Notes under the pieces: generated by a model
The model's input: the letters and a program-made list of their open reading frames with translations, nothing else
Told to the model about the DNA's origin: nothing
The model's database searches: none
Part shown: in pieces, positions 1 to 64,000 of the stretch
How positions within the stretch are numbered: position 1 is the stretch's first letter
How the letters are laid out: every line of letters starts with the position of its first letter
Made by a program: the position numbers and the translations under genes
Assembly (NCBI GenBank): GCA_964368135.1
Contig: CAYIZI010000002.1
Location: forward strand, 16,241-80,240
Length of the DNA: 64,000 nt
Direction: 5' to 3'
Origin: an uncultured Candidatus Saccharibacteria bacterium
GTDB lineage: Bacteria; Patescibacteriota; Minisyncoccia; 2-02-FULL-40-12

Positions 1-315
1 GGAAAATTCATGAAACAAAAAATCCTCCCTGATTACGTTTCCGTAGCTTGAGAGAATTCCTTTTATTCTGATAACTTCATCTTTCAGGTTAAAGCCGTCG
101 AAATTTTTCCTCAATTCTCTTAAAGATGCTTCTTCAATCTGGCGAATCCTTTCTCTGGTAATCTTATATTTTTTCCCGATAGATTCTAAAGTTTCTACGG
201 TCCCAGTTTTTAAACCAAATCTCCTGGAGATAATATCTTCGCCCCTAGAACTTAAGGATTTTAAAACATCTGAAATAGAGTTAGTGAATTTGGTTTTTTC
301 TTGCTCATTCAACAT
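1..315 (-). CDS. sigma-70 region 4 domain protein (N-terminal part; 3' end runs off the window)
   Basis: Minus-strand ORF starting at the ATG at 313-315 and running off the window start. The translation MLNEQEK...DIISRRFGL...TLESIGKKYKITRERIRQIEEASLRELRK matches sigma-70 region 4.1/4.2 HTH consensus (RFGL; TRERIRQIE). It is not in the ORF track because no stop codon lies within the window. Confidence 0.55.
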   Translation of the reverse strand, partial: MLNEQEKTKFTNSISDVLKSLSSRGEDIISRRFGLKTGTVETLESIGKKYKITRERIRQIEEASLRELRKNFDGFNLKDEVIRIKGILSSYGNVIREDFLFHEFS

Positions 316-329
316 ATCAGGGTTATAAT
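301..329 (+). promoter_or_regulatory. putative sigma-70 promoter of murD (TTGCTC-17nt-TATAAT), near-leaderless
   Basis: TTGCTC at 301-306, a 17-nt spacer, then TATAAT at 324-329. The murD ATG is at 347, so the leader is only about 11 nt and shows no Shine-Dalgarno. Confidence 0.35.
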
Positions 330-346
330 ATCATTTACTTTATACT

Positions 347-1627
347 ATGTCAACAATCAATTTGAAAAACAAGAAGATAGCTATTTTAGGGCTGGGCCGC
401 GAGGGCTCGGCCACTTTAAAGTTCCTCAAAAAAAATAAAATAAAGGCGGATGTACTGGATTTAAAACTTGATAAAAATTATGCTGATCAAATTAAAAATT
501 ATGAGGTTATTTTCAGAACTCCGGGCTTTCCCCGGCTCCATCCCGGGCTTTTGACTGCAGAAAAAAACGGAGTAATTATTTCAAGTCATATTAAATTATT
601 TTTTGACTTATGTCCGGTAAAAATTATCGGCATTACCGGCACCAAAGGAAAAACCACAACTGCCTCTCTGGTTTATCAGATTCTAAAAAGCAGGTACGGG
701 AAAAAGGTATTTCTTGCCGGGAATATCGGTGAACCGGCCTTGGATATTTTGCCAAAGCTGAAAAAAGATTCCCTGATTGTCCTTGAGCTTTCAAGTTTCC
801 AGCTTCAGGATTTATACAAAAGTCCTCACGTAGCTGTAATTACCAATGTAGCTCTGGACCATATGGATCCAGCCGGAAAATTTGCTCCGGCCACTCATCA
901 AACCGCCAAAGAATACTTTGACGCTAAGATGAATATTCTAAAACATCAAAAATATGGGGATTTTGCCATAATCCATCCATCGCTTAAAAAGAAAACTAAA
1001 AATGTAGGCCAGGGTAAAAAAATATATCCCACTCCCCTGCCCTTAAAAACCAAACTAATTGGTAGACACAATTTAGAAAATATTGCTCTGGCCGCAGCCG
1101 TCGGAAAAATCTTTAAAGTGCCGAAAAATAAAATTCTAAAAGCCGTTGAAAATTTCAAAGGCATTGAGCACCGGCTTGAATTTGTCGCTAAAATTAACGG
1201 CGTTTCTTTTTATAACGATTCGGCCGCCACCAACCCGGACGCGACTTTGACAGCGCTAAAATCATTTGAAAAACCAGTTCACTTGATTTTGGGCGGCTCG
1301 GATAAAGGATTAGATTATAAAAATTTAATAAAATATATTGCCAAAGCCAAAAATATTAAGACCGTGGTGCTTATTGGACAGATAAAGAATAAATTAAATA
1401 AATTATTAAAGAATTACGAATTACGAATTACGAATTTAAAGACCAAAAGGGTTAAAACCTTAAAAGAAGCTGTATTGACTTGTTTTAAAAGTAGTGGTAG
1501 AAATGAGGTGGTCCTTTTGTCTCCGGCGGCGGCGAGTTTTGATATGTTTGCCAACTACGCCCAGCGCGGGGATGAGTTCAATAAAATCGTAAACAGAATG
1601 GAGGAGAGAAATGCCCGGAGTAAATGA
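347..1627 (+). CDS. murD: UDP-N-acetylmuramoyl-L-alanine--D-glutamate ligase
   Basis: 426 aa. Has the Mur ligase ATP-binding motif GITGTKGKTTT, an N-terminal Rossmann segment (KKIAILGLGREG) and the Mur ligase C-terminal domain. Carries an in-frame (AATTACG)3 insertion encoding NYELRITN near the C-terminus. Confidence 0.9.
   Translation: MSTINLKNKKIAILGLGREGSATLKFLKKNKIKADVLDLKLDKNYADQIKNYEVIFRTPGFPRLHPGLLTAEKNGVIISSHIKLFFDLCPVKIIGITGTKGKTTTASLVYQILKSRYGKKVFLAGNIGEPALDILPKLKKDSLIVLELSSFQLQDLYKSPHVAVITNVALDHMDPAGKFAPATHQTAKEYFDAKMNILKHQKYGDFAIIHPSLKKKTKNVGQGKKIYPTPLPLKTKLIGRHNLENIALAAAVGKIFKVPKNKILKAVENFKGIEHRLEFVAKINGVSFYNDSAATNPDATLTALKSFEKPVHLILGGSDKGLDYKNLIKYIAKAKNIKTVVLIGQIKNKLNKLLKNYELRITNLKTKRVKTLKEAVLTCFKSSGRNEVVLLSPAAASFDMFANYAQRGDEFNKIVNRMEERNARSK
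1412..1436 (+). repeat. heptanucleotide microsatellite (AATTACG)3AATT, copy 1 (inside murD, sense orientation)
   Basis: Exact 25-nt string AATTACGAATTACGAATTACGAATT read directly on the + strand. Confidence 0.9.
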
Positions 1628-1904
1628 TCGTATTGTAATAGTCTTCCCCTCTGATTGGTCGGCTGTTGAAGTAATTAAAATCGTCTACGACTTTGAAAAC
1701 ATTATCCGGAAGGAACGAACTGTTTTCAAAGACCTGGGTGATCGGCTTAGATTTACCCTGTTCCTCAATAGACCCGATACGTCAGACGAAGGAGAGGCGT
1801 CAAGATATGTAAACTTGGCATATGAGTTTACAAACAGGCTGTTCGAAGCCGGCTGCGAATTGATTGAAACAGATATCGCCGACTTCCGCGTCTCGACCGC
1901 CTGA
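1611..1904 (+). CDS. hypothetical protein (97 aa)
   Basis: ORF overlapping the murD 3' end by 17 nt. GC is intermediate; no recognisable motif. Confidence 0.35.
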   Translation: MPGVNDRIVIVFPSDWSAVEVIKIVYDFENIIRKERTVFKDLGDRLRFTLFLNRPDTSDEGEASRYVNLAYEFTNRLFEAGCELIETDIADFRVSTA

Positions 1905-1956
1905 TCCGAAAAAACCTCTCGCCAACCAAAGAGCCTGTCTGAAGCGACCGGCTCTT

Positions 1957-2835
1957 TTACTTTTTATGCAACACCATCAAAATAGGACTGGCTACGAATA
2001 TAGATGAATAAGCCCCAGAAGCGATTCCGATAATTAAAGCTAAAGAAAAATTTTTCAAAGTCGGACCGCCGAAAATGTAAATCGCAATTACGGCAAAAAG
2101 AGTAGTTAAGGTCGTATTTATAGAACGGACTAAGGTTTGTTTAATACTCCGATGAACTGTTTCGTTAAAATTCCCTGAAGGATTTTTAAAAACATTCTCT
2201 CTGATTCTATCATAAACCACCACCGTATCATTGATTGAATAACCCAAAATGGCCAGGGCCGCGGCAATCATTGGCGCGTCAATCTGAACCCCCTTGAATA
2301 GACCGAGTAAAACAAAAACTCCGATCGGTATTAATAAGTCGTGGATTAAAGCGATAACTGCACCCAAGGCCAGAACAAAAGGACTTATCACCCCGCCGAT
2401 TTTTCTAAAAACAACGGCTAAGTAAGCTGAAATTAAGAGCAAAGCCGCTACTATCGCAATAATGCTTTTTCTTTTTAGTTCCGCGCCGATAGTTAAACCG
2501 ATTGAATCAAACCGTTTTTCCTCAAGCTCGCCCAATTGATTTAAACCATTTAAAACTTCCTGATGTTTTTCTTCCGAAATCTCCGGCATCCTGATTAACA
2601 ATCCTTTCTCACCTGCCTGTGAAATTGCCGCATTTGTTATTCCTTCTTTTTCTAAAATCTCTCTTATCCTCCCTAATTCGTAATTCGTAATTCGTAATTC
2701 ACTAAATTCTGCTTCTAACAACGCTCCACCAGTGAAATCAATCCCTAAATTCAAGCCGTAAATCAAAAACACCGCCAGAGAAGCGAGCATCAAAATAACC
2801 GAGATTGAAAAGAAGATTTTGTAGAGAGTCAGCAT
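1957..2835 (-). CDS. secF: protein translocase subunit SecF
   Basis: 292 aa. Has an N-terminal TM segment, a periplasmic domain, and the C-terminal six-TM SecD/SecF/RND-like bundle (GLNLGIDFTGG...). Size fits SecF rather than SecD. Contains copy 2 of the (AATTACG)3 repeat encoding ELRITNYEL. Confidence 0.85.
   Translation of the reverse strand: MLTLYKIFFSISVILMLASLAVFLIYGLNLGIDFTGGALLEAEFSELRITNYELGRIREILEKEGITNAAISQAGEKGLLIRMPEISEEKHQEVLNGLNQLGELEEKRFDSIGLTIGAELKRKSIIAIVAALLLISAYLAVVFRKIGGVISPFVLALGAVIALIHDLLIPIGVFVLLGLFKGVQIDAPMIAAALAILGYSINDTVVVYDRIRENVFKNPSGNFNETVHRSIKQTLVRSINTTLTTLFAVIAIYIFGGPTLKNFSLALIIGIASGAYSSIFVASPILMVLHKK
2675..2699 (-). repeat. heptanucleotide microsatellite (AATTACG)3AATT, copy 2 (inside secF, sense orientation)
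   Basis: The + strand reads AATTCGTAATTCGTAATTCGTAATT, which is AATTACGAATTACGAATTACGAATT on the secF sense strand. Confidence 0.9.
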
Positions 2836-2902
2836 AAAGTAATTCTATCATATAAAATTTTGCCGCCGACATCCATACTGAACGCCGGCGGCAACGAAAG
2901 TG

Positions 2903-3688
2903 CTAAACCTTGCTGTTTTTCGGCTGATACCAGAACAAACCTCCTTCTGTGGTCACTGTGAAATCACCGAAGAGATGAGGATACCGTTTGGTGACGATTT
3001 CTCCCACCTTACCGAAAACGAGACGAATTTCTTCTTCGGCGGTCGGGTGAGTCCGCATTTCCAGAATCCATCGAATGGTCCGCGGATTGGCTGACCAGCC
3101 GATGGTCGTAGCCAAACCGATTGGAGCGATTCGGCGCATCGCCGAGGTGATGACCTTCTTAACATGAAAAGGAACTCCCGAATCGTCAAGGCGGAAAAGT
3201 TCGGCAAGCTTGATCTGAAGTCCCTCCAAATGACGGAATGTCTCGCCGAAAACCTCAACAGCCTGCTCGTTTTCACGAATGACCGTCGGCAGCCACTGAC
3301 CAAGATCTTCGAGCCGCACAAACCGGAGGGACTCCTGGGAAATGGCTACGCCGGCACGATGCCGTACGAGTTCGTGAGTGAACACCCGCGAAACGTCGAC
3401 AAAAACAAAGTTCATCACCGGATGCTCGATGACCGAACCGTGCTTCACGTTCAAAATGTTCCCAAGGTAGTCGCTGTTGTGCTCACGAATCTTGGTGACG
3501 TTCCGGTTCATTCCAGGCTGGAAACTCCGATAACATAACCTGCCCATAACCTCCACCAGTTTTTCGGAGTCGGTCGGGGCATCGGAAACCCAATCTGGGA
3601 TGCCAAGATAATCGAGATAGGCCCAAAGTCCTTCTTCGACAATCCTGGTTTCGCCGACAAGGAAAACTTGCGGTTCGACTTTATGCAT
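2903..3688 (-). CDS. thyX: FAD-dependent thymidylate synthase ThyX
   Basis: Contains the ThyX signature ELVRHRAGVAISQESLR (RHR-X7-8-S motif); length about 260 aa. The start is chosen at the internal ATG at 3688, which follows a GGGGAGG Shine-Dalgarno at 5-nt spacing. The track ORF extends to 3745. High GC (>55%) unlike the flanks. Confidence 0.8.
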   Translation of the reverse strand: MHKVEPQVFLVGETRIVEEGLWAYLDYLGIPDWVSDAPTDSEKLVEVMGRLCYRSFQPGMNRNVTKIREHNSDYLGNILNVKHGSVIEHPVMNFVFVDVSRVFTHELVRHRAGVAISQESLRFVRLEDLGQWLPTVIRENEQAVEVFGETFRHLEGLQIKLAELFRLDDSGVPFHVKKVITSAMRRIAPIGLATTIGWSANPRTIRWILEMRTHPTAEEEIRLVFGKVGEIVTKRYPHLFGDFTVTTEGGLFWYQPKNSKV

Positions 3689-3863
3689 TGTCGCCTCCCC
3701 GATTTTTTTTGAGCGTAACGCAGTGGTACCATCCACCGTCCGCACCCTTTTTCAGTTCGACTTTTGCTGTCACTTCCTCTACGAGTTGGTTGCCATCGTA
3801 AATGATAACCCTGGCAGGATGATGAGAAGTGCCTACTTCTTGTTCAAGTTCAACCTTTACCAT
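3681..3863 (-). CDS. small hypothetical protein (60 aa), translationally coupled to thyX
   Basis: Starts MVKVELEQE..., preceded by a GGAGGG Shine-Dalgarno. Its stop overlaps the thyX start (ATGCATAA, 8-nt overlap). Same high-GC composition as thyX. Confidence 0.4.
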   Translation of the reverse strand: MVKVELEQEVGTSHHPARVIIYDGNQLVEEVTAKVELKKGADGGWYHCVTLKKNRGGDNA

Positions 3864-3904
3864 AAACCCTCCTGGTTTTTTTGATATCATTAATCTTATG
3901 AAAA

Positions 3905-3933
3905 AGAAAGGGCGGCGCATTGCGCCACCCGAT
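3905..3933 (-). terminator. putative GC-rich hairpin between dcd and the small ORF (attenuator/terminator candidate)
   Basis: GGGCGGCGC-ATT-GCGCCACCC inverted repeat (9-bp stem, one mismatch), followed on the minus strand by TTTCTTTTTC. Confidence 0.35.
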
Positions 3934-3944
3934 AGCTCACCTCT

Positions 3945-4496
3945 TCACAGAGTCTTCTGCCCCTGGAAGCGGACCCCCTGGAGTTTATCGTAGGTACGTT
4001 CGCACTCGCCATCGAGTTCCTCAAATGACAAATGAACCATGCCCATGTCGCCATAGATTCGTATTGGGACTGGGCTGGAGTTGGCTATATGGATGCGGAG
4101 CCGACCCTCCCAGCCAGGACTGATGCTCGAGATGTTGAGGCCGATGCCGACGCTGGAGTAAACAGTTTTCCCCACGCCGTGGGCAACGCAGTTCGGCGGA
4201 ATCCGAAAATACTCCAGAGTCATCGCCTCCGCAAAACCTCGCGGAGGGATGTCGTAGTACGGAACCGCTGACTTCTCAAAGTAAAACTCGTGGTCTAAGT
4301 TTAGGGGATCAAGCGTCTTGCCAGCGGCAACGGCCCAATCAAAGACCAAGATGCGCGGATCAAGCCGGGCGTCGTAGCCGGCTGGCTGAAGACCATAGGA
4401 AATGATTCCGTCTCCGGCCACACGCTCTGAAAACGGCGCAATCATCCAGTGTTCCAAAGCCATTTTCCTAATCCACCAATCGGGTTTTGATGCCAT
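3945..4496 (-). CDS. dcd: dCTP deaminase (dUTPase-fold)
   Basis: 183 aa. Has SYGLQPAGYDARL and GWEGRLRIHIANSSPVPIRIYGDMGMVHLSF, characteristic of the dCTP deaminase/dUTPase beta-barrel family. A GGGAGGTGA Shine-Dalgarno lies 4 nt before the ATG. High GC. Confidence 0.7.
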   Translation of the reverse strand: MASKPDWWIRKMALEHWMIAPFSERVAGDGIISYGLQPAGYDARLDPRILVFDWAVAAGKTLDPLNLDHEFYFEKSAVPYYDIPPRGFAEAMTLEYFRIPPNCVAHGVGKTVYSSVGIGLNISSISPGWEGRLRIHIANSSPVPIRIYGDMGMVHLSFEELDGECERTYDKLQGVRFQGQKTL

Positions 4497-4566
4497 AACT
4501 CACCTCCCGGGTAAGCAAAGCTAATCCACCAAGAAACGAACCAAAGTTGCTGGACTTAGTGTAGGG

Positions 4567-4968
4567 TCATTTCTTCTCAAAGTCCAGACAGACCGAATTG
4601 ATGCAGTATCTCTTTCCGCCTCGCTCACGCGGCCCGTCGTCAAAGACATGGCCCAGGTGAGCCCCGCATTTTTTGCAGAGAACTTCGGTTCGATTCATGC
4701 CACCACTATAATCCGGTTTCAACTCAATATTTCCCAGATTCTTTGGCTGGGTAAAACTTGGCCAGCCAGTTTCAGAATCAAACTTGGTATCCGAAGAAAA
4801 AAGCTCGGTCCCGCAAATCGCGCATTTATACATCCCCTTTTCGTGGTGCTTCCAATACTTACCCGAAAACGGCGCCTCGGTCCCTTTCTTCCTGGCTACT
4901 TCATATAGCTCCGGTGATAGTTCTTTATCTTTTTTCACTTTATTATTTTTATTCATATTATTTCTCAT
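4567..4968 (-). CDS. msrB: peptide-methionine (R)-S-oxide reductase MsrB
   Basis: SelR domain with two CxxC pairs (CAICGTEL...CKKCGAHLGH) and the GWPSF active-site motif. Has an N-terminal low-complexity N/K-rich extension. Confidence 0.85.
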   Translation of the reverse strand: MRNNMNKNNKVKKDKELSPELYEVARKKGTEAPFSGKYWKHHEKGMYKCAICGTELFSSDTKFDSETGWPSFTQPKNLGNIELKPDYSGGMNRTEVLCKKCGAHLGHVFDDGPRERGGKRYCINSVCLDFEKK

Positions 4969-4990
4969 AGCATCTTTGAATTTATTTTTG

Positions 4991-5230
4991 TTAAAGCTTA
5001 TATGTTTTTTCGCTGCGTTTCTGAATAGTAATAATAAATATAGAATTATTACTCTTACTGAAAATGATTCTTAATCTTTCCTTGCGTAATCGGAAAATAT
5101 CCTGATAGCCTTTTAATTTTTTAATATTAAGACTATTCCAATCCAAAGAAACTATTTTTTCAATTAAAAACTCGAGAAGTCTCCTGTCATCTTTGTTAAA
5201 TTTAGAAAGTAGTTTTTTAAGAGGCGGCAT
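4991..5230 (-). CDS. type II toxin, RelE/ParE family
   Basis: 79 aa. The C-terminal KGYQDIFRLRKERLRIIFSKSNNSIFIITIQKRSEKTY fits the RelE/ParE consensus (fRlRvGdyRiiy...i.il.i.hRkd.Y). Overlaps the upstream antitoxin by 14 nt. Confidence 0.65.
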   Translation of the reverse strand: MPPLKKLLSKFNKDDRRLLEFLIEKIVSLDWNSLNIKKLKGYQDIFRLRKERLRIIFSKSNNSIFIITIQKRSEKTYKL

Positions 5231-5459
5231 TTAGCTTATGAAGCTCTCTCAAAATTTTTTTGGCATCCACACCCTTTTTATTTAGTTTAGTAAAATCAAC
5301 GACGGTTTCCCAAAATCCCTCTTCTTCGTCAACAGAAGAAATCTTAAAAAGTGGTTTTGATTTTTTTACTACAATAAAAGACTCGCCTTTTTCTATACGA
5401 GAGATATATTTTTGCATATTTTCTCTCAACTCTTTTAATCCCAAAATATTGGTTCTCAT
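5217..5459 (-). CDS. type II antitoxin, Phd/YefM family
   Basis: 80 aa. The N-terminus TNILGLKELRENMQKYISRIEKGESFIVVKKSKPLFKI is typical Phd/YefM. It lies upstream of the toxin and overlaps it. Confidence 0.7.
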   Translation of the reverse strand: MRTNILGLKELRENMQKYISRIEKGESFIVVKKSKPLFKISSVDEEEGFWETVVDFTKLNKKGVDAKKILRELHKLNAAS

Positions 5460-5467
5460 AATGCTTA

Positions 5468-5489
5468 AAGTTTATCTTAAGATAAACTT
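5468..5489. promoter_or_regulatory. perfect 22-bp palindrome (AAGTTTATCTT|AAGATAAACTT) 9 bp upstream of the antitoxin start: putative TA operator
   Basis: Read directly from the sequence. It lies in the secA-antitoxin intergenic gap (5460-5507). Confidence 0.5.
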
Positions 5490-5507
5490 GGTGTCAAGGT
5501 TCATATT

Positions 5508-8096
5508 TTATTTCCCATGACAATGTTTATACTTTTTCGGACGGCCATCCGGATGTTTCGCCCCGCACCAGCAGGGGTCGTTGCGGCCGATTTCCTTGCC
5601 TTGGGGTGATTTGTTTACGTTAACCGCGACTGACTGCGGCTGAACCGGCCGCATTTCAACACCGACTTTAAAAATCAGATTCACCACCTGATACTTTATT
5701 GACTTTAACAACCGCTCAAATATCTTTTGTCCTTCAATCCGGTATTCAACCAGGGGGTCGCGCTGGCCATAAGCCCGCAGATTAACCGAGTCGCGTAAAT
5801 ATTCCATCTGTTCAAGATGGTCAATCCAAAGCTCGTCAATTACCCGAAGTAAAACAAATTTCTCAATATTCCTTATCCCCTCTTCGCCGATTTTCTCTCT
5901 CCGCTCATTATACTTTTGTTTAACAAATTCTAAAATCCTCTGTTTTAAATTTTCTTTATTTTGAATTTCATTTAAAATTTGAAATTTAAAATTTGTAATT
6001 GTGTTTATTGTTTCCTCTATCTCTTTAAGATTCCATTCCGGCCCTTGAGTATGAACCCCAACCATTTCACTGACAAACTCGTTAAAATAATCAAAAATCA
6101 TCTCCCGGCGTTCCGGCGATTGAGAGTCCAAAATATTTTTCCGTAAACCATAAATGGTCTCCCGGTGCTTATTCATCACATTATCAAACTCAAGAACGTA
6201 TTTTCTAGCGTCAAAATGGTGGCCTTCAATTTTACTCTGGGCCTGCTCAATTGACCGGCTGACCAAATTATGCTCAATCGGCTGGTCTTCTGGAAAGCCA
6301 AGCCGCTCCATTAAGCTCTTAATTCTTTCACCGCCAAAAATCCTGATAACATCATCATCCAGAGAAACGAAAAACTGGCTTGAGCCCTGATCGCCCTGCC
6401 GACCGGAGCGGCCCCGAAGCTGATTATCAATTCTACGGGCCTCATGCCGTTCTGTCCCGATAACATGAAGTCCGCCGACTTGTTTAACTTTCTCTGCATT
6501 ATCAGCACTTGGCGGATTGCCGCCTAAAATTATATCCACTCCCCGGCCAGCCATATTGGTCGCCACCGTTACTTGGCCAAATTTACCAGCTTGGGCAATT
6601 ATCTGGCCTTCTGATTCGTGGTTTTTGGCGTTTAAGACGTTGTGAGGAATGCCCTCACGCCTAAGCATTTCTGAAATTAGTTCATTTTTCTCAATTGAAA
6701 CCGTGCCGACTAAAACCGGCTGACCCCTCAGATGTCTTTCTTTAATCTCTTCAACTAATGCCTTCCATTTGGCATCGGCGGTCTTGTAAATCCGGTCAGG
6801 CAAATTTTCTCTTATCATCGGCTTATTGGTCGGCACCACAACGACATCAAGATTATAAACCTTATGAAACTCTTCGCTTGAAGTAGCCGCGGTTCCGGTC
6901 ATTCCGGCCAATTTTTTATACATCCGGAAATAGTTCTGGAAAGTAATGGTGGCCATAGTCCGCGACTCTCTTTGAATGGCCACGCCTTCCTTGGCCTCCA
7001 CGGCCTGATGGAGTCCCTCTGACCAGCGCCGGCCGGGCATAAGGCGGCCAGTAAACTCATCAACAATAATGACTTCGCCATTTTTAATCACATAATCTTT
7101 ATCGCGCTTAAACAAAACATTGGCCCGCAAAGCTTGCTCAAGATGATGAACATAACGCATCCCGCCGTGCTCATAAATATTTCCAATCCTAAGCATTTTC
7201 TCCACCTTGTCTATCCCGGAATCGGTTATGGTTGCGGCTCTTAATTTTTCATCAACATTATAATCTTGATTTTCTTTCAAATGAGGAACAACTCTGGCAA
7301 AAGTTTTGTAAAGCTCGCCTGATTCGGTATCCGGCGCGGAAATAATCAAAGGAGTTCTGGCTTCGTCAATCAGAATTGAGTCAACCTCGTCAACTATGGC
7401 AAAGTTATGGCCTTTGGCCTGGGACATCTGACTCAAATCGTAAACCATATTGTCCCGAAGGTAGTCAAAGCCGAATTCATTATTAGTGCCGTAAGTGATG
7501 TCAGTTTCGTAGGCCTGGCGCCTTGTTACCGGCCGCAGAAACTCATGGAAAACCCTGAATGCTCCTTGGGCATCACGCATCTCATCTTTCTCGGTGTGGC
7601 CGGGGTCATAAACATAACTAGCATCATGATTAATACAACCAACAGTCAAGCCTAAGGCATTATAAATCTGTCCCATCCAAACCGTGTCGCGCCGGGATAA
7701 AAAATCATTGACGGTTACGATATGCACTCCCTGACCTGATAAAGCATTCAGATAAACTGCTAAAGTTGAGGCTAAAGTTTTGCCCTCACCGGTTTTCATC
7801 TCTGCTATTTTACCTTGATGCAAGACAATGCCGCCGATAAGCTGAACGTCAAAATGCCGCTGGCCCAAGGTGCGCTTAGCCGCCTCGCGGACCGTCGCAA
7901 AGGCCTCAGGCAACAAGTCATCAAGAGTTTCGCCTTTCCCCAGCCTCTTTTTAAATTCCTCGGTCTTTTCCTTTAGTTGAGTATCCGAAAACTCCCCAAA
8001 TTCGCCTTCAAGCTTATTTATCTTCTCAACCAATGTCTGGGCTTTTTTTAGATACTTTTGATTCGCATCACCAAAGAGATTAGATAGAAAACTCAT
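5508..8096 (-). CDS. secA: preprotein translocase ATPase SecA
   Basis: 862 aa. Has DEAD-like motor motifs (GKIAEMKTGEGKTL Walker A; DEVDSILIDEARTPLIIS) and a C-terminal zinc finger (CWCGAKHPDGRPKKYKHCHGK). Confidence 0.95.
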   Translation of the reverse strand: MSFLSNLFGDANQKYLKKAQTLVEKINKLEGEFGEFSDTQLKEKTEEFKKRLGKGETLDDLLPEAFATVREAAKRTLGQRHFDVQLIGGIVLHQGKIAEMKTGEGKTLASTLAVYLNALSGQGVHIVTVNDFLSRRDTVWMGQIYNALGLTVGCINHDASYVYDPGHTEKDEMRDAQGAFRVFHEFLRPVTRRQAYETDITYGTNNEFGFDYLRDNMVYDLSQMSQAKGHNFAIVDEVDSILIDEARTPLIISAPDTESGELYKTFARVVPHLKENQDYNVDEKLRAATITDSGIDKVEKMLRIGNIYEHGGMRYVHHLEQALRANVLFKRDKDYVIKNGEVIIVDEFTGRLMPGRRWSEGLHQAVEAKEGVAIQRESRTMATITFQNYFRMYKKLAGMTGTAATSSEEFHKVYNLDVVVVPTNKPMIRENLPDRIYKTADAKWKALVEEIKERHLRGQPVLVGTVSIEKNELISEMLRREGIPHNVLNAKNHESEGQIIAQAGKFGQVTVATNMAGRGVDIILGGNPPSADNAEKVKQVGGLHVIGTERHEARRIDNQLRGRSGRQGDQGSSQFFVSLDDDVIRIFGGERIKSLMERLGFPEDQPIEHNLVSRSIEQAQSKIEGHHFDARKYVLEFDNVMNKHRETIYGLRKNILDSQSPERREMIFDYFNEFVSEMVGVHTQGPEWNLKEIEETINTITNFKFQILNEIQNKENLKQRILEFVKQKYNERREKIGEEGIRNIEKFVLLRVIDELWIDHLEQMEYLRDSVNLRAYGQRDPLVEYRIEGQKIFERLLKSIKYQVVNLIFKVGVEMRPVQPQSVAVNVNKSPQGKEIGRNDPCWCGAKHPDGRPKKYKHCHGK

Positions 8097-8335
8097 GGTT
8101 TAAATATAGTACTGAAAAAACTTGATTTTTTCAAATTTTCTGGAGGTGAAAAGCCCGCAGGGTATAGTTATTGAGGAACCTCTTGAGCCGAGCCGTTAAG
8201 AGAAGATATTTAATGTAGCGAGGCGAAAGAGGAGTGAGGGTTTTTTCTGAAAAACAGAGAATTAAGATAATTATATAAGTTGTACGAGGCCGAACGTTTC
8301 CGAAACAACTGTACCCGAGAGGCTTTTCACCAATG

Positions 8336-8644
8336 TTATTTTCCAAGGTACTTCTTGATCTGACGCTGGAGTTCGTCTTTGACGCGGTTGATGGCAGTGC
8401 GCAGGTCTTTATTGGTATCAGTCGCCCGCAAGAGTTTTCCCGGCAATTTCAAATTCGCTTCGGCATACCAGACTATGCCTTTATGATGATGCCGCGATGG
8501 TTTGCCTATTTCCACCCTCGCCTCGACTGCTGTCGGGTCAACTTTTTTCAAAAACTTTTCTAAACTGCCAATTTTTTTCTCAACCCAAATAACCAATGCA
8601 TCATCTAACTTTATATTTGTCGGATTGATTTTTATGTGAAACAT
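8336..8644 (-). CDS. hpf: ribosome hibernation promoting factor (HPF/RaiA family, short form)
   Basis: 102 aa, starting MFHIKINPTNIKLDDALVIWVEKKIGSLEKF... with a conserved HHHKG. Matches the sigma-54 modulation/ribosomal subunit interface protein family. Confidence 0.75.
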   Translation of the reverse strand: MFHIKINPTNIKLDDALVIWVEKKIGSLEKFLKKVDPTAVEARVEIGKPSRHHHKGIVWYAEANLKLPGKLLRATDTNKDLRTAINRVKDELQRQIKKYLGK

Positions 8645-8645
8645 A

Positions 8646-10370
8646 TTACTGAATTAATTCCTGAATCTTTGCTCTGGTTTTCGCACCCACATACCCGATT
8701 TGCGGAAAAATTCCATACTTTTGCTGAAATCTTATGACCGCGCTTCTGGTAAAAGGGCCAAAATAACCAGTCACCCGGGCTTCCGGATAAACACCCTGGC
8801 TGATTAAAAACTCCTGAAGCCAGCTTACATCATTCCCCCTTAAACCGACAAATAAGTCTCGGGGCAGGGAAGGCTGCATTGGCGGCTGGCTTATTTGCTG
8901 GCCCTGCAAACGAAGCAGCTCCTCCTGCAAACTTCTTATTTGATCTAAAATCACCTGAATTGATTGACCGGCTAAATTAAGCAGGGTCGGTGTTGGCACC
9001 GGAGTGACTATATTTTCCGGAACTTCAGAAACAATTTGAGCTTGAATAGTAAAAGCCGCAACCGGATCATTGTCAGTAAAATCAGATGTTTTTGATTGAT
9101 TAGCTGGAATTACAACCACTTTATAAACATCTGAACCAAAACCTTTAATAAAATTAACCCCGCTACCCCCGCTTAAACTCATAAAACCAATCTCTTTCTG
9201 ACCGTTAACATAAAAAACAATATAAGGAATTAAAAACTTTGAACCAGTCGGACCGCTGAAATATAGTTTTAAATTCCCTTCAAGGCCGATTGGGGTGGTA
9301 AACTCATACCACACCGGCTGCCAGTCTTTAACCGAATTTGAAAGAGATAAGTTACTGCCCAGCCCGGAAGTTGAACTGCTTTGAGTTGACGAAATCTTAA
9401 AGTCTTTAAGATGAGCAGTTTTATAGGCAAATTTCCCTGAAGCTACTGAACTGTCATTTAAAATATTAGCCATGGTCCAATTGGTAAATACGTCTGAAAA
9501 GATTTCACTAAAACCGTTTAATCTTAAAGTTTCATTTATAGATTCAATGCCGATTTTTGAACTTCTCAAAGAGTCAATTAGGATCTTATCGCCATAATGA
9601 TCGGCTAAATAGTAAGCGAAAAGAGTGATTACCCCGTAATCGGGTGATAAATTTTTCCATTCGGCCAAGGGCTCGGAAGGGCTTTGACTAAAAGCAAAAA
9701 CTCGCCGCCTTAAGTTTGAATTATTATAATCGTCGTCGTAACCAACGATCTTGATAGAATATTCGGAACGCAACTCATTTAACCAGGTGTCTTCAGTCGC
9801 CTTTCTTAAAAACTCCTTCTGGTTAAAACCTATTAGGTGCTGGAATTCGTGAGCCAAAAATATCTTAGCTTTTCCACCGACAACCGAATCAGCGCTTACA
9901 AAAAACATTTCTCTTTCATTGGAGTTCTGAACTTCTGTTTTTTTGTAAAGATGGCTGGTATCAAAATATCCGCCGGCTGGATCTTTAAGTTTGGTAAATA
10001 AAATTATAATTTTAGGGTCGTTGTCAATTCCAGGATTTGGCTCCAGGCCCCAGAATGCCCTTTCAATCGGATAAATTCGGTTATCAAATTCCTGGGCTAA
10101 TTCATCTAATTTTGTTAAAAATAAATTTCTTTCCGGCTCTGAAATTCCGGCCCAGTAGTCATCGGATACATATAAGTAAGCGGTGACTGAAATTTTCCTT
10201 AAAGTGGCGGAAACTTTATCTCGGCCAAGATACTCAAACTTAGGGTCGATATTAAACTGAACTGTTTGGCCAATGACATCAGCGGAAACGACATTAAAAA
10301 TCAAAAAATAAAAACTGGATAAAAAAACGAGCAGAAATAAAAAAAGTTTTACTTTATTAAAACTTCTCAT
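8646..10370 (-). CDS. secreted putative zinc metallopeptidase (HExxH) with C-terminal peptidoglycan-binding domain
   Basis: Has an N-terminal signal/TM segment (KLFLFLLVFLSSFYFLIF), an HEFQH motif, and a C-terminal PG_binding_1-like repeat (LQEFLISQGVYPEARVTGYFGPFTRSAVIRFQQKYGI). Confidence 0.5.
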   Translation of the reverse strand: MRSFNKVKLFLFLLVFLSSFYFLIFNVVSADVIGQTVQFNIDPKFEYLGRDKVSATLRKISVTAYLYVSDDYWAGISEPERNLFLTKLDELAQEFDNRIYPIERAFWGLEPNPGIDNDPKIIILFTKLKDPAGGYFDTSHLYKKTEVQNSNEREMFFVSADSVVGGKAKIFLAHEFQHLIGFNQKEFLRKATEDTWLNELRSEYSIKIVGYDDDYNNSNLRRRVFAFSQSPSEPLAEWKNLSPDYGVITLFAYYLADHYGDKILIDSLRSSKIGIESINETLRLNGFSEIFSDVFTNWTMANILNDSSVASGKFAYKTAHLKDFKISSTQSSSTSGLGSNLSLSNSVKDWQPVWYEFTTPIGLEGNLKLYFSGPTGSKFLIPYIVFYVNGQKEIGFMSLSGGSGVNFIKGFGSDVYKVVVIPANQSKTSDFTDNDPVAAFTIQAQIVSEVPENIVTPVPTPTLLNLAGQSIQVILDQIRSLQEELLRLQGQQISQPPMQPSLPRDLFVGLRGNDVSWLQEFLISQGVYPEARVTGYFGPFTRSAVIRFQQKYGIFPQIGYVGAKTRAKIQELIQ

Positions 10371-10396
10371 AAATAAATCATAGCAGATTTTTCAAA

Positions 10397-12643
10397 TCAG
10401 CGAAGTGAGTTTATGAAATCCTGGGCTTCTTTGGTGTAGTTCGGGTCAATTTTTGCCGCCATTTGAGCGGCTTGAATGGCCTTACTTATCTCCCCTGTTT
10501 CTTTATAGGCCACTGCTAAAGAAGCAAAGTATTGAGGATTTTTTGGATTAAGTTTGACTAAAGCCTCATAAATTTCGGCGACTTTTTGGAAATTTCGCAT
10601 TCTCAAATAAATTTCGGCCACTCTCAAAGCATCTACTTCATTACTTTTATACTCGTAGCCGGACTTCTCAATGATCTCAGCGCCTTTCTGAAGATCGCCA
10701 GCCTGGGCGGTGGTAATGCCAAGATACCAGTGAGAAAGCTTGACCTCTGGATTTAACTCAACCACTTTTTCAAACCATTCAATCGCTGTTTTGTAGTCTT
10801 TTTTATTAAGGTAAACCTGAGCAACTTCATAATAAGTTCGGACAAAGGTTGGTGAAATTTCAAGAGCTTTAAGGCTGTTTTCTAAAGCCAGGTCATTAAA
10901 AGAAGAATTGGGGTCATTTTTGCCAAGGACAATGTAAGCCCGGCTGATATAAAGGTAAGGCAGATAATCCTGTGGTGATTCTTCAACATTTTTTTGGACA
11001 TTTTGGACGGCCACTAATAATCTTTCTGCTGTTTTTTGATCCACGCCAGTTTTTGAGGTAAGTTCCAGAATGTATTGGGCATAGCGGTGGCGGATTTCAT
11101 ACTTTCCAAAAGTGTCGTAGCTCATTGCTTTTTTGAATTTTTCAAAAGCCAAATCATGGTTGCCGCTCCAGGAAGCGATAATTGCTCTGGTGGTAGCATA
11201 GTTGGCTTTGGCTGGCACGACTTCAAAGAAATAAATTGAGAAAACTGCGATAATGACCAAGACCATGCCTGCGAAATTAGCCATTAAGTCTCTTTTTGGC
11301 TGAAGATTTTGAAGCTGCTGGTTTAAACTTTCTACCCTTAGCTGATTAATTAATCCAAGGATGATGAAAAACATTATAAAGTTGGCCGAGGTATCAAAAA
11401 TAAAGGAATTGTGAATCATATAGGCGACCAAGGTGGCAATCAAGCCGGCCTTTAATATTTTTTCTTCAGGATTTGAGTTCAGCCGTCTTAAATCTTGAAA
11501 GGCCCGATAGTAAATCAAAAGATAAGATAAAAAGCCGACCAAGCCCATAGTGAAAAGAACTTCAAGAAATTGATTGTGAGCCCGGTCAAATAAAGTTTCA
11601 GAACCTATTCCCCTAAAGAACTTGGGATTAAAGTGTTTTGAAAAAGGAATATTAAACATTTCCGGGCCCCAGCCCAAAAATATGGTTTTTAATGAATCGT
11701 TCCAGCCATTAAAACCAGCCTGCCAAGCCCAGGCTCGGGTCTGAACCGTATAGGCCGTAGGTGAAATGTCTGAATAGCGGGCCAAGTATTGATTCTCTCT
11801 CACAAAATCAGCCTTGCGCAGAGAGTACAAAGTTCCGGCAACAATAATAACCAGGATTGAAAAATAGATGGTATATCTTTTAACTTTAGGCGACCCAAAA
11901 CCAGCCGAGTATAAAAAACCAAATAAGATTACGCCGACAACCACGCCAAGCACCGAACCCCTGACTCCGGTCAGTAAAATCGCCAAAGCATCTATCAGAA
12001 AAACTGAACCGTAGAAAAATTTTTGGTTGTAAGAATTGCCGGGCTTAAAAAAGAGCATCAAAGCCAAAAAGGCATTAATTATAATGTAACCGGCAAAAAG
12101 AGCCGGGTTGCCAATGGTCCCGAAAATTTTTGCCCGGCCGCCAGAACCAATCACCCAGCTTAAATCAGTTTTTTGCAAAAACCCGTAAAAGGCCGAAAGC
12201 AAACTGACAAATAAAGATAGTTTAATAAAAGTAAGCCATTCTTCTTTTTTCCTTAAAACTCCAGTGGCAATAGCGAAGAAACCCCAGAAGTGCAGAAAAC
12301 TCAACCAGCCGCCCATTCGCTCTAAACTGCCAAAAAAGCTCTGATAAGTATTGGTGCTGGTAAAAGTGACCAAACCAAAAGCGGCTGTGAAAATCGTTAT
12401 CGCCCAAAAAAGAGGCGTTCGGGGAGGCGTAAATCTATAACCGTATCTGATTAACAAAATTATGTAAAAAACCGCCAGAATCTCAACCAAGGAACGAAAA
12501 ACAATAATCTTGCCAAAGTGAAAGGGCGAGATATACTGACTGAAAATAATTAGAGGGATAAAAGCAACAAAATAAATTCCATATTTCAGGAATTTTAGCA
12601 GGGCCGGCACCGCTGTTCTGGTATTGCTTTTTTGGTTTGACAT
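10397..12643 (-). CDS. O-antigen ligase (Wzy_C) family membrane protein fused to C-terminal TPR repeats
   Basis: About 12 TM helices with a Wzy_C-like loop (LTGVRGSVLGVVVG). The C-terminal ~300 aa form TPR-like repeats (AIEWFEKVVELNPEVKLSHWYLG...). Confidence 0.7.
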   Translation of the reverse strand: MSNQKSNTRTAVPALLKFLKYGIYFVAFIPLIIFSQYISPFHFGKIIVFRSLVEILAVFYIILLIRYGYRFTPPRTPLFWAITIFTAAFGLVTFTSTNTYQSFFGSLERMGGWLSFLHFWGFFAIATGVLRKKEEWLTFIKLSLFVSLLSAFYGFLQKTDLSWVIGSGGRAKIFGTIGNPALFAGYIIINAFLALMLFFKPGNSYNQKFFYGSVFLIDALAILLTGVRGSVLGVVVGVILFGFLYSAGFGSPKVKRYTIYFSILVIIVAGTLYSLRKADFVRENQYLARYSDISPTAYTVQTRAWAWQAGFNGWNDSLKTIFLGWGPEMFNIPFSKHFNPKFFRGIGSETLFDRAHNQFLEVLFTMGLVGFLSYLLIYYRAFQDLRRLNSNPEEKILKAGLIATLVAYMIHNSFIFDTSANFIMFFIILGLINQLRVESLNQQLQNLQPKRDLMANFAGMVLVIIAVFSIYFFEVVPAKANYATTRAIIASWSGNHDLAFEKFKKAMSYDTFGKYEIRHRYAQYILELTSKTGVDQKTAERLLVAVQNVQKNVEESPQDYLPYLYISRAYIVLGKNDPNSSFNDLALENSLKALEISPTFVRTYYEVAQVYLNKKDYKTAIEWFEKVVELNPEVKLSHWYLGITTAQAGDLQKGAEIIEKSGYEYKSNEVDALRVAEIYLRMRNFQKVAEIYEALVKLNPKNPQYFASLAVAYKETGEISKAIQAAQMAAKIDPNYTKEAQDFINSLR

Positions 12644-12676
12644 CAGTTATTTTCTATGCTAATTACAGGTTAATTT

Positions 12677-14044
12677 ATGAAACGACTGTCCTTATTTCTG
12701 GGCGATATTGCGGTACTTTACGCCTCTTTATACTTAACTTTACTGGTCCGTTACGGACTTGATTTTAGCTCTCAACTTCCCCTCCACTTACTCCCTTTTT
12801 CTTTAGTTTTTATTTTATGGATTCTGGTTTTCTATATCGCCAATCTTTATGAACTGAATTTCGCCAAAAATTCGCCCGAATTTTACTCTTCCTTATTTAA
12901 GTCAATTACTGTCTCGGCAATTATCTCGGTTCTATTCTTTTATTTGATGCCTTTTGTAATTGAAACGGTTCAAATCGAGCCGAGAAGAAATCTTTTAATT
13001 TACATCGCCGTCTTTACCGGTTTGGTCTCGTTGTGGCGCTATCTTTATAACCGACTATTAGGCAAAACCTTTAAAAATAATACTATAGTTGTCGGCTTCA
13101 ATCAAATTGCTTTTGATTTAGCCAAGTTTTTAAATAAAAATCCGCAATATGGCTACAATTTAAAATACGCCCTTGACGTTTCCGAACAGGCCGCTTTCTC
13201 TTTTGAAAATGTTGATTTCAGGCAAGTCCGCGGCGCTAAAGATATTGAAAAGATTTTGGAGACCAATCATATCAACACGATTATTTTAAGCCCCGAGGCC
13301 TATCGCCTGCCCGATATTATTGACGTTTTTTATAAAGCCAGCAAAAGAAACGTCCAGTTTACAAACCTGGCCAGTGCCTATGAAAGAATCCTGAAAAAAA
13401 TCCCGCTTGAATCGGTGAATCAGCTTTGGTTTTTAGAAAATATCTCCCGCGGAGAAAAAAGACTTTATGAATTTTTGAAACGAGCCCTTGATATGTTACT
13501 GGCTATAATCGGCCTTGCTGTTTTAATCGTCTTATTTCCATTTGTCGCCCTGGCCATAAAATGGGGAACCGAAGGACCTATATTCTATAAACAAATCAGA
13601 ATCGGCAAGGGAGGAAAAACTTTTGAGGTCATAAAGTTCAGAACAATGATTAAAGATTCAGAAAAGTACGGCCCGGTCTGGGCAACCAAAAAAGATCTCC
13701 GAGTCACAACGATTGGGGGCCTTTTAAGAAAGACCCGCTTAGACGAACTGCCGCAAGTAATCAATATCCTAAAAGGAGAAATGTCAGTGGTTGGTCCAAG
13801 AGCTGAAAGACCAGAATTTGTTCAGAAATTAAAAAAAGAAATTCCTTTTTATGAAGAAAGGCTTTTAACAAGGCCTGGGCTTACCGGCTGGGCCCAGATA
13901 AATTTCGGAAAAGATCTGGATTCATCAGATACCAAAGAAAAACTTCAATATGATTTGTATTACATCAAGAACCGCTCACTCACGATTGACTTGGCCGTAA
14001 TTTTAAAAACGATCAAGACGGTTCTCTCGGCCACAGGCTGGTAA
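12677..14044 (+). CDS. polyprenyl-phosphate hexose-1-phosphate transferase (WbaP/CpsE-type initiating sugar transferase)
   Basis: Has an N-terminal TM region, then the bacterial sugar transferase domain with the hallmark KGEMSVVGPRAERPEF. Confidence 0.8.
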   Translation: MKRLSLFLGDIAVLYASLYLTLLVRYGLDFSSQLPLHLLPFSLVFILWILVFYIANLYELNFAKNSPEFYSSLFKSITVSAIISVLFFYLMPFVIETVQIEPRRNLLIYIAVFTGLVSLWRYLYNRLLGKTFKNNTIVVGFNQIAFDLAKFLNKNPQYGYNLKYALDVSEQAAFSFENVDFRQVRGAKDIEKILETNHINTIILSPEAYRLPDIIDVFYKASKRNVQFTNLASAYERILKKIPLESVNQLWFLENISRGEKRLYEFLKRALDMLLAIIGLAVLIVLFPFVALAIKWGTEGPIFYKQIRIGKGGKTFEVIKFRTMIKDSEKYGPVWATKKDLRVTTIGGLLRKTRLDELPQVINILKGEMSVVGPRAERPEFVQKLKKEIPFYEERLLTRPGLTGWAQINFGKDLDSSDTKEKLQYDLYYIKNRSLTIDLAVILKTIKTVLSATGW

Positions 14045-14353
14045 AAAATTTTTTATAATAGCAAAAAAGTTATCAACATATTGCTTGAAAAGAAAAAATT
14101 CTTTATTTTTAAAATAGCACGAGCCTTCGCGCTCATTTTAGAAAGGAGTATCTAAAAAACAGTGGACAAAAATTCTAAAATTTCCGCGAAGCCAACAACT
14201 CAAGAAGAAATCATTCCACCACTCAAACAAACGAGGCCGAAAAGACCTCACCAGGATGACGAAGAAGAACCTGAAGCTTCTTCCCCTGCCCGCGGCAACA
14301 TCAGTCGCGATCCAATGGTTGAGTGAAAACGATTTCCGAATGAGATACGGGGC

Positions 14354-15382
14354 TTAAGCCAAGTCCCGTTTCTTTTTCCTAAGTTTTTCTCTTATCGGGA
14401 TTTCGGAATCAAGAACTGTTTTCACGGCATTGCCAAAAGCTAATTCCATCTCTCTAACTTCTCTGATAAGCTCGGCGAGCTCGTGCGGCTCAAGACTGGC
14501 GGCCTGGTCAGTGCCAAACATATTTTTATCCAAAGTAATATGCCGTTCGATTAAATGAGCGCCGATGGTAGCTGCAGCCAACGATGGCGCAATTCCTTTT
14601 TCATGGCCGCTATATCCTACCGGCATTCCGGGAAATTCCCGCCTTAACTTATCAATCATTTTCAGATTAAGCTCTTCTTCTTTGGCCGGGTAAGTTGAAA
14701 CAGTATGTAAAAGAATCAAATTATCAGTGCCTAAAATTCTGACTGCATGTTTAATTTCATCCATTGTGCTCATGCCGGTAGATAAAACAACTGGCCGACC
14801 CTTTTCTTTTATTTTTTCTAATAACTCATTATGGGTAAGAGAGGCGGAAGCAACTTTATAGCAAGGGAGGTTAAACCCTTCCAGAAAATCAACGCTCTCT
14901 AAATCCCAAGGCGAAGCAAACCAAAAGATTCCTTTAGTATTGCAGTAGCGGTCAATCTCTTTGTACTCGTCTTTTGTAAATTCCAAAGCCCACTTCAAAT
15001 CGCCGTTGGTTGAATCTTTAAAATCAGATTTTTTAAGACGCTCAACCGACTCTTTCGGTAGTACTCCCCTTTTGACGGCGTTTTCCAAAACCGCTCTGTC
15101 AACCTGCCGCGGCTTAGCCAATTCCTCGGCTGAATAAACCGCCGGTACCGTTCGTTTTTGAAACTTTACGGCCTGGGCTCCGGCTTCAACCGCCGCATCA
15201 ATCAGTTTCTTGGCAATCTCCAAACTGCCGTTATGATTTATCCCGATTTCAGCCACAAAAAAACAAGGCTGTTTTTTACCTACAGCAATATTGCCAATAT
15301 GGATATCGTGAGTATCTAAAGATGAATTACCAACTATAGTCCTGGCAAATCTTGCTATTGGAGAAAAAAATGCTTTAAACAT
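14354..15382 (-). CDS. N-acylneuraminate-9-phosphate/nonulosonic acid synthase family (NeuB/PseI/LegI-like)
   Basis: NeuB TIM-barrel motif FFVAEIGINHNGSLEIAKKLIDAAVEAGAQAVKFQ; length 342 aa, consistent with a C-terminal SAF domain. Confidence 0.75.
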   Translation of the reverse strand: MFKAFFSPIARFARTIVGNSSLDTHDIHIGNIAVGKKQPCFFVAEIGINHNGSLEIAKKLIDAAVEAGAQAVKFQKRTVPAVYSAEELAKPRQVDRAVLENAVKRGVLPKESVERLKKSDFKDSTNGDLKWALEFTKDEYKEIDRYCNTKGIFWFASPWDLESVDFLEGFNLPCYKVASASLTHNELLEKIKEKGRPVVLSTGMSTMDEIKHAVRILGTDNLILLHTVSTYPAKEEELNLKMIDKLRREFPGMPVGYSGHEKGIAPSLAAATIGAHLIERHITLDKNMFGTDQAASLEPHELAELIREVREMELAFGNAVKTVLDSEIPIREKLRKKKRDLA

Positions 15383-15457
15383 TGTAATGTAATTTTATCA
15401 TAGAATATTAATAATAACTGGTCAATTTTAGAAATTTGAGGTAGTATATTTAAGCTT

Positions 15458-16345
15458 ATGAAAGAAAATTTTAGAATTGGCTTCATCTGCATCGGTCCAG
15501 AAAGAAGTGGGACAACCTGGCTTTATCAATGTTTAAAGGAGCATCCTGAAATCTGCGTTTCCGAGCCAAAAGAAGTCAACTTTTTTAATTCCACTCAAAG
15601 TTTCTGGCGGAAAGATCTTATCGGCAAAAGCAATTACGAGAAAGGTTTGGATTGGTACAAAAAACATTTCAATCATTGTGGACCTGGCAAAAAAATTATC
15701 GGAGAATTTACCCCGATTTACCTACATTCTCCAGAGGTCCCGGAAAGAATCCACAAACATTTTCCGGATACGAGATTAATTTTAATTTTAAGAAATCCTA
15801 TTGAACGTCTTTACTCACACTATATGTACACCAAACTAAAAGGATTTTATGAATTGCCGTCTTTTGAAGAAGTTATTGAAAAAGAAAGAGGTTTTGTTGA
15901 AGAAAGCTTATACAATAAACATCTCCAAAATTATCTAAAGTACTTCCCGCGAGAACGTCTTTTGATAATGATTTATGAAGATATAGAAAAAAATCCCGGG
16001 GCTTTTGTTAAAGAAGTGTTTAGATTTTTAGAGATAGACGAAAACTTTGTACCGCCATCAGTAAATAAAACCATCAACCCAGCCGGAACAGTAATGGTAA
16101 GAAATAAAATCTTATCTATAAAAGATTTCGTTAAAAAAATCCCAGGCGGGAAACTTATAATTCAGCTTTTCAAAAAAACTTCTTTTTATAAAAAATTAGT
16201 TGATTCGTTAGCCACCAAAACCGGCACGGTCAAAGCCGACTACGGCAAAATCAACCCAGAAACAAAAAAACGGCTCGCCGAATTTTACAAAAAAGATATT
16301 GAAAACTTAGAAAAATTCCTTGGCCGAGATTTAAGTTGGAAATGA
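15458..16345 (+). CDS. sulfotransferase family protein
   Basis: Has the PAPS 5'-phosphosulfate-binding motif at the N-terminus (IGPERSGTTWLYQCL) and a 3'-phosphate-binding region (LILRNPIERLYSHY). Confidence 0.7.
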   Translation: MKENFRIGFICIGPERSGTTWLYQCLKEHPEICVSEPKEVNFFNSTQSFWRKDLIGKSNYEKGLDWYKKHFNHCGPGKKIIGEFTPIYLHSPEVPERIHKHFPDTRLILILRNPIERLYSHYMYTKLKGFYELPSFEEVIEKERGFVEESLYNKHLQNYLKYFPRERLLIMIYEDIEKNPGAFVKEVFRFLEIDENFVPPSVNKTINPAGTVMVRNKILSIKDFVKKIPGGKLIIQLFKKTSFYKKLVDSLATKTGTVKADYGKINPETKKRLAEFYKKDIENLEKFLGRDLSWK

Positions 16346-16355
16346 TATTCTAAAA

Positions 16356-16395
16356 GTTAAAAAAATAAAACGGGCTCGTCAAGCGACGAGCCCGT
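16356..16395 (-). terminator. rho-independent terminator downstream of the cupin gene (possibly bidirectional)
   Basis: Perfect 11-bp stem ACGGGCTCGTC/GACGAGCCCGT with loop AAGC (16370-16395), followed on the minus strand by TTTTATTTTTTT. Confidence 0.75.
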
Positions 16396-16407
16396 TCGCA
16401 ACCAAGA

Positions 16408-16869
16408 TCAGGTTTTGACCTCGATCCCCTCCAGATACTCCAGCCGGACTTTGCCTTCCGGCAGAGCCACCTTCACCACCATCAGATGACAAAGGTCAGG
16501 AGTAAAGTGCTGATGGGCCTGGCCGGCCGGGATGTGCAGCCAGTCACCCTCGTAAAGAACTACCTCCTTGCCGCCTTCGATGCTGTTAGCAAGGAAAGTC
16601 AGACCGTCTTTTGTCCAGGGATCCACGAGTCGGCCGCCCAGAACAAAACGAACGCTCCCCTCCATACAGAAGAACACGTCGTCCTCGTGGAGATGGACTT
16701 CGGCCGGACGATGCTCCACGTGGAGATTCCGGAGGAATCGAACCGGAAATCCTTCCTCGTACAGCTTGGCCGACCCTTCCAGTACATGACTCCCCTTTTT
16801 CTCGGGTTCCCCGTAGAATTCCCTTACCACACGTCCAAACACATGTCTGACTGGCCTCAACTCGCTCAT
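16408..16869 (-). CDS. cupin domain protein
   Basis: 153 aa. Cupin beta-barrel motifs (HxH...E, LHIPAGQAHQ). GC-rich. Confidence 0.6.
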   Translation of the reverse strand: MSELRPVRHVFGRVVREFYGEPEKKGSHVLEGSAKLYEEGFPVRFLRNLHVEHRPAEVHLHEDDVFFCMEGSVRFVLGGRLVDPWTKDGLTFLANSIEGGKEVVLYEGDWLHIPAGQAHQHFTPDLCHLMVVKVALPEGKVRLEYLEGIEVKT

Positions 16870-16885
16870 TGCGTCCTCCTTGGAC

Positions 16886-17962
16886 CTAAACCGCCCTGAA
16901 TACGAAATAGAAAGCCTGGGCCTGTGTCAGTAGATTCTTTTCTTCTTCAATCAAAGTATCTACCAGTTCAGCTTCGGCCTCCTCAATGATCTTCATCTTC
17001 TGTACCAACGGTAAATCTACCGTCGCCAAGTTGATCGGAACGATAATCGGGTAGAAGTCAACCGACCTTACAAGGGACGGCTCTTCAACCACAACTGTCC
17101 TCTCAAGATCAAACCCGGCTTGGGTGGCTAAATCCGGCATCTCGCTGACCCTGAACATTTTCGCATCCTTTGGAGCATCTCTTTTGATTGAGTGCCTCTC
17201 CATAAGAATCCTGTTTAGAATCGAATTCAGCTTGACGAAAACAGGATTATTATTAGAGCCGGATTTATTGAAATGCTCTTCCCGAGAAGGGTCAGTTTCT
17301 AAGGCAGTCACCTGGCGCGGTTCCATCACAACCAGAACGCCGCCAGTCTGTAGAAGGCTCCTTGCCTTCGACAGCACCTTCACGATGCAGCCGTCGGTTT
17401 CGGGCTTAAGCCCATCTTCTTCAAGCTTCTTCTTGAGTTGGTTGATTGGCCAATGAAGGACATTGTTGGCCACAGCCACATCAAAAAGAGTATCTGAAGA
17501 AAAAGACATCAGGGGTGAAGTCATTATCCGCAGCTTCAACGACTCCCAGAAGCTGTTCTGGCGAAACCCCCGCCGGAAAAATTTTAGGTATTCGACGGTT
17601 CTTTCAAACCGACGGCCCAAAACTTCTTTGGCCCCTTTCTGAACCAGCCATTCCTCCACGTCACCGCCTTCCAGAAGCAAAAACCCCATCATTTCGGTCA
17701 TTGCCCTGGAATTATCAATGGCGGTTATTGAGGCCGGGCAAAACCCAGAAATGGCAAAAGTAGAGGTACCATAACCGCAGCCAATATCCAGAACATCCTT
17801 GCCTCTTAAGCCGCCACTGGCAGTTTCGGCCAGAAGGGCTGAATTCTGGGATTGACGCAGATATGAACCACGAACCCAGCCTTCGACAGAATAAATGGCT
17901 GGGAACAAACCCTCAAAAAGATCGCCCTTGGGGTCGTAAGCATGGATAGGTCCTTCACTCAT
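16886..17962 (-). CDS. class I SAM-dependent methyltransferase
   Basis: Motif I VLDIGCGYGTSTF. GC-rich, in a possible operon with the cupin gene. Confidence 0.65.
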   Translation of the reverse strand: MSEGPIHAYDPKGDLFEGLFPAIYSVEGWVRGSYLRQSQNSALLAETASGGLRGKDVLDIGCGYGTSTFAISGFCPASITAIDNSRAMTEMMGFLLLEGGDVEEWLVQKGAKEVLGRRFERTVEYLKFFRRGFRQNSFWESLKLRIMTSPLMSFSSDTLFDVAVANNVLHWPINQLKKKLEEDGLKPETDGCIVKVLSKARSLLQTGGVLVVMEPRQVTALETDPSREEHFNKSGSNNNPVFVKLNSILNRILMERHSIKRDAPKDAKMFRVSEMPDLATQAGFDLERTVVVEEPSLVRSVDFYPIIVPINLATVDLPLVQKMKIIEEAEAELVDTLIEEEKNLLTQAQAFYFVFRAV

Positions 17963-18032
17963 TTCTCACCTTCCTTGAAGTTGATTTTCAATTTTTAAAC
18001 AGGATTTAACGGACGATACCCTGGACTTCAAG

Positions 18033-18061
18033 ACTATAAAAGAATGAAGTACTTTTGTCAA
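18033..18061 (-). promoter_or_regulatory. near-consensus sigma-70 promoter (TTGACA-17nt-TATAGT) for the methyltransferase-cupin operon
   Basis: Minus strand reads TTGACAaaagtacttcattctttTATAGT. It lies about 70 nt upstream of the MTase ATG, which is preceded by GGAAGGTGAG. Confidence 0.55.
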
Positions 18062-18879
18062 GATTTTGGATTGGCAAAAACATTATCAGTAAATTTAACC
18101 AACACTTTATAAAATCCTGGCGGGTTATCAATAAATGGGAAATGATGACTTTGGGGTATGGCCTTAACTAAACATCTGCTCTTTTTTAATTTCTCTATAA
18201 CCGATAGCCAGTTTTTATTTTCTGCACCATAAATAAAGATTTTGGGCAAATTTATTTTTAAAAAATTTTTAAGAAGATGTCCGTTCTTACAAATTTTGGC
18301 GTGAGAAACGCTAAAATCAAAATATGATTTTATTGAAACACCGTCCAATTGTCTGCCATATCTTTTAAATCCTCGGTTTTTTGATTTTTTCAAATCTTCA
18401 ACCATATCCGGGAAAAGTCTATTTCTAAAAATATCGAGGCCGGCTTTTTTAATCTTTCTTGACCACCGGGCATTTTGAGAAACCAAACTTCCTTCAACAT
18501 TCACGAAGCCGGCAACTTTTTTCGGATATTTTTCGGCATATAAAAGAGTAGCTATGCCGCCGATGCTGTGGCCGACTAAAATGAATTTTTTAAATGAAAA
18601 CTTTTTAGCGGTGTGCTCAATGATTTTTACTAAATCATTTATTCCTAAACTTTTTCTGGATGGATAAAGAGAATTACCAACTCCCGGCCAATCAAAAGCA
18701 AAAATTTCGTAATCTTTAAGTCCTTTAACTTTTACAGCATCGATAAAATCTTCTTTTGAACAGCCTAAACCATGAATAAAAATTATTGTCCCTCTTTTAC
18801 CGGGTCGATAAAAATACCTGATTTTAATTTTCGAATTTTTTAATTTAATCGGAAATTTTGAAAGATTAATATTTTTCAT
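18058..18879 (-). CDS. alpha/beta hydrolase fold protein
   Basis: HGLG oxyanion motif and GHSIGG nucleophile elbow (GxSxG). AT-rich, like the host genome. Confidence 0.7.
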   Translation of the reverse strand: MKNINLSKFPIKLKNSKIKIRYFYRPGKRGTIIFIHGLGCSKEDFIDAVKVKGLKDYEIFAFDWPGVGNSLYPSRKSLGINDLVKIIEHTAKKFSFKKFILVGHSIGGIATLLYAEKYPKKVAGFVNVEGSLVSQNARWSRKIKKAGLDIFRNRLFPDMVEDLKKSKNRGFKRYGRQLDGVSIKSYFDFSVSHAKICKNGHLLKNFLKINLPKIFIYGAENKNWLSVIEKLKKSRCLVKAIPQSHHFPFIDNPPGFYKVLVKFTDNVFANPKS

Positions 18880-18906
18880 AAAAATTTATTTAAATAAGGC
18901 GACAGT

Positions 18907-18942
18907 GAGCCTCCAAAGATTTTATAAAATCTTTGGAGGCTC
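18907..18942. repeat. perfect 36-bp palindrome (hairpin stem about 16 bp): terminator/attenuator or operator
   Basis: GAGCCTCCAAAGATTTTA|TAAAATCTTTGGAGGCTC, lying between the P-loop gene end (18952) and the hydrolase start (18879). Confidence 0.6.
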
Positions 18943-18951
18943 AAGTAAAAC

Positions 18952-19686
18952 TCAAGAACTTCGGACTTGTTCGAGCATCGCCACTGCCTCGGCAACGCGT
19001 CTTTTCAGTTCTTCTTCGCTGATCGGCATCTCGCCTCTCAGAAAAGAAAAAACTTCCTCGCGCTGATGAACCAGTGATTCTTGTGATTCGTCTGAAGTGT
19101 TAAGGTACAAAGGAATGTAACCAGCCGGCGGAATCTCAATCTGTCGGGCGCCACGAAGGAAACCGTCGAAGTCGAACACGCTGGCGTTGGTGATATTGCC
19201 GACGGTTTCCAATTCCCGCTGACGATAAGCAATCCGCCGCCTGACCGCCTCCAAATCGCAGTAGAAGTAGATGCATCTGAAATGTACTGTGATCGGCAAT
19301 TCCGGAATCGGTTTCCCGTCCCTTTCTGCTTCCTCACGCTCAATGGTCTGAAGGTACCAGTTGGCGCTTTCAAGCATCTCAACGAACGGCACCTGGTGAG
19401 CTTTACGAGTCAGCATCACCATTTCCAGAAACACGGCTTGAGGCCTCTCTACTATCAGCTTAGTCTTCACCTCGAATCGAGTCGCCTCGTTCTTGAAGAC
19501 GTGCTCGATCTTAACGATGTGAACGTCACTTCTCGTCGGCCAGAAGCGCTGACGGACATCGTCCATAGACACAAAAACAGCATCCTTGTACTCGGGTAAA
19601 CTCATTACCCAATTCCGGAAGAATGACTTGCCGCTGAAAACCAGACCGGAGAAAACACTGACCAAAATCACCTGATTATTACCCAT
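18952..19686 (-). CDS. P-loop NTPase/kinase-like hypothetical protein
   Basis: Walker A motif GLVFSGKS near the N-terminus. GC is intermediate to high. No further family recognised. Confidence 0.4.
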   Translation of the reverse strand: MGNNQVILVSVFSGLVFSGKSFFRNWVMSLPEYKDAVFVSMDDVRQRFWPTRSDVHIVKIEHVFKNEATRFEVKTKLIVERPQAVFLEMVMLTRKAHQVPFVEMLESANWYLQTIEREEAERDGKPIPELPITVHFRCIYFYCDLEAVRRRIAYRQRELETVGNITNASVFDFDGFLRGARQIEIPPAGYIPLYLNTSDESQESLVHQREEVFSFLRGEMPISEEELKRRVAEAVAMLEQVRSS

Positions 19687-19713
19687 ACCATCCTCCTTTT
19701 TAATGAACCGTTG

Positions 19714-19743
19714 TTGACTTTTTCAAGCTAATACCTTATATAA
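19714..19743 (+). promoter_or_regulatory. putative sigma-70 promoter (TTGACT-17nt-TATATAAT) for the KdsC-like phosphatase gene
   Basis: TTGACT at 19714-19719 and TATATAAT at 19736-19743; the ATG is at 19757. Confidence 0.45.
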
Positions 19744-19756
19744 TTAAATCAATAAT

Positions 19757-20281
19757 ATGTCAAACAGCCGTATAAAAATTCCTAAAAAACTCTTACTAAA
19801 ACTAAAAAGACTTAAACTTGTCGGTTTTGATTTCGATGGCATTTTCACTGATGGAAAAGTTATATTGAGCGAAGATGGAATTGAACATGTGATATGTAGC
19901 CGCAAAGACGGACTTGGTATTAATGAACTGCAACGTCTCGGCTTGAAATTGACAGTTATTTCAAAAGAACCAAATAAAATAGTTGCGACGCGAAGTAAAA
20001 AACTTAAAATCGAGTATGCTCACGGGATAAACGATAAATTAACTCTCTTTAAAAAAATACTTAAAGAAAAAAAGATAAGCCCTTCAGAGGCGGCTTTTAT
20101 GGGTGATGATTGGAATGATTTGGAGTGTATGAATTATGCCGGTGTGGCTTTTACTGTAGCTGACGCAAACCCTCTATGTAAAAGGGTCGCTGATTATACA
20201 ACTAGCCGAAAGGGAGGTGATCACGCCATAAGAGAAATATGCGATTTAATTGTTTTAGCAAAAGAAAAACGGTATAAATAA
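19757..20281 (+). CDS. HAD-IIIA phosphatase, KdsC/nonulosonate-9-phosphate phosphatase family
   Basis: FDFDGIFTDG motif I and GDDWNDLECM motif IV; 174 aa, typical of KdsC-type phosphatases. Confidence 0.7.
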   Translation: MSNSRIKIPKKLLLKLKRLKLVGFDFDGIFTDGKVILSEDGIEHVICSRKDGLGINELQRLGLKLTVISKEPNKIVATRSKKLKIEYAHGINDKLTLFKKILKEKKISPSEAAFMGDDWNDLECMNYAGVAFTVADANPLCKRVADYTTSRKGGDHAIREICDLIVLAKEKRYK

Positions 20282-20282
20282 T

Positions 20283-21167
20283 TTAGCCAAACAAACTCGT
20301 AATCACTATTCCAGCAAGCATTATACTGGTGGCAAGTAATCTCTCTTTTATATTTTTTTCCTGTAAAAGCCGACCGCTTAAAATCACGGCCCAAAATGAC
20401 CAGAGCCGCTTAACACTGGCGGCATAGGCGGCCAAAGTGTAGTTAAGTGCTTGGGCAGTCAGAAAAAAACCGGCAATATTGACCACAACCATTAAAAAAA
20501 TAATGCGCCGATTTACTTTTAAATGTTTAAAAATCGAAAAATCTTTTTTCTGAACAGTATAAATAGCCAAACTGACTAACCCGACAATAATCAGATAAAT
20601 TGCAGAAAAAAACAAAGCTGATGAAGTTACTACCGCTTTTTTATCAAAAGGAAAAGAAAAAGCAAAAAATAAGGCACCTAATATCCCTAAAAGTATGCCT
20701 TTCTGTTCAAAAATATTGGCTAAACTAATTTTTTTGCCCTCCGGATTAACTAAAAACCAAAGGCCGGCTATAGTAGTTAAAACGCCAATCATGCCCCAGA
20801 AAGATGCTTTCTCGCCCAAAATAAAAAAACCGGTTATTAAAACAAGCGGCGGGGTCAACAGTCTGGTTGGAGAAATTATAGAAGCATCATCCTGACTAAA
20901 GGCTTTGTAGTAAATCCAGTGGCCGAATAAGCCCAAGACAGAAGTCATAAAAAAAGCCAACCAAAAGCCTTGTTTAATCTCCGGGAAATCGAAAAAGAAA
21001 ATAAACAAAATAGAAATAAAAATACCGGAAAGCAAAAAATTAAAAGCAAGAAGGAGTCTCTCGTTTATCTTGCCGTCTCTCAGGGCATACCTGATTACTA
21101 CATCCAAAAGCCCGGCGAAAAAAGTGCCGGGAATCATAAAGAGTAGAAATAATTTAATGTTCTCCAT
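20283..21167 (-). CDS. EamA/DMT-superfamily transporter
   Basis: About 10 TM helices in two 5-TM halves; 294 aa. Confidence 0.6.
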   Translation of the reverse strand: MENIKLFLLFMIPGTFFAGLLDVVIRYALRDGKINERLLLAFNFLLSGIFISILFIFFFDFPEIKQGFWLAFFMTSVLGLFGHWIYYKAFSQDDASIISPTRLLTPPLVLITGFFILGEKASFWGMIGVLTTIAGLWFLVNPEGKKISLANIFEQKGILLGILGALFFAFSFPFDKKAVVTSSALFFSAIYLIIVGLVSLAIYTVQKKDFSIFKHLKVNRRIIFLMVVVNIAGFFLTAQALNYTLAAYAASVKRLWSFWAVILSGRLLQEKNIKERLLATSIMLAGIVITSLFG

Positions 21168-21730
21168 TATTTCTTTTTAGAACTGCTTTTCGCCTGAATA
21201 ATCAAATCACAAACTTCTCTTACTGCTCCGTCACCGCCTTTGGCTTTAGTCACGTAATCAGCCACTTTTTTTGCTTCTTTGGCGCCATCACCCACGCAGA
21301 CCGAAAGGCCGACAAATTTCATTATTTCAATGTCGCCGGTGCTGTCGCCGACAAAACAAATATCCTTTAAGCTTGCCTTGGGATGATTTTCTTTTAAATA
21401 CTCTTTGAGACCAGCAACTTTGTCTTTATTCTGGACTAAAGGAACGCCGAGCTTCCAGGCCCGGGCCTGGACATAACCGCTTCTCTGGGTAGTTAAAATA
21501 AAAACCGAAACCCCGACATTTTCTTTCCGCACTAAATCTATCCCCTGACCGTCTTTATGAGAATATCTGGCCGATTCAAAAACATAAACAAAATCTCGAC
21601 CGGTATGCTGGCTCGCCGCTTCTTTGGTCATAATAACACCGGTATCAAGATATAAAGGCGTCAGCACCCCGTCATTATCAAGAGCCAGGACTTTTACTTT
21701 CTTGAATTTGTCTAAAAGTTTTTTAGTCAT
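21167..21730 (-). CDS. HAD-IIIA phosphatase, KdsC family (second copy)
   Basis: LDNDGVLT motif I and GDSTGDIEIM motif IV; 187 aa. Confidence 0.65.
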   Translation of the reverse strand: MTKKLLDKFKKVKVLALDNDGVLTPLYLDTGVIMTKEAASQHTGRDFVYVFESARYSHKDGQGIDLVRKENVGVSVFILTTQRSGYVQARAWKLGVPLVQNKDKVAGLKEYLKENHPKASLKDICFVGDSTGDIEIMKFVGLSVCVGDGAKEAKKVADYVTKAKGGDGAVREVCDLIIQAKSSSKKK

Positions 21731-21850
21731 ATTAGAGTCATATTAGATTTAAATAACAATAATTCTTTGAATCGTCAATTGTTGTAATTTTTCAAAAAAT
21801 GATAGATAATATAATCCTGAACTTTTCGCACCTTACCAAGGAGGTTAGAC

Positions 21851-23620
21851 ATGGCGAAGCTAAACGTAATCCAGCCCCATATCCACCCTTCAGAGGTGGT
21901 AAGGGGCATAACGGCAAGAGATCTTGAGGGTCTCAACGTTGTTTTCATCAATATGCCGCTTCGGGAAACGGCGCTACCAAACACCACACCCGAGGGTCCG
22001 CTATTAATGGCGACAAACCTGATTCGGAACTATGGGGTTAGTGCTTCAGTAATTGACCTCAACGCTTACCGGATTAAAGACGAGCTGGCTCAAAAACGCG
22101 GACTCCCGCGAGGCCGCCACCTGACCGAAGAAGAGGCCTTTGGTAAAATCCAACGCCATTTCCTCAAATTTGGCGAACCAGACCTTGTTTGCCTTTCAGG
22201 AATGATCACCACTCTGAAGTGGCAAAAAGCAGTGGCGGGAATGGTCCGCCGGCTGGTACCTAACACTATGCTCGTTTCTGGCGGGGGCCTGGCTACTGAA
22301 TTAAAAGTGGGACTGTTTAACTACACCCCTGAACTCGATGGAGTGGCCCACTCCGAAGGAGACGATGTCATCGTCAAAATCTGCTACGACGCGGCGGTTA
22401 TTCGGCGCCACGGCCGGCAACATGCTCTCAACTCGGGCAAGCTCGAACCCTATTTACTGCAGGACGGCTCCGGCCGTCTGATGTACGAAGGCGATCGGCC
22501 CGATGATTTGGACCGATTCCCATGGGTTGACCTTGAGCTTTTGCGCGAAGATGTTGACGGGGTCAAAATCCTTGAGCAATATCTTCAAGCCGAAGCTTGG
22601 GGACTTAGCGCAAACAACAGCTCGGCGGCACCGTTTGTAACCGCGCCGAAAACCACTTCGGTTTCTTCCCGCGGCTGTCCCTATGGCTGCAAATACTGCT
22701 ATCGGGGCGCCCAAGGAGAACGCAAGTGGCACGTGAGGTCGGCCCGCCATCTGGTTGAGGAAATGAAAGAACACATGGCAAAGTACGGCATAGCTTTCAA
22801 GAGCTGGCCGGACGACAACTTTGCGGTGACATTCAAAAGGATTAAGGAACTCCGGGATATCATTGTCGCAGAAGGCATCAAGATTCCCTGGGGAACCCAC
22901 ACTCGCCTCGACGAAGCCGGTGGCTTTGTTCCTAACTCACGTCAACCCCATCACGAGAGAAACTTCTTTACCGACTATATCTTTGAGGATCCGCTCCGGA
23001 TCAAGCTAATGGCTGAAGCCAACTGTAAGTACGTCGGCTTTGGACCAGAAAGCGCTCACCCAGACACCCTTGAAGAACTCGGCAAAGGAGGCTTCACTCT
23101 CAAGGCAGGTTTGATCCCAGTTGGAGTCAACGGCCATACCTACTACTTCCCCAAAGCCATGATCTATGGAACCAAGCACACCATGGAAGCGGGGATTCAC
23201 GCCAACATGACCTGGATCAAGTTTAATCCGGGAGAAACGCTGGAACGGCTCAAGCAGACAGTTGCCTTCATCAAATGGCAGATTGATTACTACGCAACCT
23301 TCGGAATACCGGAAGAAGCGGTGAATAAAAACATGTTCACTCTTACCTGGTATCCTGGGACGGAACTAATCAATCACCCTAAGGTGAGGTTAGAACTTTC
23401 GCGCGTCTTCGGTCTGAATTTCCAAAGGATCAACGGCAAGTGGGACCCTGTCTGCGATGAGGCGTTCTACCGGTATTGCCTGGAACTAGACGACGCCACC
23501 AAGCTCCTTCACGGCCCGGACGGCGAACCGCTGAACTTCAGCGAAATGCCAAACGACTTGGCCCTACAAATCAACGAGTATGTCAGCTCCGGCCAAACTC
23601 TTCGTATCCTGGACATATAA
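21851..23620 (+). CDS. B12-binding domain radical SAM protein (class B radical SAM-like)
   Basis: N-terminal cobalamin-binding-like Rossmann segment, then the radical SAM CxxxCxxC motif (CPYGCKYC). 589 aa. About 52-55% GC in about 33% GC surroundings. Strong AAGGAGG Shine-Dalgarno. Confidence 0.7.
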   Translation: MAKLNVIQPHIHPSEVVRGITARDLEGLNVVFINMPLRETALPNTTPEGPLLMATNLIRNYGVSASVIDLNAYRIKDELAQKRGLPRGRHLTEEEAFGKIQRHFLKFGEPDLVCLSGMITTLKWQKAVAGMVRRLVPNTMLVSGGGLATELKVGLFNYTPELDGVAHSEGDDVIVKICYDAAVIRRHGRQHALNSGKLEPYLLQDGSGRLMYEGDRPDDLDRFPWVDLELLREDVDGVKILEQYLQAEAWGLSANNSSAAPFVTAPKTTSVSSRGCPYGCKYCYRGAQGERKWHVRSARHLVEEMKEHMAKYGIAFKSWPDDNFAVTFKRIKELRDIIVAEGIKIPWGTHTRLDEAGGFVPNSRQPHHERNFFTDYIFEDPLRIKLMAEANCKYVGFGPESAHPDTLEELGKGGFTLKAGLIPVGVNGHTYYFPKAMIYGTKHTMEAGIHANMTWIKFNPGETLERLKQTVAFIKWQIDYYATFGIPEEAVNKNMFTLTWYPGTELINHPKVRLELSRVFGLNFQRINGKWDPVCDEAFYRYCLELDDATKLLHGPDGEPLNFSEMPNDLALQINEYVSSGQTLRILDI

Positions 23621-23644
23621 GTAGTGCGGACTCTCGTACGCCAG

Positions 23645-23692
23645 GAAAAAAGCCCGACAGGTTCATCTTGTCGGGCTTCGCTCTTTATTTTT
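23645..23692. terminator. bidirectional rho-independent terminator between the convergent radical SAM and cytidylyltransferase genes
   Basis: AAAAAA-GCCCGACAGG-ttcatc-TTGTCGGGC-TTcgcTCTTTATTTTT: a hairpin with an A-tract upstream and a T-tract downstream. Confidence 0.75.
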
Positions 23693-24398
23693 CGCCCCCT
23701 CTCCTCTTCAAAATCTTGCCAATCAGCCAAAACTGGTATTCGCTGTCAACTTGGAGAGAGTCTTCCTCGGTCATCTGGACAATCGCCATTTTCCCGCCCC
23801 AGCGATGGCCGATTTTATGAAATAAATCTGTCTTAGTTATATAAAAAGCTCCGTTCTCATGATAAACTTTTGGTAAATCCTGCCTGACCACTCTTTTCAT
23901 CACCGGAACTTCCGGTTCAAAAGCAACCTCTCTGCCTGACTCATCAACCTTCGGCCGCCATTTCCACTCATAGGTTTCAGGCAAAAAAGCAGTGATGCAA
24001 GAATCAAAACCTTGATTCTTTACCCTATTCACGCACTCCTTTATAATTTCTGATTTTAAAAGCGGCGAAGTCGGCTGAATGCAGGAAACGAAATCAGGCA
24101 CGTAATTTTCTTTTTCTCTTAAATAATCCAAAGCATGTTTAATTACCGGCTCAAGAGTAATCTTATCGCCAGCCAGTTCTTTTGGCCGGTCAACCACCTC
24201 GGCCCCGAATTTCTTAGCCACTCCCGCAATCTCGGCATCGTCAGTTGAAACAATCACCCTATCCACTACACCAGAATTCAAAACCGCTTCAATAGTATGA
24301 GCAACTAAGGGCTTCTCGTTTAACAATCTTATATTTTTTCGGGGCACTCCTTTGGAACCGCCCCGCGCCGGAATTATAGTAATAATTTTTGGCTTCAT
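23685..24398 (-). CDS. acylneuraminate/nonulosonate cytidylyltransferase family (CMP-NeuAc/CMP-Kdo synthetase-like)
   Basis: N-terminal IIPARGGSKGVPRKN motif; 237 aa. Confidence 0.75.
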   Translation of the reverse strand: MKPKIITIIPARGGSKGVPRKNIRLLNEKPLVAHTIEAVLNSGVVDRVIVSTDDAEIAGVAKKFGAEVVDRPKELAGDKITLEPVIKHALDYLREKENYVPDFVSCIQPTSPLLKSEIIKECVNRVKNQGFDSCITAFLPETYEWKWRPKVDESGREVAFEPEVPVMKRVVRQDLPKVYHENGAFYITKTDLFHKIGHRWGGKMAIVQMTEEDSLQVDSEYQFWLIGKILKRRGGEK

Positions 24399-24403
24399 AA
24401 TTT

Positions 24404-25021
24404 TTATACTTTGTGGCTAAGGCGGAAAAATAAGTAGTTAGAGATTATATGGACCAATAAAAGATGCAGCGACTCTACCGGCCCATAGTGGCCCTTTGGC
24501 GAAGTTGCGGTAATTACATGAGCGCAGCAGTTTTTTGCCTCACCGCCGTCAAATCCAAGAACCCCGACAGTGTTTCCGCCTTTAGAATTAACATATTCTA
24601 TAGCTCTAATCAAGTTTGGCGAATCTCCGCTTCCTGAAAAAACAATAAGAACATCGCCGGGTTTATAAAGATTCCTCAACTGCCCGACAAAAACTTTCTC
24701 ATATCCCTCGTCATTGCCTAAAGCGCTTAGGTAAGGAACGCTGTCGCTTAAACTTAGGGTTCTAAACGGCTTGTCTTCCCCGGCCCCGGCGCAAAGAGCC
24801 AAGTCTTCGACAAAATGAGAAGCATTAGCCGCGCTTCCGCCGTTTCCCACTACAAAAATCATTGAACCGCGCTCCCTTGCTTCTAAAAGAGTGTCAACTA
24901 ACTTTTCAACTGAGCCAATGTCAATCGATTTTGTTAAATCAAAAAAATGTTCGGTATATTTTTTGAAAAACTGATTGAACGATCCGTTTGATTCTTTAAA
25001 AAATTGTTCTATCTGTTTCAT
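24404..25021 (-). CDS. SIS-domain sugar-phosphate isomerase (GmhA-like sedoheptulose-7-phosphate isomerase)
   Basis: VVGNGGSAANASHFVEDL and SGSGDSPN motifs; 205 aa, single SIS domain. Confidence 0.65.
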   Translation of the reverse strand: MKQIEQFFKESNGSFNQFFKKYTEHFFDLTKSIDIGSVEKLVDTLLEARERGSMIFVVGNGGSAANASHFVEDLALCAGAGEDKPFRTLSLSDSVPYLSALGNDEGYEKVFVGQLRNLYKPGDVLIVFSGSGDSPNLIRAIEYVNSKGGNTVGVLGFDGGEAKNCCAHVITATSPKGHYGPVESLHLLLVHIISNYLFFRLSHKV

Positions 25022-25024
25022 TAT

Positions 25025-26023
25025 TTATTGCTTCATCAAAACCACTCCTTTAATTAATTTGCCTGATTCTAAATCATTTAATCCTTCGTTTATTTGGTTG
25101 AAAGTATATTCTTTGGTAATAAGTTTAGCTAAAGGCAAAACACCGCCAAGATGCTCTTCAACAAATCCCGGCATATCTTTATCCAAAAAAGTCCCGCCGC
25201 CCCAGCTCCCTAAAATCTTTTTTCCTTTTATTAAATCAAAAGGGTCAATAGAGATTTTGGCAGCCGGAGGAAGATTGCCGGCCAAAACCACGATTCCATT
25301 GTCTTTGGCTGATTCAAAAGCTTTTTCCATTGCCTCTTTTGAACCAGAACATTCTATCACAAAATCAAATTTTCTTAAATTAATTTCAGCCGGATTAATC
25401 GCTTCTACACCCAATGCTTCCTTGGCCCATTTAAGTTTCCAGTCAACTATATCAATAGCTGTAGTTCTTGCGCCTAAGCTTTGGGTTTTAATCAAGGCAC
25501 TTGCGCCAACGCCGCCTATACCAAAAACTGCCGCCGTATCATCTTTTTTGATATTCAAATTTTTCGCAATCCCGCCGCCGGTCAAAACGGCACAACCAAG
25601 CAAAGCGGCGACAGAGGGGTTTACTTTTTTATCAATTGACACCACCCTATTTTCGGAAATAACCGCATATTCAAGAAAAGTCGCGGCTGGCCCGGCGTTA
25701 ACCAGACCTTTTTCGCTTTTATATTTTGGCGGTTCTGCCTCAATCCCCTCTCCTTTTATCCAACTAACAACCACATAATCATCATTTTTTACTTTCTTAA
25801 CACCCTCACCAATATCCAAAACTATTCCCGAAGCTTCATGGCCCATAAGATGGGGAATGTATTCTTTTCCTTTTCTGCCTTTTATTTCGTTTAACTGGCT
25901 GTGGCAAAGCCCGCTGGCTAAAATTTTAACCAAAACCTGGCCAGACTTAAGGGCTGGCACTTCCAGTTCTTCAATATAAAGAGGCCCGCCTATATTTCTT
26001 AAAACTGCAGCTTTGGTTAACAT
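25025..26023 (-). CDS. zinc-binding MDR-family alcohol/sugar dehydrogenase
   Basis: GLCHSQ...GHEASG catalytic zinc motif and a GxGxxG Rossmann segment (GIGGVGASA). Confidence 0.65.
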   Translation of the reverse strand: MLTKAAVLRNIGGPLYIEELEVPALKSGQVLVKILASGLCHSQLNEIKGRKGKEYIPHLMGHEASGIVLDIGEGVKKVKNDDYVVVSWIKGEGIEAEPPKYKSEKGLVNAGPAATFLEYAVISENRVVSIDKKVNPSVAALLGCAVLTGGGIAKNLNIKKDDTAAVFGIGGVGASALIKTQSLGARTTAIDIVDWKLKWAKEALGVEAINPAEINLRKFDFVIECSGSKEAMEKAFESAKDNGIVVLAGNLPPAAKISIDPFDLIKGKKILGSWGGGTFLDKDMPGFVEEHLGGVLPLAKLITKEYTFNQINEGLNDLESGKLIKGVVLMKQ

Positions 26024-26027
26024 TTAT

Positions 26028-26684
26028 TTAAGGAATAAACCAATAGTAATCACCGGTATAGCCGACTTCTTTAAAAAGTTTCTTCCAGCCGTCGACGCTT
26101 AAAATAGTTTGAGCCGTCAAATTCCACATCATCATTCTTTTATTTTCTTCTTTATTTCGGTAGGCATCTACGGTAATATAGGCGTGTTTTTTCTTGACTC
26201 GCTCTATTTCTTTAATCGCTTTTTTGCAGTCTTTCAAAGGCAAGTTGTGAACCGTATTGATAGAAATAACCAAGTCAAAAGAATTATCGTCAAACTGGCT
26301 TAAATCCTTGGCATTGCCGACAGAAAGAATAGGTTTAATTTTGGGCATAGAATTTTCAACGGCGTATTTAGAAATGTCTATGCCCCTTATGGTAATAAAA
26401 GGAAGCCAGTATAAAAAGTCGTTAAGCATAAAACCTTTGGCCGAACCAACATCCAAAACACTGCTTTCATTTGTTAAGCCGTAGTAATTTATGAAATCCC
26501 TGACTACTGACGCCCAGCGGCCGTCATATCTATAACCTCCGTAGCCGCGCGCACGAGATCCATCAAAAAACTCTTTTCCGAACTGTCTGGCAATTTTAAT
26601 ATCTTCTTTGGTCTTTTCGGTACCTCTTGCCTCAACGTTTCTTTTCGGTTTCGGATATTTAGTTAAAAGATCTAATTCAGGCAT
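26028..26684 (-). CDS. class I SAM-dependent methyltransferase
   Basis: VLDVGSAKGFMLND motif I. Confidence 0.55.
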   Translation of the reverse strand: MPELDLLTKYPKPKRNVEARGTEKTKEDIKIARQFGKEFFDGSRARGYGGYRYDGRWASVVRDFINYYGLTNESSVLDVGSAKGFMLNDFLYWLPFITIRGIDISKYAVENSMPKIKPILSVGNAKDLSQFDDNSFDLVISINTVHNLPLKDCKKAIKEIERVKKKHAYITVDAYRNKEENKRMMMWNLTAQTILSVDGWKKLFKEVGYTGDYYWFIP

Positions 26685-26686
26685 AA

Positions 26687-27190
26687 TTAAACTGTATAAA
26701 CTTTTCCTTCCTTTATTGATTTTATAATATCCCTGCTGGCAAATTTTTTATCCTTGGTATACCTAATTAAACAACCGGCTTTAATTGCATCTCTTTTCTC
26801 ATTTAAAAAACTTCCTGATTTTGAATTTATATAGTCAGGCCCTCTGATGTAATATTTTGGTTTTATTAAATTGATAATCTTTGATACATTACTCTGTTTA
26901 TTATGTCTATTAAATATGGCAAAATCAACGGAACTTAACTGACTGACCATATACGCTCTTAAATCTTCATTAAAAATTGGCCGACCCGGGCCTTTTTGTT
27001 TTCTTACTGATTTATCATCAGCCACAGCTACGACTAAAACATCGCAAAGCTTTTTGGCTGATTCAAAATGCATAACATGGCCTGGGTGCAAAAGATCGTA
27101 GTTACCATTGCAAAACCCGATTCTTTTACCTTGTTTTCTGTAATTTTCTATTATCTTGGCTAATTTACTGATTGAAACTACTTTTCCCAT
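26687..27190 (-). CDS. cytidylyltransferase-like nucleotidyltransferase (HldE domain II / heptose-1-phosphate adenylyltransferase-like)
   Basis: GFCNGNYDLLHPGH: the (H/T)xGH nucleotidyltransferase motif. The start is chosen at the internal ATG (MGKVV...) to avoid a 56-nt overlap with the next gene; the track ORF runs to 27259. Confidence 0.6.
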   Translation of the reverse strand: MGKVVSISKLAKIIENYRKQGKRIGFCNGNYDLLHPGHVMHFESAKKLCDVLVVAVADDKSVRKQKGPGRPIFNEDLRAYMVSQLSSVDFAIFNRHNKQSNVSKIINLIKPKYYIRGPDYINSKSGSFLNEKRDAIKAGCLIRYTKDKKFASRDIIKSIKEGKVYTV

Positions 27191-27203
27191 ATTAAAATTT
27201 AAA

Positions 27204-28208
27204 TCATTTTTTATGGATATATTTAATGGGATGTTTCTGAATTTCGCTCCAAGAATCATTTATCCATTTTATTACTTCATCAACGCCTTTTTCTAATTTT
27301 ACTTTTGGCTTCCAATTGAGCCGCTTGGCAGTATTAACAAAATTTAACTTATAAGTGGCATCTTGGGCTGGTCGGCCAGCGCTTATTTCAACTGAATCAT
27401 TAAAATTTACTCCCATCTTCCGACAAACGAGCGATACTAAATCTTTTATCATTATATTTTTCTCGCTGGAAAAGTGATAAACTTCTCCGGGCTGGCCTTT
27501 TGAAATAATTTTATGGATGCCTCTAATAACGTCCTCAATATGAATAAAGCTCCGGCTAATCAATCCTCCTTGATGTAAAGGAATTTTCTGGCCCTTTTTT
27601 ATTAAAACAATTGATTTCGGGATTATTTTAAAAAGCTGCTGGTGCGGTCCATAAACATTAGCCGACCGGACAAAAGAAACCGGAAAATTAAATTTCTTAA
27701 AAAGGGTAATTAAAAACAAATCGCCAGCCCCTTTTGAAGCGGCGTAAGGAGTCGAGGGATTAAAGTAGTTAGGATTTTCGTCTCCTTTGTACGAACCATA
27801 TACTTCAGGAGTTGAAATTTGAATGTATTTTTTCAAATAACTTCTGTCTTTCAAACGATTGGTTAAATTCACGATGGCCAGAGTGTTTGTTCGGAACCAA
27901 TCTTCAGACCTTTGCCAGCTTACTTCCACAATGCTTTGGGCAGCAAAGTTTATTATAACCTCTGGTTTCTCTTTATCAAAAATTTTTATGATCTTATCTA
28001 AGTCTTTATTCAAATCAAGCTGATAAAAACTGAATCTTGAAGCTTGTGGCCTTTGCTTTTTGTAAAGATACGGTAAAAAAACCGCTGACTTCTCTGGCGA
28101 ACGGCTTAAACCAAGAACTTTAAAATCTGTGTTCTTTAGAAAATAGTCAACGCAGTGGCTCCCAGAAAATGAATTACTCCCAATAATAGCAATTTTCTTT
28201 ACTCTCAT
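27204..28208 (-). CDS. NAD-dependent epimerase/dehydratase (extended SDR) family
   Basis: GxxGxxG-like N-terminus (IIGSNSFSGSH) and the YxxxK catalytic motif. Confidence 0.6.
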   Translation of the reverse strand: MRVKKIAIIGSNSFSGSHCVDYFLKNTDFKVLGLSRSPEKSAVFLPYLYKKQRPQASRFSFYQLDLNKDLDKIIKIFDKEKPEVIINFAAQSIVEVSWQRSEDWFRTNTLAIVNLTNRLKDRSYLKKYIQISTPEVYGSYKGDENPNYFNPSTPYAASKGAGDLFLITLFKKFNFPVSFVRSANVYGPHQQLFKIIPKSIVLIKKGQKIPLHQGGLISRSFIHIEDVIRGIHKIISKGQPGEVYHFSSEKNIMIKDLVSLVCRKMGVNFNDSVEISAGRPAQDATYKLNFVNTAKRLNWKPKVKLEKGVDEVIKWINDSWSEIQKHPIKYIHKK

Positions 28209-28220
28209 AAATTTTATAAG

Positions 28221-29306
28221 TTAAAAAGGGCCTTTAAAATCTTTATCTGGCACATCAAGCGGTGTGATTCTATTTTTTTCTTCCTCTTTAATCAAAACTT
28301 CTAACTTTTTCCTGTTTCCGCCGACCATCTTAACAACTTTTCTGGCAATATCTATATACCTTGGATAATAATACTTTGCTAAGGCCGGCGTTGAGGGAGT
28401 CGGCAAATCAGGAGAAGTGATTCTTTGAGGATTGGTTAAAAGTTTAACCTTTTGATTTTCAGAAACAGCCGCAATAATCTCTGCGGCGGCGCCAAAACTT
28501 TTATAGCCAAGGTCAGCAACCAGTAACCTTTTTGTTTTAGATACAGAATCAAAAATAGTTTGTTCGTCTAATGGTTTTAGAGTTCTTACATCTATAATTT
28601 CCGGATTTATTCCCATTTTCTTTAATAAATTTGCGGCTTTAATGGATTCAATCGTCATATGGGAAGTTGAAACGATAGTGATCGCCTCCCCTTTTTTAAC
28701 GATGCTGGCTTTGCCAATAGGAACTTTATAATAACCGCTTGGAACTTGCCCAAAAGTATCATGAAGCCAGCGATGGTCAATATAAATAACTGGGTTATTG
28801 TCTTCAATCGCCGAAACCATTAAACCTTTGGCATCAGCCGGGGTTGACGGCATCACTACTTTCAAACCCGGAATATGGGCATAAACTGCCTGGAGGTTTT
28901 GAGAATGTTGAGCCCCCTGTCCCCAACCCATACCAATAGTCACCTTAATGACCAAAGGAACTGACTGCCTGCCGCCAAACATATAATGCCACTTAGCCGC
29001 ATTATTAATTACTTGTTCTAACGCAAGTAAGCTAAAATCAACTCTTTGATGAGTCAAAACGGGCCGCATCCCGCTAATCGCCGCTCCAATACAGACGCCG
29101 GTTATGCCATTTTCAGAAACCGGCATATCCATTACTCTATTTCCCCCATATTTTTTTTGAAGCCCCACTGTAGCACCAAAAATCCCTTTCGGATCAGGAA
29201 CACCTAAACCTATCACAAAAACCGATCTATCTTTTTTTAAAGATAGATCTAATGCCTCATTAATGGCTTGAACATAGGTTATATTATGCGCCGTAGAGCC
29301 CTTCAT
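28221..29306 (-). CDS. TPP-dependent 2-oxoacid dehydrogenase E1 beta subunit / transketolase C-terminal-like
   Basis: Transketolase pyrimidine-binding and C-terminal domains (MDMPVSENGITGVCIGAAISGMRP). The start is moved to the internal ATG (MKGST...). Confidence 0.6.
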   Translation of the reverse strand: MKGSTAHNITYVQAINEALDLSLKKDRSVFVIGLGVPDPKGIFGATVGLQKKYGGNRVMDMPVSENGITGVCIGAAISGMRPVLTHQRVDFSLLALEQVINNAAKWHYMFGGRQSVPLVIKVTIGMGWGQGAQHSQNLQAVYAHIPGLKVVMPSTPADAKGLMVSAIEDNNPVIYIDHRWLHDTFGQVPSGYYKVPIGKASIVKKGEAITIVSTSHMTIESIKAANLLKKMGINPEIIDVRTLKPLDEQTIFDSVSKTKRLLVADLGYKSFGAAAEIIAAVSENQKVKLLTNPQRITSPDLPTPSTPALAKYYYPRYIDIARKVVKMVGGNRKKLEVLIKEEEKNRITPLDVPDKDFKGPF

Positions 29307-30249
29307 ATAAATATTCCTTTGGTGGGAATTTGCTTTTTTTAGCAAAATCAAACGCCTCTTTTATCTTTTCTTCTACATCTTTTTTGATTTTATCCAACTC
29401 CTTTTGAGAAACTATCTTATTTTTAAGAAGGTGACCCTCAAAATGCCTAACCGGATCTTTTTTCTTCCATGCCTCCACTTCTTTCTTATCCCTATATCCT
29501 AAATGATCATCATAAAACGGACCGCAATGTTCACGCCACCGATAAGTTAAAAACTCCAAAAATACCGGGCCTTCCCCTTTTCTTATTTTCTTAACCGCCT
29601 CGGAAACAGTTTTATAAATATCTAAAACATTATTGCCGTCGTGCTGGGAAGCGGTTATGCCATGCCCTTCAACTAATTTATAAATGGGGCGATTTGGCTG
29701 TCTTTCTGATAAAGGGGTGTAAACCGAGAAAAAATTATTTTCGCAGACAAATAAAATCGGCAATTTTTTAAAAGCGGCGAAGTTTAAACTTTCATGAAAA
29801 ACTCCTTCTTCAGCCGTTCCATCGCCTATAAAAGCAACTGTAATTTTATTTTTACCTTTTAATTTATTAGCAAAAGCGGCGCCAACGGCGATGGGCATAC
29901 TATTTCCGACAATTGGAGTAGCTCCGCCAAAACCAGCCTCAAGATCAATTAAATGCTGGGAACCGCCTTTCCCTTTGGAACAACCTGTCTCTTTTCCGTA
30001 AATTTCGGCAATCATTTTATCTAAGTCTCCTCCTTTAGCCAGATAATGAGCATGGCAACGGTGAGTGCTGTAAACAATGTCATCTTTTTTTAAATTTTCG
30101 CAAACCCCGACTGCCACAGCTTCCTGACCAATAGATAAATGAACCGGACACCGCATTTCCTGATCCGGATATCTTTTAGCAATCTCTTCGTCAGTCAACC
30201 TGATTAAGAGAAGTTTTTGGTATAAAGATAAAAGTAGTTTTAAAGACAT
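29284..30249 (-). CDS. TPP-dependent dehydrogenase E1 alpha subunit-like
   Basis: E1-alpha signatures: CPVHLSIGQEAVAVG and the TPP-binding GDGTAEEG...N motif. Confidence 0.6.
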   Translation of the reverse strand: MSLKLLLSLYQKLLLIRLTDEEIAKRYPDQEMRCPVHLSIGQEAVAVGVCENLKKDDIVYSTHRCHAHYLAKGGDLDKMIAEIYGKETGCSKGKGGSQHLIDLEAGFGGATPIVGNSMPIAVGAAFANKLKGKNKITVAFIGDGTAEEGVFHESLNFAAFKKLPILFVCENNFFSVYTPLSERQPNRPIYKLVEGHGITASQHDGNNVLDIYKTVSEAVKKIRKGEGPVFLEFLTYRWREHCGPFYDDHLGYRDKKEVEAWKKKDPVRHFEGHLLKNKIVSQKELDKIKKDVEEKIKEAFDFAKKSKFPPKEYLYEGLYGA

Positions 30250-30253
30250 AAAA

Positions 30254-32056
30254 TTAATTTGAAGAAATATCTAACGGCTTTACTATCATATTTTCTAAAA
30301 ATTCTTTTCTTTCCAAGAATGGCTCCGGGTCTTCATTTGGCCGTCCAAACTTAACTTGAGGGACGACCCGATGTTCCGGCTTGATTTCAACATTGCAAAA
30401 AACCGGACCCCTACTCTTGAAAACATCCCTTATTTTATCACTCAATTCACTATTTTTGGCAATATTTACGGTTTTAAAACCATAGGCCTTAGCCACCCTT
30501 AAAAAGTCGGGAAAGGCGAGCCCTCCTTTAATTGAAGAGGCAAAGTACTTTGAGCCCAACCACTGGTCTTGAGTTTGCTGAATCATGCTGTGGCCATGGT
30601 TATTAATCAAAAATATCTTAATCGGCAACTTATGCCTTATTACCGTGGCCAACTCCTGAATATTCATCTGTAAAGCTCCGTCGCCAGTTACGCAAATAAT
30701 CGGTCTTTTATTTAAGGCAAAACTTGCTCCAATCGCCGCCGGCAAGGCCCAACCCATAGCTGTATTGTTCCAGTCATGATAAAGCCGCTGATTCTTTTTA
30801 AATTCAAACCCTTGCATCATCCAAGCCACGGTGCAGCCAGTATCAATAACAATAGCCTCGCCTTCCCGGCACTCGTTTGAAAGTTCTTTAACAAATACAT
30901 ATGGATTCACCTCTTTTTGTTTTTGGTATTCGGACAAGCACACAGGATATTTATTTTTCCAAAAAATAATCTGCTTAAACCACTCAGAAATATTTTGTTT
31001 TTCAATGTGAAAAATTTTACTATTCATCATTTTCAAAAAATCTTTAGCATCTGCTTTAATAATTAAATCAACATTCAGCCCAAATTTCTTAAACTTACCA
31101 AGCTCGTAAGGGTCAATATCGATAAATACTTTTTTGGCCTCTCTGGCAAAAGTATTAGGAGGACTGCCGGTGGCTTTGGTATCCAACCTCGTACCAATAG
31201 TTAAAACCAAATCAGAATTTTGAACGGCAAAATTAGCATAGCGAGTACCGTGAGTGCCAAATGTGCCGACTAACAAGGGGTGATTGGCTGACAATAAATC
31301 AGCTATACCCCAAGTGGGCACTACCGGGAAACCTAATTTATTTATAAATTCTTCCGCTTCCTTGTCTGCTTTTGCCAAACGAATCCCCCACCCCAAAACC
31401 ACAACTGGCCTTTTGGCTGTTTTGATAAATTCAAGACATTGTTGGATCTGGCTACCTAATTTATTCGAAGTTTTAGTTTCAGATTTTGACGGGCTAAAAG
31501 ATTTCAACTTAACAGGATTGATTTCTTCTCTTTGAATATTGTCAGGTATATCAATTAATACTGGGCCGGGCCGGCCGGACTTGGCAATATAGCAGGCTTT
31601 TTCCAACTCATAACGTATTTTGGATGGCTCATCTATCAAAACCGCATATTTAGTTATTGGTTTATAAATATCCAAAGTATCTGTCTCTTGAAAACCAATC
31701 TGCCTCACTCCGGTATTGCCTTTCATCCTGAATGTGGCGACCTGGCCGGTAATGAAAATCACCGGCACCGAATCATAATAAGCCGAGCAGACACCGGTCA
31801 TCATATTGGTTGCCCCTGGTCCGCTGGTTGAAACTGCCGCACCCAAATTTCCGGTTGCCCTGGAATAACCATCAGCCGCCATTGCTCCGGCCTGTTCATG
31901 CTGGGGACAAACAAAGTCTATACCCGGAGTGTCGGCAATAGCGTGAATCAAATGCAAAGACGCACCTCCAGATACCGCAAAAACGTATTTGATTCCTTGC
32001 TTCTTCAAAAATTGAGCGACATAATTAGAAAGTTTCATATATTTTAAATATGCCAA
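30254..32056 (-). CDS. thiamine-pyrophosphate enzyme of the acetolactate synthase large-subunit (IlvB/YerE-like) family
   Basis: TPP N-terminal pyrimidine domain (FAVSGGASLHLIHAI...GPGATN), a central domain, and a C-terminal TPP-binding GDGALQMNIQEL...NN motif; 600 aa. Confidence 0.65.
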   Translation of the reverse strand: MAYLKYMKLSNYVAQFLKKQGIKYVFAVSGGASLHLIHAIADTPGIDFVCPQHEQAGAMAADGYSRATGNLGAAVSTSGPGATNMMTGVCSAYYDSVPVIFITGQVATFRMKGNTGVRQIGFQETDTLDIYKPITKYAVLIDEPSKIRYELEKACYIAKSGRPGPVLIDIPDNIQREEINPVKLKSFSPSKSETKTSNKLGSQIQQCLEFIKTAKRPVVVLGWGIRLAKADKEAEEFINKLGFPVVPTWGIADLLSANHPLLVGTFGTHGTRYANFAVQNSDLVLTIGTRLDTKATGSPPNTFAREAKKVFIDIDPYELGKFKKFGLNVDLIIKADAKDFLKMMNSKIFHIEKQNISEWFKQIIFWKNKYPVCLSEYQKQKEVNPYVFVKELSNECREGEAIVIDTGCTVAWMMQGFEFKKNQRLYHDWNNTAMGWALPAAIGASFALNKRPIICVTGDGALQMNIQELATVIRHKLPIKIFLINNHGHSMIQQTQDQWLGSKYFASSIKGGLAFPDFLRVAKAYGFKTVNIAKNSELSDKIRDVFKSRGPVFCNVEIKPEHRVVPQVKFGRPNEDPEPFLERKEFLENMIVKPLDISSN

Positions 32057-32244
32057 GGCATTTTATCTTTAAGAGTTATAAAAAGTGAACCGTCGCGATA
32101 GCTTGTCGGCATCTGTTCAAGTTTCTCAACTATTTGCCAATTAATTTTTTGGGCAAAAAGATTAACGCCAATTTTTTTAAAATGACTAAAAATATATTTG
32201 GCATTTGTCTCATTGCCCACCTCCGTAATAGCATCAGTAGTCAA
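32044..32244 (-). CDS. small hypothetical ORF (66 aa) filling the gap between the ALS-like and SDR genes
   Basis: ORF only. It overlaps both neighbours by a few nt. No motif; may be spurious. Confidence 0.2.
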   Translation of the reverse strand: MTTDAITEVGNETNAKYIFSHFKKIGVNLFAQKINWQIVEKLEQMPTSYRDGSLFITLKDKMPWHI

Positions 32245-33059
32245 CTATTTATACTCCCGAACTTTCTTAATTTAAATAGATGCCGATCTTCAGCTAATTT
32301 TCTTTCAAGTTCTTTATCGCCCCAGTCATCATGAATAACACTGATATTGCGTCCGCTCACAATTTTTTTAGGCGCATTAACTGCCCAATCGCAGCAATCA
32401 AGAACGCGCTCCATCGGGGTAAAGTCATCGGTTTTAAATTTTTCAAGAGTCCGCTGATAACTTTCTCCGGCTTTTAAACCGGCTTCAATTATCTGATTGT
32501 GAATTTTTGTCTTGACCCAGCCAGGGCCAACGGTAACGAAACGGGTATCCGGAATTTCGGCATCCAAAAGTTCGCACATTTTAACGGTCGCTATTTTAGA
32601 AATCGTATAAGCCGAGGAGTTCACCGGCGCGTTATTAATTCCGCCTGCTGAAAAAAATAAAACGCAGGGCTCCAAATTAGACTTAATTCTTCTTGTCGGG
32701 AGCAACTCATGGACTAACTGCATCTGGCCAGTAAAATTTGTTTTAAACGAATTGTCCCAATCATCAAAGTTAGAGTCATTAAAAGAACCAACTGGTTTTA
32801 ATAAACCAACGGATATAACTAAAATATCCCACGCTTGGCAAATTTTTTTAAACTCGCCGGCTGCTTTGTGAACCGACGAAGAATCTGAAACATCGCAGTG
32901 TATAAGACTGACATCATCTTTTTTTAATTCTTTAACCTCTGGAGATAATGTTTTATAAGTCCCGAATATCTTCCAGCCGCGCCTTAACCACCTATCAGCT
33001 ATAGCTAAACCAATATCGCTTGAAATACCAATTATAATTACCGATTTATTCTTTTCCAT
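32241..33059 (-). CDS. short-chain dehydrogenase/reductase (SDR) family oxidoreductase
   Basis: SDR glycine-rich N-terminus IIGISSDIGLAIA and catalytic YTISK. Confidence 0.6.
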   Translation of the reverse strand: MEKNKSVIIIGISSDIGLAIADRWLRRGWKIFGTYKTLSPEVKELKKDDVSLIHCDVSDSSSVHKAAGEFKKICQAWDILVISVGLLKPVGSFNDSNFDDWDNSFKTNFTGQMQLVHELLPTRRIKSNLEPCVLFFSAGGINNAPVNSSAYTISKIATVKMCELLDAEIPDTRFVTVGPGWVKTKIHNQIIEAGLKAGESYQRTLEKFKTDDFTPMERVLDCCDWAVNAPKKIVSGRNISVIHDDWGDKELERKLAEDRHLFKLRKFGSINS

Positions 33060-33060
33060 T

Positions 33061-34053
33061 TTAAATCAAATTTATTGATTTCATTAATTTGACATTATGA
33101 TAAATCGGGTTATTTATGCCGTATTTAATCAAGCCTTTTTCAAAAGCTTTGGCGATATTCAAAACCGCATCTTCAATCTTGAATTTTGGAATAAAACCTA
33201 ATTCTTCTTTAATTTTCTCCGAATTAAGATGATAAGACCTTTCATCGTGAGTATTCACTTTTTCTATATTAATATCTTTTTCTATATTATTTTCTTTTAA
33301 AATCTGGGCTATCAATTTAGCCGTATCTTCCACATTCATATTTAAAAAACCAGCGTTAAATACTTTTTCATTTACTTTTTGTTCCGGCGCTTCAAGTAAA
33401 AGTTTATAAACTCTAATCATATCTTCAATATTAATTTGGGGCCTTAACTGGGTTCCGCCAAAAACCAAAATTTTTTTATTGACTAAAGCATGAATTGTTA
33501 GGGTATTTACAAGCAAATCCAAGCGCATTCGGGAAGCATAACCGCAAACACTGCCCGGCCGCACGATTACATAGTTTTTTAAATTAGATTTTCTTAAAAC
33601 ATTCTCGCAGTATAATTTATACTTGCCATAGTCTGTAATGGGTTTGCCTCTGACATTTTCAGTTACCTCCCCGTCTTGAACTCCATATATGCTGGCCGAA
33701 CTGGCAAATACCAGCCTTTTAATTTTGTTTCTTTTAACGGTTTCAAGAACATTGAAAAAAGCGTCGTAATTTATTGATTTGCCAAGCTCCGGATTCAGCT
33801 CAAAGCTCGGGTCATTGGAAATACAGGCCAAATGAATAAGATAATCAATTCCTCGCCCGGCTTTTATCAGTTTTTCCCTATCTCTTATATCCCCTTTTAT
33901 CTCTATTAAATTTTTATTCTTTATTTCCCTAAAGACATCGCCATATAAATATAAATCATAAACTGCCACTTTATAGCCGTCCTTAAGCAAGCTTGGCACC
34001 AAAGCTGAACCAACATAACCCGCCCCGCCGGTGATTAAAATTGTTTTATTCAT
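33061..34053 (-). CDS. NAD-dependent nucleotide-sugar epimerase/dehydratase
   Basis: TGGAGYVGS Rossmann motif and YxxxK (YGKYK). Confidence 0.7.
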   Translation of the reverse strand: MNKTILITGGAGYVGSALVPSLLKDGYKVAVYDLYLYGDVFREIKNKNLIEIKGDIRDREKLIKAGRGIDYLIHLACISNDPSFELNPELGKSINYDAFFNVLETVKRNKIKRLVFASSASIYGVQDGEVTENVRGKPITDYGKYKLYCENVLRKSNLKNYVIVRPGSVCGYASRMRLDLLVNTLTIHALVNKKILVFGGTQLRPQINIEDMIRVYKLLLEAPEQKVNEKVFNAGFLNMNVEDTAKLIAQILKENNIEKDINIEKVNTHDERSYHLNSEKIKEELGFIPKFKIEDAVLNIAKAFEKGLIKYGINNPIYHNVKLMKSINLI

Positions 34054-34056
34054 AAA

Positions 34057-35133
34057 TCAGCTTAAAGTGTTTTTGATAAAATTAACCAAGCTCTTTTTAG
34101 TAATTGATTCTTTATTACCAATAATATCTACGGCTAAAGCCCCAACTGCATTTCCGATGAAACAGATCAGTTCCAGAGGAACTTTGTTATAGATTAAGGG
34201 CGAACTAATGGCAAAAAAGGCGTCGCCAGCACCAACTTTATCAATATCCTTAACTGCAATAGAGGGGACTTTACACACCTCTATCTTGCTTTTATTTTTA
34301 TAACCAATAGAGCCGTTAGGTCCATGGGTAACAATCATAAATTTAGAGCGCACTTTTTCAAATATACCCTTAGCCACTTCCTCTAATTCGCCGTCTTTTG
34401 TCCGGCGATCCAATCTAATTTCCCGCTCATCAAGACATAAATAATCTGCTTTTGGATAAAAAGAGATGGTATGATAACCAAAGTTACCGGCATTAACTTG
34501 AGTATTCACCGACAAAAACTTAGCCTTAGCGACTAAAAGATCTCTTGATTTTTGATTGAGCATAGCATGACCGAAATCTGTACAAACTACTAAATCGTAT
34601 TTGGAAAGAAGCGGCTTTAATTTTTTAACCAATTCATCAGTTTGCTCTTTGGTTAATTCACTATCATCTATTACATAAAATTCCAAAAGCTTGCGAAAGG
34701 TAACGTCTTCCAAGAATCTCCTTTTAATTATTGTCGGCGAACTTTTCTTATAAAAAAACAGCGGCTTTATATTCTTTCTTAAATTCTGCCTTATAAATCT
34801 CTCCTGCGAATCTTTTTCGCCAAGCATCGCAAAAAGACCAACTTCTTTGCAAAAATCGGCTAAATGATTAGCCACGGCTAAAGAGCCACCGGGATATAAC
34901 TCCCTTTTTATATATTTCAAGACGATTATCGGTTCTTTGGCTGACTTACCGATCACCGAACCAAATTGGTACTCATCAATAATTGCTTCGCCAACCACCA
35001 GAACTTTTAAGTCTTTAAGATTTTCAAGGCATTCCAAAATGTAATCAAGAGAATATTGCTTGGAAAACTGCTTCAAATAATTTTGAACCTCTTCAGAATA
35101 ATAATTTTGGGGCGATGATTTGATTTCAGTCAT
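34057..35133 (-). CDS. PfkB-family carbohydrate kinase (HldE domain I / heptose-7-phosphate kinase-like)
   Basis: Ribokinase-fold motifs: the N-terminal GEAIIDEY and the C-terminal VGAGDAFFA anion hole. Confidence 0.6.
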   Translation of the reverse strand: MTEIKSSPQNYYSEEVQNYLKQFSKQYSLDYILECLENLKDLKVLVVGEAIIDEYQFGSVIGKSAKEPIIVLKYIKRELYPGGSLAVANHLADFCKEVGLFAMLGEKDSQERFIRQNLRKNIKPLFFYKKSSPTIIKRRFLEDVTFRKLLEFYVIDDSELTKEQTDELVKKLKPLLSKYDLVVCTDFGHAMLNQKSRDLLVAKAKFLSVNTQVNAGNFGYHTISFYPKADYLCLDEREIRLDRRTKDGELEEVAKGIFEKVRSKFMIVTHGPNGSIGYKNKSKIEVCKVPSIAVKDIDKVGAGDAFFAISSPLIYNKVPLELICFIGNAVGALAVDIIGNKESITKKSLVNFIKNTLS

Positions 35134-35271
35134 AGTTAATACTTCCCCTTCTCTTTTAAACTAAACAATACTATAATAGATTATAGAAACTTTCTGTTTC
35201 TGTCCAGAACCTTTTTGGGTTCTGATGAACCTTCAAAAAACAGAATAAAGTGAAACATAAGGAGACCGACA

Positions 35272-37353
35272 ATGTCTGACGAACGGCTTACCGTTTATCT
35301 GGCTGACCTCACCCACACCGGCCAGCTAATCGCCACTAATTTCCATCCTTTGGCGATTGGGCTGATCGCTGCCTACGCCCAAAAAACGCTTGGCGACGCG
35401 GTGGAGGTTGAGCTTTTTAGGTATCCAGAAGATCTGAAGGCCGCCCTGGAAAGACGGCCGCCCCAAATTTTGGGGTTTTCAAACTACTCCTGGAACTGCA
35501 ATCTCGCTTACGAGTTTGCCAAGCGGGCAAAACAAAAGTATCCACGGACGGTCATTGTAGGCGGGGGTCCTAACTATGGGCTCTCAAGAGAAGAACAAGA
35601 AAGGTTCTGGCGCCGCTATCCCCTTCTTGATTTTTACGTAGTCAAAGAAGGAGAAATGAGCCTAATCGAGTTGATCGGTGCCTTGACTCGATATGAATTC
35701 AATGTGGCAGCCCTAAAGAACGACGGAACGATAATTCCCAACTGCCACTACGTTCAGGGCGGCAAATTCGTCTGCGGAGAGCTTCTTGATCGCCTCAAAA
35801 GCTTAGACGAAATTCCATCGCCTTACCTCGCCGGGTTGATGGACAAGTTCTTCGACAACATCCTCATCCCGATGACCCACACCACCCGAGGCTGCCCCTT
35901 TAGATGCACTTTCTGCACCGAGGGAGTAAGCTACTTCAACAGGGTGGCGAGGCGAGCTAACCTGGGCATTCTGGCTGAAGAGCTGGAATACATCGCCCGG
36001 AGAGTCGGAACGGTCCAGGATCTGATTATCACCGATGCGAACTTCGGGATGTTCAAAGAAGACATTGAAAAAGCGAAGATAATCGCCGTCATCCAGGCAA
36101 GACACGGCTGGCCACGGCACATTCATGTTTCTGGAGGAAAAAACCAGAAAGAGCGGCTCTTGGAAGTGGCTTCGCTGATCAATGGGGCCATGAACGTCGC
36201 GGCCTCGCTTCAGTCAACCGACAAACAGGTCCTGCTGAACATCAAACGCTCCAATATCTCGGTTGAAGAGCTCAGCCAGGTTGGACTAAAAGGAGGCGAA
36301 ATAGACGCCAACACCTATGCCGAAATCATTCTGGGGCTCCCGGGCGATTCTTTGAAAGCCCACACTCAAAGTCTTCGGGATGCGGTCAATGCCGGCTTGA
36401 GCTTCCTGCGGCTCTACCAGCTGATTATGCTCTACGACACCGAACTGAACACGCCGGAAACCCGAAGGGCTTTCGGGATGCAGACGAGGTTCCGGGTAAT
36501 GCCGCGGTGCTTTGGCCAGTATCAGCTTTTCAACGAAACTTTCCCTTGCGCCGAGACCGAAGAAATCTGCGTGGCCCAGGACTCGCTCTCTCTTGACGAC
36601 TACCTCTCCTGCCGGGAGCTGGACCTGACCGTGGAAATCGTCCACAATGTTCATCTCTTCAGAGAACTCTTCGGCCTCTGTAAAAGAATCAGTTTCCCCT
36701 GGTTTGACTTTCTGCTTCGGTTCCACGAAAGACACAAAGAGTATAGCCCGGCCCTGGCCGAGCTTTACGACAAATTCAGGGAAAACACTATTAGAGCATT
36801 GTGGGTGTCAGAAGAAGAAGCTCAAGCCTATGCCCAAGAACATCTCGAACAGTATATCTCGCACGAACTCGGGGTGAACGAGCTGTTCACGGCAAAAGCG
36901 GTAGCTTTCTTCCTCCTGCAGGACCAACTACGCGAGGCGCTCTTCAAAGAAACAAAGATACTCATGCAGGAACTTGGCCAGCTTGATCCAATGATGTCTT
37001 TGTATCTTGATGAGCTAAAGGAGTTTTCAAGACTCCGGAAAGGAGACCTTCTTAAAACCGAGGTTGGTCTTGAAGGAAAGTTCCACTTTGACTTCAGGGC
37101 CATAATGAGCCGGGATTTCTGCGTCGATCCCAGTGAGTACGTACTGGATTCGCCGCTTGTCTACCATTTCTCGCATAGCAATGAACAAAGGAAAGCGATT
37201 CAAAGCTATGTCCATCAGTATGGTCTGGGAGTGGTCGGACTCGGCCGAATCCTGATGCGAGCCCATGTAAAACGGCTCTTCCGGAACGTCACCAGGCCCG
37301 GAGAGCCAATCTCAACAGAACCTTCTCAAACAATGCACGCACTAAACCTTTAA
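35272..37353 (+). CDS. B12-binding domain radical SAM protein (second, paralogous architecture)
   Basis: N-terminal B12-binding-like domain plus CPFRCTFC (CxxxCxxC); 693 aa. High GC (about 55%). AAGGAG Shine-Dalgarno. Confidence 0.7.
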   Translation: MSDERLTVYLADLTHTGQLIATNFHPLAIGLIAAYAQKTLGDAVEVELFRYPEDLKAALERRPPQILGFSNYSWNCNLAYEFAKRAKQKYPRTVIVGGGPNYGLSREEQERFWRRYPLLDFYVVKEGEMSLIELIGALTRYEFNVAALKNDGTIIPNCHYVQGGKFVCGELLDRLKSLDEIPSPYLAGLMDKFFDNILIPMTHTTRGCPFRCTFCTEGVSYFNRVARRANLGILAEELEYIARRVGTVQDLIITDANFGMFKEDIEKAKIIAVIQARHGWPRHIHVSGGKNQKERLLEVASLINGAMNVAASLQSTDKQVLLNIKRSNISVEELSQVGLKGGEIDANTYAEIILGLPGDSLKAHTQSLRDAVNAGLSFLRLYQLIMLYDTELNTPETRRAFGMQTRFRVMPRCFGQYQLFNETFPCAETEEICVAQDSLSLDDYLSCRELDLTVEIVHNVHLFRELFGLCKRISFPWFDFLLRFHERHKEYSPALAELYDKFRENTIRALWVSEEEAQAYAQEHLEQYISHELGVNELFTAKAVAFFLLQDQLREALFKETKILMQELGQLDPMMSLYLDELKEFSRLRKGDLLKTEVGLEGKFHFDFRAIMSRDFCVDPSEYVLDSPLVYHFSHSNEQRKAIQSYVHQYGLGVVGLGRILMRAHVKRLFRNVTRPGEPISTEPSQTMHALNL

Positions 37354-37375
37354 CCACCTGAAAGGAGGTGTCATA

Positions 37376-37413
37376 AGAGGCGAAACCCACGCCTCTTCTT
37401 TTTTTATTTTTTT
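37376..37413 (+). terminator. rho-independent terminator of the second radical SAM gene
   Basis: AGAGGCG-aaaccca-CGCCTCT hairpin followed by TCTTTTTTTATTTTTTT. Confidence 0.7.
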
Positions 37414-38600
37414 ATCAAATATGGCCAATCTAAAATTGACTCATCTGCATTATCTAAATCTAATCCCTTTTTCCATTTTTCTTTATTAACTTTATCTAAC
37501 AAATCTTCAAACTCTTTAATCAATAATTCCGGCGTTTCACGCTCCCAGATTAATTTTTGAAGCTCTTTATTCTGCCAAGGTAAAAGATTATCAGACTTGA
37601 ACCACCAGTTATAATTATAGCTGATATCCGGGGCATGAAAGCTTACAATAATATAGGGAATATTTTCACTCAAAATGGCAAAAGAAGCAGGTCCGGAAGA
37701 AGTAGCCATATAAAAAAGAGAATACTTGATAAATCCAAAAGTATGTTGGATATTAGTATTGTAATCCTGGGCAAAAATTAAGTTAGGCAGTTTTTGAAAC
37801 TCTTTTGGAATCTCACTTTTTCTACTCAATATAATGAAAGCAATATTTTTATGTTTCTTTGAACAATAATCAAAAAAATCCACCCAAGCACCTATTTTGG
37901 CGTTGCGGTGTTGGGCAAAAAATGGATTCATCCGCAAATTTACCGCAACTAGATATCTATCTTTGATATATTTTTTTATAAATGCTCTAACCCATAAGTT
38001 TGCAGCTTCGGGTAATTCAATCTCTGATAAAAATCTCTCCTTATTATAAAAGCGCCGCAAGAATCGGTAATAGCCGCGAGCAAAGCTTTGATTATTCGCA
38101 TATTTAAAAATTGAGGGACAGATAAAGTATCGGCTATGATTTTTAGCTAAGAATGACTCAAGCTCATCTTTTGAGTTAAAAATAAAAACCGAGCCAAGTT
38201 TCGGATTTACATTTAAAAGAGGAAAAAGCTCGGCTAAATGATAATGAAAATTATCTTTATTTATCCAAGAAGTGTACTTCCAATGGCCGACCGGACTTTC
38301 TGGGTTATAAACCAAAGCCATATCAATTTTATCAACCTTCCTAAGATGAGCCTCGCATAAAAGCCGGATCTGGAATTCAAGCATATTCCCGACAGCCACA
38401 TCAGTTACCTTAAAATCATTAATACCTAAAATTCTTTTTTCTTTTTCTACGGTTGGTATTTTTGACCGCTTTTTTATCATGTATGAAACCAAATGGAAAA
38501 AGCCTAAAAAATTCATTTTATACCAACGCTGATAGACTACGTATCTTAACCAATTAACTATCTTCTCTAAAAATTTTTGATTTTGTATTTCGAATTGCAT
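37404..38600 (-). CDS. hypothetical protein, possible GT-B glycosyltransferase (GT9 heptosyltransferase-like C-terminal motif)
   Basis: 398 aa. The C-terminal MATSSGPASFAILSENIPYIIV loosely resembles the GT9 DSGPxHLAAA motif. Weak. Confidence 0.3.
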   Translation of the reverse strand: MQFEIQNQKFLEKIVNWLRYVVYQRWYKMNFLGFFHLVSYMIKKRSKIPTVEKEKRILGINDFKVTDVAVGNMLEFQIRLLCEAHLRKVDKIDMALVYNPESPVGHWKYTSWINKDNFHYHLAELFPLLNVNPKLGSVFIFNSKDELESFLAKNHSRYFICPSIFKYANNQSFARGYYRFLRRFYNKERFLSEIELPEAANLWVRAFIKKYIKDRYLVAVNLRMNPFFAQHRNAKIGAWVDFFDYCSKKHKNIAFIILSRKSEIPKEFQKLPNLIFAQDYNTNIQHTFGFIKYSLFYMATSSGPASFAILSENIPYIIVSFHAPDISYNYNWWFKSDNLLPWQNKELQKLIWERETPELLIKEFEDLLDKVNKEKWKKGLDLDNADESILDWPYLIKK

Positions 38601-38616
38601 TTCTTTTGCCTATTTC

Positions 38617-39879
38617 TTATATGGAGGTATATTTTTTCTTATCTTTTAAAAATAAAGTTAAAGTAATCAAACTTACGATTGTTGAGGTAGCTATTCTTGA
38701 AACGACCGCCCCCCAAAGACCGAATTTAGGAATTAAAATAATAAAAAAACCAAGAAGAGAAAAATCATTAAGCACTTTTAAAAAATACAGTCTTTTAACC
38801 TCCACTTTGGCAAGCCAGATATAATTAATAAATGAAAACATTACGAATACAATCGGAAGGGCTAAAATGATCGAGTATTTGACTGATCCCACATAAGCCG
38901 GGAAAAAAAATCTATAAGCCCACGGAAGGATGGTTATATAACCGATAACAATAAAAACCCCAGCCAAAGTAGCGAATAATAATTTTCTCCCAATTGCAGA
39001 ATATATTTCTGGATAGCTTCTTTTAGCAAACCTCGGCAGAGCTATTTCCGGAACAATCTCTACAAGCCCCTGAAGTTTTCTAATTGGAAGAAGGGCAAAT
39101 TTATAAATAGCTAACTCTACCGGACCAACTAAATGAAACATTAAAAGCTGGTCTATTCTTTTAACTATAACGCCGGCAATATTCATGAAAGTTAAATGCA
39201 TTCCAAAACGTTTAGTTTCAGCAGAAACCTTTCTATTATTTTGATATTTTTTGATGATCCAAAATAGAAAAATAAAATAAGCTAAAGATGAAGGAATAAA
39301 ATATGCCAAAAGAATATAAGGCACATAACTTGTATTAAAAAGAACAATAATCATTACTGCCACTGAAACCGATGTCACTACAGAGTTTACTAAAGGTATT
39401 TTTGAAAATAAACCCTTTGCCCTTAAAAAGTTGTAAAGAATCTTTGATATTAAACTAAAAGGTAAAAAAATAGAAACAATTAAAAAAGATAAGGCAAACA
39501 TATTATTGCCCATTTGAAGATAATACAAAGTGAAGCCGAGAGCGATTAAAGACGAAATCAGACCGTATCTTAATTTATACTGAACCCCTCTTTGGAGTTC
39601 TCCTTCAAAACCCTGGGCCACGCTTTTTGTAACCGCATACGGAAGTCCGCTGATTGCAAAAACTGCAAAAATTTCAACCCACGTTTGAATAAGACTATAT
39701 GTTCCATAAGCAGCCTGGGGAATTAATCTTGCAAATGCTATTGCTTGAATAAATGCTCCAACGTTGGAAATAACCTGGTCCAAAACCGACCAAGAGCCTC
39801 CCTTTAAAACATAATGAAAATCAATGCCAGTGATTTGAGTAAACTTATCTATATAAAATTTTATCTTGTTTTTAAGCAT
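38617..39879 (-). CDS. Wzx-type polysaccharide/O-unit flippase (MOP superfamily)
   Basis: 420 aa with about 12-14 TM helices; N-terminal pattern typical of O-antigen/teichoic acid export proteins. Confidence 0.65.
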   Translation of the reverse strand: MLKNKIKFYIDKFTQITGIDFHYVLKGGSWSVLDQVISNVGAFIQAIAFARLIPQAAYGTYSLIQTWVEIFAVFAISGLPYAVTKSVAQGFEGELQRGVQYKLRYGLISSLIALGFTLYYLQMGNNMFALSFLIVSIFLPFSLISKILYNFLRAKGLFSKIPLVNSVVTSVSVAVMIIVLFNTSYVPYILLAYFIPSSLAYFIFLFWIIKKYQNNRKVSAETKRFGMHLTFMNIAGVIVKRIDQLLMFHLVGPVELAIYKFALLPIRKLQGLVEIVPEIALPRFAKRSYPEIYSAIGRKLLFATLAGVFIVIGYITILPWAYRFFFPAYVGSVKYSIILALPIVFVMFSFINYIWLAKVEVKRLYFLKVLNDFSLLGFFIILIPKFGLWGAVVSRIATSTIVSLITLTLFLKDKKKYTSI

Positions 39880-41263
39880 TAGTTTTTACTGAACCTAACA
39901 CATAAGAAGCTATTTTTTCGGCTGCCTTGCCGTCAAATTTCCAGCAGTAGGCCTGCTTAAAAACTTTCCTTTTGTCGCTGTCAAGCGAAGGGTCATCAAG
40001 ATATTTATTAATCCATTCAGCTAATTCTTCCTTATTCTTAACCAAAGGAGTCATCCCGAAACTCATCCAGGAAATTTGATTTTCTTCAAACCGCCATCTT
40101 CTTGGAAGGCTTCGTAGAAAGGGCACATCTTTTGGTTTTTCCCAGCCGTCAAAATTAATGGTAATCAACGGTTTATCAAATATTGATACATCAATAATAA
40201 TTGAAGACATAGAATTAATAATTAAAGAAGAATAATGCAAAGAGTCAAAAATATGCTGGAAAAAAGTTTCGTTATCCAGTTCGCCTTCTTTTTTGCCTTT
40301 CTCTAACTGGCTGGGTTTAGCCGGTCCGGGCGCATCAATTATAAAATTTTCGTCCGGCACAAATTTTGACAAATCAACCGGCAAAAAAGGATGGAGACGT
40401 ATAATAAACTGAACATCTTGAGGAATCTTTTTCTCCTTATATAAATCTTTCAATATTTGGCAGGTTTGCCAATCAGTATCAATAAAAAAATGGCCGGCCG
40501 GAGCGAATAAAATCAATCTTTTATTCGGATCGGCTCCTATTTTTTTATAGAAATCATCTCGCGGACTCGGTTTCATCTCCAAGTATTTTTCAAACTGGGG
40601 TATGCCGCTCAAACAAATAATATTTTCGCTGATATTGTGATACCTTAACATATCTTTTTTCATCACTTCATTGTGAACTATTAATTTGTCTGGAATAAAT
40701 CGCAGATAACCCACGGCTGTAGTGTTATCCCAAGACCGCAGCATAGCGACAGTTTTTATACCTAAATATTTAGTATTTTTAAGCAAAATTGAGTCGGAAT
40801 CATTAAAAACATCGGTCACAAAAACAATATCCGGATTATATCTATCAAAATAAACCTGGAACGGTCTGGGATTGTTTAATTTGTAATCAAGCCAGCGGAT
40901 AAATTTTTTAAACGGTGTGATGGGGGCAAAAATTTTCGTAAAAACAAGAGAAAAATAATATTTTGGTCTGTTCCCTACTTTCTTTAGGGCTTCCATTTTA
41001 TGAAACTTCATTACATTTGTATCAAGAAGCCATTCGGCCATTCTAATAAAAAACTTATTTCTCCCGCTTCTGATTTCCTGATTCAAATCAATTCCTTCAA
41101 CGATTACGTTGTCTTTTTGATAAATATCTCTAAAGTAATTTTCTTTGTCTTTAAAAACAAAAAGAACTACCCGTGCTTTCTTAGCCAAATTGTCTAAGAC
41201 GCCAGAATTTAAAATATTCTTGGTAACAAAAGGGTGAAAATTAGACAAAAAAATGGTTTTCAT
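39872..41263 (-). CDS. hypothetical protein (candidate glycosyl-/glycerophospho-transferase of the glycan cluster)
   Basis: 463 aa soluble ORF with no diagnostic motif. Its position between the flippase and the aminotransferase suggests a transferase. Confidence 0.3.
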   Translation of the reverse strand: MKTIFLSNFHPFVTKNILNSGVLDNLAKKARVVLFVFKDKENYFRDIYQKDNVIVEGIDLNQEIRSGRNKFFIRMAEWLLDTNVMKFHKMEALKKVGNRPKYYFSLVFTKIFAPITPFKKFIRWLDYKLNNPRPFQVYFDRYNPDIVFVTDVFNDSDSILLKNTKYLGIKTVAMLRSWDNTTAVGYLRFIPDKLIVHNEVMKKDMLRYHNISENIICLSGIPQFEKYLEMKPSPRDDFYKKIGADPNKRLILFAPAGHFFIDTDWQTCQILKDLYKEKKIPQDVQFIIRLHPFLPVDLSKFVPDENFIIDAPGPAKPSQLEKGKKEGELDNETFFQHIFDSLHYSSLIINSMSSIIIDVSIFDKPLITINFDGWEKPKDVPFLRSLPRRWRFEENQISWMSFGMTPLVKNKEELAEWINKYLDDPSLDSDKRKVFKQAYCWKFDGKAAEKIASYVLGSVKTNA

Positions 41264-42357
41264 AACAAACTTTTAACTTTGTTGATAATATAATCTTGCT
41301 CCTTTTTGGTTAAACTCGGGTAAAGAGGCAAAGTTATGGTTGAAAACCCAAGTTTTTCGGCAATCGGGAAGTCGCCTGGCTTAAAGCCAAATGTCTTCCG
41401 GTAATACGGCTCAAGGTGAATCGGATTAAAATGAATTGAGGTCTGAATACCGGCTTTTTTCAGTTCTTCCCTGATTTTATCTCGTTTCTCTGGCTCTACC
41501 CAAATTATAAACATATGATAAGCGTGTTTTGAATTTGGGACTTCTTTCGGAAAAAAAAGCCCATCTATATCTTTTAGTTTTGCCGCATAATACTTCCAAA
41601 GTTTTTTTCTTACTTGATATTGTTTGTCAATTCTCTTTAACTGGCCTAAAAGTAAAGCCGCCTGAAAACTGGTCAAAGAATACTTATAACCAAGCATGGT
41701 CATAAATCTGGCTTCGCCGGTTCTGACTACTCCGCCTTCGCCATATAATTTAAGTCTCTCGGCAGTTTCTTTATTATTTGATGTAGCTAATCCGCCTTCG
41801 CCAGAAGTAATATTTTTCGCCACATGAAAACTGAAACAGGCAGAAAAACTTTTTTGACCAGGCCTGATGCCGCCTCTCCTCGCCTCAATCGCATGGCAGG
41901 CATCTTCAATAATTTTCAATTTATACTTGTCGGCAGTCCTCTTTAAATTTTTCATATCAGCCATCTGGCCATAGAGATGAACCGGAATTATAGCTTTGGT
42001 CTTTTTAGTTATCGCTTTTTTTACTTTTGAAACATCAATCAAACCTGTTTCTGGTTCAACATCAACAAAAACCGGCTTGGCCCCGACATACAAAATCGCA
42101 TTACTTGTGGCGACATAAGATAAAGGGGTGGTAATTACTTCATCGCCTGGCCCCACTCCGGCCGCCAACAAAGAAACATGCAAAGCCGCTGTGCCGCTTG
42201 AATTTAAAACCGTGTCTTTTACTCCAAGATATTTGGCAAACTTTTCCTCAAACTCTTTTGAAATATTATTATAAGTCAGCCAGCCTGATTTGATGGCTTT
42301 GACTGCTTCTTTAATATCACTCTCGGTTATATATGGATTAAGAAATTGAATTTTCAT
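41260..42357 (-). CDS. DegT/DnrJ/EryC1/StrS-family PLP-dependent sugar aminotransferase
   Basis: N-terminal E..V.....SGW.T pattern and the active-site lysine region (SFHVAKNITSGEGG). Confidence 0.8.
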   Translation of the reverse strand: MKIQFLNPYITESDIKEAVKAIKSGWLTYNNISKEFEEKFAKYLGVKDTVLNSSGTAALHVSLLAAGVGPGDEVITTPLSYVATSNAILYVGAKPVFVDVEPETGLIDVSKVKKAITKKTKAIIPVHLYGQMADMKNLKRTADKYKLKIIEDACHAIEARRGGIRPGQKSFSACFSFHVAKNITSGEGGLATSNNKETAERLKLYGEGGVVRTGEARFMTMLGYKYSLTSFQAALLLGQLKRIDKQYQVRKKLWKYYAAKLKDIDGLFFPKEVPNSKHAYHMFIIWVEPEKRDKIREELKKAGIQTSIHFNPIHLEPYYRKTFGFKPGDFPIAEKLGFSTITLPLYPSLTKKEQDYIINKVKSLL

Positions 42358-43075
42358 TGGAAAAAATTAATAATTTATACTTTGATTTTTTTGATCCGCT
42401 TAAGAAAGTAAACCACTCCCCTGCTTTGGTCAAAAAATAACTGACAAAATTAGCGCCCAGGTGATGGAAAAGAAAACTGTCTATAAAATTAACCGGCCTG
42501 ACTTCTTGAAGCTTTAAATTATGATTACCAAATCGTTCCACCAATTCTTTGGACGTCTCAACCTCTTTGTATCCTAAGCCTTTTTGAAATTCCGGTACTT
42601 CTTCTGGAAAATACTCAAGTAAAAAAATTTGAGCGCCTTTTTTCATTCTTTGGAAATAATTTAAAAGTGCCTCCCGGGATTCTTTGGGCATATGGACATA
42701 TACTGTGGTCATCACGACTGCATCTGCATTCTTAACCGCTTCTTCAGCGGCCGGACTTGGAACTGGTCCTTCTAAAAACTCAACTTTACTCTTACTGCCG
42801 TGCTTTCGCCTGGCTATTTCAATATTAAAAGGAAAATCAAAACCGTAAATTTTAGCGCCATCGTCAATTATTCTGCTTAACGCCGATGTGTAATCACCTA
42901 CTCCGCAGCCAATATCAACTATTGTTTTTAAACCCTTAAAATCGTTTCTTTTAAATGCGCTGGTCCTGATTTCAAAAGCATATTTATCTTGCCATTTGTT
43001 ATTGTAATGACAAGGACTGTCGCTTTTTTCAGCCTTTTCCTGCCAGTATTTTTTTACCCCTTCGTAATTATACAT
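42338..43075 (-). CDS. class I SAM-dependent methyltransferase
   Basis: IVDIGCGVGDYT motif I. Confidence 0.6.
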   Translation of the reverse strand: MYNYEGVKKYWQEKAEKSDSPCHYNNKWQDKYAFEIRTSAFKRNDFKGLKTIVDIGCGVGDYTSALSRIIDDGAKIYGFDFPFNIEIARRKHGSKSKVEFLEGPVPSPAAEEAVKNADAVVMTTVYVHMPKESREALLNYFQRMKKGAQIFLLEYFPEEVPEFQKGLGYKEVETSKELVERFGNHNLKLQEVRPVNFIDSFLFHHLGANFVSYFLTKAGEWFTFLSGSKKSKYKLLIFSNENSIS

Positions 43076-43079
43076 TGTC

Positions 43080-44219
43080 TTATTTATTGATTACTTGATT
43101 ATAAACATCAAGATAAAATTTCGCGGTATGATCCCAGGTATTTTTGGCGGCTTCGGAAACAGAATTTTTTATCATTTCTTGGTGTAATTTATGGTTGCCC
43201 AAAATTTTTCTTATTGCTTCGGCAATTCCTTGAATATTATCTTCATCAACTAAAAATCCATTGTAGCCGTCTTTAACCACATACTCAGAGCCAAAGCCAC
43301 GAGTGGTGATTACCGGTGCTCCAGAAGCCTGCGCTTCGTAGTAAACCATCGGAAACCCCTCAAAGGCGCCATCTCTTGTTTGAGCCGCCAAAACCATAAT
43401 CGCGCATCGATTATATAGCTCTCGAAGCTGGTCATCGGTCACCCGGCCAACAAAATGAACTTTATTTTCAAGGTTGTGTTTTTTTATCAGCTCTATTAAG
43501 TAGTTAACAAATCCTTCGGCTGATTTCGTTTCACCGACGACTTTATAGTGTAAATTCGGAAATTCATTTTTTAACAAAGCCAGCGCCTGAATAGTCACAT
43601 CAGCGCCCTTTCTGGGTTTGACTCCGCCAACTGTAAATATGAAAGGCGGGTCTTCTTTTTTAACATTTTCCATCTGATAAAAAGTTTTCGGATCAACTCC
43701 GAATGGGATAAACTTCCAAAATTTCAGCTTAACTACTTGTTCTATTAATTCAATATTTTTCAACGAACCGGTAGCCACCAACGAGGCGCGCTTATACATT
43801 AATTTCATCAGTTGTCTTTTTACAAAATCTTTAGGACTGTATCCGCGGGGTGGCACTGAATAGGTTCCGGCAATGGTCAAAAAAAATGGAATTCCTAAAA
43901 AAACACTGGCTAAAGCCGCCCCTGGCGCAAACGGTTCCATCATACTATGAATACCGTCACAGCCGCGAAAATACTTTAGAGAGTTTAAAAAAACATTTAA
44001 TTGGGTTTTCAAATTAAAACTATTGTCTTTAGTCGGCAAGACTTTATGGATTTTTAAAGTATCATTCTCATTGCTGGCATCTTTTCTGGTTAAGACAACG
44101 GTATCTACTTGTTTTGCCGCCGATTCTATTATCCCTTTTGAATATCTGTCCCAGCCGCCATGTGAAGATAAAGATGAAGTCACGTATCCAATTTTAAGTT
44201 TTTGTTGCATACCATTCAT
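43080..44219 (-). CDS. glycosyltransferase family 4 (GT-B)
   Basis: C-terminal E..ASG.PVI donor-binding motif (YYEAQASGAPVITT). Confidence 0.7.
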   Translation of the reverse strand: MNGMQQKLKIGYVTSSLSSHGGWDRYSKGIIESAAKQVDTVVLTRKDASNENDTLKIHKVLPTKDNSFNLKTQLNVFLNSLKYFRGCDGIHSMMEPFAPGAALASVFLGIPFFLTIAGTYSVPPRGYSPKDFVKRQLMKLMYKRASLVATGSLKNIELIEQVVKLKFWKFIPFGVDPKTFYQMENVKKEDPPFIFTVGGVKPRKGADVTIQALALLKNEFPNLHYKVVGETKSAEGFVNYLIELIKKHNLENKVHFVGRVTDDQLRELYNRCAIMVLAAQTRDGAFEGFPMVYYEAQASGAPVITTRGFGSEYVVKDGYNGFLVDEDNIQGIAEAIRKILGNHKLHQEMIKNSVSEAAKNTWDHTAKFYLDVYNQVINK

Positions 44220-45189
44220 AAGTTTTTTTCAATCCTTCTGCTAATTTAGTTTTAGGCTCCCAACCGACATCTTTCTTAATTTGTTTAATTTCAGGGCATC
44301 TTCTTTGAACACTGCCAAAAGGCGCTGAATCTGATTTTACCCTTCTTGGTTTCCAGCCAGCTACTTTAAAAAGATTTTTAGCCAAATCTCTAATTTTTAA
44401 TTCCTCTGATGTGCCGATATGATAAGTTCTCCCATCTGTCTTCTTTGATTCCATAACCATAATCATTGCTTTCACTGCATCATCTATGTAGCAAAACGAG
44501 CGCGTATGGCTGACTCCATAAATTGGAAAAGGATCAACTTTTTTATTAATTCTTTTGATAAGTTCGGGAATTACATGGTCACTTCCCGCTCTTGGTCCGT
44601 AAAAATTATGAGGTCTGACGATAGACATCCTGAACTTATAATGATTAGCATAGTGAATTAAAAACTGCTCTCCTATCAGTTTTGTGCCAGCATAAGTCCA
44701 GCGGGGGTTATAAACATCGGAAACCAAAAGAGGAACACTTTCCGGAGTTGGCACCGGCAGCTTACCGAACAAATCTAAAGCTCCGGCATAAGCCTCATTT
44801 GAAGAAGTAAACAGAATTTTGGCATTCTTCTTTTTATTCTTTCTTATAAACCAATCAAGAATATTTATTAAAGTTAAGATGTTAATCCGCAAAACCTCGT
44901 GAGGTATTTTGTAAAAATACTTCGTCCCATTGATTGCCGCAAGATGATAAACATAGTCATAACTGGAACCCAATTTTTTTATTGATTTAGGATCAGTTAA
45001 ATCAGCTTTAATAAACTTAACCCCCGGTCTTTTCAGTAGATTTAGAAAGTATTTATCTGGTTTCCCGCGGAAAAAATTATCAACTAAAACCACTTCCTCG
45101 CCCAAATCCAAAAGGCGCTTTGCTAAATGATAACCGACAAATCCGGCTCCGCCGGTAATTAAATTTTTCTTTTTATTGTTATTATCCAT
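44194..45189 (-). CDS. NAD-dependent epimerase/dehydratase (UDP-glucuronate decarboxylase / dehydratase-like)
   Basis: ITGGAGFVGYHL Rossmann motif and YAGTK catalytic YxxxK. Confidence 0.7.
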   Translation of the reverse strand: MDNNNKKKNLITGGAGFVGYHLAKRLLDLGEEVVLVDNFFRGKPDKYFLNLLKRPGVKFIKADLTDPKSIKKLGSSYDYVYHLAAINGTKYFYKIPHEVLRINILTLINILDWFIRKNKKKNAKILFTSSNEAYAGALDLFGKLPVPTPESVPLLVSDVYNPRWTYAGTKLIGEQFLIHYANHYKFRMSIVRPHNFYGPRAGSDHVIPELIKRINKKVDPFPIYGVSHTRSFCYIDDAVKAMIMVMESKKTDGRTYHIGTSEELKIRDLAKNLFKVAGWKPRRVKSDSAPFGSVQRRCPEIKQIKKDVGWEPKTKLAEGLKKTYEWYATKT

Positions 45190-45191
45190 AA

Positions 45192-46088
45192 TTAACCGAA
45201 AATCTTTTTAAATTTTGATGAAATTTTTTGCCCCAGCAGTTTAAATAATCTGCTAAAACTTATATCTGACTGATAATGCCAGCCTGAAAACCATTCAGGC
45301 AACCCTTCTTCTTTTGCTTTATGAGTTGTATTAACGGCCAGAACCGCTTTGAATAATGCGTTATTGTGGCTGGCTGAGAAAGCCGATATATCCTTAGGTA
45401 AACAGTGCCCTCTAAATGATCTGCCATACCGGAGATAATTCCTGTTCTCAAACAGAAAATTTAAAATGTTATCGGGATTGACGCTGCTTTGTTGAACGGC
45501 ATTGCCAAACTCATTCACAAAAGCAATCCTGGTCGCATTCCATATATTTGACAGATATTTTATATAGGAAGCCTCTTCCGGTGTCCCTTCAAAAACTTTA
45601 TTGGCTTGGCCCTGCCATTTTTTCAGAAAACTCGGCTTCAATATGTTATTCCGCGCACCAATTGCAAGATAATATGGGTGGAAACATTCTTCCACGCCAT
45701 GTTTCTCATGTAAAAATTCCGGAACATAAAAATCAAAGTCAAGTTTTTGTAAATGCTTGGGTAAAACTGTGGAGCGTAAAATTATTCTGCCCTTAGCGCT
45801 TTTAACCGAGCCAAGAGCTTCTTTAATTAAAGAAATATCCTGATTACCTTTTTCATCAACCCGATCACCAACACAGACAAGATACCAAGTATTTTCACTA
45901 TCCTGCTCTAAAGCATTATTTAACGGCCTAATCTTTTCATAAGCCTTTTCGTAATTTGGATATCTCTTTTCTGGATTCACTATATCATAGTAAAAAACCG
46001 GATGACCCATCATCGTTAAAGCCAAAGCATTGGCCTGCCCGACCCAGCCATAACCAATAACCACAATTTTTTCTTTTGAGCCGGTCAT
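45192..46088 (-). CDS. nucleotide-sugar dehydrogenase family protein, short form lacking the C-terminal nucleotide-sugar-binding domain
   Basis: VIGYGWVGQANA (GxGxxG) and a catalytic Cys context GHCLPKD resembling UDP-glucose dehydrogenase GGSCFPKD. Only 298 aa. Confidence 0.45.
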   Translation of the reverse strand: MTGSKEKIVVIGYGWVGQANALALTMMGHPVFYYDIVNPEKRYPNYEKAYEKIRPLNNALEQDSENTWYLVCVGDRVDEKGNQDISLIKEALGSVKSAKGRIILRSTVLPKHLQKLDFDFYVPEFLHEKHGVEECFHPYYLAIGARNNILKPSFLKKWQGQANKVFEGTPEEASYIKYLSNIWNATRIAFVNEFGNAVQQSSVNPDNILNFLFENRNYLRYGRSFRGHCLPKDISAFSASHNNALFKAVLAVNTTHKAKEEGLPEWFSGWHYQSDISFSRLFKLLGQKISSKFKKIFG

Positions 46089-47779
46089 ATTAATTTGTTT
46101 CTCTCTAAATAATTAATGGTTTTTTTAACGCATTGATTAACATTTTCCTTATGAGTATCCAACCTTATTTGAGGACTTAACGGCCGCTCATAAGGGTCGG
46201 AAATCCCGGTAAAATGCTGGATTAATCCTTGGCGGGCTTTCTGATAAAGGCCTTTAGTATCTCGTTTCTCACAAATCTCAAGCGGACAATCACAGAAAAC
46301 CTCTATAAAATTCTTGGCTTCTTTTTTTGCCATTTCTCTGTGTTTTAGATAAGGAGAAATAAAAGAAGCGACAACGCCGATTGAATTTTTACTCAATAAA
46401 CCCGCCAAGTATCCGGCCCGTCTGATATTTTCATCTCTGTCCTCTTTTGAAAAGCCCAAGTCTTTCCCTAAGTACTGCCGGAAAATATCTCCGTCTAACC
46501 GTTCTGCTTTAATGCCGCGTCTTTGCAAGATCTCGTAAACTTTATTGGAAATCGTGGTTTTGCCAGCCTGGGAAAGCCCAGTAAACCAGAGAACAAAACC
46601 TGATTTAGAGTTTGAATTATCTTTATATATCCCGTCAACCAAGGCATTATTACTCATTGAAAGAAAATTGTAAATTTCAGGATAAATAAACCATTCTGGC
46701 GGCTCCTGCTTTTCTTTCAAATAATTTCTGAACATTGTCCCGCTGAAAGAAGTTTTCTGGGCTTTGGGATATGAATTTGTAAAACCGTGTTGAGTAAATT
46801 GAGGATAATAAACCACTTCTGGAAATTTCAGAATTTCTATACCGATTTCATCTTTTTTAAAATTACTGAATATTTCTTGGGCGGCAAAAGGCGGATAATA
46901 GCTGCCCACCCCGGCATGATCGCGGCCAACAATAAAATGGGTTGCCCCGTAGTTTTTCCTAACTAAGGCGTGCAAAGCCGCTTCTCTTGGCCCGGCGTAT
47001 TTCATTTTCAAAGGTAAAATGCCCAAAAATACCTTATTTGAGGGAAAATATTTATCGATTAATATCTGATAGGAGGCCAGGATATACTCGTCTTTGAAAT
47101 CGCCTACTTTCTTCTCGCCCATAACCGGCTGAATAAAAAGACCGTCGGTTAATTTAAGGGCTTCTTTTTGAACAAACTCATGACCGCGATGAGGAACGTT
47201 GCGAGTCTGAAATCCGGCCACTGTTTTCCAACCTCTTTTTTGAAATATCTTTCTTGTCTCGCTTGGAAAAAAATTATATTCCGGAAAAAGAGTTTTTGAA
47301 TTATCCAACAACAAAACCTCACCGCCGATTAAATATTTTTTCATTTTGTAGACATAAGCCACGCCCGGATGCTCTTTGTCTAATGTCTGAAAAACATTTT
47401 GGTTAAATTCTTCTTTGCTGAAAGGATAAATTTCAATATCCTTAAGAACGGCAATTAGTTTTTTATCAGAATCAATTAGTAAAACCAGTTTTTCTTTTCT
47501 TAATCTTTTTGAATCTTCTTCTGAAATATCCAAAACAATTGGAATCGGCCAAACCACTCCATTAATTAGTCTCATCTTTAAAAGAACACTCTTAAAATCT
47601 TTTTCTCTTAAAAATCCAATAAGCGGCGAATAAACGCCGTTGGCTATATTTTTTACTTCCTGAATCTGGTCTTTAGTTAAATTAAGAGATTTTAACTTTT
47701 TGGCTTTAGATAAAAATTCTTCTTTTTTTAAAGAAGATAAAACTTTATTTATCAATTTCCCGCCGTGCGGTTGAATCAT
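46085..47779 (-). CDS. bifunctional sulfate adenylyltransferase / adenylylsulfate kinase (PAPS synthase; Sat-CysC fusion)
   Basis: ATP sulfurylase QTRNVPHRGHEF motif in the N-terminal two thirds; the APS kinase P-loop GLSQAGKTT and downstream kinase motifs in the C-terminal ~180 aa. Confidence 0.8.
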   Translation of the reverse strand: MIQPHGGKLINKVLSSLKKEEFLSKAKKLKSLNLTKDQIQEVKNIANGVYSPLIGFLREKDFKSVLLKMRLINGVVWPIPIVLDISEEDSKRLRKEKLVLLIDSDKKLIAVLKDIEIYPFSKEEFNQNVFQTLDKEHPGVAYVYKMKKYLIGGEVLLLDNSKTLFPEYNFFPSETRKIFQKRGWKTVAGFQTRNVPHRGHEFVQKEALKLTDGLFIQPVMGEKKVGDFKDEYILASYQILIDKYFPSNKVFLGILPLKMKYAGPREAALHALVRKNYGATHFIVGRDHAGVGSYYPPFAAQEIFSNFKKDEIGIEILKFPEVVYYPQFTQHGFTNSYPKAQKTSFSGTMFRNYLKEKQEPPEWFIYPEIYNFLSMSNNALVDGIYKDNSNSKSGFVLWFTGLSQAGKTTISNKVYEILQRRGIKAERLDGDIFRQYLGKDLGFSKEDRDENIRRAGYLAGLLSKNSIGVVASFISPYLKHREMAKKEAKNFIEVFCDCPLEICEKRDTKGLYQKARQGLIQHFTGISDPYERPLSPQIRLDTHKENVNQCVKKTINYLERNKLI

Positions 47780-49449
47780 AGTTTATAAACAATAAAACCG
47801 CTTTGTTCAAAAATCTTGTCAAAATTCTGCTTATCTAAATGCCAACCCTGGTCTTTATTAGTATCCCAAATAATATAATCAACCCGGTATTTTTTCAATC
47901 TTTTTCCAAAATTATCTTTTCGGATCTCTTGAGCCACGGCGATGACTTTATTTATTTCTTCTTCCGGCAGCCGAGTCTCGTCTTTTAATTTAAGACCTAA
48001 CAATCTCCGCCATTTGTTGGCCTGGACCGCGTCGCCATATTTATCCGCATATCGAACTCCCCAAATCGCCCTCTCGTTTTCAAATACAAAGTCTCGATCA
48101 AGCTCTTCAAAAAAATTATTTAAAATAAAGCGCTCCTGGATTTCAGTATCAGACATTATAAACAAATTAGCATTACGGGAATAATAAACATTATTGGCCG
48201 TATATACCGGAAGAAAACTTGAAATTTCTTCATTGGCGTAAACAACCGAATCAAAAGTAGTATTTTCATTAAACCAATCAAAAACCGTTTTATATTTCTG
48301 GCTATAAATAGCTTGGTCTGAAATCCTTAAAGTTTTATTTACATAATCATTGACTCCCTGGAAAACAAAAAAGCCAATAATCAATAAAAATACTCCTCGC
48401 CAAATATTGTTCAAATGAAATTTACTTGTCGAAGCAAAAAGATAGTAAAGAGTAAAAACCATAAAAAATATTGCCAACATTCGGTAGTGGCCGAATTCGA
48501 ACTTTTGGCCGGTAATAATATTCTGGTTGGTAACTATTAAAATGGAAACAATACCAGCAATAAAAAATAAAATCTCTTTGTTTATTCTGATGGTTTTCAA
48601 CCGATGCAAAACTCCTATCAAAAGCAAAACTATCAATGATAGAGCAACTGTTTTGATTTCAGACGGCGAACGAGAAAAAACCAATTGAAGACGGGTTAAG
48701 GTCTCTTGATACTCTGGGAGTTCGGCTGCTAAAAAAGTAAAGTAAAAATAAACAGAACCAATAATTAGACCGCCGATTAAAATTTTCAAAAATTGCTTTG
48801 ATAGTAATCTATCTCTGAAAAAAGAGATAAAAACTAAAATGACTAAAAATACTAGGTAAAAAGTCCAATAAAAGGGATAGATATAAAATAAGAGTCCAAA
48901 ATTTATAATATTTAATGGTAAAATCCATTTTTTAGGACGATCCTTAATAAGGAGCCAAAGCAAAGTAAATTGGGTTAGCCAAAATAAAAATACGAACTGA
49001 GGAATAATCGGCCGGGTAAATTTAAAAATAAAAATTCCGAAAAACAAAAAAACGGCAAAAATATTAGCCCAAAATTTTGAAGGACGTATTAAATAAAAAG
49101 CTATGTAAGTTAGAATAAAAACAGTAGCCGGAAGAATAAAACTGTAAAGTATCCTTCCTTGAACAACCGAAAGATTTAAAAATTTCAACGGCTGGGCTAA
49201 AAGAAATTCGGGCAAAAATAATTGTTGGGGCAGTTGATTTTTATGTTCGGATAAATAGGCATTGCCTAAAGTTGGATGGCCATCTATGACGTCTTTAATT
49301 CTAGCCAGATAAAAGAGCTCATCATCTATGATTTGAGGCAAAATTCCTTTATACTCACCACCCAGTGAAATCTGAAAATAAAAAAACGGCAGAATCATTA
49401 AAAAACCTAAAACTAAAGCTATAATTAAAATTGGCCAATGATTTTTCAC
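47776..49449 (-). CDS. polytopic membrane protein, GT-C-like glycosyltransferase candidate (partner of the DPM-synthase-like GT2)
   Basis: 557 aa with about 12 TM helices and a C-terminal soluble region. 4-nt overlap with the GT2 gene. Confidence 0.4.
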   Translation of the reverse strand: MKNHWPILIIALVLGFLMILPFFYFQISLGGEYKGILPQIIDDELFYLARIKDVIDGHPTLGNAYLSEHKNQLPQQLFLPEFLLAQPLKFLNLSVVQGRILYSFILPATVFILTYIAFYLIRPSKFWANIFAVFLFFGIFIFKFTRPIIPQFVFLFWLTQFTLLWLLIKDRPKKWILPLNIINFGLLFYIYPFYWTFYLVFLVILVFISFFRDRLLSKQFLKILIGGLIIGSVYFYFTFLAAELPEYQETLTRLQLVFSRSPSEIKTVALSLIVLLLIGVLHRLKTIRINKEILFFIAGIVSILIVTNQNIITGQKFEFGHYRMLAIFFMVFTLYYLFASTSKFHLNNIWRGVFLLIIGFFVFQGVNDYVNKTLRISDQAIYSQKYKTVFDWFNENTTFDSVVYANEEISSFLPVYTANNVYYSRNANLFIMSDTEIQERFILNNFFEELDRDFVFENERAIWGVRYADKYGDAVQANKWRRLLGLKLKDETRLPEEEINKVIAVAQEIRKDNFGKRLKKYRVDYIIWDTNKDQGWHLDKQNFDKIFEQSGFIVYKL

Positions 49450-50147
49450 TTTTTAAACTTTAATTTAAATGGCAGCCAAATTGCCTCCCAAATGTTTTTG
49501 AAAGACATCTTTGACTGGCCCTCTCTTCTTTCGTTAAAAATAATCGGATGTTCGGAAATTTCGTAGCCGGCTTTAAAGATTTTGTATTTAAATTCAACCA
49601 AAAAAGCATAGCCCTCTGATTTTATTGAATCTAAATCAACATTTTTTAATATATCTTTGCGAAAACACATAAAGCCGGTGGTCAAATCATGAATTGGCAC
49701 GCCAAGGATTGTTCTGGCATAAAAGTTGGCGAAGCGGCTTAAAAGTTTCCGTCGCAAATCCCAGTTCTCAATCTTACCATCTTGAACATAGCGAGAACCA
49801 ATAACTATGTTATGCCCTGATAACTTTTTCACCATTTCCGGCACTTCTTTATGGTCATGAGAAAAATCGGCATCCATCATTACCACCGTTTCAAAGTTTT
49901 CTTCGTTTATTATTTTTTTGAAGCCATCGAGGTAGGACTTGCCAAAACCCTTATTGTTAAATCTCTGGTGAAGGGCCAGTCGCGGAAATTTATCCTGCAA
50001 CCCTCTTACGACCTCGGCCGTGCCGTCAGGCGAATTATCATCTATTACCAAAATCGAAACTTCGGGATGATGTTCAAAAATACTCTGCGTCAAAGAAGAG
50101 ATATTCTCTTTTTCATTGTAAGTCGGAATAATAATTAAGATTTTCAT
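49446..50147 (-). CDS. GT2 polyprenyl-phosphate sugar synthase (dolichol-phosphate mannosyltransferase/ArnC-like)
   Basis: IIIPTYNE...DDNSPDGT...DAD motifs typical of DPM1/ArnC-type GT2. Confidence 0.75.
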   Translation of the reverse strand: MKILIIIPTYNEKENISSLTQSIFEHHPEVSILVIDDNSPDGTAEVVRGLQDKFPRLALHQRFNNKGFGKSYLDGFKKIINEENFETVVMMDADFSHDHKEVPEMVKKLSGHNIVIGSRYVQDGKIENWDLRRKLLSRFANFYARTILGVPIHDLTTGFMCFRKDILKNVDLDSIKSEGYAFLVEFKYKIFKAGYEISEHPIIFNERREGQSKMSFKNIWEAIWLPFKLKFKK

Positions 50148-50190
50148 CCCTATTCTTGAATTACATTACATATGTAATATAATTCAAGAG

Positions 50191-51375
50191 TCAAATTTTA
50201 TTGATTATAAACTCTAAAATTTTTTCTGCTCTTTTCTGCCAGGTATAATTTTGTACGTCCTTAAAAGCATTTCTGCTTATTTTTTCGGCCAAATCTGAAT
50301 TCTCTAAAATCTTTTTTATGCCGGCAACAAAACCACTTAGATTTTCTGATTTTACCAAAACGGAATTCTCTTCATTAAGTACTTCTCTGACGGTTGGCAA
50401 ATCAGTGGCCACAATCGGTCTTTTTGAGGCCATATACTCAAAAAGCTTTAAAGGCGACATATAAAATGCATAGTGCTGTATATTCGGAAAGGGCATTATT
50501 AAAATATCAAAAGCTTTTAAATAAACCGGAATTAAATTATGCTTAATCCGGCCAACAAATAAAATCCGCTCATTTAAATTCTCTTTTTCACTTAATTTTT
50601 TGTAATAATCTATATCTTTTTTAATTCCGCCGACTAAAACAAGGGTGCAATCTTTTGGTAAAAACTTGATAGATTCAATCGCAAAATCAACCCCCTTTTT
50701 CATGCCCATTGTTCGGAGTTGGCCGACATAGCCAATAAGGATTTTATCCGGCGGCAAATTCAATTTTTTTCTTACCTCTTCTTTGGAAACATCTATGTCA
50801 AATTCTTCTAAATCAACCGCGTCTGGAGCAACTAAAATATTTTCCGGACCGAAACCAAACTTAACAAACTCATTTTTTAAGTTATTAGTAATAACGATAA
50901 TTTTTAGATTAAGTTCCTTAAATCTTCTATAAAAACGAATTACCGCTCTGCTTTTTGAAAAACGATGAGCTTCAAAAAAAATGTTTTTTTTGAAAAAACT
51001 TAAAAAATATAAGGGCAGCTCGTCTCGGGAATAAATAAAATCAGCTCGGTAAAAAATTGCATAAAAGGTAACGAAAACTGCCGAAATAAAGCTTTTTATA
51101 AAAAAGGATAATTTATCTGATTTCCCAGGTAAGTAAAAATCAATGGCTGGAATTTTTTTAATCCTGAAATTCTTCTTAACTCCGTAATAAGAAAAAAGGT
51201 CCTCTTTAACAGGATTAATTCTAAAAGGATATACGAGTTTCACTTCAATGCCTTTTTGGGCAAGAGCTTCGCAGGTTTTTGAGATTTGAAGCCCATATGC
51301 TTTTTCAGTCGGCAGCCTTTGATTAACTAAATAGAAGAGCTGTTTTCCCATTTTTTTAAATTTTTTGCTATCCAA
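50191..51375 (-). CDS. glycosyltransferase family 4
   Basis: GT-B C-terminal domain (PIVATDLPTVREV). Confidence 0.65.
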   Translation of the reverse strand: MDSKKFKKMGKQLFYLVNQRLPTEKAYGLQISKTCEALAQKGIEVKLVYPFRINPVKEDLFSYYGVKKNFRIKKIPAIDFYLPGKSDKLSFFIKSFISAVFVTFYAIFYRADFIYSRDELPLYFLSFFKKNIFFEAHRFSKSRAVIRFYRRFKELNLKIIVITNNLKNEFVKFGFGPENILVAPDAVDLEEFDIDVSKEEVRKKLNLPPDKILIGYVGQLRTMGMKKGVDFAIESIKFLPKDCTLVLVGGIKKDIDYYKKLSEKENLNERILFVGRIKHNLIPVYLKAFDILIMPFPNIQHYAFYMSPLKLFEYMASKRPIVATDLPTVREVLNEENSVLVKSENLSGFVAGIKKILENSDLAEKISRNAFKDVQNYTWQKRAEKILEFIINKI

Positions 51376-52067
51376 TTGCTTGCCTTTAGCAACGAATCAA
51401 AAGATGAACCAGTATCCACCCATTGGCCATTTATAGTTTCGTAAAAGAGCCGGTTTTCTTTTAGATATAAATTATTCAAATCGGTAATCTCTAGTTCTTG
51501 GCGCTTTGAAGGTTTTAATTTTTTTATTTTCTGAAACACGTCATTGCTGTACAGATAAAAACCAGTAACCGCGTATTTTGATTTTGGCTTTTTCGGCTTT
51601 TCTTCTATCCTGATTATTTTTTCATGACTGTTAAATACCGGAACGCCGAAATTGTGCGGGTCTTTTACTTTTTTCAGAAAAACCATGGCCCCGCCTTTAA
51701 AACTCTTAATCTCTTTTTGAAAGCTTTTTGTATAAAAATTATCGCCTAAGATTACGGCGACATTATCCCCTTCGGCAAAATATTCGGCGTAACTCAAAGC
51801 GTCGGCAATACCGCCGTCATTTTTATCCTGCAAAGCAAAAGATAATTTAACTCCGTACTCTTTTCCGGAACCCAAAAAATTCATAAAGTGCCCGGCATGC
51901 TCTCTTCCGCAGACAACCATTATATCAGTCACGCCGGAGTTTCTAAGGGTCTGTAAGGAATACAAAATCATCGGTTTGTCATAAACCGGCAGTAAATGCT
52001 TATTAGTTATCAGGGTCAGCGGTTGTAACCGGGTGCCTAAGCCGCCGGCCAGAATCACGCCATGCAT
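51327..52067 (-). CDS. rmlA: glucose-1-phosphate thymidylyltransferase
   Basis: MHGVILAGGLGTRLQPLT signature. The start is taken at the internal ATG that overlaps the rmlB stop (ATGCAT...TAA); the track ORF is extended to 52124. Confidence 0.8.
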   Translation of the reverse strand: MHGVILAGGLGTRLQPLTLITNKHLLPVYDKPMILYSLQTLRNSGVTDIMVVCGREHAGHFMNFLGSGKEYGVKLSFALQDKNDGGIADALSYAEYFAEGDNVAVILGDNFYTKSFQKEIKSFKGGAMVFLKKVKDPHNFGVPVFNSHEKIIRIEEKPKKPKSKYAVTGFYLYSNDVFQKIKKLKPSKRQELEITDLNNLYLKENRLFYETINGQWVDTGSSFDSLLKASNWIAKNLKKWENSSSI

Positions 52068-52069
52068 AT

Positions 52070-53104
52070 TTATTTCTTGATATGCGGATTTAAGGCCTCT
52101 TTCTTTTTTATGGCCTTCATCCAATCCTGGTTTTTAACATACCAATCAATTGTCTTGTAAAAAGCATCTTTAAATCTGTATTGCGGCCGCCAGCCAAGTT
52201 CTCTTTTAATTTTTGCCCAGTCCAGCGAATAGCGGCGGTCATGCCCGGGCCGGTCAGCGACAAATTCTATCCAGGCTTCATCTTTGCCAAAATAATTTAG
52301 GATCATTTTGGCTATTTCCAGATTACTTCTTTCATTATCGGCTCCGATATTATAAGTTTCTCCCGGTTTCCCTTTGAGCAAACAGGCTTCAATTCCCCGG
52401 CAATTATCTAAAACGTAAATCCAGTCGCGCATATTTTTACCATCTCCATAAAGCGGTAATTTCTTATTTTCCAGCATTCTTAAAATGAAAAAGGGAATCA
52501 ATTTTTCCGGATACTGATAAGGGCCAAAATTATTGGCGCTGTGAGTGACTATTACTGGCACGCCCCAAGTTTTCCAGTAAGAGCGGCACAAAAGATCGCC
52601 TCCGGCTTTGGTGGCGGAATAAGGATTATTTGGAGCAAAAGAAGTAGTTTCTTTAAATTTATTTTTTGACCCTAAATCAATGGCTCCGTAAACCTCATCA
52701 GTAGAAATCTGGACATACTTTTTAACCCAAGGAGAATTTTTAACTGCTTCAAGCAGATTGTGGACGCCGACAATATTGGCCTGAATAAATCCAAGCGAAC
52801 CATTGTGAATGCTTTTATCAACGTGGGTGGCCGCGGCGAAATTTACGATATAATCCGGCTTATGTTTATTGATAACTTCACGAAGATTTTGGAAATCGGA
52901 AATATCTCCTTCAACAAATTTATACTTTTTGTTTTTCTCAATATCCCTTAGATTTAACTTGCTGCCTGAATAATTTAAACTGTCTAAATTTATGATTTTA
53001 ATCCGCGGATATTTAGAGAGAATATAACGGATAAAGTGAGAACCGATGAAACCGGAGCCGCCGCTAACAAGAATAGTTTGATTATTAAAATTTGTATTCT
53101 TCAT
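52070..53104 (-). CDS. rmlB: dTDP-glucose 4,6-dehydratase
   Basis: SGGSGFIGSHF Rossmann motif and catalytic YSATK; 344 aa. Confidence 0.8.
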   Translation of the reverse strand: MKNTNFNNQTILVSGGSGFIGSHFIRYILSKYPRIKIINLDSLNYSGSKLNLRDIEKNKKYKFVEGDISDFQNLREVINKHKPDYIVNFAAATHVDKSIHNGSLGFIQANIVGVHNLLEAVKNSPWVKKYVQISTDEVYGAIDLGSKNKFKETTSFAPNNPYSATKAGGDLLCRSYWKTWGVPVIVTHSANNFGPYQYPEKLIPFFILRMLENKKLPLYGDGKNMRDWIYVLDNCRGIEACLLKGKPGETYNIGADNERSNLEIAKMILNYFGKDEAWIEFVADRPGHDRRYSLDWAKIKRELGWRPQYRFKDAFYKTIDWYVKNQDWMKAIKKKEALNPHIKK

Positions 53105-53113
53105 ATCTAAAAA

Positions 53114-54283
53114 TCACAAGCTTCTCAAAAATTTTTCCAATTTCCTGGCCACGACCCGATGACTATATTTAACCAGCATATATTCCCGGCCCTCCTCGCC
53201 CATTTTCTTTCTAACTTCTGAATTTGAAGCTAAACGAATCATCGCTTGGGCCAGGGCTTGAGGATTTTTCGGTTCTATTAAAACTCCGGTCTTGCCATCA
53301 AGGACAGCTTCGCTTATCGCTCCGATTTTTGTAGAAATTACCGGCAAACCACTGGCAGATGCTTGAAGAATTGACCAACCATACTGCTCCTCCCAGCCCT
53401 GTCTTGGTTCGGATGGATGAACAAAAATGTCACTGGAAGCCAAAATCGGCGGGAGCTGGTCATTGGGCAGCCATTCAATAAACAAAATTTTATCTCCCAG
53501 AGAAAGCTTTCTTGCCAACTCCCTGGCCTCCTGCCAAAGCGGACCCATTCCTATCATTACCAAGTGAGATGAGGGAACCTGTTTAACTACTTTACTAAAA
53601 GCCTTGATAGTTGTAAATACGCCTTTTCTTTCATCAAACACAGCTCCGAAAAGAAAAACTACTTTATTTTCTAAATTATACTTTTTTCTAAAATCATTGG
53701 GGATATCAGGTTTAAATAAATCTGAGTCAACTCCTGATTGAGGAATAACTTCGGTTCTAATTATTGAATTCAGATAAGGCTTTAAAACATCGTAAGCCTG
53801 TTTTGACCCGCATAAAGCTCCGGCGCTTAAATTAATATTTTGTCTTATCAAGCATTCTTTAATTTTTAATTTTGGCCCGCTGGCTATTTCAGGATAAGGA
53901 AGATTCTGCCAGGTTAAAAAAACATGTTTTAGGCCGAGTTTCTTGCAAAGCCGGCTATATAAATATGTAGTCAGTAAATACGGCTCGGCCGAACTTAAAA
54001 GCACGTCGCCAGGTTTTGAAAGCTTTCTCAAAATTGTGCCTAAATTCGGCATCCAAGCCTTTAACAGGCCTCCGATAATGGGATAGCGTGAGTGATAAAA
54101 AGGCGCCCAGGCAGGAATTATAGAAAAATCAGAACTTTGCGGAGGCTTAACTATTAACTTGCCGCCTTTGGCCTTCCAAATTTTTGGTAAAATAAAAACC
54201 AGATCTTCTTTGTTTGTAAAATAATCAAAAACACGAAGGTGCCGTTCATAAATGTATGTGTATGATGGAATGAATATGGCCAT
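53114..54283 (-). CDS. glycosyltransferase family 4
   Basis: GT-B C-terminal motif (QASASGLPVISTKIG). Confidence 0.7.
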   Translation of the reverse strand: MAIFIPSYTYIYERHLRVFDYFTNKEDLVFILPKIWKAKGGKLIVKPPQSSDFSIIPAWAPFYHSRYPIIGGLLKAWMPNLGTILRKLSKPGDVLLSSAEPYLLTTYLYSRLCKKLGLKHVFLTWQNLPYPEIASGPKLKIKECLIRQNINLSAGALCGSKQAYDVLKPYLNSIIRTEVIPQSGVDSDLFKPDIPNDFRKKYNLENKVVFLFGAVFDERKGVFTTIKAFSKVVKQVPSSHLVMIGMGPLWQEARELARKLSLGDKILFIEWLPNDQLPPILASSDIFVHPSEPRQGWEEQYGWSILQASASGLPVISTKIGAISEAVLDGKTGVLIEPKNPQALAQAMIRLASNSEVRKKMGEEGREYMLVKYSHRVVARKLEKFLRSL

Positions 54284-54284
54284 T

Positions 54285-54899
54285 TTATTTATTTAATCTC
54301 TCCAAAACAAAAAAATGGTGGAAAGGCGATTCAGGATTGATATAATCTTTTAAAATTTTAAAGCCGACTTGCCTGATTTCTTTTTTAACTTTTCTTAAAG
54401 AATAATTATGCTTGCCTATTTCCCAGTAGTGCTCGCCGTCAAACTTATGTTTAACTAACCCAGAAATTTTGAAAAAAATTTTAATCCTCTTTATTAGCGG
54501 TGCCTTAAAAATCGCGTAAAAAGTCCAACCCCAATGAGGCAAAGAAATCACGGCGTATTTTTGGGAAATCCTTTTTATCTCGCTTAAAGCTTTTCTAAAA
54601 TTTTCATAGGGTAAATGTTCAAGAACCTGAAAACAAACTACCAACTCAAAAGAACTGCCTTTAAAAGGAATGTCCAAAACACTGCCGACCACATCGGGTT
54701 TTCTTTCGGGATTAATGTCCAACGAAACAATATCTATACCTGATTTCTTTAAATAGTCATATAAAAACCCATTGCCCTTCCCGATTTCGAGAACGCTTGA
54801 TGGATTTAAATTAAAAACCTCTCTGGCTTGATACCAATAGCTCATCCAGCGATGCTCGTGGTCATAATTTTTGGGATTAAAATGGTCCTTATCGGTCAT
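54285..54899 (-). CDS. class I SAM-dependent methyltransferase
   Basis: VLEIGKGNGFLYDYL motif I. Confidence 0.55.
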   Translation of the reverse strand: MTDKDHFNPKNYDHEHRWMSYWYQAREVFNLNPSSVLEIGKGNGFLYDYLKKSGIDIVSLDINPERKPDVVGSVLDIPFKGSSFELVVCFQVLEHLPYENFRKALSEIKRISQKYAVISLPHWGWTFYAIFKAPLIKRIKIFFKISGLVKHKFDGEHYWEIGKHNYSLRKVKKEIRQVGFKILKDYINPESPFHHFFVLERLNK

Positions 54900-56953
54900 C
54901 TTAGTGATTTAATGAAAATTTCAGAATCATCGGCATAGGCCGGGTCAAGCTCGGCCGCTTTTTGAGCATACTCAATCGCTTTTTCTTTCTCTCCTATCTT
55001 GGCATAGGTTGCCGCCAAAGAAGCATGAAGCTGGGCGTTTTTCGGCCTAAAGCGTCTAATGGCATAATGTTCGTATAAATAAGCAACTCTCTTATAATTT
55101 TCTCTCCTAATTTCAATGTCAATCATTTTCATTGTGTCGGTAAAAGATAAAATCCAAGGATAGTCTTTTTCAGCTTCCATAATCAGTTTATAACCGGTGT
55201 TAAAATTTCCAAAATCAATATAAAGCATGGCTTTCTGCCAGTACGATTCATCTGACTTTGGATTTAAAGATATCGCCAAATCGCTTATCTTTACGGCTTC
55301 TTCAAAATTTCCCTGCCCGGCTTTGGCAATAGCCAGCTGATAGTAAATCTGCTGGTGCCCAGGAAACTGGCTTTGGGCTTTTTTAATCACTTCTTCTGAT
55401 TTAGTATAAAATTCTTTATCAATCAATTTACCGGCCTGATTATTTAATGCTGAGGAAAAAATGTACCATATCAGATTATCGGGATCTTTGGCTAATATTT
55501 TACTAACTTTATCCAAGGAAGATAAAATTTCCATTTTCAATTCTTCATCTAATTCCTCGGCAATAACCGTCTTGTCCAATGTCGCCGAAGCAAACCGTTT
55601 AACTTTAAGCTGTTCCAAGGCTGGGTTGCCAAAACCAAACTGCAAAATAAAAATTAAAAGTAAAAAAATAATAAATACTGGGAATAAAAAACTTTTCCTT
55701 GTTAACCAACTGAAATTTAAATCCTCATTCCGGCTAATAAAAGCAGTCACCAGAAAAAACAACAAAAGACTTGAAAGTGAGTCAAAAATGAAAAGATTAT
55801 GAATAAATAAACCGGCAAATAAAGGGGTAAAAAAAAATAGATCTTTTTTCATAGTTGCGTAAAAAATAGAAAACCATACTAATAAATAAGCGGTCAGACC
55901 AAAAATTCCGGTGGTAGCAAGAATTTCCAAAAAAACATTATGAGCCCGGTCAAATACGTTTTCTTTAAAAGAATTTATAAAAAGAGAGGGATTGAAATTT
56001 TTGTAATAAACAAGAACAAAATTTTCAGGTCCCCAGCCAAGCAAAGGCATATCTTTGAAACCATTTATCGCCATTTTCCAAACCTCCAGCCGATTTGAGA
56101 TAGTACTGCCTTGGCTAAAACTTATATCTGACAACCTGCCTAAAATAAAATTGGACCTTAAAAACTCAATATTCCGGACAGTAAAAAAGCCGACAAAAAT
56201 TAAAAGTAAAACAAGAAAAACAGCGGCTAAATATTTTGGCTGATAATACTTTTTGATGTATAAAAACAGAAAAATTATAAAACCGACAGCCAATCCGAGC
56301 ACCGCTCCTCTGACTGCCGTTAGAATAACCGATAAAGATAAAAACAAAAACAAAAGAGCATAAAATATTTTCTTTTTTTTATTGAATGCTTCTTCAAAAA
56401 ACCATAAGGACAGAAAAGAATGAATTAATAGATAGCCGGCAAGTAGCGCCGGATTGCCCAAAGTGCCAAAAATCCTTTTGCTGTCGGAAAACTGCCTGAA
56501 ATAGCCGTAAAATACTTCGGCCACAAGAGCGGTAAAAACCCCAACCAATAACGAAAATTTTAAAAGCAGGTCCCAGTCGGATTTTGATTTAAACACGCCG
56601 GAAGCAACCAGAAATAAAACAAAAAAGTAAAGCAAATTCAGAAGGCCGATAGAGCCGCGGCTATAGTTGCCCCAGATGCTTCGTTGAATTTCAGTGCTGA
56701 ATAAAACTGATAAAGCATAAACTGATACAAAAATGGTTAGGGATAGGGTTATGAAATTTAATTTGGGCAGAAAACTTTTGTCTCTTCTTACTAAAAATAG
56801 ATAGAAAATAAGAATCAAAAGAGAAAGGGTCCTAAAATAAAAAACTTTTCCGGAATAAAAAGCTGAAGTTGATTGGGGTAAAACAATTAAAGGCAGAAAT
56901 AGAATTAATACGAAAAGAAAAGATATTACTGATTTATACAGATTGGTTTTCAT
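54896..56953 (-). CDS. O-antigen ligase (Wzy_C) family membrane protein fused to C-terminal TPR repeats (second copy)
   Basis: Multi-TM N-terminal domain with LTAVRGAVLGLAVG, then TPR-like C-terminus. Same architecture as 10397..12643. Confidence 0.7.
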   Translation of the reverse strand: MKTNLYKSVISFLFVLILFLPLIVLPQSTSAFYSGKVFYFRTLSLLILIFYLFLVRRDKSFLPKLNFITLSLTIFVSVYALSVLFSTEIQRSIWGNYSRGSIGLLNLLYFFVLFLVASGVFKSKSDWDLLLKFSLLVGVFTALVAEVFYGYFRQFSDSKRIFGTLGNPALLAGYLLIHSFLSLWFFEEAFNKKKKIFYALLFLFLSLSVILTAVRGAVLGLAVGFIIFLFLYIKKYYQPKYLAAVFLVLLLIFVGFFTVRNIEFLRSNFILGRLSDISFSQGSTISNRLEVWKMAINGFKDMPLLGWGPENFVLVYYKNFNPSLFINSFKENVFDRAHNVFLEILATTGIFGLTAYLLVWFSIFYATMKKDLFFFTPLFAGLFIHNLFIFDSLSSLLLFFLVTAFISRNEDLNFSWLTRKSFLFPVFIIFLLLIFILQFGFGNPALEQLKVKRFASATLDKTVIAEELDEELKMEILSSLDKVSKILAKDPDNLIWYIFSSALNNQAGKLIDKEFYTKSEEVIKKAQSQFPGHQQIYYQLAIAKAGQGNFEEAVKISDLAISLNPKSDESYWQKAMLYIDFGNFNTGYKLIMEAEKDYPWILSFTDTMKMIDIEIRRENYKRVAYLYEHYAIRRFRPKNAQLHASLAATYAKIGEKEKAIEYAQKAAELDPAYADDSEIFIKSLR

Positions 56954-58211
56954 AATTTTTGATTATCGCTAATGATATGCCGGCAAAAATCCATAAATAT
57001 TTGGTGAAAAGAAAATCATGAAACAAACCGTCAACCAAAATAGCCGTCATTATCCCGACCAAACTAAGAGCCAAATAATTCTCGTCCTTAATTCTCATCA
57101 AGCCTCTGAAAATCAGATAAATAAAAATTAAAAGGGGCAGTAAACCAAAAATACCTCCTGAGGTAAGAGCGGCAAGATAGGTACTATGCGAATTAACCTC
57201 GTCCCGCCATTCAATATTTTCAATATCGGGCCGGAACTCTCTCCAGTTTTTTTCAAAACCTTTATGACCCAAACCGATGAGGAAGGTCTGCGGCGACTGA
57301 AAAACCATATCTTTGGCCGCCACCAAAAAAGCATAACGGCTTCTGACTGAAAAATGACCTGGATTAAATACTACTTCTTTTGCGATTTGGGTAGAACTTT
57401 TCCCTGCTCCGTACTCATAGTTTCCAGCTCCTTTTTTAAAAGGAAGGTAAAAAACTAAAATAACTAAAAATAAGGCGACAACTGAGTAAGTAGTGAGTTT
57501 TCTTCGATAGCTTGAGGGGGTGATTATAAATAGAAAAATAAAAGAAACAAATAAAGCCAGCCAAGCCCCTCTGGAAAAGGTCAGTAAAAGAGCAATGGCA
57601 CTTAAAAAGAAAGTCAATAACCAAGTCTTTCTTTCATTTTTAGAACTGTAAATAAAAAAAACTAAAAATAAAGGCAAGGCAATAGCTAAATGCAAACCGA
57701 ATAAAGAAGGATAATTGGTAAAGCCGGTGGCAAAATAAGTCGTTTCTTCGTAGCCGAAATACTTTGCAATATAAGTAAAATCTCCTATGTAAAACTGAAG
57801 AATCCCTAAAATTGCGGCGGTTATCGTAAACCAAGCGAAGACTTTAAAAAATTTTCCTAAATACTCCTGTTGGAGAAAGGAAAAAAGATAGGTAACGGCC
57901 AGTAAGGAAAACAAAGAAAAAGAAGCTTTAAAAAACGGGCCGTTATTTATCAGGGTGCTTAAAAATAAAATCCCGCTGAAGATTATTAAATAATTAAAAA
58001 GGGACGGCCAATATATTTTCCTTTCAATCAGCTGTTTTAAACCAAATAATAAAACGGCGGTTATAAGCAAAATCTGGGTTATAAAAAACGGTTTCCCAAA
58101 AAATTCAAAACTGATATTTGGAAAGTAGGGAAACAGAAAATAACTTAAAGCGATTAAAATCACGAGCCACTGAATGAAACTTTCTTTGATAAAAATTTTT
58201 AATATCTTCAT
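56934..58211 (-). CDS. O-antigen ligase/polymerase-like (Wzy_C) membrane protein
   Basis: 425 aa with about 10-12 TM helices and the Wzy_C loop TFSRGAWLALFVS. Confidence 0.65.
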   Translation of the reverse strand: MKILKIFIKESFIQWLVILIALSYFLFPYFPNISFEFFGKPFFITQILLITAVLLFGLKQLIERKIYWPSLFNYLIIFSGILFLSTLINNGPFFKASFSLFSLLAVTYLFSFLQQEYLGKFFKVFAWFTITAAILGILQFYIGDFTYIAKYFGYEETTYFATGFTNYPSLFGLHLAIALPLFLVFFIYSSKNERKTWLLTFFLSAIALLLTFSRGAWLALFVSFIFLFIITPSSYRRKLTTYSVVALFLVILVFYLPFKKGAGNYEYGAGKSSTQIAKEVVFNPGHFSVRSRYAFLVAAKDMVFQSPQTFLIGLGHKGFEKNWREFRPDIENIEWRDEVNSHSTYLAALTSGGIFGLLPLLIFIYLIFRGLMRIKDENYLALSLVGIMTAILVDGLFHDFLFTKYLWIFAGISLAIIKNYENQSV

Positions 58212-59257
58212 CCCATTATTGCTGCTAAGTTATTCAAAATATTCTGAATATTATGCCGTTTAATTACTTGACTTCTTAAAAAGGGGCCTATTGAAATCGG
58301 GTTTTTCAGATATAATTCAATTTTATTGCTTAAATCAGCCGGGTCGTTCCACTGAAAAATAAATTTATCCTGATAACTCCCGAGATCCTGGGCAAATCCT
58401 TTATTGGCAACAAAAATTACAACCCCAGAAGCCATTGCCTCAAGAACCACTTTGTCCAGGCCTCCGGTTGGTGAGCCATTAATTAAAATGTCGGTTTCCT
58501 GATAAACGGGCGGCAACTGATTATAAGGTATGTAATCTAAAATATCTACATTTTTCTGGAGTTTTAAACTATTAATTAAATCTTTTAATTGCTGAAGGTA
58601 CTGGCCGTCTTTTGGATAAATCGGCCGGCCAATTATTTTTAATTTAACATTATAGCCCTTCTTTTTTAAGATACTCATTGTTTTGATTATGGTAATGTAA
58701 TCTTTTATCGGCGAAATTCGGCCTATTGAGGTAATCCGCCAAATTTTACTTTTATCAAAAACATCCTCTTGAGGTTTTAATTTAAAATAATCTGTATCTA
58801 TGCCGTGGCCAGTTACTATCTTTTTAGAAGTCCTTAAAGTAAGACTTGACTCCGAAGAAGTTAATATTTTATCGGATAAAAAAGCAGCCGCCCTTAATTT
58901 AAATGAAGTTTTACGGTGGCTGTACCATAAAATTATTTTTTTTCTGAAAATTTTAGCGGCAGGCCAAGACAAAATTACGAAAATCGGCGACATATGAGCG
59001 AAAATTGCTTGGCTTTTAGGCGTTAATCTAAACAAATATTTATAAAATCTCCGAAACTTTTTTATTTTCGAGGCACCAATCTCATAGCCAAGAGAGTAAA
59101 TAAAAACATTGGAAGGCAAATTATAATTCCCTTTCCCGATTGTTATTACGAAAACTTTATTGAAATGGCGGGAAAATTCTCTTAACCAACCAACAAAAAA
59201 TCCCCGCAAGTCATCTGTTTCGTCAACTCGTTGAGCAATAACTAAAAGATTTTTCAT
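58208..59257 (-). CDS. glycosyltransferase family 4
   Basis: LEAMASGVVIFVANKG donor-binding motif. Confidence 0.7.
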   Translation of the reverse strand: MKNLLVIAQRVDETDDLRGFFVGWLREFSRHFNKVFVITIGKGNYNLPSNVFIYSLGYEIGASKIKKFRRFYKYLFRLTPKSQAIFAHMSPIFVILSWPAAKIFRKKIILWYSHRKTSFKLRAAAFLSDKILTSSESSLTLRTSKKIVTGHGIDTDYFKLKPQEDVFDKSKIWRITSIGRISPIKDYITIIKTMSILKKKGYNVKLKIIGRPIYPKDGQYLQQLKDLINSLKLQKNVDILDYIPYNQLPPVYQETDILINGSPTGGLDKVVLEAMASGVVIFVANKGFAQDLGSYQDKFIFQWNDPADLSNKIELYLKNPISIGPFLRSQVIKRHNIQNILNNLAAIMG

Positions 59258-60375
59258 TTTATCAAGGATAGTAGCCCCTCGGCATAATTTTTAATGGCGG
59301 CCTTTTTCTCAAAATTCTTAACAATTTCCAGGCCAGCGACACTGTACTTTTTATAATCTTCGAGATTATTAAGTAACTCAAAAGCTTTCTCGGCAATGTC
59401 ATTTCCATCCCAATTAATTATTCGGCCGGATTTTTTATCTTCAATAATGTCTGGAATAATCCCAACCGGAGTGGCAATTACCGGTATCCCGCAAGCCATC
59501 GCTTCAAGAAGGGTTCTTGGACCACCTTCATTATAGGAAGGGACAATTAATATTTTAGATTGATTCATTAATTTTGCTATTTCTTCTGGATCTTTGGCCC
59601 AACCGTAAAACATAACATTGTCTTTCAATTCTAACCTCTCGCTTCTAACTTCTAACTTCTTTTTTTCTGGGCCATCGCCGACAATCAATAATTTGGTATC
59701 CCGCATATTATATTTAATATTTAATATTTTTAGAGAATCAATTAATAGATTTAATCCTTTGTTTTTTACTAAACGACCAACAAAGATTAAGTCGTATTTT
59801 TTGCCCAAGTTTAGAGGTTTAAAAGTATCTAAATCAATATAAAAAGAAGGGATATAGGCAATTTTTCCTTCAGACACTCCTGATTCTAATAAAAATTCTC
59901 TGACTTGTTTTTTATTCACTACCCTCACTGCTTTTACTTTTAAAGAATCATATTTAATAAAAAGACGGGTCAGCCAGCGATAAAGTTTTTCTTTAAAATC
60001 TGCAGCTTTGGGATAGCCGGGAATATGATGAATTTCAAGTACATAGGGAACTTTTATTTTCTGCCAAAGCAATCTTGCGCCTATTCCATTATAAAAAGGG
60101 GGGTATTCATGAACCGTCATCAAATCAAATTTCTGGTCTCTGTAAATTTCCTGACCTCTTTTTAAAATCCAAAAGGGCTGCCAAATCTTTGGCCAGGGCG
60201 AAGGATGAATAAAAACATTACCAAAATAATTTGCCGATAAATGGGGAGAAGAAACCTTGGGAATAATAATATCAATTCTGTCCCAGTATTTATGAAATTC
60301 TTCCAAAGTATTATAAAAAGCGCCGCGTTTAACCTCGGCTAAAGATTTATCTCCTGAAATCATTAATAATTTCAT
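59254..60375 (-). CDS. glycosyltransferase family 4
   Basis: LLEAMACGIPVIATPVG motif. Contains an in-frame (GAAGTTA)2.5 microrepeat. Confidence 0.7.
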   Translation of the reverse strand: MKLLMISGDKSLAEVKRGAFYNTLEEFHKYWDRIDIIIPKVSSPHLSANYFGNVFIHPSPWPKIWQPFWILKRGQEIYRDQKFDLMTVHEYPPFYNGIGARLLWQKIKVPYVLEIHHIPGYPKAADFKEKLYRWLTRLFIKYDSLKVKAVRVVNKKQVREFLLESGVSEGKIAYIPSFYIDLDTFKPLNLGKKYDLIFVGRLVKNKGLNLLIDSLKILNIKYNMRDTKLLIVGDGPEKKKLEVRSERLELKDNVMFYGWAKDPEEIAKLMNQSKILIVPSYNEGGPRTLLEAMACGIPVIATPVGIIPDIIEDKKSGRIINWDGNDIAEKAFELLNNLEDYKKYSVAGLEIVKNFEKKAAIKNYAEGLLSLIK

Positions 60376-61553
60376 CGAGTTAAGGCGGCTGCAGTTTCTT
60401 TTGTCATTTTATCAACGTTGAATTTTTTGGCTGTTTTCTTACCCTCTTCTATAAATTTATCTCTTATGTCTTCGTGCTCAAAAATTGCCTTAATCGCCTC
60501 AACTAAGTTTAATTCGTCATTATACTTGACCATAAAACCGTTTCCGCCTTGTTTTATAACTTCTGGATTTCCACCGGCATTGGTGGTAATCACCGGCACT
60601 CCGACAGCCATGGCTTCCAGAATCTGATGGGAGAAACCCTCATAGGCCGTATTCAAAACGAACATATCCGCCGCCGCCAAGTAAGTTTTAAGCTCCTCTT
60701 GCGACTTTCTACCGACTATATAGACTTTATTGTTTAAGCCTAAATTATTTTTCATCAATTCCAAATTTTCTTTTTCTGGACCATCACCAACTATAACTAA
60801 TCTCAAAAATTGATTCTCTTTTAAAAGTTCAGGCATTATTTTTATGAGCATCTTAAAGCCCTTCCAGGGAACTAATCTTCCGGCTGACAAAATAATACTG
60901 CCGGAAATTCCGATCTTTTCTCTGGCTTTTTCTTTTTCCAGGTTTAACGGCTTAAAATCCGTACCGTTATAAATAACCTTGATTTTCTCAGGCTTTACTC
61001 CCCAGTACCGAACAACTTTTGCCAAAAAACGAGATGGAACAACAACCATATCGGCTGCTTGGCAAACTCTTTCCTGGATTTTTCTCAAAGTATTAAATTT
61101 ACCTGATAATTTTTTATTTTGAAAATCAATTACTTCAGTAATCTCGTTTTTTGAATTTTGAACATGGTATTGTTCCCAGGAGTAATCGCCGGTTATCTTA
61201 ACAATTAACCTCTTCTTTAAAAATTTATTGGCTAAGTAACTCGGATAGCCTGAACTCACCGGCCCTTGGGCGTAAATAAGACTGCTATCTTTTGCTACTT
61301 TTAACAATTTCATCATATATCGAAAGTAAGTAAAGATTTTGGGCGGAAAGTTTTTTATACGGTGAACTTTAAAATTAAGCTCTTTATCTTCGGGAAACTT
61401 TCTTTTTATAGAACGGACAACCACATCTACTCCAAAACCAGCCCCAATGAGTTTTGGTGTTATTTGTCTGATATAACTTGATGGCCCGCCGATATCAGGC
61501 CAAAAATTTCCTGCTGCAATAGTGATTTTCTTTTTAACTGATACTTGCTTCAT
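60372..61553 (-). CDS. glycosyltransferase family 4
   Basis: ILEAMAVGVPVITTNAGG motif. Confidence 0.7.
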   Translation of the reverse strand: MKQVSVKKKITIAAGNFWPDIGGPSSYIRQITPKLIGAGFGVDVVVRSIKRKFPEDKELNFKVHRIKNFPPKIFTYFRYMMKLLKVAKDSSLIYAQGPVSSGYPSYLANKFLKKRLIVKITGDYSWEQYHVQNSKNEITEVIDFQNKKLSGKFNTLRKIQERVCQAADMVVVPSRFLAKVVRYWGVKPEKIKVIYNGTDFKPLNLEKEKAREKIGISGSIILSAGRLVPWKGFKMLIKIMPELLKENQFLRLVIVGDGPEKENLELMKNNLGLNNKVYIVGRKSQEELKTYLAAADMFVLNTAYEGFSHQILEAMAVGVPVITTNAGGNPEVIKQGGNGFMVKYNDELNLVEAIKAIFEHEDIRDKFIEEGKKTAKKFNVDKMTKETAAALTR

Positions 61554-62685
61554 AAACTTTTCTCATTTCTTCGGCTATTTTGTCCCAGTTATATTTTTCT
61601 TTAACTAAACTTTGCCCATTTTTAATTAAATTTTCTCTTAAACTATCATCAGTTAAAATATGAGAAACTTTCTCAGCCAAGCTTTTATGGTTATTTGACT
61701 CACAAAAAAGACCAGTCTCTCTATCTTTAAGAAAGTCGTTAATGCCGCCGACTGGCGTGGCAACTACCGGTAAACCGGCGGCCATGGCTTCTAAAAAAGC
61801 AGTGCCTAAGCCCTCTGACCGAGAAGGCCGGACAAAGACATCAGCCTGAGCTAAATACCCGGGAACCTCTTCATTTGGAATATTGCCAAGAAAGTTTACT
61901 CTATCTGCGACGCCCAACTCTCGGCTTAATTTTTCTAAACTTTTGCGTTCAGGTCCGTCTCCGATAATTCGTAATTCGTAATTCGTAATTGATAAATTTT
62001 TTAATGATTTAATAAGAATATCAATTCCGTTTTTTCTAACCAACCTCGAAACCGTGATTATCACTTTTTCTTTATTGTTTTTCTTATTACTTATTACTTT
62101 TAAATTATTACTTATTGTTGCTCCATTCGGCACAATGTAAAGCGGCGCTTTTTTATTAAATTTTTTGGCAAATTCGGATAGATAACTGCTAATGGCTGTA
62201 ATTGTGTCGGCTTTTCTTATAATTCTTCTCTGCCAAAATCTATCAAAAGGCGAATTGCGGCCTAAATCACCTTCTTGTAAAGTCAAAACAAATGGAACCT
62301 TGGGATAAAAAAATTTAAAAAGGTAGGCCGCGGCCGAACCTTGCGAAGCCATCATCCCGTGAATTAAATCATATTTCTTAACTTTATGTAGATTTATGGC
62401 TTTCAGAAAACCCAAATTCGGCAAAAGCGGTTTGTCTAAAAATCTGTTGCCGGCGCCGATGCGGTAGACATTAACATTGCCGATTTTTTCAAAATCAGGC
62501 AGGCCTCTCTTTAGCTTGGCGGTTATTAAATCAAACTCTATATTGATCAGTCGGCCGGTTATTTCTTTTACGGCTAACTCCGCTCCGCCGACAAATGGCA
62601 GATAAGCCGTTGAAAAAAGTAAAATTTTCATCATTGATTTATTTTTTTGTTTTACTATAATGTCATAAATGATTGATAAAATCAA
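61534..62685 (-). CDS. glycosyltransferase family 4
   Basis: FLEAMAAGLPVVATPVGG motif. Contains copy 3 of (AATTACG)3 encoding SITNYELRI, and a (GTAATAA) microrepeat. Confidence 0.7.
   Translation of the reverse strand: MILSIIYDIIVKQKNKSMMKILLFSTAYLPFVGGAELAVKEITGRLINIEFDLITAKLKRGLPDFEKIGNVNVYRIGAGNRFLDKPLLPNLGFLKAINLHKVKKYDLIHGMMASQGSAAAYLFKFFYPKVPFVLTLQEGDLGRNSPFDRFWQRRIIRKADTITAISSYLSEFAKKFNKKAPLYIVPNGATISNNLKVISNKKNNKEKVIITVSRLVRKNGIDILIKSLKNLSITNYELRIIGDGPERKSLEKLSRELGVADRVNFLGNIPNEEVPGYLAQADVFVRPSRSEGLGTAFLEAMAAGLPVVATPVGGINDFLKDRETGLFCESNNHKSLAEKVSHILTDDSLRENLIKNGQSLVKEKYNWDKIAEEMRKVYEASIS
61966..61990 (-). repeat. heptanucleotide microsatellite (AATTACG)3AATT, copy 3 (inside GT4 gene, sense orientation)
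   Basis: The + strand reads AATTCGTAATTCGTAATTCGTAATT, identical to copy 2. Confidence 0.9.
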
Positions 62686-63880
62686 TCAGGTTGCGAATAT
62701 AAATAACCCCAAGAAAAGGGTTTTATTTATCATCACTAAATCCGAATTAGGCGGCTCTCAAAGATTTCTATACGAATTTACTACCCGGCTTAACCCTCAA
62801 AAATATGATATAGGTGTGGCCGCCGGACCAGAAGGAAACTGGGATTTGCTTAATCGGCTTAATAAAAAAGGAATCAAAACATTTAAACTTGAGTATCTGC
62901 GCCGGGAAGTCAGTCCACTTTACGATATTCCGGCAGTTTTTGAACTGATAAATTTAATAAATAAATTTAAACCCGAATATCTTCATTTAAACAGTTCTAA
63001 AACCGGGGTGCTGGGCAGCATCGCAAATCAGATACTAAAAATAATCAAGCTAAAACAATATAAAAAAATGAAACTAATCTACCGAATCGGCGGCTGGGCA
63101 TTTAATGACCCTTCTTTTGGCTGGAAAAGGAAAGTGTGGCTCGCGGCCGAAAAGGTAACTGCCGGATTTAAAGACATAATCATTACCGAAAGCGGACCAG
63201 ACGAAATTCAGGCAAAAAAATTAGGAATAAAACCAAAAATTGAAGTTAAAACAATCCACAACGGAATTGATGCTTTGAGAATGGAATTTTTGGAAAAAGA
63301 AACGGCAAAATTATACTTATTTAAAAATATCGGAAAGAGACACGGAAAAATTTTCCAAAAAAGATACAGTATCGGAACCATTGCTAATTTTTATCCCACC
63401 AAAGGGCTGGAATATTTAATTGAAGCAATGCGAATTTTAAAAAACACAGACTTCAACCTGATAATCATCGGCGACGGCCTGGAAAGAAAAAAACTTGAAT
63501 CTAAAATCGCGGAGTATGAACTGAAAAATGACATAATTTTAGCGGGTCAAATTCAAGATGCTTACAAATACCTAAAGGCCTTTGACATTTTTATTTTGTC
63601 TTCAATTAAAGAGGGATTTCCTTGGGTGATCCTGGAAGCCATGGCCGCAAAACTGCCGATTATTGCTACTCGCGTTGGAGCCCTGGAAGAAATGCTTGAA
63701 AACGGCAAGAGCGGGATTTTGGTTGAATCGAAAAATCCTCGGCAGATGGCTGAAGCAATAAAATATCTTCTGGAGAACGAAACAGTTAGACAAGAAATAG
63801 CCATTCAAACTCATCAGACAGTTTTATTTAAATTCACTATGGAAAAGATGGTGAGAGAGACAGAAGAACTCTTTAATTAG
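62669..63880 (+). CDS. glycosyltransferase family 4
   Basis: ILEAMAAKLPIIATRVGA motif. The only + strand GT4; convergent with the next gene. Confidence 0.7.
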   Translation: MIDKINQVANINNPKKRVLFIITKSELGGSQRFLYEFTTRLNPQKYDIGVAAGPEGNWDLLNRLNKKGIKTFKLEYLRREVSPLYDIPAVFELINLINKFKPEYLHLNSSKTGVLGSIANQILKIIKLKQYKKMKLIYRIGGWAFNDPSFGWKRKVWLAAEKVTAGFKDIIITESGPDEIQAKKLGIKPKIEVKTIHNGIDALRMEFLEKETAKLYLFKNIGKRHGKIFQKRYSIGTIANFYPTKGLEYLIEAMRILKNTDFNLIIIGDGLERKKLESKIAEYELKNDIILAGQIQDAYKYLKAFDIFILSSIKEGFPWVILEAMAAKLPIIATRVGALEEMLENGKSGILVESKNPRQMAEAIKYLLENETVRQEIAIQTHQTVLFKFTMEKMVRETEELFN

Positions 63881-64000
63881 TTCTCATCTTAGATAAAATT
63901 TCTTTTATCGCCGCTTCAACTTCACTGTCGCGGCCAGAAGCAAAATCTAATCCTGACTCAAGATTTTGAACGGCCAAATCAAAATTATTTGTGGCAAGAT
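63876..64000 (-). CDS. C-terminal fragment of an unidentified protein (gene continues beyond the window)
   Basis: Open minus-strand frame ...LATNNFDLAVQNLESGLDFASGRDSEVEAAIKEILSKMRTN* ending at 63876 and overlapping the GT4 stop by 5 nt. Confidence 0.3.

Follow-up and report, generated by a model that had tools for sequence, protein, structure and literature searches.

The design in which a Wzy_C domain is followed by a C-terminal TPR domain is already known from an S-layer glycosylation enzyme of a Gram-positive bacterium, and it is unstudied in CPR. WsfB of Paenibacillus alvei is a protein O-oligosaccharyltransferase (O-OTase) built in this way, PglL is described likewise, and in Geobacillus stearothermophilus a separate TPR protein, WsaA, adjoins WsaB (PMC2943079). 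PglS and PglL have 13 transmembrane (TM) helices and, C-terminal to them, a periplasmic domain for which recognition of internal sequons is proposed (PMC12800693, PMC9829042). Their donor specificity is relaxed and they are usually unlinked to the acceptor gene (PMC3643930, PMC12800693, PMC9829042). TacL of Streptococcus pneumoniae (397 aa) is a Wzy_C enzyme in a monoderm, for which ligation to a glycolipid is proposed (PMC5727136). Pseudomonas aeruginosa TfpW and eukaryotic TMTC1-4 are GT-C enzymes with a non-cytoplasmic C-terminal TPR domain that act on proteins (bioRxiv 10.1101/2020.04.19.049825; PMC7801869). Sequence alone does not distinguish O-OTases from WaaL ligases or Wzy polymerases (PMC3643930, PMC9829042).

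Here we describe three Wzy_C proteins, A, B and C, from a groundwater Patescibacteria (CPR) genome, encoded in a stretch of 64,000 nucleotides referred to as the window. We suggest, with a probability of roughly 0.45, that A, and probably B as well, ligates Und-PP-linked glycans en bloc outside the cytoplasm as a member of the WaaL/PglL superfamily, most likely as a protein O-OTase.

As in WsfB, Wzy_C and then a C-terminal TPR domain lie in one polypeptide in A and B (the WsfB architecture by description, PMC2943079), and the host is probably a monoderm without LPS. The gene content is also similar, as the S-layer-glycan cluster of WsfB opens with a Gal-1-P-type phosphoglycosyl transferase and has a CDP-glycerol glycerophosphotransferase (PMC2943079), while the window has Bac_transf, Glyphos_transf and Wzy_C-TPR genes. 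Unlike WsfB, the CPR proteins belong to a very large family of their own with several paralogues per genome. With PglL/PglS of Neisseria and Acinetobacter, A and B have in common the 13 TMs plus ectodomain and the Arg/Arg/His residues; however, they lack PF15864 and PF11846, their ectodomain is a long TPR array, and they are longer (685-748 aa versus 550-620 aa). WaaL of Cupriavidus metallidurans (7TPG/7TPJ) has 12 TMs, ~400 aa, no TPR and a lipid A-core acceptor. It is only 14-17% identical, and in contrast to it A and B carry a 13th TM and a TPR ectodomain of 240-265 aa; C alone fits in size. The window resembles the TacL setting in combining Wzy_C enzymes with teichoic-acid-type genes, but A and B are larger than TacL, which has no TPR ectodomain and a glycolipid acceptor, and again only C is of similar size. 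With TfpW and TMTC1-4, A and B share the design of a polytopic lipid-linked-sugar transferase with an outward C-terminal TPR domain, although those enzymes have the GT-C fold, a DDx motif and monosaccharide donors, while A and B are Wzy_C proteins.

Three distinct Wzy_C proteins in one window

All three open reading frames are present where the earlier note had placed them, and all are on the minus strand. The features discussed below are:

10397-12643, minus strand: protein A, 748 aa, conserved core Wzy_C-TPR fusion, putative en-bloc glycan ligase / O-oligosaccharyltransferase
11309-12643, minus strand: A residues 1-445, 12-TM WaaL-like catalytic core with a large outside loop (275-357), from AF2 helices
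11960-11962, minus strand: A Arg228 (GVRGS), counterpart of E. coli WaaL R215 / CmWaaL R191 / PglL R224
11735-11737, minus strand: A Arg303 (QTRAWAW), invariant, counterpart of WaaL R288 / CmWaaL R265 / PglL R298
11573-11587, minus strand: A motif D353-R-A-H356-N357, with His356 the counterpart of the proposed catalytic His, WaaL H338 / CmWaaL H313 / PglL H349
11204-11290, minus strand: A residues 452-480, extra 13th TM helix that takes the chain outside again after TM12 has ended on the cytoplasmic side, within a continuous AF2 helix (452-492)
10400-11203, minus strand: A residues 481-748, predicted extracytoplasmic TPR array
54896-56953, minus strand: protein B, 685 aa, built like A, a divergent paralogue in the low-GC island
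55724-56953, minus strand: B core
55613-55708, minus strand: B TM13
54899-55612, minus strand: B TPR
56934-58211, minus strand: protein C, 425 aa, Wzy_C-only, 12-TM, overlapping the B start by 20 nt
12677-14044, plus strand: initiating polyprenyl glycosylphosphotransferase (Bac_transf, WbaP/WcaJ-type), divergent from A across a 33-nt gap
38617-39879, minus strand: Wzx-type flippase (Polysacc_synt, PF01943), multi-TM, the sole one in the window
8646-10370, minus strand: secreted HExxH (M30/lugdulysin-like) metalloprotease with a C-terminal PG_binding_1 domain, immediately downstream of A

The TM domains do match Wzy_C, as had been claimed: A, B and C score 57.4 (residues 214-375), 89.6 (200-357) and 53.6 bits (199-360) against PF04932, all above the gathering score of 31.7 bits. 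Multiple TPR families are above cutoff in the C-terminal parts of A and B, and none in C, so the multi-TM Wzy_C plus C-terminal TPR architecture ascribed to A and B is borne out by the Pfam search. The TPR part is however shorter than the ~300 aa first given, at ~265 aa in A and ~240 aa in B. No match to PF13425 (O-antigen_lig), which the earlier note had named beside Wzy_C, or to PF15864 (PglL_A) or PF11846 (Wzy_C_2) is found in the three proteins at E<=0.1.

Homology between A and B extends through both the membrane and the TPR parts and so over the full length, with 37% identity in the TM domain (E=1e-59) and 28% in the TPR domain (E=1e-24). Calling them duplicated is thus right as to homology and overstated otherwise, as they are distant paralogues that differ in evolutionary behaviour and in GC content (A 40.4%, B 34.6%, C 34.7%). 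A recent tandem duplication was rejected as their origin because the A-B identity of 37% is no higher than that between B and the A-type proteins of other genomes (33-37%), and because the GC contents differ. No close orthologue of B was found. Against the A-family profile, C gives an alignment of 360 columns (hhalign probability 97.7%, E=2e-12). It is an orphan: only itself was found among 5.8 billion proteins, and alone it gave no match to PDB sequences. The three proteins, which the earlier note had treated alike, are therefore not equivalent: A is a conserved core enzyme, B its divergent paralogue on the island, and C an orphan.

The overlap of C with B, also reported earlier, amounts to 20 nt and is present given the long start of B. 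A public gene call starts 45 codons downstream and gives 640 aa; in favour of the long start, B is homologous to A from its residue 17 onwards, a stretch with TM1 and conserved motifs. A and B had further been placed at opposite ends of the glycan cluster. This holds for A, which lies at the housekeeping boundary, but not for B, after which come C, another five glycosyltransferase genes and, past the end of the window, two GT-C-TPR genes.

Catalytic core and topology

The core of A has the 12-TM WaaL-type fold, with 357 of the 403 WaaL residues aligned to it. The reference triads are R215/R288/H338 in E. coli WaaL and R224/R298/H349 in PglL (PMC3643930). B was aligned directly to 7TPG, matching R191/R265/H313, and A and C were brought in through the A/B/C alignment; the His356 motif of A is matched to 'EHAHN' of CmWaaL through B. 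The resulting triads are R228/R303/H356 in A, R215/R288/H338 in B and R214/R292/H342 in C. Arg228 is invariant in set A1 and has a frequency of 0.99 in 125 family representatives spanning 30-58% identity, in which His356 reaches 1.00 and Asp353 0.99. Triad frequencies are thus 0.99-1.00, and other outside-loop residues are also near-invariant across the 125 representatives. On these alignments, A and B truly have the WaaL fold and its catalytic Arg/Arg/His triad.

The positive-inside count for A gives 15 K/R in the short inside loops against 5 in the outside loops; the inside loop 435-453 has 3. The catalytic loops and the TPR domain of A are accordingly predicted to face outside, with the TPR domain adjoining the catalytic loops. 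A cytoplasmic TPR was rejected on the same count together with the WaaL topology. In the TPR domain only the structural TPR consensus is conserved at depth in the 125 representatives, so no conserved ligand-binding surface is evident.

A transporter assignment was also considered. IctB-like Wzy_C proteins were formerly annotated as bicarbonate transporters, and the IctB family (TIGR00947) is the best NCBIfam match of the TM domain. This was rejected, as the match scores 42.9-54.1 bits against a cutoff of 366, ~7-fold below, and the catalytic residues are conserved. Beyond this sub-threshold match and generic TPR matches, the NCBIfam search gave nothing. More broadly, A and B could have a non-catalytic or unrelated role, e.g. 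as scaffold or transporter, for which the IctB match, far below cutoff, would speak. We regard this as very improbable, given the WaaL Arg/Arg/His and other outside-loop residues, near-invariant family-wide, and the tight linkage to the initiating phosphoglycosyl transferase.

Family spread and gene neighbourhood

Orthologues of A with 40-77% identity are found in 80 loci of Patescibacteria species genomes, and the TM domain alone as query retrieves 7,919 50%-cluster representatives. Among the best 150 TM-domain matches, 149 are new; 128 of these 149 are at least 650 aa long, and a homologous C-terminal domain can be detected in 124. Within the large Patescibacteria A family, the fusion to TPR is kept down to ~30% identity. 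The earlier note had described this architecture as recurrent in CPR and largely uncharacterised; the recurrence is massive, and no CPR discussion was found in the literature searched. A search for CPR or Saccharibacteria together with O-antigen ligase found nothing, except that the Lipocone paper covers both, separately. Several paralogues per small genome are recurrent in the Wzy_C-TPR family. Acinetobacter reportedly has a pilin-specific and a general O-OTase in one organism, a pair to which these paralogues can be likened.

In 48 of the 80 loci an initiating phosphoglycosyl transferase is encoded no more than 6 kb from the A-type gene, and in 31 it is the direct neighbour; the divergent pair also occurs around family members found as ~32% matches to B. 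In the window this gene (12677-14044) is a strong Bac_transf match (Pfam E=9.5e-65; NCBIfam TIGR03025 364.9 bits, cutoff 295.6), which we infer supplies the lipid-PP-linked donor of A. The A-type gene keeps its place beside the phosphoglycosyl transferase and upstream of HPF and SecA, whereas the glycan genes around it differ completely. Both Wzx-type and ABC-type export occur: a Wzx homologue lies within 6 kb in 11/80 loci, and one locus has an ABC-type transporter with no Wzx in range. No other polytopic reading frame is found near the A-type gene in 21 of 41 full-flank loci, a count that fits a ligase and a polymerase alike. The fixed position amid changing glycan genes points to a donor-promiscuous ligase or OTase rather than a glycan-specific Wzy. 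A would then be the putative conserved, glycan-independent 'housekeeping' ligase of the lineage, as judged from this comparative pattern.

The metalloprotease downstream of A matches lugdulysin (7BB8, E=1.3e-7) and NF045524 (E=3.3e-7); a homologue lies downstream on the same strand in 40/80 A-type loci and is 40-41% identical in L008/L009. The cluster contains teichoic-acid-type genes, i.e. a TagF-like Glyphos_transf and a CTP_transf_like cytidylyltransferase, and the glycan island implies a sulfated, nonulosonic-acid-containing, heavily modified product. An S-layer gene was not recognised. The same contig encodes a secreted protein of 221 aa whose tail is rich in Ser/Thr/Pro (L004 198-863), a candidate acceptor.

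Two premises about the setting had been put forward, a host without LPS and pilins as possible acceptors. The former agrees with the data, as no lpx, kds or waa genes occur in the window or the parts of its flanks covered, on a contig of 98 kb, and Parcubacteria are reported to be without lipid A/LPS genes (PMC5220378); little is known of how CPR cell envelopes are built (PMC5220378). The latter finds no support in gene order, as no pilin gene lies near any of the 81 family loci, and no reading frame with a class-III signal peptide (GFTLIE-type) was found in the window and the 80 loci, ~1.0 Mb. A and B thus differ from tfpW, which adjoins its pilin gene, and from pilin-specific O-OTases in general (TfpO/PilO, TfpM, TfpW), which are found next to their cognate type IV pilin.

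Ligase, polymerase or lipoglycan assembly

The reading that we prefer can be described as follows. A glycan would be begun on undecaprenyl phosphate by the phosphoglycosyl transferase adjacent to A, extended by the GT4/GT2 enzymes of the cluster, flipped by Wzx (38617-39879) and possibly polymerised by the orphan C. The 12-TM core of A or B would bind the presumed Und-PP-glycan via the conserved Arg pair and, with the conserved His as base, transfer it to a hydroxyl acceptor at the outer membrane face. The 13th TM helix would put the array of ~8 repeats outside, beside the catalytic loops, where it would most likely select or hold the acceptor. Such an outward TPR selector can be likened to a bacterial en-bloc counterpart of the eukaryotic TMTC/OGT logic. 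By analogy, the acceptor is most likely Ser/Thr/Tyr of secreted or surface proteins, because the organism appears to be without a lipid A-core and the domain layout is the one seen in WsfB. B, a divergent copy on a variable low-GC glycan island, would probably serve a different glycan form or acceptor set. The earlier proposal of protein-glycosylating OTases is therefore supported in part: it has the WaaL fold, the triad, the predicted outward TPR and the WsfB precedent on its side, while the lack of PglL-specific domains and of pilin adjacency speaks against it.

Alternatively, A and/or B could resemble TacL or WaaL and move an Und-PP-linked polymer onto a membrane glycolipid or envelope glycan. 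The product would be a lipoteichoic-acid-like lipoglycan or a wall-linked polymer, and the TPR domain would bind polymer, peptidoglycan or a partner protein. TPR domains may bind polysaccharide or serve as scaffolds, and a role as polysaccharide-export scaffolds is known from work cited in PMC2943079. The only solved relative, WaaL, is a sugar-acceptor ligase, the monoderm Wzy_C protein TacL is proposed to join teichoic acid to a glycolipid (PMC5727136), the cluster has the TagF-like and cytidylyltransferase genes, and the conserved downstream neighbour of A has a peptidoglycan-binding domain. However, TacL and WaaL have only ~400 aa and lack both the 13th TM and an ectodomain at the C-terminus (PMC5727136), an extra outward domain marks protein OTases of the PglL/PglS/WsfB type (PMC9829042, PMC12800693, PMC2943079), and neither an LCP nor a glycolipid-anchor synthase was recognised in the window. 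We consider this explanation unlikely, although it deserves attention.

Wzy polymerases are usually orphans in sequence, glycan-specific and hypervariable, and they are not known to carry TPR domains. As the Pfam Wzy_C family spans polymerases and ligases (PMC4594306, PMC3643930) and the window provides a Wzx/Wzy pathway context, the Wzy_C-TPR proteins could themselves be Wzy-type polymerases, or form a polymerase/co-polymerase pair with C, in which the TPR domain is a chain-length regulator or an export scaffold replacing the missing Wzz. In line with this, no Wzz/PCP gene and no obvious Wzy other than C occur in the window, the 20-nt B/C overlap suggests a co-translated complex, and 7TPG is deposited under 'polysaccharide polymerase/ligase'. 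It is nevertheless C that fits the polymerase pattern, as an orphan of 425 aa in a variable island beside GT4 genes, and the most likely candidate assignment for it is the repeat-unit polymerase (Wzy) of the low-GC island. A does not fit: unlike a Wzy polymerase, it is conserved at 40-77% identity in the 80 loci and positionally fixed whatever the glycan genes, one locus exports through an ABC-type transporter, and Wzx is close by in so few. B is intermediate, without a close orthologue and in the low-GC island, and a polymerase would fit B better than A. Overall a polymerase function of these proteins appears quite improbable.

Returning to the ligase reading, it can be speculated that CPR of the Paceibacteria/Parcubacteria type have in the Wzy_C-TPR family their general ligase for surface glycans. 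One conserved enzyme, encoded near SecA and paired with the initiating phosphoglycosyl transferase, would glycosylate emerging secreted and surface proteins with any glycan that the island makes, the TPR domain selecting the acceptor and extra paralogues such as B retargeting it. This extension is possible, yet the odds are against it. If it is true, protein O-glycosylation would be a core, lineage-wide trait of the CPR envelope, and the family would be a new donor-promiscuous class of O-OTases for glycoengineering.

The architecture is not new, as WsfB has it, so the finding is of value for its scope and testability and sets up no new principle. The catalytic domain has relatives in 7,919 clusters at 50% identity; the family is linked to the enzyme that begins lipid-linked glycan synthesis and has a predicted outward substrate-binding domain. 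If A and B are instead lipoglycan ligases or polymerases, they would still define the terminal step in CPR surface polymer assembly. If they are protein O-OTases, en-bloc O-glycosylation would extend to a major uncultured radiation, which would explain the large variable glycan islands kept by tiny genomes and would offer new OTases for bioconjugate engineering. CPR bacteria depend on host surface contact, and the family provides a testable handle on their surface glycosylation.

Three Wzy_C genes in a surface-glycan region

The window sits in a contig of 97,952 bp obtained from Hainich groundwater (0.1-um filtrate), and from 12.7 kb to its end it is one big surface-glycan region. This region holds a WbaP/WcaJ-type phosphoglycosyl transferase (above the TIGR03025 cutoff), a single Wzx flippase, a TagF-like glycerophosphotransferase, a DegT aminotransferase, about nine GT4/GT2 genes, three Wzy_C genes, several methyltransferases, two radical-SAM enzymes and TPP-dependent enzymes, as well as the CMP-sugar synthetase-type cytidylyltransferase, NeuB, SIS and sulfation genes listed here.

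Genes discussed in the text (coordinates, strand, product)
8646-10370, minus, secreted HExxH protein with a C-terminal PG_binding_1 domain
10397-12643, minus, A: 748 aa, Wzy_C (57.4 bits) and C-terminal TPR
12677-14044, plus, initiating phosphoglycosyl transferase (PGT)
14354-15382, minus, NeuB
15458-16345, plus, sulfotransferase, inside the glycan cluster
21851-23620 (plus), 28221-32056 (minus) and 35272-37353 (plus), radical-SAM, B12-binding radical-SAM, TPP-dependent and E1 alpha/beta-like transketolase-type genes
23685-24398, minus, CTP_transf_3 cytidylyltransferase
24404-25021, minus, SIS-domain protein
46085-47779, minus, fused ATP-sulfurylase/APS kinase (PAPS synthesis)
47776-49449, minus, polytopic protein, 557 aa, first-loop motif 'IIDDELF' (GT-C-like)
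49446-50147, minus, GT2, 233 aa, overlapping the preceding gene
54896-56953, minus, B: 685 aa, Wzy_C (89.6 bits) and C-terminal TPR
56934-58211, minus, C: 425 aa, Wzy_C (53.6 bits), no TPR

The three reading frames proposed in the earlier note as Wzy_C proteins are present exactly where it had placed them, and A, B and C all exceed the Pfam gathering score for PF04932 (31.7 bits). Its second suggested domain, PF13425, gave no match at E<=0.1 in any of the three, nor did PF15864 (PglL_A) or PF11846 (Wzy_C_2). The final ~250 residues of A and B match many TPR families in Pfam, while C matches none. The suspected paralogy of the two fusions is borne out, as they are homologous end to end, with 37% identity in the membrane domain (E=1e-59) and 28% in the TPR domain (E=1e-24). 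The profile of the A family matches C over the entire 12-TM core (hhalign 97.7%, E=2e-12); C terminates at the point where A and B run on.

C also overlaps B, as had been noted, by 20 nt. The public gene call of B has 640 aa and starts 45 codons downstream of the 685-aa form. However, similarity to A sets in at residue 17 and takes in TM1 and conserved motifs, so the long start is correct and the overlap real. The shorter call loses TM1 and the conserved 'PLI...S.F..GK' motif, and because of it an exact-sequence look-up with the correct protein finds nothing.

The GC content of A (40.4%) equals the background; that of B and C is 34.6% and 34.7%. A low-GC stretch at 37404-63880 (35.7%; the housekeeping genes at 1-8.1 kb have ~43%) carries Wzx, B, C and the majority of the glycosyltransferases, as would fit a variable glycan island that is exchanged horizontally. 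The NeuB, CTP_transf_3 and SIS genes likely form a nonulosonic-acid (sialic/legionaminic-like) branch, and PAPS synthesis together with the sulfotransferase suggests that this CPR bacterium sulfates a surface glycan. The radical-SAM, TPP and transketolase-type genes sit amid sugar-nucleotide genes, a hint of unusual sugars that are C-branched or C-methylated. In the window and contig flanks, genes of the lpx, kds and waa core type are absent; lipid A/LPS genes are reported missing from Parcubacteria (PMC5220378).

Evolution of A, B and C

The evolutionary behaviour of the three proteins is strongly different. Full-length relatives of A number in the dozens (50-77% identity), and the nearest all belong to MAGs of Patescibacteria (under the labels Parcubacteria, Paceibacterota or Yanofskybacteria), same-aquifer bins among them. 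Scanning GTDB species genomes with A gave 170 relatives, the best 80 being Patescibacteria without exception. An exhaustive search with the membrane domain alone retrieved 7,919 representatives of 50%-identity clusters (1,365 at E<=1e-30). Among the best 150, 149 proteins were newly retrieved; 128 of these have at least 650 aa, and a homologue of the C-terminal domain of A is detectable in 124, down to ~30% identity; thus, the fusion is old and stable. What the earlier note described as an architecture recurring in CPR genomes is a large Patescibacteria family, publicly labelled 'O-antigen ligase family protein'. For B, no close orthologue exists among 5.8 billion proteins, and its best matches after itself are A-type proteins (33-37% identity). 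The search with C recovers nothing besides C itself.

Across 125 representatives, the outside-loop residues R109, N179, R228, R303, W307, G324, G326, D353, H356 and D417 are 96-100% conserved, while at this depth the TPR region retains only a structural Ala/Pro/Leu/Gly consensus. Many polar TPR residues are common to orthologues at >=50% identity. The TPR scaffold is constant, its surface varying from lineage to lineage.

In the window, the divergent PGT lies 33 nt from A, and past A follow the HExxH protein, HPF and SecA. The same set recurs within 6 kb of A-type genes in other genomes (80 loci, from the best 80 of 170 relatives): PGT in 48, directly adjacent in 31; the HExxH protein in 40, always downstream on the same strand; HPF in 30 and SecA in 27. 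Homologues of Wzx (11/80), NeuB (4/80) and C (1/80) are rarer, and one locus has an ABC-type exporter, with Wzx not found within range. The same divergent pair, with HPF and SecA downstream, is present at two family members that came up as ~32% matches to B and lie on large contigs, but the sugar genes beside it are wholly different. The HExxH protein is distant kin of lugdulysin/M30 and MXAN_6640-type metalloproteases; the C-terminal domain of its homologues is variable.

Extra A-type copies are a recurrent feature: two other Patescibacteria genomes carry two each, which are 56% identical to each other in one genome and 44% in the other. The canonical PGT/HExxH/SecA surroundings are missing around most of these copies.

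Further membrane transferases and a candidate acceptor

Just past window position 64000, the contig segment L004 encodes three further proteins.

L004 198-863, 221 aa, N-terminal hydrophobic segment and Ser/Thr/Pro-rich tail SIQTPLTSPTITPALSPTPTLKLTPKPASP
L004 937-2550, 537 aa, polytopic membrane protein with C-terminal TPR
L004 2540-4339, 599 aa, polytopic membrane protein with C-terminal TPR

The two larger proteins carry the N-terminal first-loop motifs 'YDDE'/'WDDDE', typical of GT-C (PMT/TMTC-like) glycosyltransferases, and one has a weak PMT match (PF02366, E=6.7e-4). Together with A and B, the locus therefore has four membrane-transferase-TPR fusions of two folds. Directly upstream, the 221-aa protein is the sole low-complexity protein of its type in the contig parts examined and a candidate O-glycosylation acceptor. 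Within the window, the 557-aa polytopic protein has no Pfam or NCBIfam match, and its overlapping GT2 resembles polyprenyl-phosphate-hexose synthases (AglJ/PpgS/ArnC-like); this pair looks like a Gtr/PMT-type second route of extracytoplasmic glycosylation.

Proposed function

Polyprenyl-diphosphate-linked glycans are very likely the substrates of A and B, on the outer side of the membrane; this reading rests on the fold, the catalytic triad (R228/R303/H356 in A), the predicted topology with the TPR domain outward, and the close pairing with an initiating transferase. The sequence and position of A are kept, whereas the donor-building genes vary and C is an orphan; judged by how WaaL/PglL and Wzy evolve in other bacteria, this is the pattern expected if A were a donor-promiscuous ligase or oligosaccharyltransferase and C a glycan-specific Wzy polymerase. 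A is thus probably a ligase rather than a polymerase. A polymerase or co-polymerase role for the Wzy_C-TPR proteins seems improbable to us, and would better fit B, which overlaps C.

The acceptor is the weakest link. We tentatively favour O-oligosaccharyltransferases with a protein acceptor, at a probability of about 0.45. WsfB, a Gram-positive S-layer O-oligosaccharyltransferase, has the same design as A and B, Wzy_C plus C-terminal TPR; PglL is described with a like design, and WsaB is adjoined by a TPR protein (PMC2943079). What PglL and PglS, both bona fide O-oligosaccharyltransferases, have beyond WaaL is a 13th TM and, at the C-terminus, a periplasmic domain proposed to read internal sequons (PMC12800693, PMC9829042). 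The design logic is shared with TfpW and TMTC1-4, TPR-fused GT-C enzymes that glycosylate proteins (bioRxiv 10.1101/2020.04.19.049825; PMC7801869), and several paralogues in one small genome suggest several acceptors. Against a protein acceptor, the PglL_A and Wzy_C_2 domains of PglL were not detected in A or B, a search around 81 loci (the window and 80 family loci) found no nearby pilin gene, and O-oligosaccharyltransferases, WaaL ligases and Wzy polymerases are not separable by sequence alone (PMC3643930, PMC9829042). The teichoic-acid-type genes of the cluster also suit a lipoglycan pathway, in which A and B would be TacL/WaaL-like ligases with a sugar or lipid acceptor; however, WaaL and TacL, a proposed glycolipid ligase, have only ~400 aa (PMC5727136), which counts in favour of a protein acceptor, and we consider such ligases rather unlikely. 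Any other role is scarcely to be expected.

For WsfB/PglL, earlier publications already contain this architecture as well as the proposal that the TPR aids recognition of protein acceptors; no discussion of Wzy_C-TPR proteins in a CPR context was found in the literature searched. The new elements are how large and how stable the CPR family is, its constant pairing with an initiating transferase near SecA, and the split of A, B and C into core, island and orphan. The family offers no new principle but a good experimental way into CPR envelope biology.

Follow-up and report, generated by a model that had tools for sequence, protein, structure and literature searches.

The window, i.e. the whole stretch of 64,000 nucleotides analysed here, comes from an ultra-small groundwater bacterium of the Patescibacteria (CPR) and contains genes whose most likely task is to make a Kdn-like acidic sugar via a phosphorylated intermediate and to activate it with CMP; they lie within a 50-kb surface-glycan locus. 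This module, probably a CMP-nonulosonate module of the Kdn type that works through such an intermediate, is part of a glycan locus that extends over at least 50 kb. Around the module are Bac_transf, Wzx and three Wzy_C proteins together with at least eight GT4 and one GT2 glycosyltransferases. A Kdn-type sequence of synthase, phosphatase and CMP activation is well supported, with hexose-6-phosphate or heptose-7-phosphate as candidate substrates.

The original prediction named five genes (a NeuB-like synthase, two KdsC-like phosphatases, an EamA protein and a cytidylyltransferase). Open reading frames were found exactly where it placed them, with family matches whose E-values far exceed chance, and the core families, which in principle suffice for making and activating a Kdn-type sugar acid, are confirmed. 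Its extent was drawn too narrowly, however. The 10-kb span contains six further genes (sulfotransferase, cupin, methyltransferase, alpha/beta hydrolase, P-loop kinase-like protein and B12-binding radical SAM enzyme), and the P-loop kinase known only from CPR, the B12 radical SAM enzyme and a GmhA-like SIS isomerase travel along with the named genes. The gene set recurs across independent contigs.

Table 1. Genes and sites of the module and of the surrounding locus mentioned in the text
Feature	Position	Strand	Remarks
SAF-less NeuB-family PEP-condensing synthase, CPR "long-loop" form of the KFQKR clade	14354-15382	-	342 aa; PF03102 NeuB
Sulfotransferase, candidate tailoring enzyme	15458-16345	+	Pfam Sulfotransfer_1, E 2.5e-22
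Terminator-like site	16368-16397		13-bp stem; beside cupin
Small cupin	16408-16869	-	Cupin_2 28 bits, weak JmjC_2; last of kinase-hydrolase-methyltransferase-cupin unit
Class I SAM methyltransferase, putative tailoring	16886-17962	-	Methyltransf_23/25/31
Alpha/beta hydrolase, possible esterase/acyl-handling tailoring enzyme	18058-18879	-	Abhydrolase_1, E 2.3e-19
CPR-restricted P-loop small-molecule kinase-like protein	18952-19686	-	Walker A motif GLVFSGKS
KdsC-family HAD phosphatase 1, "standard" type, candidate ulosonate-phosphate phosphatase	19757-20281	+	174 aa; TIGR01670
EamA/DMT membrane protein, two EamA repeats	20283-21167	-	294 aa; Pfam EamA 99 bits, two stretches
KdsC-family HAD phosphatase 2 (KdsC2), divergent paralogue	21167-21730	-	187 aa; weak KdsC/TIGR01670
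B12-binding (class B) radical SAM enzyme, candidate for C-methylation or other radical tailoring	21851-23620	+	Radical_SAM and B12-binding
Terminator-like hairpin	23650-23678		beside cytidylyltransferase
CMP-nonulosonate synthetase, NeuA/CMAS type	23685-24398	-	237 aa; PF02348 CTP_transf_3; last gene of long minus-strand operon
GmhA-like SIS sugar-phosphate isomerase, likely aldose-phosphate supplier	24404-25021	-	SIS_2
RfaE-II-like nucleotidyltransferase	26687-27259
Acetolactate-synthase (ALS)-like ThDP enzyme, possibly module-linked	30254-32056	-	TPP_enzyme N/M/C domains
PfkB kinase	34057-35133
Bifunctional ATP sulfurylase/APS kinase	46085-47779	-	PUA_2, ATP-sulfurylase and APS_kinase domains

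The synthase and its clade

The synthase matches the Pfam NeuB family with an E-value of 7.8e-78 (262 bits) and remains below the NCBIfam cut-offs of TIGR03569 (262 bits, cut-off 400) and of the PseI model (207 bits, cut-off 340). Its match to TIGR03569 stops at position 278 of the 329 in the model, which means that the C-terminal SAF domain is absent. In the alignment to 1xuu all catalytic, metal and PEP positions of Neisseria NeuB are kept, namely E45, K73, Q75, S157, K176, S179, S201, Y231, S258, H260, E279, H281 and D292 (in the same order E25, K53, Q55, T110, K129, S132, S154, Y186, S213, H215, E234, H236 and D247 of NmNeuB), and judged by these residues the enzyme should be catalytically competent. 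The 13 positions are invariant or nearly so among 61 homologues. The AF2 model has a pLDDT of 93.7, and its loop 77-135 is helical (pLDDT 97-98). A grouping with KdsA, envisaged earlier (together with full lipid A genes elsewhere) as a sign of ordinary LPS core biosynthesis, was not found: the best Foldseek matches are 6ncs, NeuB and PseI, with E-values of 1e-26 to 1e-23 for NeuB/PseI structures and 1e-10 or weaker for KDO8P synthases, and the Pfam search gave no KdsA match.

This enzyme is not a canonical NeuB, PseI or LegI, as it is devoid of the SAF domain, falls under the equivalog cut-offs and belongs to a separate, phosphatase-coupled clade; we predict that it is a sugar-phosphate:PEP ulosonate-phosphate synthase. 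The clade is large and uncharacterised, spans many phyla and shows the KFQKR motif in 93 of its 94 members. Representatives from CPR have an extra loop of 26-33 residues on the catalytic face (26 in the window enzyme). The Kdn-9-P synthetase of Prymnesium parvum scores 110-166 bits against clade members and 74-87 bits against canonical NeuB+SAF proteins from the same loci. A profile built from the KFQKR clade itself is nevertheless no closer to this synthetase (167 bits) than to canonical NeuB (210-227 bits), which does not favour a Kdn-type reading; by profile scores the window clade, the P. parvum enzyme and canonical NeuB represent three separate clades.

Phosphatases and EamA protein

Phosphatase 1 passes the cut-off of the KdsC/YrbI subfamily TIGR01670 (125 bits, cut-off 107), contains the motifs DFDG...TDG and GDDWND and has 3mmz (103 bits) and KdsC (97 bits) as top PDB matches. 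Its scores on the KdsC (128 bits) and Kdn9PP (95 bits) models miss the respective equivalog cut-offs of 208 and 180, which phosphatase 2 does not reach either; NeuB-adjacent phosphatases of other phyla are likewise below both. Hence from the predicted "9-phosphate phosphatases" the KdsC-type family stands, whereas the 9-phosphate is interpretation only. Phosphatase 2 shares 34% identity with phosphatase 1, remains under the cut-offs of TIGR01670 (81 bits) and KdsC (92 bits), and keeps the DNDG and GDSTGD motifs with an 18-aa insertion after HAD motif I. Among the KdsC-like ORFs near NeuB-like genes 64 of 73 are closer to phosphatase 1, and the phosphatase-2 type is confined here to close CPR relatives. 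In locus L096 its ORF overlaps that of the cytidylyltransferase, which it follows.

The EamA and phosphatase 2 genes share a TAATG stop/start overlap at 21167 and, as read from the sequence, are translationally coupled. EamA homologues with 76-87% identity occur in the same module on every contig long enough to judge. A relationship to CMP-sialic acid transporters, as suggested at the outset, is unsupported, since the EamA sequence matches no solved structure in the PDB at E<=10. Neither are the phosphatase pair and the EamA gene a local oddity: the combination is found again in related CPR contigs, and its members are conserved features of a CPR sub-lineage. Their companions on these contigs are the CPR-only P-loop kinase and the B12 radical SAM enzyme.

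Cytidylyltransferase and isomerase

The cytidylyltransferase matches PF02348 with an E-value of 4.4e-31 (109 bits) and misses the cut-off of the PseF model (151 bits, cut-off 206). In the PDB it scores 115-118 bits with NeuA/CMAS-type proteins (118 with NeuA 9ftb, 116 with mouse CMAS 1qwj) but only about 40 bits with KdsB. The proposed NeuA/KdsB family can thus be narrowed to the NeuA/CMAS type, and from the Kdn/Neu/Kdo-type products considered before the Kdn type is retained while Kdo becomes unlikely.

The window SIS isomerase reaches 85 bits on GmhA models, i.e. less than the cut-off, and its top PDB matches are all GmhA (88 bits). It retains the phosphate loop SGSGDSPN as well as the His/acid/His positions. 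NeuB-adjacent SIS proteins from other lineages score 212 (L033), 208 (L042), 201 (L039) and 196 (L020) against the GmhA cut-off of 209.

Tailoring candidates and further genes

The sulfotransferase would draw its PAPS from the bifunctional sulfurylase/kinase of the same locus, and in the CPR locus L004 a sulfotransferase and a PAPS synthase adjoin the NeuB-like gene. The cupin gene lies directly 3' of the NeuB-like gene in L004 and is syntenic in L091, as is the methyltransferase gene in L002 and L091; the alpha/beta hydrolase gene follows EamA in L090 and AAA33 in L091. For the P-loop kinase-like protein 27 homologues were found in 5.8 billion proteins, with all named ones from CPR, and its AF2 model (pLDDT 90) has the fold of APS kinase, gluconate kinase and the 6-phosphofructo-2-kinase domain. 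All NCBIfam matches of the B12 radical SAM enzyme are far under cut-off; its gene (53% GC compared with about 39% for the locus) adjoins the module in L004, L008, L015, L016, L040, L063 and L090-L096. The ALS-like ThDP enzyme misses the cut-off of TIGR00118 (455 bits, cut-off 538). In the window its gene is grouped with E1 alpha/beta, 4,6-dehydratase and nucleotidyltransferase genes, and in L096 it belongs to one operon with SIS, cytidylyltransferase, KdsC2 and EamA.

Gene neighbourhoods in other loci

Outside CPR a KdsC-like ORF is located within 300 bp of the synthase gene in 47 of 65 species loci, where the phosphatase directly follows the synthase. The window has two KdsC-like genes within 6 kb of the synthase, and in L093-L095 EamA, kinase, KdsC-like and NeuB-like genes form one operon. 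However, for CPR the 10-kb neighbourhood includes a KdsC-like gene in just 4 of 15 species loci, so the phosphate route is best supported outside CPR and in the close relatives of the window. Of the 15 CPR species loci, 13 have a cytidylyltransferase homologue no more than 10 kb away from the NeuB-like gene. A SIS gene is this close in 31-32 of 80 species loci, 20 of which have it within 300 bp. Most non-CPR loci are without a cytidylyltransferase, and an ALS-like ThDP enzyme gene follows the NeuB-like and KdsC-like genes instead (33 of 65 loci), which means that the product of the clade is not always a CMP-activated end product; among the 15 CPR species loci none has an ALS-like gene within 10 kb of the synthase. 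Giovannonibacteria locus L006 contains a canonical NeuB+SAF/NeuC set plus the SAF-less enzyme, which points to a different role of the latter. In this locus a Capsule_synth gene of the KpsS/KpsC type precedes the SAF-less synthase gene by two genes.

Proposed route

The aldose phosphate is likely supplied by the GmhA-like SIS isomerase, which would convert either Fru-6-P to Man-6-P or sedoheptulose-7-P to heptose-7-P; no family model assigns the substrate. A second possible source is the phosphorylation of a free sugar, possibly imported by EamA, by the CPR-specific P-loop kinase, but this kinase would be superfluous if the isomerase delivers the sugar phosphate. The SAF-less synthase would then condense aldose phosphate and PEP to a 3-deoxy-2-ulosonate with a terminal phosphate, a KdsC-family phosphatase would take this phosphate off and the NeuA/CMAS-type enzyme would form the CMP-sugar. 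The B12 radical SAM enzyme, SAM methyltransferases, sulfotransferase, alpha/beta hydrolase and cupin may tailor the sugar, in whichever order, and the glycosyltransferases, Wzx and Wzy_C-TPR proteins of the locus may install it in a surface glycan.

Alternative explanations

The GmhA-like isomerase could deliver D-glycero-D-manno-heptose-7-phosphate and the product would then be a ten-carbon 3-deoxy-ulosonic acid instead of Kdn, which we regard as possible but rather unlikely. The PDB and NCBIfam matches of the SIS protein, all phosphoheptose isomerases, point in this direction together with the NeuB-adjacent SIS proteins at or near the GmhA cut-off and the extra loop of CPR synthases. Moreover, HldE-type kinase/adenylyltransferase homologues are absent within 10 kb from all 89 loci even at E 1e-3, so that heptose activation is not the obvious use of such an isomerase. 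On the other hand, the window SIS protein is divergent and Fru-6-P to Man-6-P is equally possible, the RfaE-I-like and RfaE-II-like genes of the window could consume heptose-7-P, RmlA-like nucleotidyltransferases occur in 15 loci and we know of no description of a C10 ulosonic acid. It is also conceivable, if doubtful, and compatible with the Kdn-type route that one phosphatase acts on the ulosonate phosphate and KdsC2 takes the place of GmhB in an NDP-heptose pathway with the SIS isomerase, the PfkB kinase and the RfaE-II-like nucleotidyltransferase. GmhB and KdsC are both capless HAD-IIIA enzymes, the window has GmhA-like, RfaE-domain-I-like (107 bits) and RfaE-domain-II-like (105 bits) genes without GmhB, and KdsC2 of L096 shares an operon with nucleotidyltransferase, 4,6-dehydratase and SIS genes. 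But KdsC2 orthologues in L008 and L090 adjoin NeuB-like and radical SAM genes with no PfkB or nucleotidyltransferase gene within 10 kb, L092 has heptose-like genes and no KdsC2, and the GmhB model is unmatched at E<=0.01.

A classical route that starts from a non-phosphorylated hexose derivative and leads to Neu5Ac, pseudaminic or legionaminic acid, with phosphatases that do unrelated work, appears very unlikely. NeuB and PseI are the top NCBIfam models of the synthase and PseF that of the cytidylyltransferase, and a DegT aminotransferase and several dehydratases are encoded elsewhere in the window; yet these three equivalog cut-offs are missed by far, the SAF domain is absent, the adjacency of synthase and phosphatase is tight across phyla and L006 maintains the canonical set beside the SAF-less enzyme. 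Upstream UDP-sugar-modifying genes had been proposed as a check, and no PseB/C, LegB/C or NeuC set occurs in the window, nor did domain searches of the locus find NeuC/Epimerase_2 or a PseB/LegB-type set. Even less credible is an eight-carbon pathway of the Kdo kind, with the NeuB-like enzyme in the place of KdsA and the isomerase forming arabinose-5-P prior to KdsC phosphatase and CMP activation. The gene layout parallels KdsD-KdsA-KdsC-KdsB, phosphatase 1 scores slightly higher on KdsC than on Kdn9PP models and L006 has its Capsule_synth gene, but cytidylyltransferase, isomerase and synthase are not of the KdsB, KdsD and KdsA types, and the P. parvum relative is specific for Man-6-P and rejects Ara-5-P (PMC6200933, Table 1). 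Similarly improbable is a mere intermediate role of the ulosonate, which the ALS-like ThDP enzyme would decarboxylate or extend by a C2 unit while the cytidylyltransferase activates something else. The non-CPR gene order and the operons shared by ALS-like, SIS and cytidylyltransferase genes in the window and L096 fit this idea, whereas the cytidylyltransferase is the most constant partner of CPR synthases, the neighbours of the window ALS-like gene suit branched NDP-sugar chemistry better and this gene is only a putative orthologue of the non-CPR ALS-like genes.

Comparison with known pathways

The Kdo pathway (KdsD, KdsA, KdsC, KdsB) has the four-step logic and the phosphatase family in common with the window, but here the synthase is NeuB-type, the isomerase GmhA-type and the cytidylyltransferase NeuA-type. 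Bacterial NeuB, PseI and LegI share the TIM-barrel fold and the catalytic, metal and PEP residues; they differ by the SAF domain, by KHQT(H) after strand 2 in NmNeuB at the position of KFQKR, and by upstream NeuC, PseB-H or LegB-H genes in place of a coupled phosphatase. The closest PDB match in sequence and structure is the SAF-less "NeuB" 6ncs from Leptospira (290 aa, 152 bits, Foldseek E 6e-26), named an N-acetylneuraminic acid synthetase in the entry title; its motif is KFQA, not KFQKR, and the loop that follows strand 2 is much shorter.

The vertebrate sialic acid pathway (GNE kinase, NANS, NANP, CMAS) follows the same logic of kinase, synthase acting on a 6-phosphate sugar, phosphatase and CMP activation. 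Its UDP-GlcNAc 2-epimerase is absent here, and NANS has an SAF/AFP domain in contrast with the window synthase. The ROK-type ManNAc kinase is unrelated to the P-loop kinase, and NANP belongs to another HAD subtype. CMAS has a KdsC-like C-terminal domain, whose structure (3ewi) matches both window phosphatases and which recalls the overlapping cytidylyltransferase and KdsC2 ORFs of L096.

The CMP-Kdn pathways of Bacteroides thetaiotaomicron (Kdn-9-P synthase BT1714, Kdn-9-P phosphatase BT1713 and CMP-Kdn synthetase) and P. parvum share with the window a NeuB-family synthase acting (in the window putatively) on a sugar phosphate, a capless HAD phosphatase of the KdsC family and a NeuA-type cytidylyltransferase. 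The sequence comparison was made with the P. parvum enzyme, the sole characterised relative compared, which like the window synthase (33% identity) is SAF-less and has KFQKR. In contrast with these pathways, both window phosphatases are under the Kdn9PP cut-off and the synthase has its CPR-specific 26-residue loop; extra components of the window are a dedicated isomerase and a kinase, an EamA protein, a B12 radical SAM enzyme and a second phosphatase.

Family and architecture of the synthase

The window lies on a contig of 97,952 bp that comes from a 0.1-µm-filtered groundwater metagenome from Hainich, and the homologues of its proteins belong to Patescibacteria/CPR in every case that bears a name. 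ORF calling recovered all five genes of the original prediction exactly where it had placed them, and their families were confirmed by Pfam (a NeuB synthase at E 7.8e-78, an EamA protein with two repeats and a CTP_transf_3 cytidylyltransferase) and by NCBIfam (two KdsC-family HAD phosphatases, the second being the weaker match). Overall, these genes probably form a Kdn-type CMP-nonulosonate module that runs through a phosphorylated intermediate and has additions specific to CPR.

The synthase matches the NeuB TIM-barrel PF03102 with 261.7 bits (cut-off 22.1), and its AF2 model has a pLDDT of 93.7. In a Foldseek search with this model the entries 6ncs, 1xuu and 8h2c were found with E-values of 1e-26 to 1e-23. 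Its neighbours include the enzyme of Leptospira (6ncs), which is SAF-less too, Neisseria meningitidis NeuB and Campylobacter jejuni PseI, and the identity to NeuB-type structures is 26-32%. KDO8P and DAH7P synthases are far weaker (E 1e-9 to 1e-13, 9-16% identity; KDO8P synthases by themselves do not go beyond E 1e-10 and have 9-14% identity) and DAHP_synth_1 has no match in Pfam. Therefore, the reading as a KdsA of ordinary LPS-core biosynthesis, which the original prediction had set against its own, was rejected: by the Foldseek E-values the synthase sides with NeuB/PseI. All positions known as catalytic, metal-binding or PEP-binding in NmNeuB are kept in the alignment to 1xuu: E25, K53, Q55, T110, K129, S132, S154, Y186, S213, H215, E234, H236 and D247 correspond to E45, K73, Q75, S157, K176, S179, S201, Y231, S258, H260, E279, H281 and D292 of the synthase, respectively, and these 13 positions are invariant or nearly so among 61 homologues.

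In canonical enzymes the active site of the partner is covered by a SAF (antifreeze-like) domain at the C-terminus, and NeuB+SAF is indeed seen in the canonical copies of a Giovannonibacteria locus (L006). In the synthase Pfam finds no SAF domain, the TIGR03569 match stops at model position 278 of 329 and the C-terminus comprises 21 residues past the barrel. Its scores lie below the curated NCBIfam cut-offs of the equivalogs NeuB_NnaB (262.1 against 399.65) and PseI (207.3 against 340.25). Since the SAF domain is missing and these cut-offs are not reached, the synthase is, judged by its sequence, distinct from canonical NeuB, PseI and LegI. Strand 2 is followed by a KFQKR motif and a long loop (77-135), modelled as helical by AF2 with pLDDT 97-98. 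As this loop begins directly after the substrate-contacting Gln that ends strand 2, it should, from TIM-barrel topology, sit on the catalytic face.

Features of the window discussed in the text
Feature	Position	Strand	Remarks
Wzy_C proteins (three)	10397-12643, 54896-56953, 56934-58211		O-antigen ligase/polymerase-like; two with C-terminal TPR repeats
NeuB-like synthase	14354-15382	-
Sulfotransferase	15458-16345
Terminator-like hairpins	16368-16397, 23650-23678		delimit transcription units
Cupin	16408-16869		generic matches only, weak JmjC-like hint
Kinase-like protein	18952-19686	-
Phosphatase 1 (KdsC1)	19757-20281	+
EamA protein	20283-21167	-
Phosphatase 2 (KdsC2)	21167-21730	-
Cytidylyltransferase	23685-24398	-
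GmhA-like SIS isomerase	24404-25021	-
Operon	26687-35133	-	PfkB (RfaE-I-like) kinase, epimerase, SDR, ThDP trio (ALS-like and PDH-E1 alpha/beta-like), 4,6-dehydratase, RfaE-II-like nucleotidyltransferase, methyltransferase, Zn-ADH
Second B12-binding radical SAM enzyme	35272-37353	+	693 aa
ORF	37404-38600		398 aa, no Pfam match at E<=0.01
Glycerophosphotransferase	39872-41263	-	CDP-glycerol-type-like, beside Wzx
Bifunctional ATP sulfurylase/APS kinase	46085-47779		PAPS synthase
ORF	47776-49449		557 aa, no Pfam match at E<=0.01
Initiating Bac_transf, Wzx, at least eight GT4 and one GT2			glycan locus
DegT, several dehydratases and epimerases			glycan locus

Distribution and gene neighbourhood of the KFQKR clade

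When one genome of each GTDB species was scanned by pattern, at least 588 relatives of the synthase were found in 600 candidate stretches. The best 80 of these loci include CPR, Acidobacteriota, Gastranaerophilales, Gammaproteobacteria, Nitrospiraceae, Muribaculaceae, cyanobacteria, Polyangia and Verrucomicrobiota. Their ORFs were called and searched with the window proteins, and the resulting neighbour counts are compiled in the following table.

Neighbours of the NeuB-like gene in the best 80 of at least 588 loci (65 non-CPR, 15 CPR)
Neighbour	<=300 bp, non-CPR	<=300 bp, CPR	<=10 kb, non-CPR	<=10 kb, CPR
KdsC-like	47/65	1/15	50/65	4/15
GmhA-like SIS	15/65	5/15	26/65	5/15
ALS-like ThDP			33/65	0/15
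Cytidylyltransferase			9/65	13/15
B12-rSAM			0/65	4/15
Wzy_C-TPR			2/65	7/15

The tight adjacency of synthase and phosphatase across phyla is the main argument for the predicted phosphorylated intermediate. Of 94 clade members, 93 carry the KFQKR motif. Its distance from the K(V/I)(A/G)S strand is 72 residues in 63 of the 66 non-CPR members and 98-105 residues in 21 of 28 from CPR, and by this longer spacing the synthase of the window is assigned to a CPR "long-loop" sub-clade.

Outside CPR an uncharacterised operon of NeuB-like, KdsC-like and ALS-like genes is conserved in the Acidobacteria bacterium AB60 (locus L039) and in 32 other non-CPR loci among the best 80. In L039 (3775-17315) these three, the last being a ThDP enzyme, occur with a xylose-isomerase-like TIM protein, a GFO/IDH/MocA oxidoreductase, an SDR and an FkbM methyltransferase; its upstream flank carries DegT and GmhA-like genes, and no cytidylyltransferase occurs within 10 kb. 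Such an operon suggests that its ulosonate meets a different fate. In NCBIfam the NeuB-linked ALS-like proteins show generic, sub-threshold similarity to acetolactate synthase. A connection of the non-CPR NeuB-KdsC-ThDP-IolE/IolG-like operon with bradyrhizose, a C10 bicyclic sugar, was also considered and was dropped, as the paper on the bradyrhizose genes gives no support. A different arrangement was observed in Candidatus Giovannonibacteria (L006/L007, 2039-13173), where canonical NeuC and NeuB+SAF genes lie beside a SAF-less NeuB-like gene with its cytidylyltransferase, together with a KpsS/KpsC-type Capsule_synth gene and an ABC exporter. The presence of both synthase types in one locus means that they are not redundant.

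This large cross-phylum clade of SAF-less KFQKR synthases, usually coupled to a KdsC-type phosphatase, is not named by current models and apparently uncharacterised. A literature search on how CPR/Patescibacteria make nonulosonic or sialic acids, on KDN9PP/KDO8PP and on Kdn-9-P synthase returned nothing usable, and the sole result for SAF-less NeuB was a Caulobacter flagellin paper. If the substrate of one member (Man-6-P versus heptose-7-P) were established, many genomes could be annotated in a single step, with the outcome that either Kdn is far commoner than assumed or a new higher-carbon sugar acid exists.

Phosphatases, EamA protein and kinase-like protein

Both phosphatases contain the HAD motifs I-IV (DxDG..T, S/T, K, GDxxxD), in agreement with alignments to KdsC structures. 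Phosphatase 1 shows DFDGIFTDG and GDDWND, phosphatase 2 DNDGVLT and GDSTGD as well as an 18-residue insertion after motif I. With TIGR01670 (cut-off 106.95) phosphatase 1 scores 125, i.e. above, and phosphatase 2 scores 81.1, i.e. below, and both remain below the substrate-assigning equivalogs KdsC (128 and 92, cut-off 208) and Kdn9PP (95 and 64, cut-off 180). Nor did NCBIfam give a substrate-assigning KdsC or Kdn9PP match for any of ten related NeuB-adjacent phosphatases from other phyla. The two phosphatases of the window are 34% identical to each other, which means that they are old paralogues and not the result of a recent duplication. They also differ in company: KdsC1-type genes occur with the P-loop kinase (L008, L010 and L093 among the comparison loci), KdsC2-type genes with EamA, rSAM and cytidylyltransferase.

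Close homologues of the EamA protein, a member of Pfam EamA, were found on nine metagenome contigs (76-87% identity), and on every contig long enough to judge the gene lies inside the same module. One of them (L091) is syntenic with the window, both phosphatases included, three (L093-L095) carry a single operon of EamA, kinase, KdsC1-type and NeuB-like genes, and another (L096) has a 12-gene operon ending with SIS, cytidylyltransferase, KdsC2 and EamA. The stop codon of KdsC2 and the start codon of EamA overlap in the window (TAATG). Overall, the original prediction was confirmed as to its genes and supported in part as to its interpretation. A likeness of the EamA protein to nucleotide-sugar transporters such as the CMP-sialic acid transporter, at which it had hinted, was not detected: phmmer gave no match at E<=10 against all PDB chain sequences and NCBIfam gave weak matches to amino-acid/carboxylate exporters and nothing else.

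A search of 5.8 billion proteins gave only 27 homologues of the kinase-like protein, and those that are named are all from CPR. The kinase-like protein has no match to PDB sequences, and its AF2 model (pLDDT 90) resembles in fold APS kinase, gluconate kinase and the 6-phosphofructo-2-kinase domain. One reading that would cover these facts about both proteins is that EamA imports a sugar, which the P-loop kinase would phosphorylate; the synthase would condense the sugar phosphate and a phosphatase would then dephosphorylate the product.

Activation and substrate supply

The cytidylyltransferase scores 108.8 bits with CTP_transf_3 in Pfam and 151 with the PseF equivalog (cut-off 205.7). Against PDB sequences it reaches 118.5 bits with NeuA and 115.7 with mouse CMAS compared to about 40 with KdsB, which argues for an acid of nine carbons or larger rather than Kdo. 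The SIS gene belongs to the same operon and lies five bases upstream. Its product keeps the phosphate loop and the His/acid/His positions of GmhA and scores 85 bits with the GmhA equivalogs (cut-offs 209-276). The NeuB-adjacent SIS proteins of other loci range from 93 to 212 bits, with divergent forms at 93-136 and essentially canonical GmhA at 196-212, one of which exceeds 209. Neither a kinase nor an adenylyltransferase of HldE type was found within 10 kb in any of 89 loci, even at E 1e-3.

From these data the isomerase could produce Man-6-P from Fru-6-P, leading to Kdn, or alternatively heptose-7-P, leading to a C10 acid. We regard an elaborated form of the latter as improbable: the CPR long-loop synthase would condense PEP with heptose-7-phosphate supplied by the adjacent GmhA-like isomerase, and the ten-carbon 3-deoxy-ulosonic acid would be CMP-activated and modified through C-methylation by a B12 radical SAM enzyme and/or sulfation, the EamA-kinase-phosphatase set serving as salvage branch for a host-derived sugar. 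To our knowledge no class of ten-carbon, CMP-activated 3-deoxy-ulosonic sugars has been described; if the proposal were true, ultra-small episymbiotic bacteria would carry such an acid on their surface. It is also possible that KdsC2 stands in for GmhB in an NDP-heptose pathway, for which the RfaE-I-like and RfaE-II-like genes of the window speak, but KdsC2 orthologues occur elsewhere without these genes nearby.

The surrounding glycan locus

From about 10.4 kb to its end the window is filled with glycan machinery. The glycerophosphotransferase may indicate a polymer with teichoic-acid-like phosphodiester links. The operon with the ThDP trio looks like a pathway for a branched-chain NDP-heptose or NDP-hexose with a two-carbon branch, comparable to YerE or aldgarose-type chemistry. 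GC content varies from gene to gene between 31 and 56% (GC3 0.26-0.64): the cupin gene has 56%, the kinase-like gene 50%, a methyltransferase gene 49% and the two B12-rSAM genes 52-53% next to neighbours of 31-42% (16408-23620 and 35272-37353). This spread suggests a mosaic origin with genes from different donors.

Genes for ATP sulfurylase/APS kinase and sulfotransferase are co-located in one glycan locus on two CPR contigs, namely in the window and in comparison locus L004 (252-1160 and 15794-17620), which implies a sulfated surface glycan in CPR. The genomes of CPR are generally regarded as incapable of cobalamin synthesis, so the occurrence of two cobalamin-dependent enzymes in one CPR locus deserves attention. 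The glycan locus adjoins genes of a ribosome hibernation factor and SecA both in the window (5508-10370) and in L006 (19871-20945). A PG_binding_1 protein is also encoded at an edge of the locus in both, next to these genes in the window but on the far side in L006. The shared surroundings are a hint that the chromosomal position is conserved.

The genomes of CPR/Patescibacteria are tiny, and the cells rely on contact with a host. Their surface glycans are hardly known, and here at least 50 kb are given to one glycan locus that combines genes for a probable acidic sialic-acid-like sugar, for sulfation and for predicted ThDP-dependent sugar branching with those of two cobalamin-dependent radical enzymes.

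Comparison with known systems

The sole characterised relative compared was the Kdn-9-P synthetase of Prymnesium parvum, translated from the supplement of PMC6200933. Its one sugar substrate is Man-6-P, and ManNAc-6-P, Ara-5-P and free sugars are not accepted (PMC6200933). A homologue search with this enzyme yielded only algal sequences (at least 73% identity) and did not reach BT1714, the Kdn-9-P synthase of Bacteroides thetaiotaomicron. Like the synthase of the window, with which it shares 33% identity, it is SAF-less and in the alignment carries KFQKR after strand 2; with non-CPR clade members its loop aligns gap-free. This likeness is the second argument for a phosphorylated intermediate in the putative pathway. 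The algal enzyme scores 110-166 bits against clade members and 74-87 against canonical NeuB+SAF proteins of the same loci, and the algal profile gives 143 bits for the window synthase and 81-107 for canonical NeuB. A profile of the clade itself, in contrast, ranks canonical NeuB (210-227 bits) above the algal enzyme (167 bits). As far as profiles and alignments can tell, the KFQKR clade, the algal enzyme and canonical NeuB are three separate clades, and the resemblance to the algal synthetase is apparently one of architecture and motif, not of orthology. The reading of import, kinase, synthase and phosphatase would follow the same logic as the vertebrate route of ManNAc kinase, NANS and NANP.

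Follow-up and report, generated by a model that had tools for sequence, protein, structure and literature searches.

A putative sugar-acid kinase and tailoring module with an old GC mosaic in a glycan gene cluster of a groundwater Patescibacteria bacterium

Do the GC-rich genes of a groundwater bacterium, with their strong transcription signals and an adjoining perfect palindrome, constitute a recently acquired island, or do they belong to the pathway around them? The genes lie in a 64,000-nucleotide stretch (the window) of a contig from a Patescibacteria (CPR) bacterium of Hainich groundwater, and one large glycan gene cluster fills most of the window. A reading made without database searches (the sequence-only reading) had proposed a recently acquired accessory cassette for small-molecule or sugar tailoring, or for a stress or defence function. 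The four open reading frames it described, encoding a cupin, a SAM methyltransferase, an alpha/beta hydrolase and a P-loop protein with the motif GLVFSGKS, were all recovered, and they form part of a conserved block of eight genes (16368-23678) embedded in the glycan-biosynthesis cluster (Table 1). Comparison with relatives indicates that the GC-rich genes are an old, conserved component of a cell-surface sugar pathway of these ultra-small groundwater bacteria.

Table 1. Coordinates of the genes and signals discussed, numbered from the first nucleotide of the window
Feature	Coordinates	Strand	Remarks
NeuB-family PEP-condensing ulosonic-acid synthase	14354-15382	-	Pfam NeuB 7.8e-78; pathway context
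Intrinsic terminator of the methyltransferase-cupin unit	16368-16397	-	12-13 bp G+C-rich stem, 4-nt loop, U-tract
Cupin ORF	16408-16869	-	153 aa, GC 56.1%
SAM methyltransferase	16886-17962	-	358 aa, GC 48.7%
Predicted sigma-70-type promoter TTGACA-17-TATAGT	18033-18061	-	would serve the methyltransferase-cupin operon
Alpha/beta hydrolase	18058-18879	-	273 aa, GC 31.8%
Perfect palindrome, 38 bp	18906-18943	.	3' hairpin, P-loop gene
P-loop protein	18952-19686	-	244 aa, GC 50.3%
KdsC/YrbI-family sugar-acid phosphate phosphatase	19757-20281	+	NCBIfam TIGR01670; KdsC 2.7e-37
EamA-family transporter	20283-21167	-	within the eight-gene block; Pfam EamA 3.4e-28
KdsC-like HAD phosphatase with insertion	21167-21730	-	P0053 fuses this type to the kinase
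B12-binding radical SAM enzyme	21851-23620	+	589 aa, GC 52.6%; Pfam Radical_SAM and weak B12-binding match
Terminator of the radical SAM gene	23650-23678	+	12 pairs; right-hand end of the eight-gene block common to L012
CMP-ulosonic-acid synthetase, PseF/KdsB-like	23685-24398	-	NCBIfam PseF 3.4e-44, Pfam CTP_transf_3; pathway context
Other GC-rich patches	2903-4496; 21851-23620, 35272-37353		ThyX/Dcd; B12 radical SAM genes

The four genes are organized in three transcription units, namely the P-loop gene with its 3' hairpin, the hydrolase gene, and the methyltransferase and cupin genes between a promoter and a terminator. The last two are assigned to one operon because the 16-nt gap between them contains AAGGAGG; the hydrolase gene lacks a Shine-Dalgarno sequence. 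The hairpin described as an 11-bp perfect stem with a T-tract beyond the cupin gene is present at 16370-16395 (ACGGGCTCGTC-AAGC-GACGAGCCCGT) and extends to 12-13 pairs (16368-16397), eight of them G-C, with TTTTATTTTTTT directly after it on the minus strand. It stands 11 nt beyond the stop codon of the cupin gene, has the tail UUUAUUUUUUU, and displays every canonical feature of a rho-independent terminator. Its position is conserved, with two compensatory pair changes in the related locus L012 (GGGCTCGTC/GACGAGCCC vs GGGTTCGCC/GGCGAACCC) and a hairpin of different sequence at that place in L009. The putative promoter, read from 18061 to 18033 on the minus strand with its -35 hexamer overlapping the hydrolase stop codon, is the best match within the 12 kb scanned and has the consensus hexamers and 17-nt spacer of sigma-70 promoters. 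Taken alone, however, the match is at chance level and not significant, with three 11/12 matches observed in the window and 2.96 expected from composition-preserving shuffles. What supports the near-consensus promoter of the sequence-only reading is instead its conservation in relatives, in which TTGACA, a 17-nt spacer and a TATAxT-type -10 element occupy the same place in L012 (TATATT), L009 (TATACT) and L027 (TATATT).

The palindrome, reported as 36 bp (18907-18942), is present and has a true length of 38 bp. It starts 8 nt past the P-loop stop codon, ends 26 nt short of the hydrolase start codon, and folds into a 17-bp stem (-28.3 kcal/mol, z = -7.9); in the 64 kb, no other perfect-stem hairpin is as long as this one or that on the cupin side. 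Its tail is CUGUCGCCUUAUUU, and a U-rich stretch begins 9 nt after the stem. Compared with rho-independent terminators, the stem is unusually long and A+T-centred, and terminator function is not assured because no U-tract lies directly 3' of it. The palindrome does not mark the boundary of a foreign segment, as had been suggested, since relatives carry an ordinary terminator at that position: L026, whose P-loop protein is 83% identical, L012 and L009 all have GGCGGAAT..ATTCCGCC followed by a T-tract, and a strong hairpin follows the P-loop gene in every relative. For the available sequence a REP-like or MITE-type repeat was rejected, as the palindrome is single-copy in the window (full palindrome or half-site, up to three mismatches) and no copies were found in JGI metagenomes or IMG/VR. 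Compared with the relatives, it is a lineage-specific replacement of the ancestral canonical terminator, and this 3' hairpin of the P-loop gene is the sole feature new to the lineage.

The base composition of the region is uneven. The GC content of 16408-17962 is 51.0%, compared with 39.1% for the whole window, so that the value above 55% claimed for this interval holds for the cupin gene by itself and fails for the interval overall and for the methyltransferase gene. At least five GC-rich patches occur in the window, including the cupin/methyltransferase/P-loop region. Compositional analysis bore out that the GC-rich genes of this region are atypical for the host, with GC of 49-56% vs 39% for the window and GC3 of 0.54-0.64 vs 0.26-0.41. 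The signature spans whole genes, G3 and C3 both being raised, Arg being preferred to Lys and FYMINK residues being fewer, an amino-acid usage typical of GC-richer genomes. The same alternation, with an AT-rich hydrolase gene between GC-rich genes, recurs in L012, L009, L027 and L021. The hydrolase gene is AT-rich at every orthologous locus, including L009 and L012, where GC3 is 0.26-0.27 and the protein is 65-71% identical to that of the window. Between the window and L012, dS is 0.97-1.26 in seven of the eight genes of the block, whether these are rich in GC or in AT, and lower (0.60) in HAD174; amino-acid identities of the two gene classes co-vary across relatives. Because the pattern is shared with relatives and dS is uniform at about 1, these comparisons place the mosaic before the split of the lineages and argue against recent acquisition.

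Gene order leads to a similar view. The P-loop, hydrolase, methyltransferase and cupin genes are colinear in L012 and L009 and permuted in L027 (hydrolase-methyltransferase-cupin-P-loop). L021 (cupin-hydrolase-methyltransferase) and L024 (cupin-CE4 deacetylase-methyltransferase) lack the kinase gene, and L026 has part of the module. The four genes are kept together in at least four CPR genomes besides that of the window. A foreign island or cassette, acquired recently and with the palindrome at its edge, would be consistent with the concerted shift in GC, GC3 and amino-acid usage, with the strong signals that each GC-rich unit has of its own, and with families that are rare and patchily distributed. 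The rarity does justify the term accessory, the genes falling into 27, 13 (methyltransferase) and only 11 (cupin) clusters among 5.8 billion proteins. Against an island stand the shared mosaic, the dS of about 1 in both gene classes, the co-varying identities and the conserved terminator position that the palindrome occupies. Nor did we find a tRNA in the 64 kb, mobility genes or an integrase, meaningful flanking repeats, or phage or plasmid matches. The relatives that carry the module have the same genes with the same GC mosaic (L012, L009, L027, L021, partly L026), an outcome that the sequence-only reading had itself named as speaking against an island, and on these grounds the recent-island reading is already largely refuted and we regard it as improbable.

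The P-loop protein is best read as a gluconate-kinase-like kinase of an uncharacterised family. Its Walker A motif, SGLVFSGKS, conforms to GxxxxGK[ST], the fold is of the kinase type with a lid, and D42/R45 and R150/R151 are invariant. Pfam AAA_33 scores 23.8 bits, below the 27-bit cut-off, which some relatives pass, and no sequence-level PDB match was obtained even with the family profile. In contrast to gluconate kinase (GntK) and AAA_33 proteins, to which it is only 12-14% identical, it carries a long additional helix (residues 95-122) as well as a helical extension at its C-terminus. The family is sharply delimited and tiny (89 representatives). An APS kinase (CysC) was rejected, as there is no APS_kinase Pfam match to the P-loop protein; a canonical PAPS synthase (ATP-sulfurylase/APS-kinase fusion) is encoded at 46085-47779, which makes such a role unnecessary.

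The company kept by the kinase gene is informative. Among 17 distinct loci, a KdsC-like HAD gene is found in 14, NeuB nearby in 12, a B12 radical SAM gene beside the kinase gene in 11 and a CMP-synthetase gene in 10. All loci are sugar-biosynthesis clusters except the short L025, which has SDR and radical SAM neighbours only (16/17). In two of the loci (L002; L005-L008) the kinase gene sits in glycan clusters with NeuB and radical SAM genes absent within 10 kb, and in Saccharibacteria L018 it is followed by a NeuB-cupin operon. Protein P0053 is a fusion of the kinase to a KdsC-like HAD and is encoded next to a radical SAM gene; its C-terminal HAD domain and the product of 21167-21730 share 41% identity. 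In the window, the phosphatase at 19757-20281 (TIGR01670, 125 bits; cut-off 106.95) is divergent from the P-loop gene, a pair also found in L012 and L026, and the EamA transporter is 80-87% identical in L012, L027 and L010/L011. NCBIfam matches relate the radical SAM enzyme to B12-dependent radical SAM methyltransferases, though none of them reaches its cut-off. The NeuB homologue likewise matches NCBIfam NeuB and PseI below cut-off, and a SAF domain was not detected in it by Pfam. A SIS isomerase gene lies near the locus.

The remaining genes encode a methyltransferase, a hydrolase and a cupin. The methyltransferase is of class I and SAM-dependent, with an extra C-terminal domain (Pfam Methyltransf_23, 35.3 bits, above 27) and an invariant SAM motif, LDIGCGYGT. 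Its gene always adjoins those for the cupin and a hydrolase, the latter being alpha/beta in L012, L009, L027 and L021 and a CE4 deacetylase in L024. The window hydrolase is an alpha/beta-fold serine hydrolase with a GHSIGG nucleophile elbow (G-x-S-x-G; Pfam Abhydrolase_1, 70.5 bits, 2.3e-19), and its PDB relatives are esterases and lipases. The cupin is metal-binding, with conserved E57, H59, H61, D63/D64 and H119. Its similarity to DUF386 proteins is remote, many unrelated cupins scoring equally, and it has no Pfam DUF386 match. YhcH, a DUF386 member, is a Neu5Ac anomerase that opens the Neu5Ac ring (PMC8141875). In contrast to the metal cupins YhcH, YjgK and YiaL of DUF386, the window cupin is found in a biosynthetic rather than a catabolic context.

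Animals make Neu5Ac with the kinase GNE followed by NANS, NANP and CMAS, Bacteroides make KDN with a KDN-9-P synthase and a KDN-9-P phosphatase, and the KDO route consists of KdsD, KdsA, KdsC and KdsB. The locus resembles these routes in combining a PEP-condensing NeuB-family synthase, KdsC-family HAD phosphatases and a CMP-activating enzyme with a kinase and a nearby SIS isomerase. It differs in that its kinase is a P-loop, gluconate-kinase-like protein and not a ROK kinase, in the recurrence of a B12 radical SAM partner, and in the NeuB homologue without a Pfam-detected SAF domain. We lean, with some reserve, towards reading the region as the kinase and tailoring part of an uncharacterised ulosonic-acid pathway, whose exact chemistry we infer. 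The P-loop protein would be a small-molecule kinase of the gluconate-kinase/AAA_33 fold that phosphorylates a sugar or sugar-acid intermediate, and would share its pathway with the KdsC-type phosphatases, the B12-dependent radical SAM enzyme (probably a C-methylase), the NeuB-like PEP-condensing synthase and the CMP-sugar synthetase. The route would pass through phosphorylated intermediates, in the manner of the Neu5Ac and KDN routes of animals and Bacteroides. An accessory tailoring trio acting on the same sugar acid may consist of the serine hydrolase, the methyltransferase and the metal cupin, with suggested roles in de-acylation, methylation, and ring-opening or isomerisation. Because the genes sit in a glycan/NeuB cluster in every genome that carries them, sugar tailoring is the best-fitting of the functions suggested earlier. 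A defence or stress role is without support, PADLOC returning a generic methyltransferase-domain match only.

Whether the trio belongs with the kinase can be questioned. The four genes might be neighbours rather than one functional unit, the kinase alone taking part in the core ulosonic-acid pathway while the other three proteins act on another sugar of the glycan or on a non-sugar small molecule. The separate transcription units and the hairpin that parts the kinase gene from the hydrolase gene would suit this arrangement, as would the fact that most loci (L002, L005, L010, L013, L016-L020) have the kinase gene but not the trio, the trio without the kinase gene in L021 and L024, and a methyltransferase homologue in a teichoic-acid-like context in L023. 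However, the four genes are still adjacent after the rearrangement that separates the window, L012 and L009 from L027, the trio always lies within a few genes of a KdsC-like HAD, CMP-synthetase, EamA or NeuB gene, and the cupin homologue of L018 is co-operonic with NeuB; we consider such independence unlikely. A nucleic-acid end-healing pair of the T4 Pnk type is a further alternative. P0053 has the P-loop kinase and HAD phosphatase architecture of T4 polynucleotide kinase-phosphatase, but its HAD domain is KdsC-type and its context is sugar biosynthesis, the setting of nearly all kinase loci. In the window the HAD partner is of the KdsC/YrbI type (19757-20281, above cut-off) rather than PNK3P, both a ligase and a Hen1 partner are absent, and gluconate-kinase-like structures give higher scores, which leaves this pairing very improbable. 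A zeta/PezT-like toxin kinase or other defence or stress factor, with the palindrome as its operator, is scarcely credible. The protein has no Pfam Zeta_toxin match, no small antitoxin gene adjoins, the kinase, the radical SAM protein, the cupin and the hydrolase all lack a PADLOC match, and the palindrome lies downstream and not upstream of the gene and is missing from all relatives.

The kinase and tailoring module that we favour does not account for the persisting GC mosaic. More tentatively, we suggest that the locus combines a so far undescribed route by which CPR bacteria make a modified ulosonic acid with an actively maintained mosaic. If so, the kinase, KdsC-like phosphatase, B12 radical SAM enzyme and NeuB-like synthase without a Pfam-detected SAF domain would define the route, its product would be a modified, possibly C-methylated ulosonic acid made via phosphorylated intermediates, and the hydrolase, methyltransferase and cupin would be its dedicated tailoring trio. 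The composition would then be upheld by selection on composition itself, or by biased exchange among genes of a pool specific to each family, and would not be the fading trace of a transfer. As for the mosaic itself, GC3 of about 0.47-0.66 vs 0.25-0.43 in adjacent genes persists as the genes co-diverge to as little as 42-56% amino-acid identity.

The candidate kinase (the P-loop protein) and its neighbours probably form a rare, CPR-restricted variant of ulosonic-acid biosynthesis, made up of three uncharacterised protein families. A sequence-only reading had described cupin, methyltransferase, hydrolase and P-loop genes with a hairpin, a promoter and a palindrome, and this observation was largely right, as all of them were found. 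Its GC estimate for positions 16408-17962 (>55%) was too high; the measured value is 51.0%, and that of the whole window is 39.1%. GC-rich genes are dispersed across the window: ThyX, a Dcd-like gene, cupin, methyltransferase, the P-loop gene and two B12 radical SAM genes. Their composition is a whole-gene signature in which G3 and C3 are both raised, FYMINK residues are fewer and R/(R+K) is 0.5-0.7 versus 0.2-0.37. The ThyX and dCTP-deaminase-like genes are a GC-rich pair among AT-rich SecF/MsrB/SecA genes, outside the glycan genes, and the mosaic of GC-rich and AT-rich genes thus extends beyond the latter. The second B12-binding radical SAM gene (693 aa) is a single-gene GC-rich patch that adjoins a PfkB sugar kinase gene. 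Long antisense ORFs within the GC-rich genes probably arise because GC-rich sequence holds few stop codons; they are unlikely to be genes.

Features of the window, with base composition where measured (GC3 also for the homologous locus L012)
Feature	Position	Strand	GC (%)	GC3, window	GC3, L012	Remark
ThyX	2903-3745		52	0.59
dCTP-deaminase-like	3945-4496		55	0.64
NeuB-like synthase	14354-15382
Sulfotransferase	15458-16345
Cupin hairpin	16370-16395	minus				extends to 16368-16397
Cupin	16408-16869	minus	56.1	0.65	0.58
Antisense ORFs	16486-16899; 16568-16789; 17124-17456; 19282-19599	plus
Class I SAM methyltransferase	16886-17962	minus	48.7	0.54	0.53
Candidate sigma-70-type promoter	18061..18033	minus				TTGACA-17-TATAGT; -35 overlaps hydrolase stop codon
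Alpha/beta serine hydrolase	18058-18879	minus	31.8	0.26	0.26
Hydrolase upstream region	18880-18905
Palindrome	18906-18943
P-loop protein	18952-19686	minus	50.3	0.59	0.57	Walker A GLVFSGKS
Divergent intergenic region	19687-19756
KdsC-like phosphatase (HAD)	19757-20281
EamA transporter	20283-21167
KdsC-like phosphatase (HAD)	21167-21730
B12 radical SAM	21851-23620			0.60	0.62
Transketolase-like	28221-29351
Internal palindrome	29224-29249					within transketolase-like gene
PfkB sugar kinase	34057-35133
Second B12 radical SAM	35272-37353		51.5
PAPS synthase	46085-47779

The genes and their GC mosaic are shared with relatives that carry the module, which largely refutes the recently acquired foreign cassette proposed from sequence alone. 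L012, from a related genome of the same well as the window (isolate H51-bin021_1), holds a colinear 8-gene block (radical SAM, HAD, EamA, HAD, P-loop, hydrolase, methyltransferase, cupin) whose per-gene GC pattern matches that of the window. The proteins of the two blocks are 71-91% identical, and dS is 0.97-1.26 in seven of the eight genes, both GC-rich and AT-rich, with HAD174 at 0.60. The like GC pattern and the similar dS over both gene classes indicate that the block was co-inherited together with its mosaic. A Zambryskibacteria contig (L009) has the gene order of the window and the mosaic at 65-75% identity. The mosaic is also present in L027, in the order hydrolase-methyltransferase-cupin-P-loop, and in L021, likewise from well H51, in the order cupin-hydrolase-methyltransferase at 42-56% identity. 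The hydrolase gene is AT-rich in all of these loci (GC 0.32-0.36), in contrast to a GC of 0.46-0.57 for the GC-rich P-loop, radical SAM, methyltransferase and cupin genes; among relatives with the module, this is the shared composition that the first interpretation had itself named as speaking against an island. ARAGORN predicted zero tRNAs in the window, searches for mobility genes and for phage or plasmid matches found none, and a search for repeats flanking the block gave only short A+T-rich chance matches. A recent foreign island is therefore rejected. For genome scans this is a caution, as atypical GC and clean signals mimicked a recent island and the relatives revealed an old, co-inherited mosaic. 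L012, L021/L022 and the window represent three distinct Patescibacteria populations in one well (H51), with the module at 42-91% protein identity; there is no recent exchange of the module between these co-resident populations. The methyltransferase orthologue of L009 has an in-frame TGA (2669-2671) and is hence called as 268-aa and 84-aa pieces, which could reflect a pseudogene, a sequencing error or recoding.

An ancient origin of the GC-rich genes in a GC-richer background is plausible. Under a two-rate model with most synonymous changes W<->S, simple amelioration would be expected to have wiped out the GC signal at such divergence. Polarised changes at 4-fold sites in the GC-rich genes number 55 S>W versus 30 W>S, small counts that rely on a saturated outgroup (L009). 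The excess suggests a mild AT-ward drift, which fits slow amelioration or a higher gene-specific equilibrium alike. In Yanofskybacteria and in a distant subfamily (36-39% identity) the kinase gene is without GC enrichment. If the mosaic is actively maintained, it would call into question the common practice of interpreting GC anomalies by amelioration.

The palindrome after the P-loop gene is perfect, as first described, and is 38 bp long rather than 36 bp. The P-loop stop codon lies 8 nt from one end of it and the hydrolase start codon 26 nt from the other. Its fold has an energy of -28.3 kcal/mol (z = -7.9), and it is, together with the cupin hairpin, one of the two longest perfect-stem hairpins of the 64 kb. 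Among the compared loci it occurs only in the window. L026 (the closest relative, protein 83% identical), L012 and L009 have an ordinary terminator, GGCGGAAT(loop)ATTCCGCC and a T-tract, after the P-loop gene, and L027 and the Saccharibacteria locus L018 have other strong hairpins there. In the window the palindrome is followed by a remnant (..GTCGCCTTATTT) that resembles the ancestral 3' arm and T-tract. The ordinary terminator of the relatives and this remnant indicate that the palindrome is a lineage-specific replacement of the P-loop gene terminator, of uncertain termination efficiency because no U-tract lies directly past the stem. No second copy was found in the window at <=3 mismatches, nor in JGI metagenomes and IMG/VR by an exact 30-mer search, which diverged copies would escape. 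A REP-like reading is not supported, the palindrome being single-copy across these three sources. Its origin by template switch or small insertion is speculation, and alignment with relatives favours neither.

The cupin hairpin is real, extends to 12-13 pairs and has its U-tract on the minus strand. It is kept in L012 with two compensatory base-pair changes, and L009 has a different hairpin in its place. The near-consensus promoter sequence is likewise present and kept in relatives, although its 11/12 match is no rarer than chance (3 in the window versus 2.96 expected from shuffles; not significant alone). L012, L009 and L027 each have a TTGACA -35, a 17-nt spacer and a TATAxT -10 where the hydrolase and methyltransferase genes meet, and promoter function is supported by this conservation despite saturated neutral divergence, not by the match itself. 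There are three transcription units: kinase; hydrolase; and methyltransferase with cupin. RNAalifold on four orthologous methyltransferase 5' UTRs gave zero consensus pairs for a leader or attenuator; small hairpins are visible by eye. The hydrolase gene is without a Shine-Dalgarno sequence in the window, L012, L009 and L026 and starts 26-45 nt past the upstream hairpin; from its sequence, the mRNA may be leaderless or have a very short leader. The 70-bp divergent region between the P-loop and KdsC phosphatase genes is near-identical in L012 and partly kept in L026, and holds a conserved candidate promoter (TTGACT..TATATAAT) directed at the phosphatase gene, from which a very short leader would result.

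The contig that carries the P-loop gene is a 97,952-bp ENA record from the 0.1 um fraction of Hainich aquifer well H51. The sole Pfam match of the P-loop protein, AAA_33, is below the cut-off, NCBIfam gave zero matches for the kinase and the cupin, and the kinase-family profile matched nothing among PDB sequences even at E = 10. The protein belongs to a very small family with clear limits, which has 89 representatives (among 1.84 billion) and forms 27 clusters at 90% identity. Named homologues are from Patescibacteria (CPR) only, namely Zambryskibacteria, Wildermuthbacteria and Yanofskybacteria, with those of Saccharibacteria more distant. An APS kinase, an idea prompted by the neighbouring sulfotransferase, was dropped in view of the canonical PAPS synthase.

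Kinase homologues were surveyed at 17 distinct loci, with a 10-kb radius for KdsC-like HAD genes. Such a gene was found in 14, mostly adjacent, and a NeuB homologue, a B12 radical SAM enzyme and a CMP-sugar synthetase in 12, 11 and 10 loci, respectively; the associations extend to Saccharibacteria at 36-39% identity. The methyltransferase gene invariably has a cupin and a hydrolase gene alongside. That the four genes are functionally unrelated neighbours is a less likely rival to a common pathway. A Pnk-like end-healing pair is a further rival, and a very unlikely one. In P0053 (433 aa; L025 2885-4186) the kinase is naturally fused to a KdsC-like HAD domain. The gene for this fusion directly follows a B12 radical SAM gene, and its HAD domain is 41% identical to the product of the second KdsC-like gene of the window. 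The product of the first (19757-20281) passes the KdsC/YrbI cut-off of NCBIfam. Also very unlikely is a role of the P-loop protein as a zeta-like toxin or in defence; a stress or defence role had been among the initial suggestions, but PADLOC returned only a generic methyltransferase-domain match, mad2, and the defence role was dropped. The initial guess of sugar tailoring is the best-supported function, its exact chemistry being conjectural.

We propose that the kinase would add phosphate to a sugar or sugar-acid intermediate, which the radical SAM enzyme would then modify, probably by C-methylation. The NeuB-like enzyme would condense the intermediate with PEP, the KdsC-type phosphatases would take off the phosphate, and the product would be activated with CMP. 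Neu5Ac, KDN and KDO are made via phosphorylated routes, to which this scheme is parallel. We hold the general scheme to be slightly favoured, and any single step to be much less secure. The hydrolase, methyltransferase and cupin may tailor the same sugar acid. The class I methyltransferase has an extra C-terminal domain, and its SAM motif alone matches known structures; the hydrolase has a GHSIGG elbow and is similar to esterases and lipases. In L024 a CE4 deacetylase replaces the hydrolase, which suggests that the hydrolytic step is a de-acylation. A BioC/BioH-like 'methyl ester protecting group' role of methyltransferase and hydrolase is not claimed, its basis being weak generic NCBIfam matches.

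The module lies in a single large glycan cluster that spans from ~10.4 kb to the right-hand window end. It encodes a priming Bac_transf sugar transferase, several Wzy_C proteins and glycosyltransferases, the NeuB-like synthase, two KdsC-like phosphatases, a PseF/KdsB-like CMP-synthetase, heptose-type SIS, PfkB and cytidylyltransferase proteins, TPP enzymes, a DegT aminotransferase and several methyltransferases. The sulfotransferase and the PAPS synthase, a canonical bifunctional ATP-sulfurylase/APS-kinase fusion, imply that this CPR bacterium makes a sulfated glycan. CPR bacteria rely on host-cell contact, and to our knowledge almost nothing is known of their surface glycans. Together, the new kinase family, the KdsC-type phosphatases, the B12 radical SAM enzyme and the NeuB-like synthase suggest that a sialic-acid-like sugar is produced by unfamiliar chemistry, and the conserved module offers concrete enzymes for testing. 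In L018 the kinase gene is followed by a terminator and a NeuB-cupin operon. The NeuB-like synthase (14354-15382; its L018 counterpart is at 10827-11846) matches Pfam in two stretches, neither Pfam match covering a SAF domain. In a 55%-GC Saccharibacteria genome, the homologues of NeuB and of the CMP-synthetase are 66% and 71% identical to those of the window, a much closer likeness than the 36-47% of the kinase, radical SAM and cupin homologues, which suggests that parts of the cluster were exchanged between CPR classes. Rfam at gathering thresholds gave zero matches in the entire window. The transketolase-like gene contains a perfect palindrome with an 11-bp stem, GATCTATCTTT-AAAA-AAAGATAGATC.
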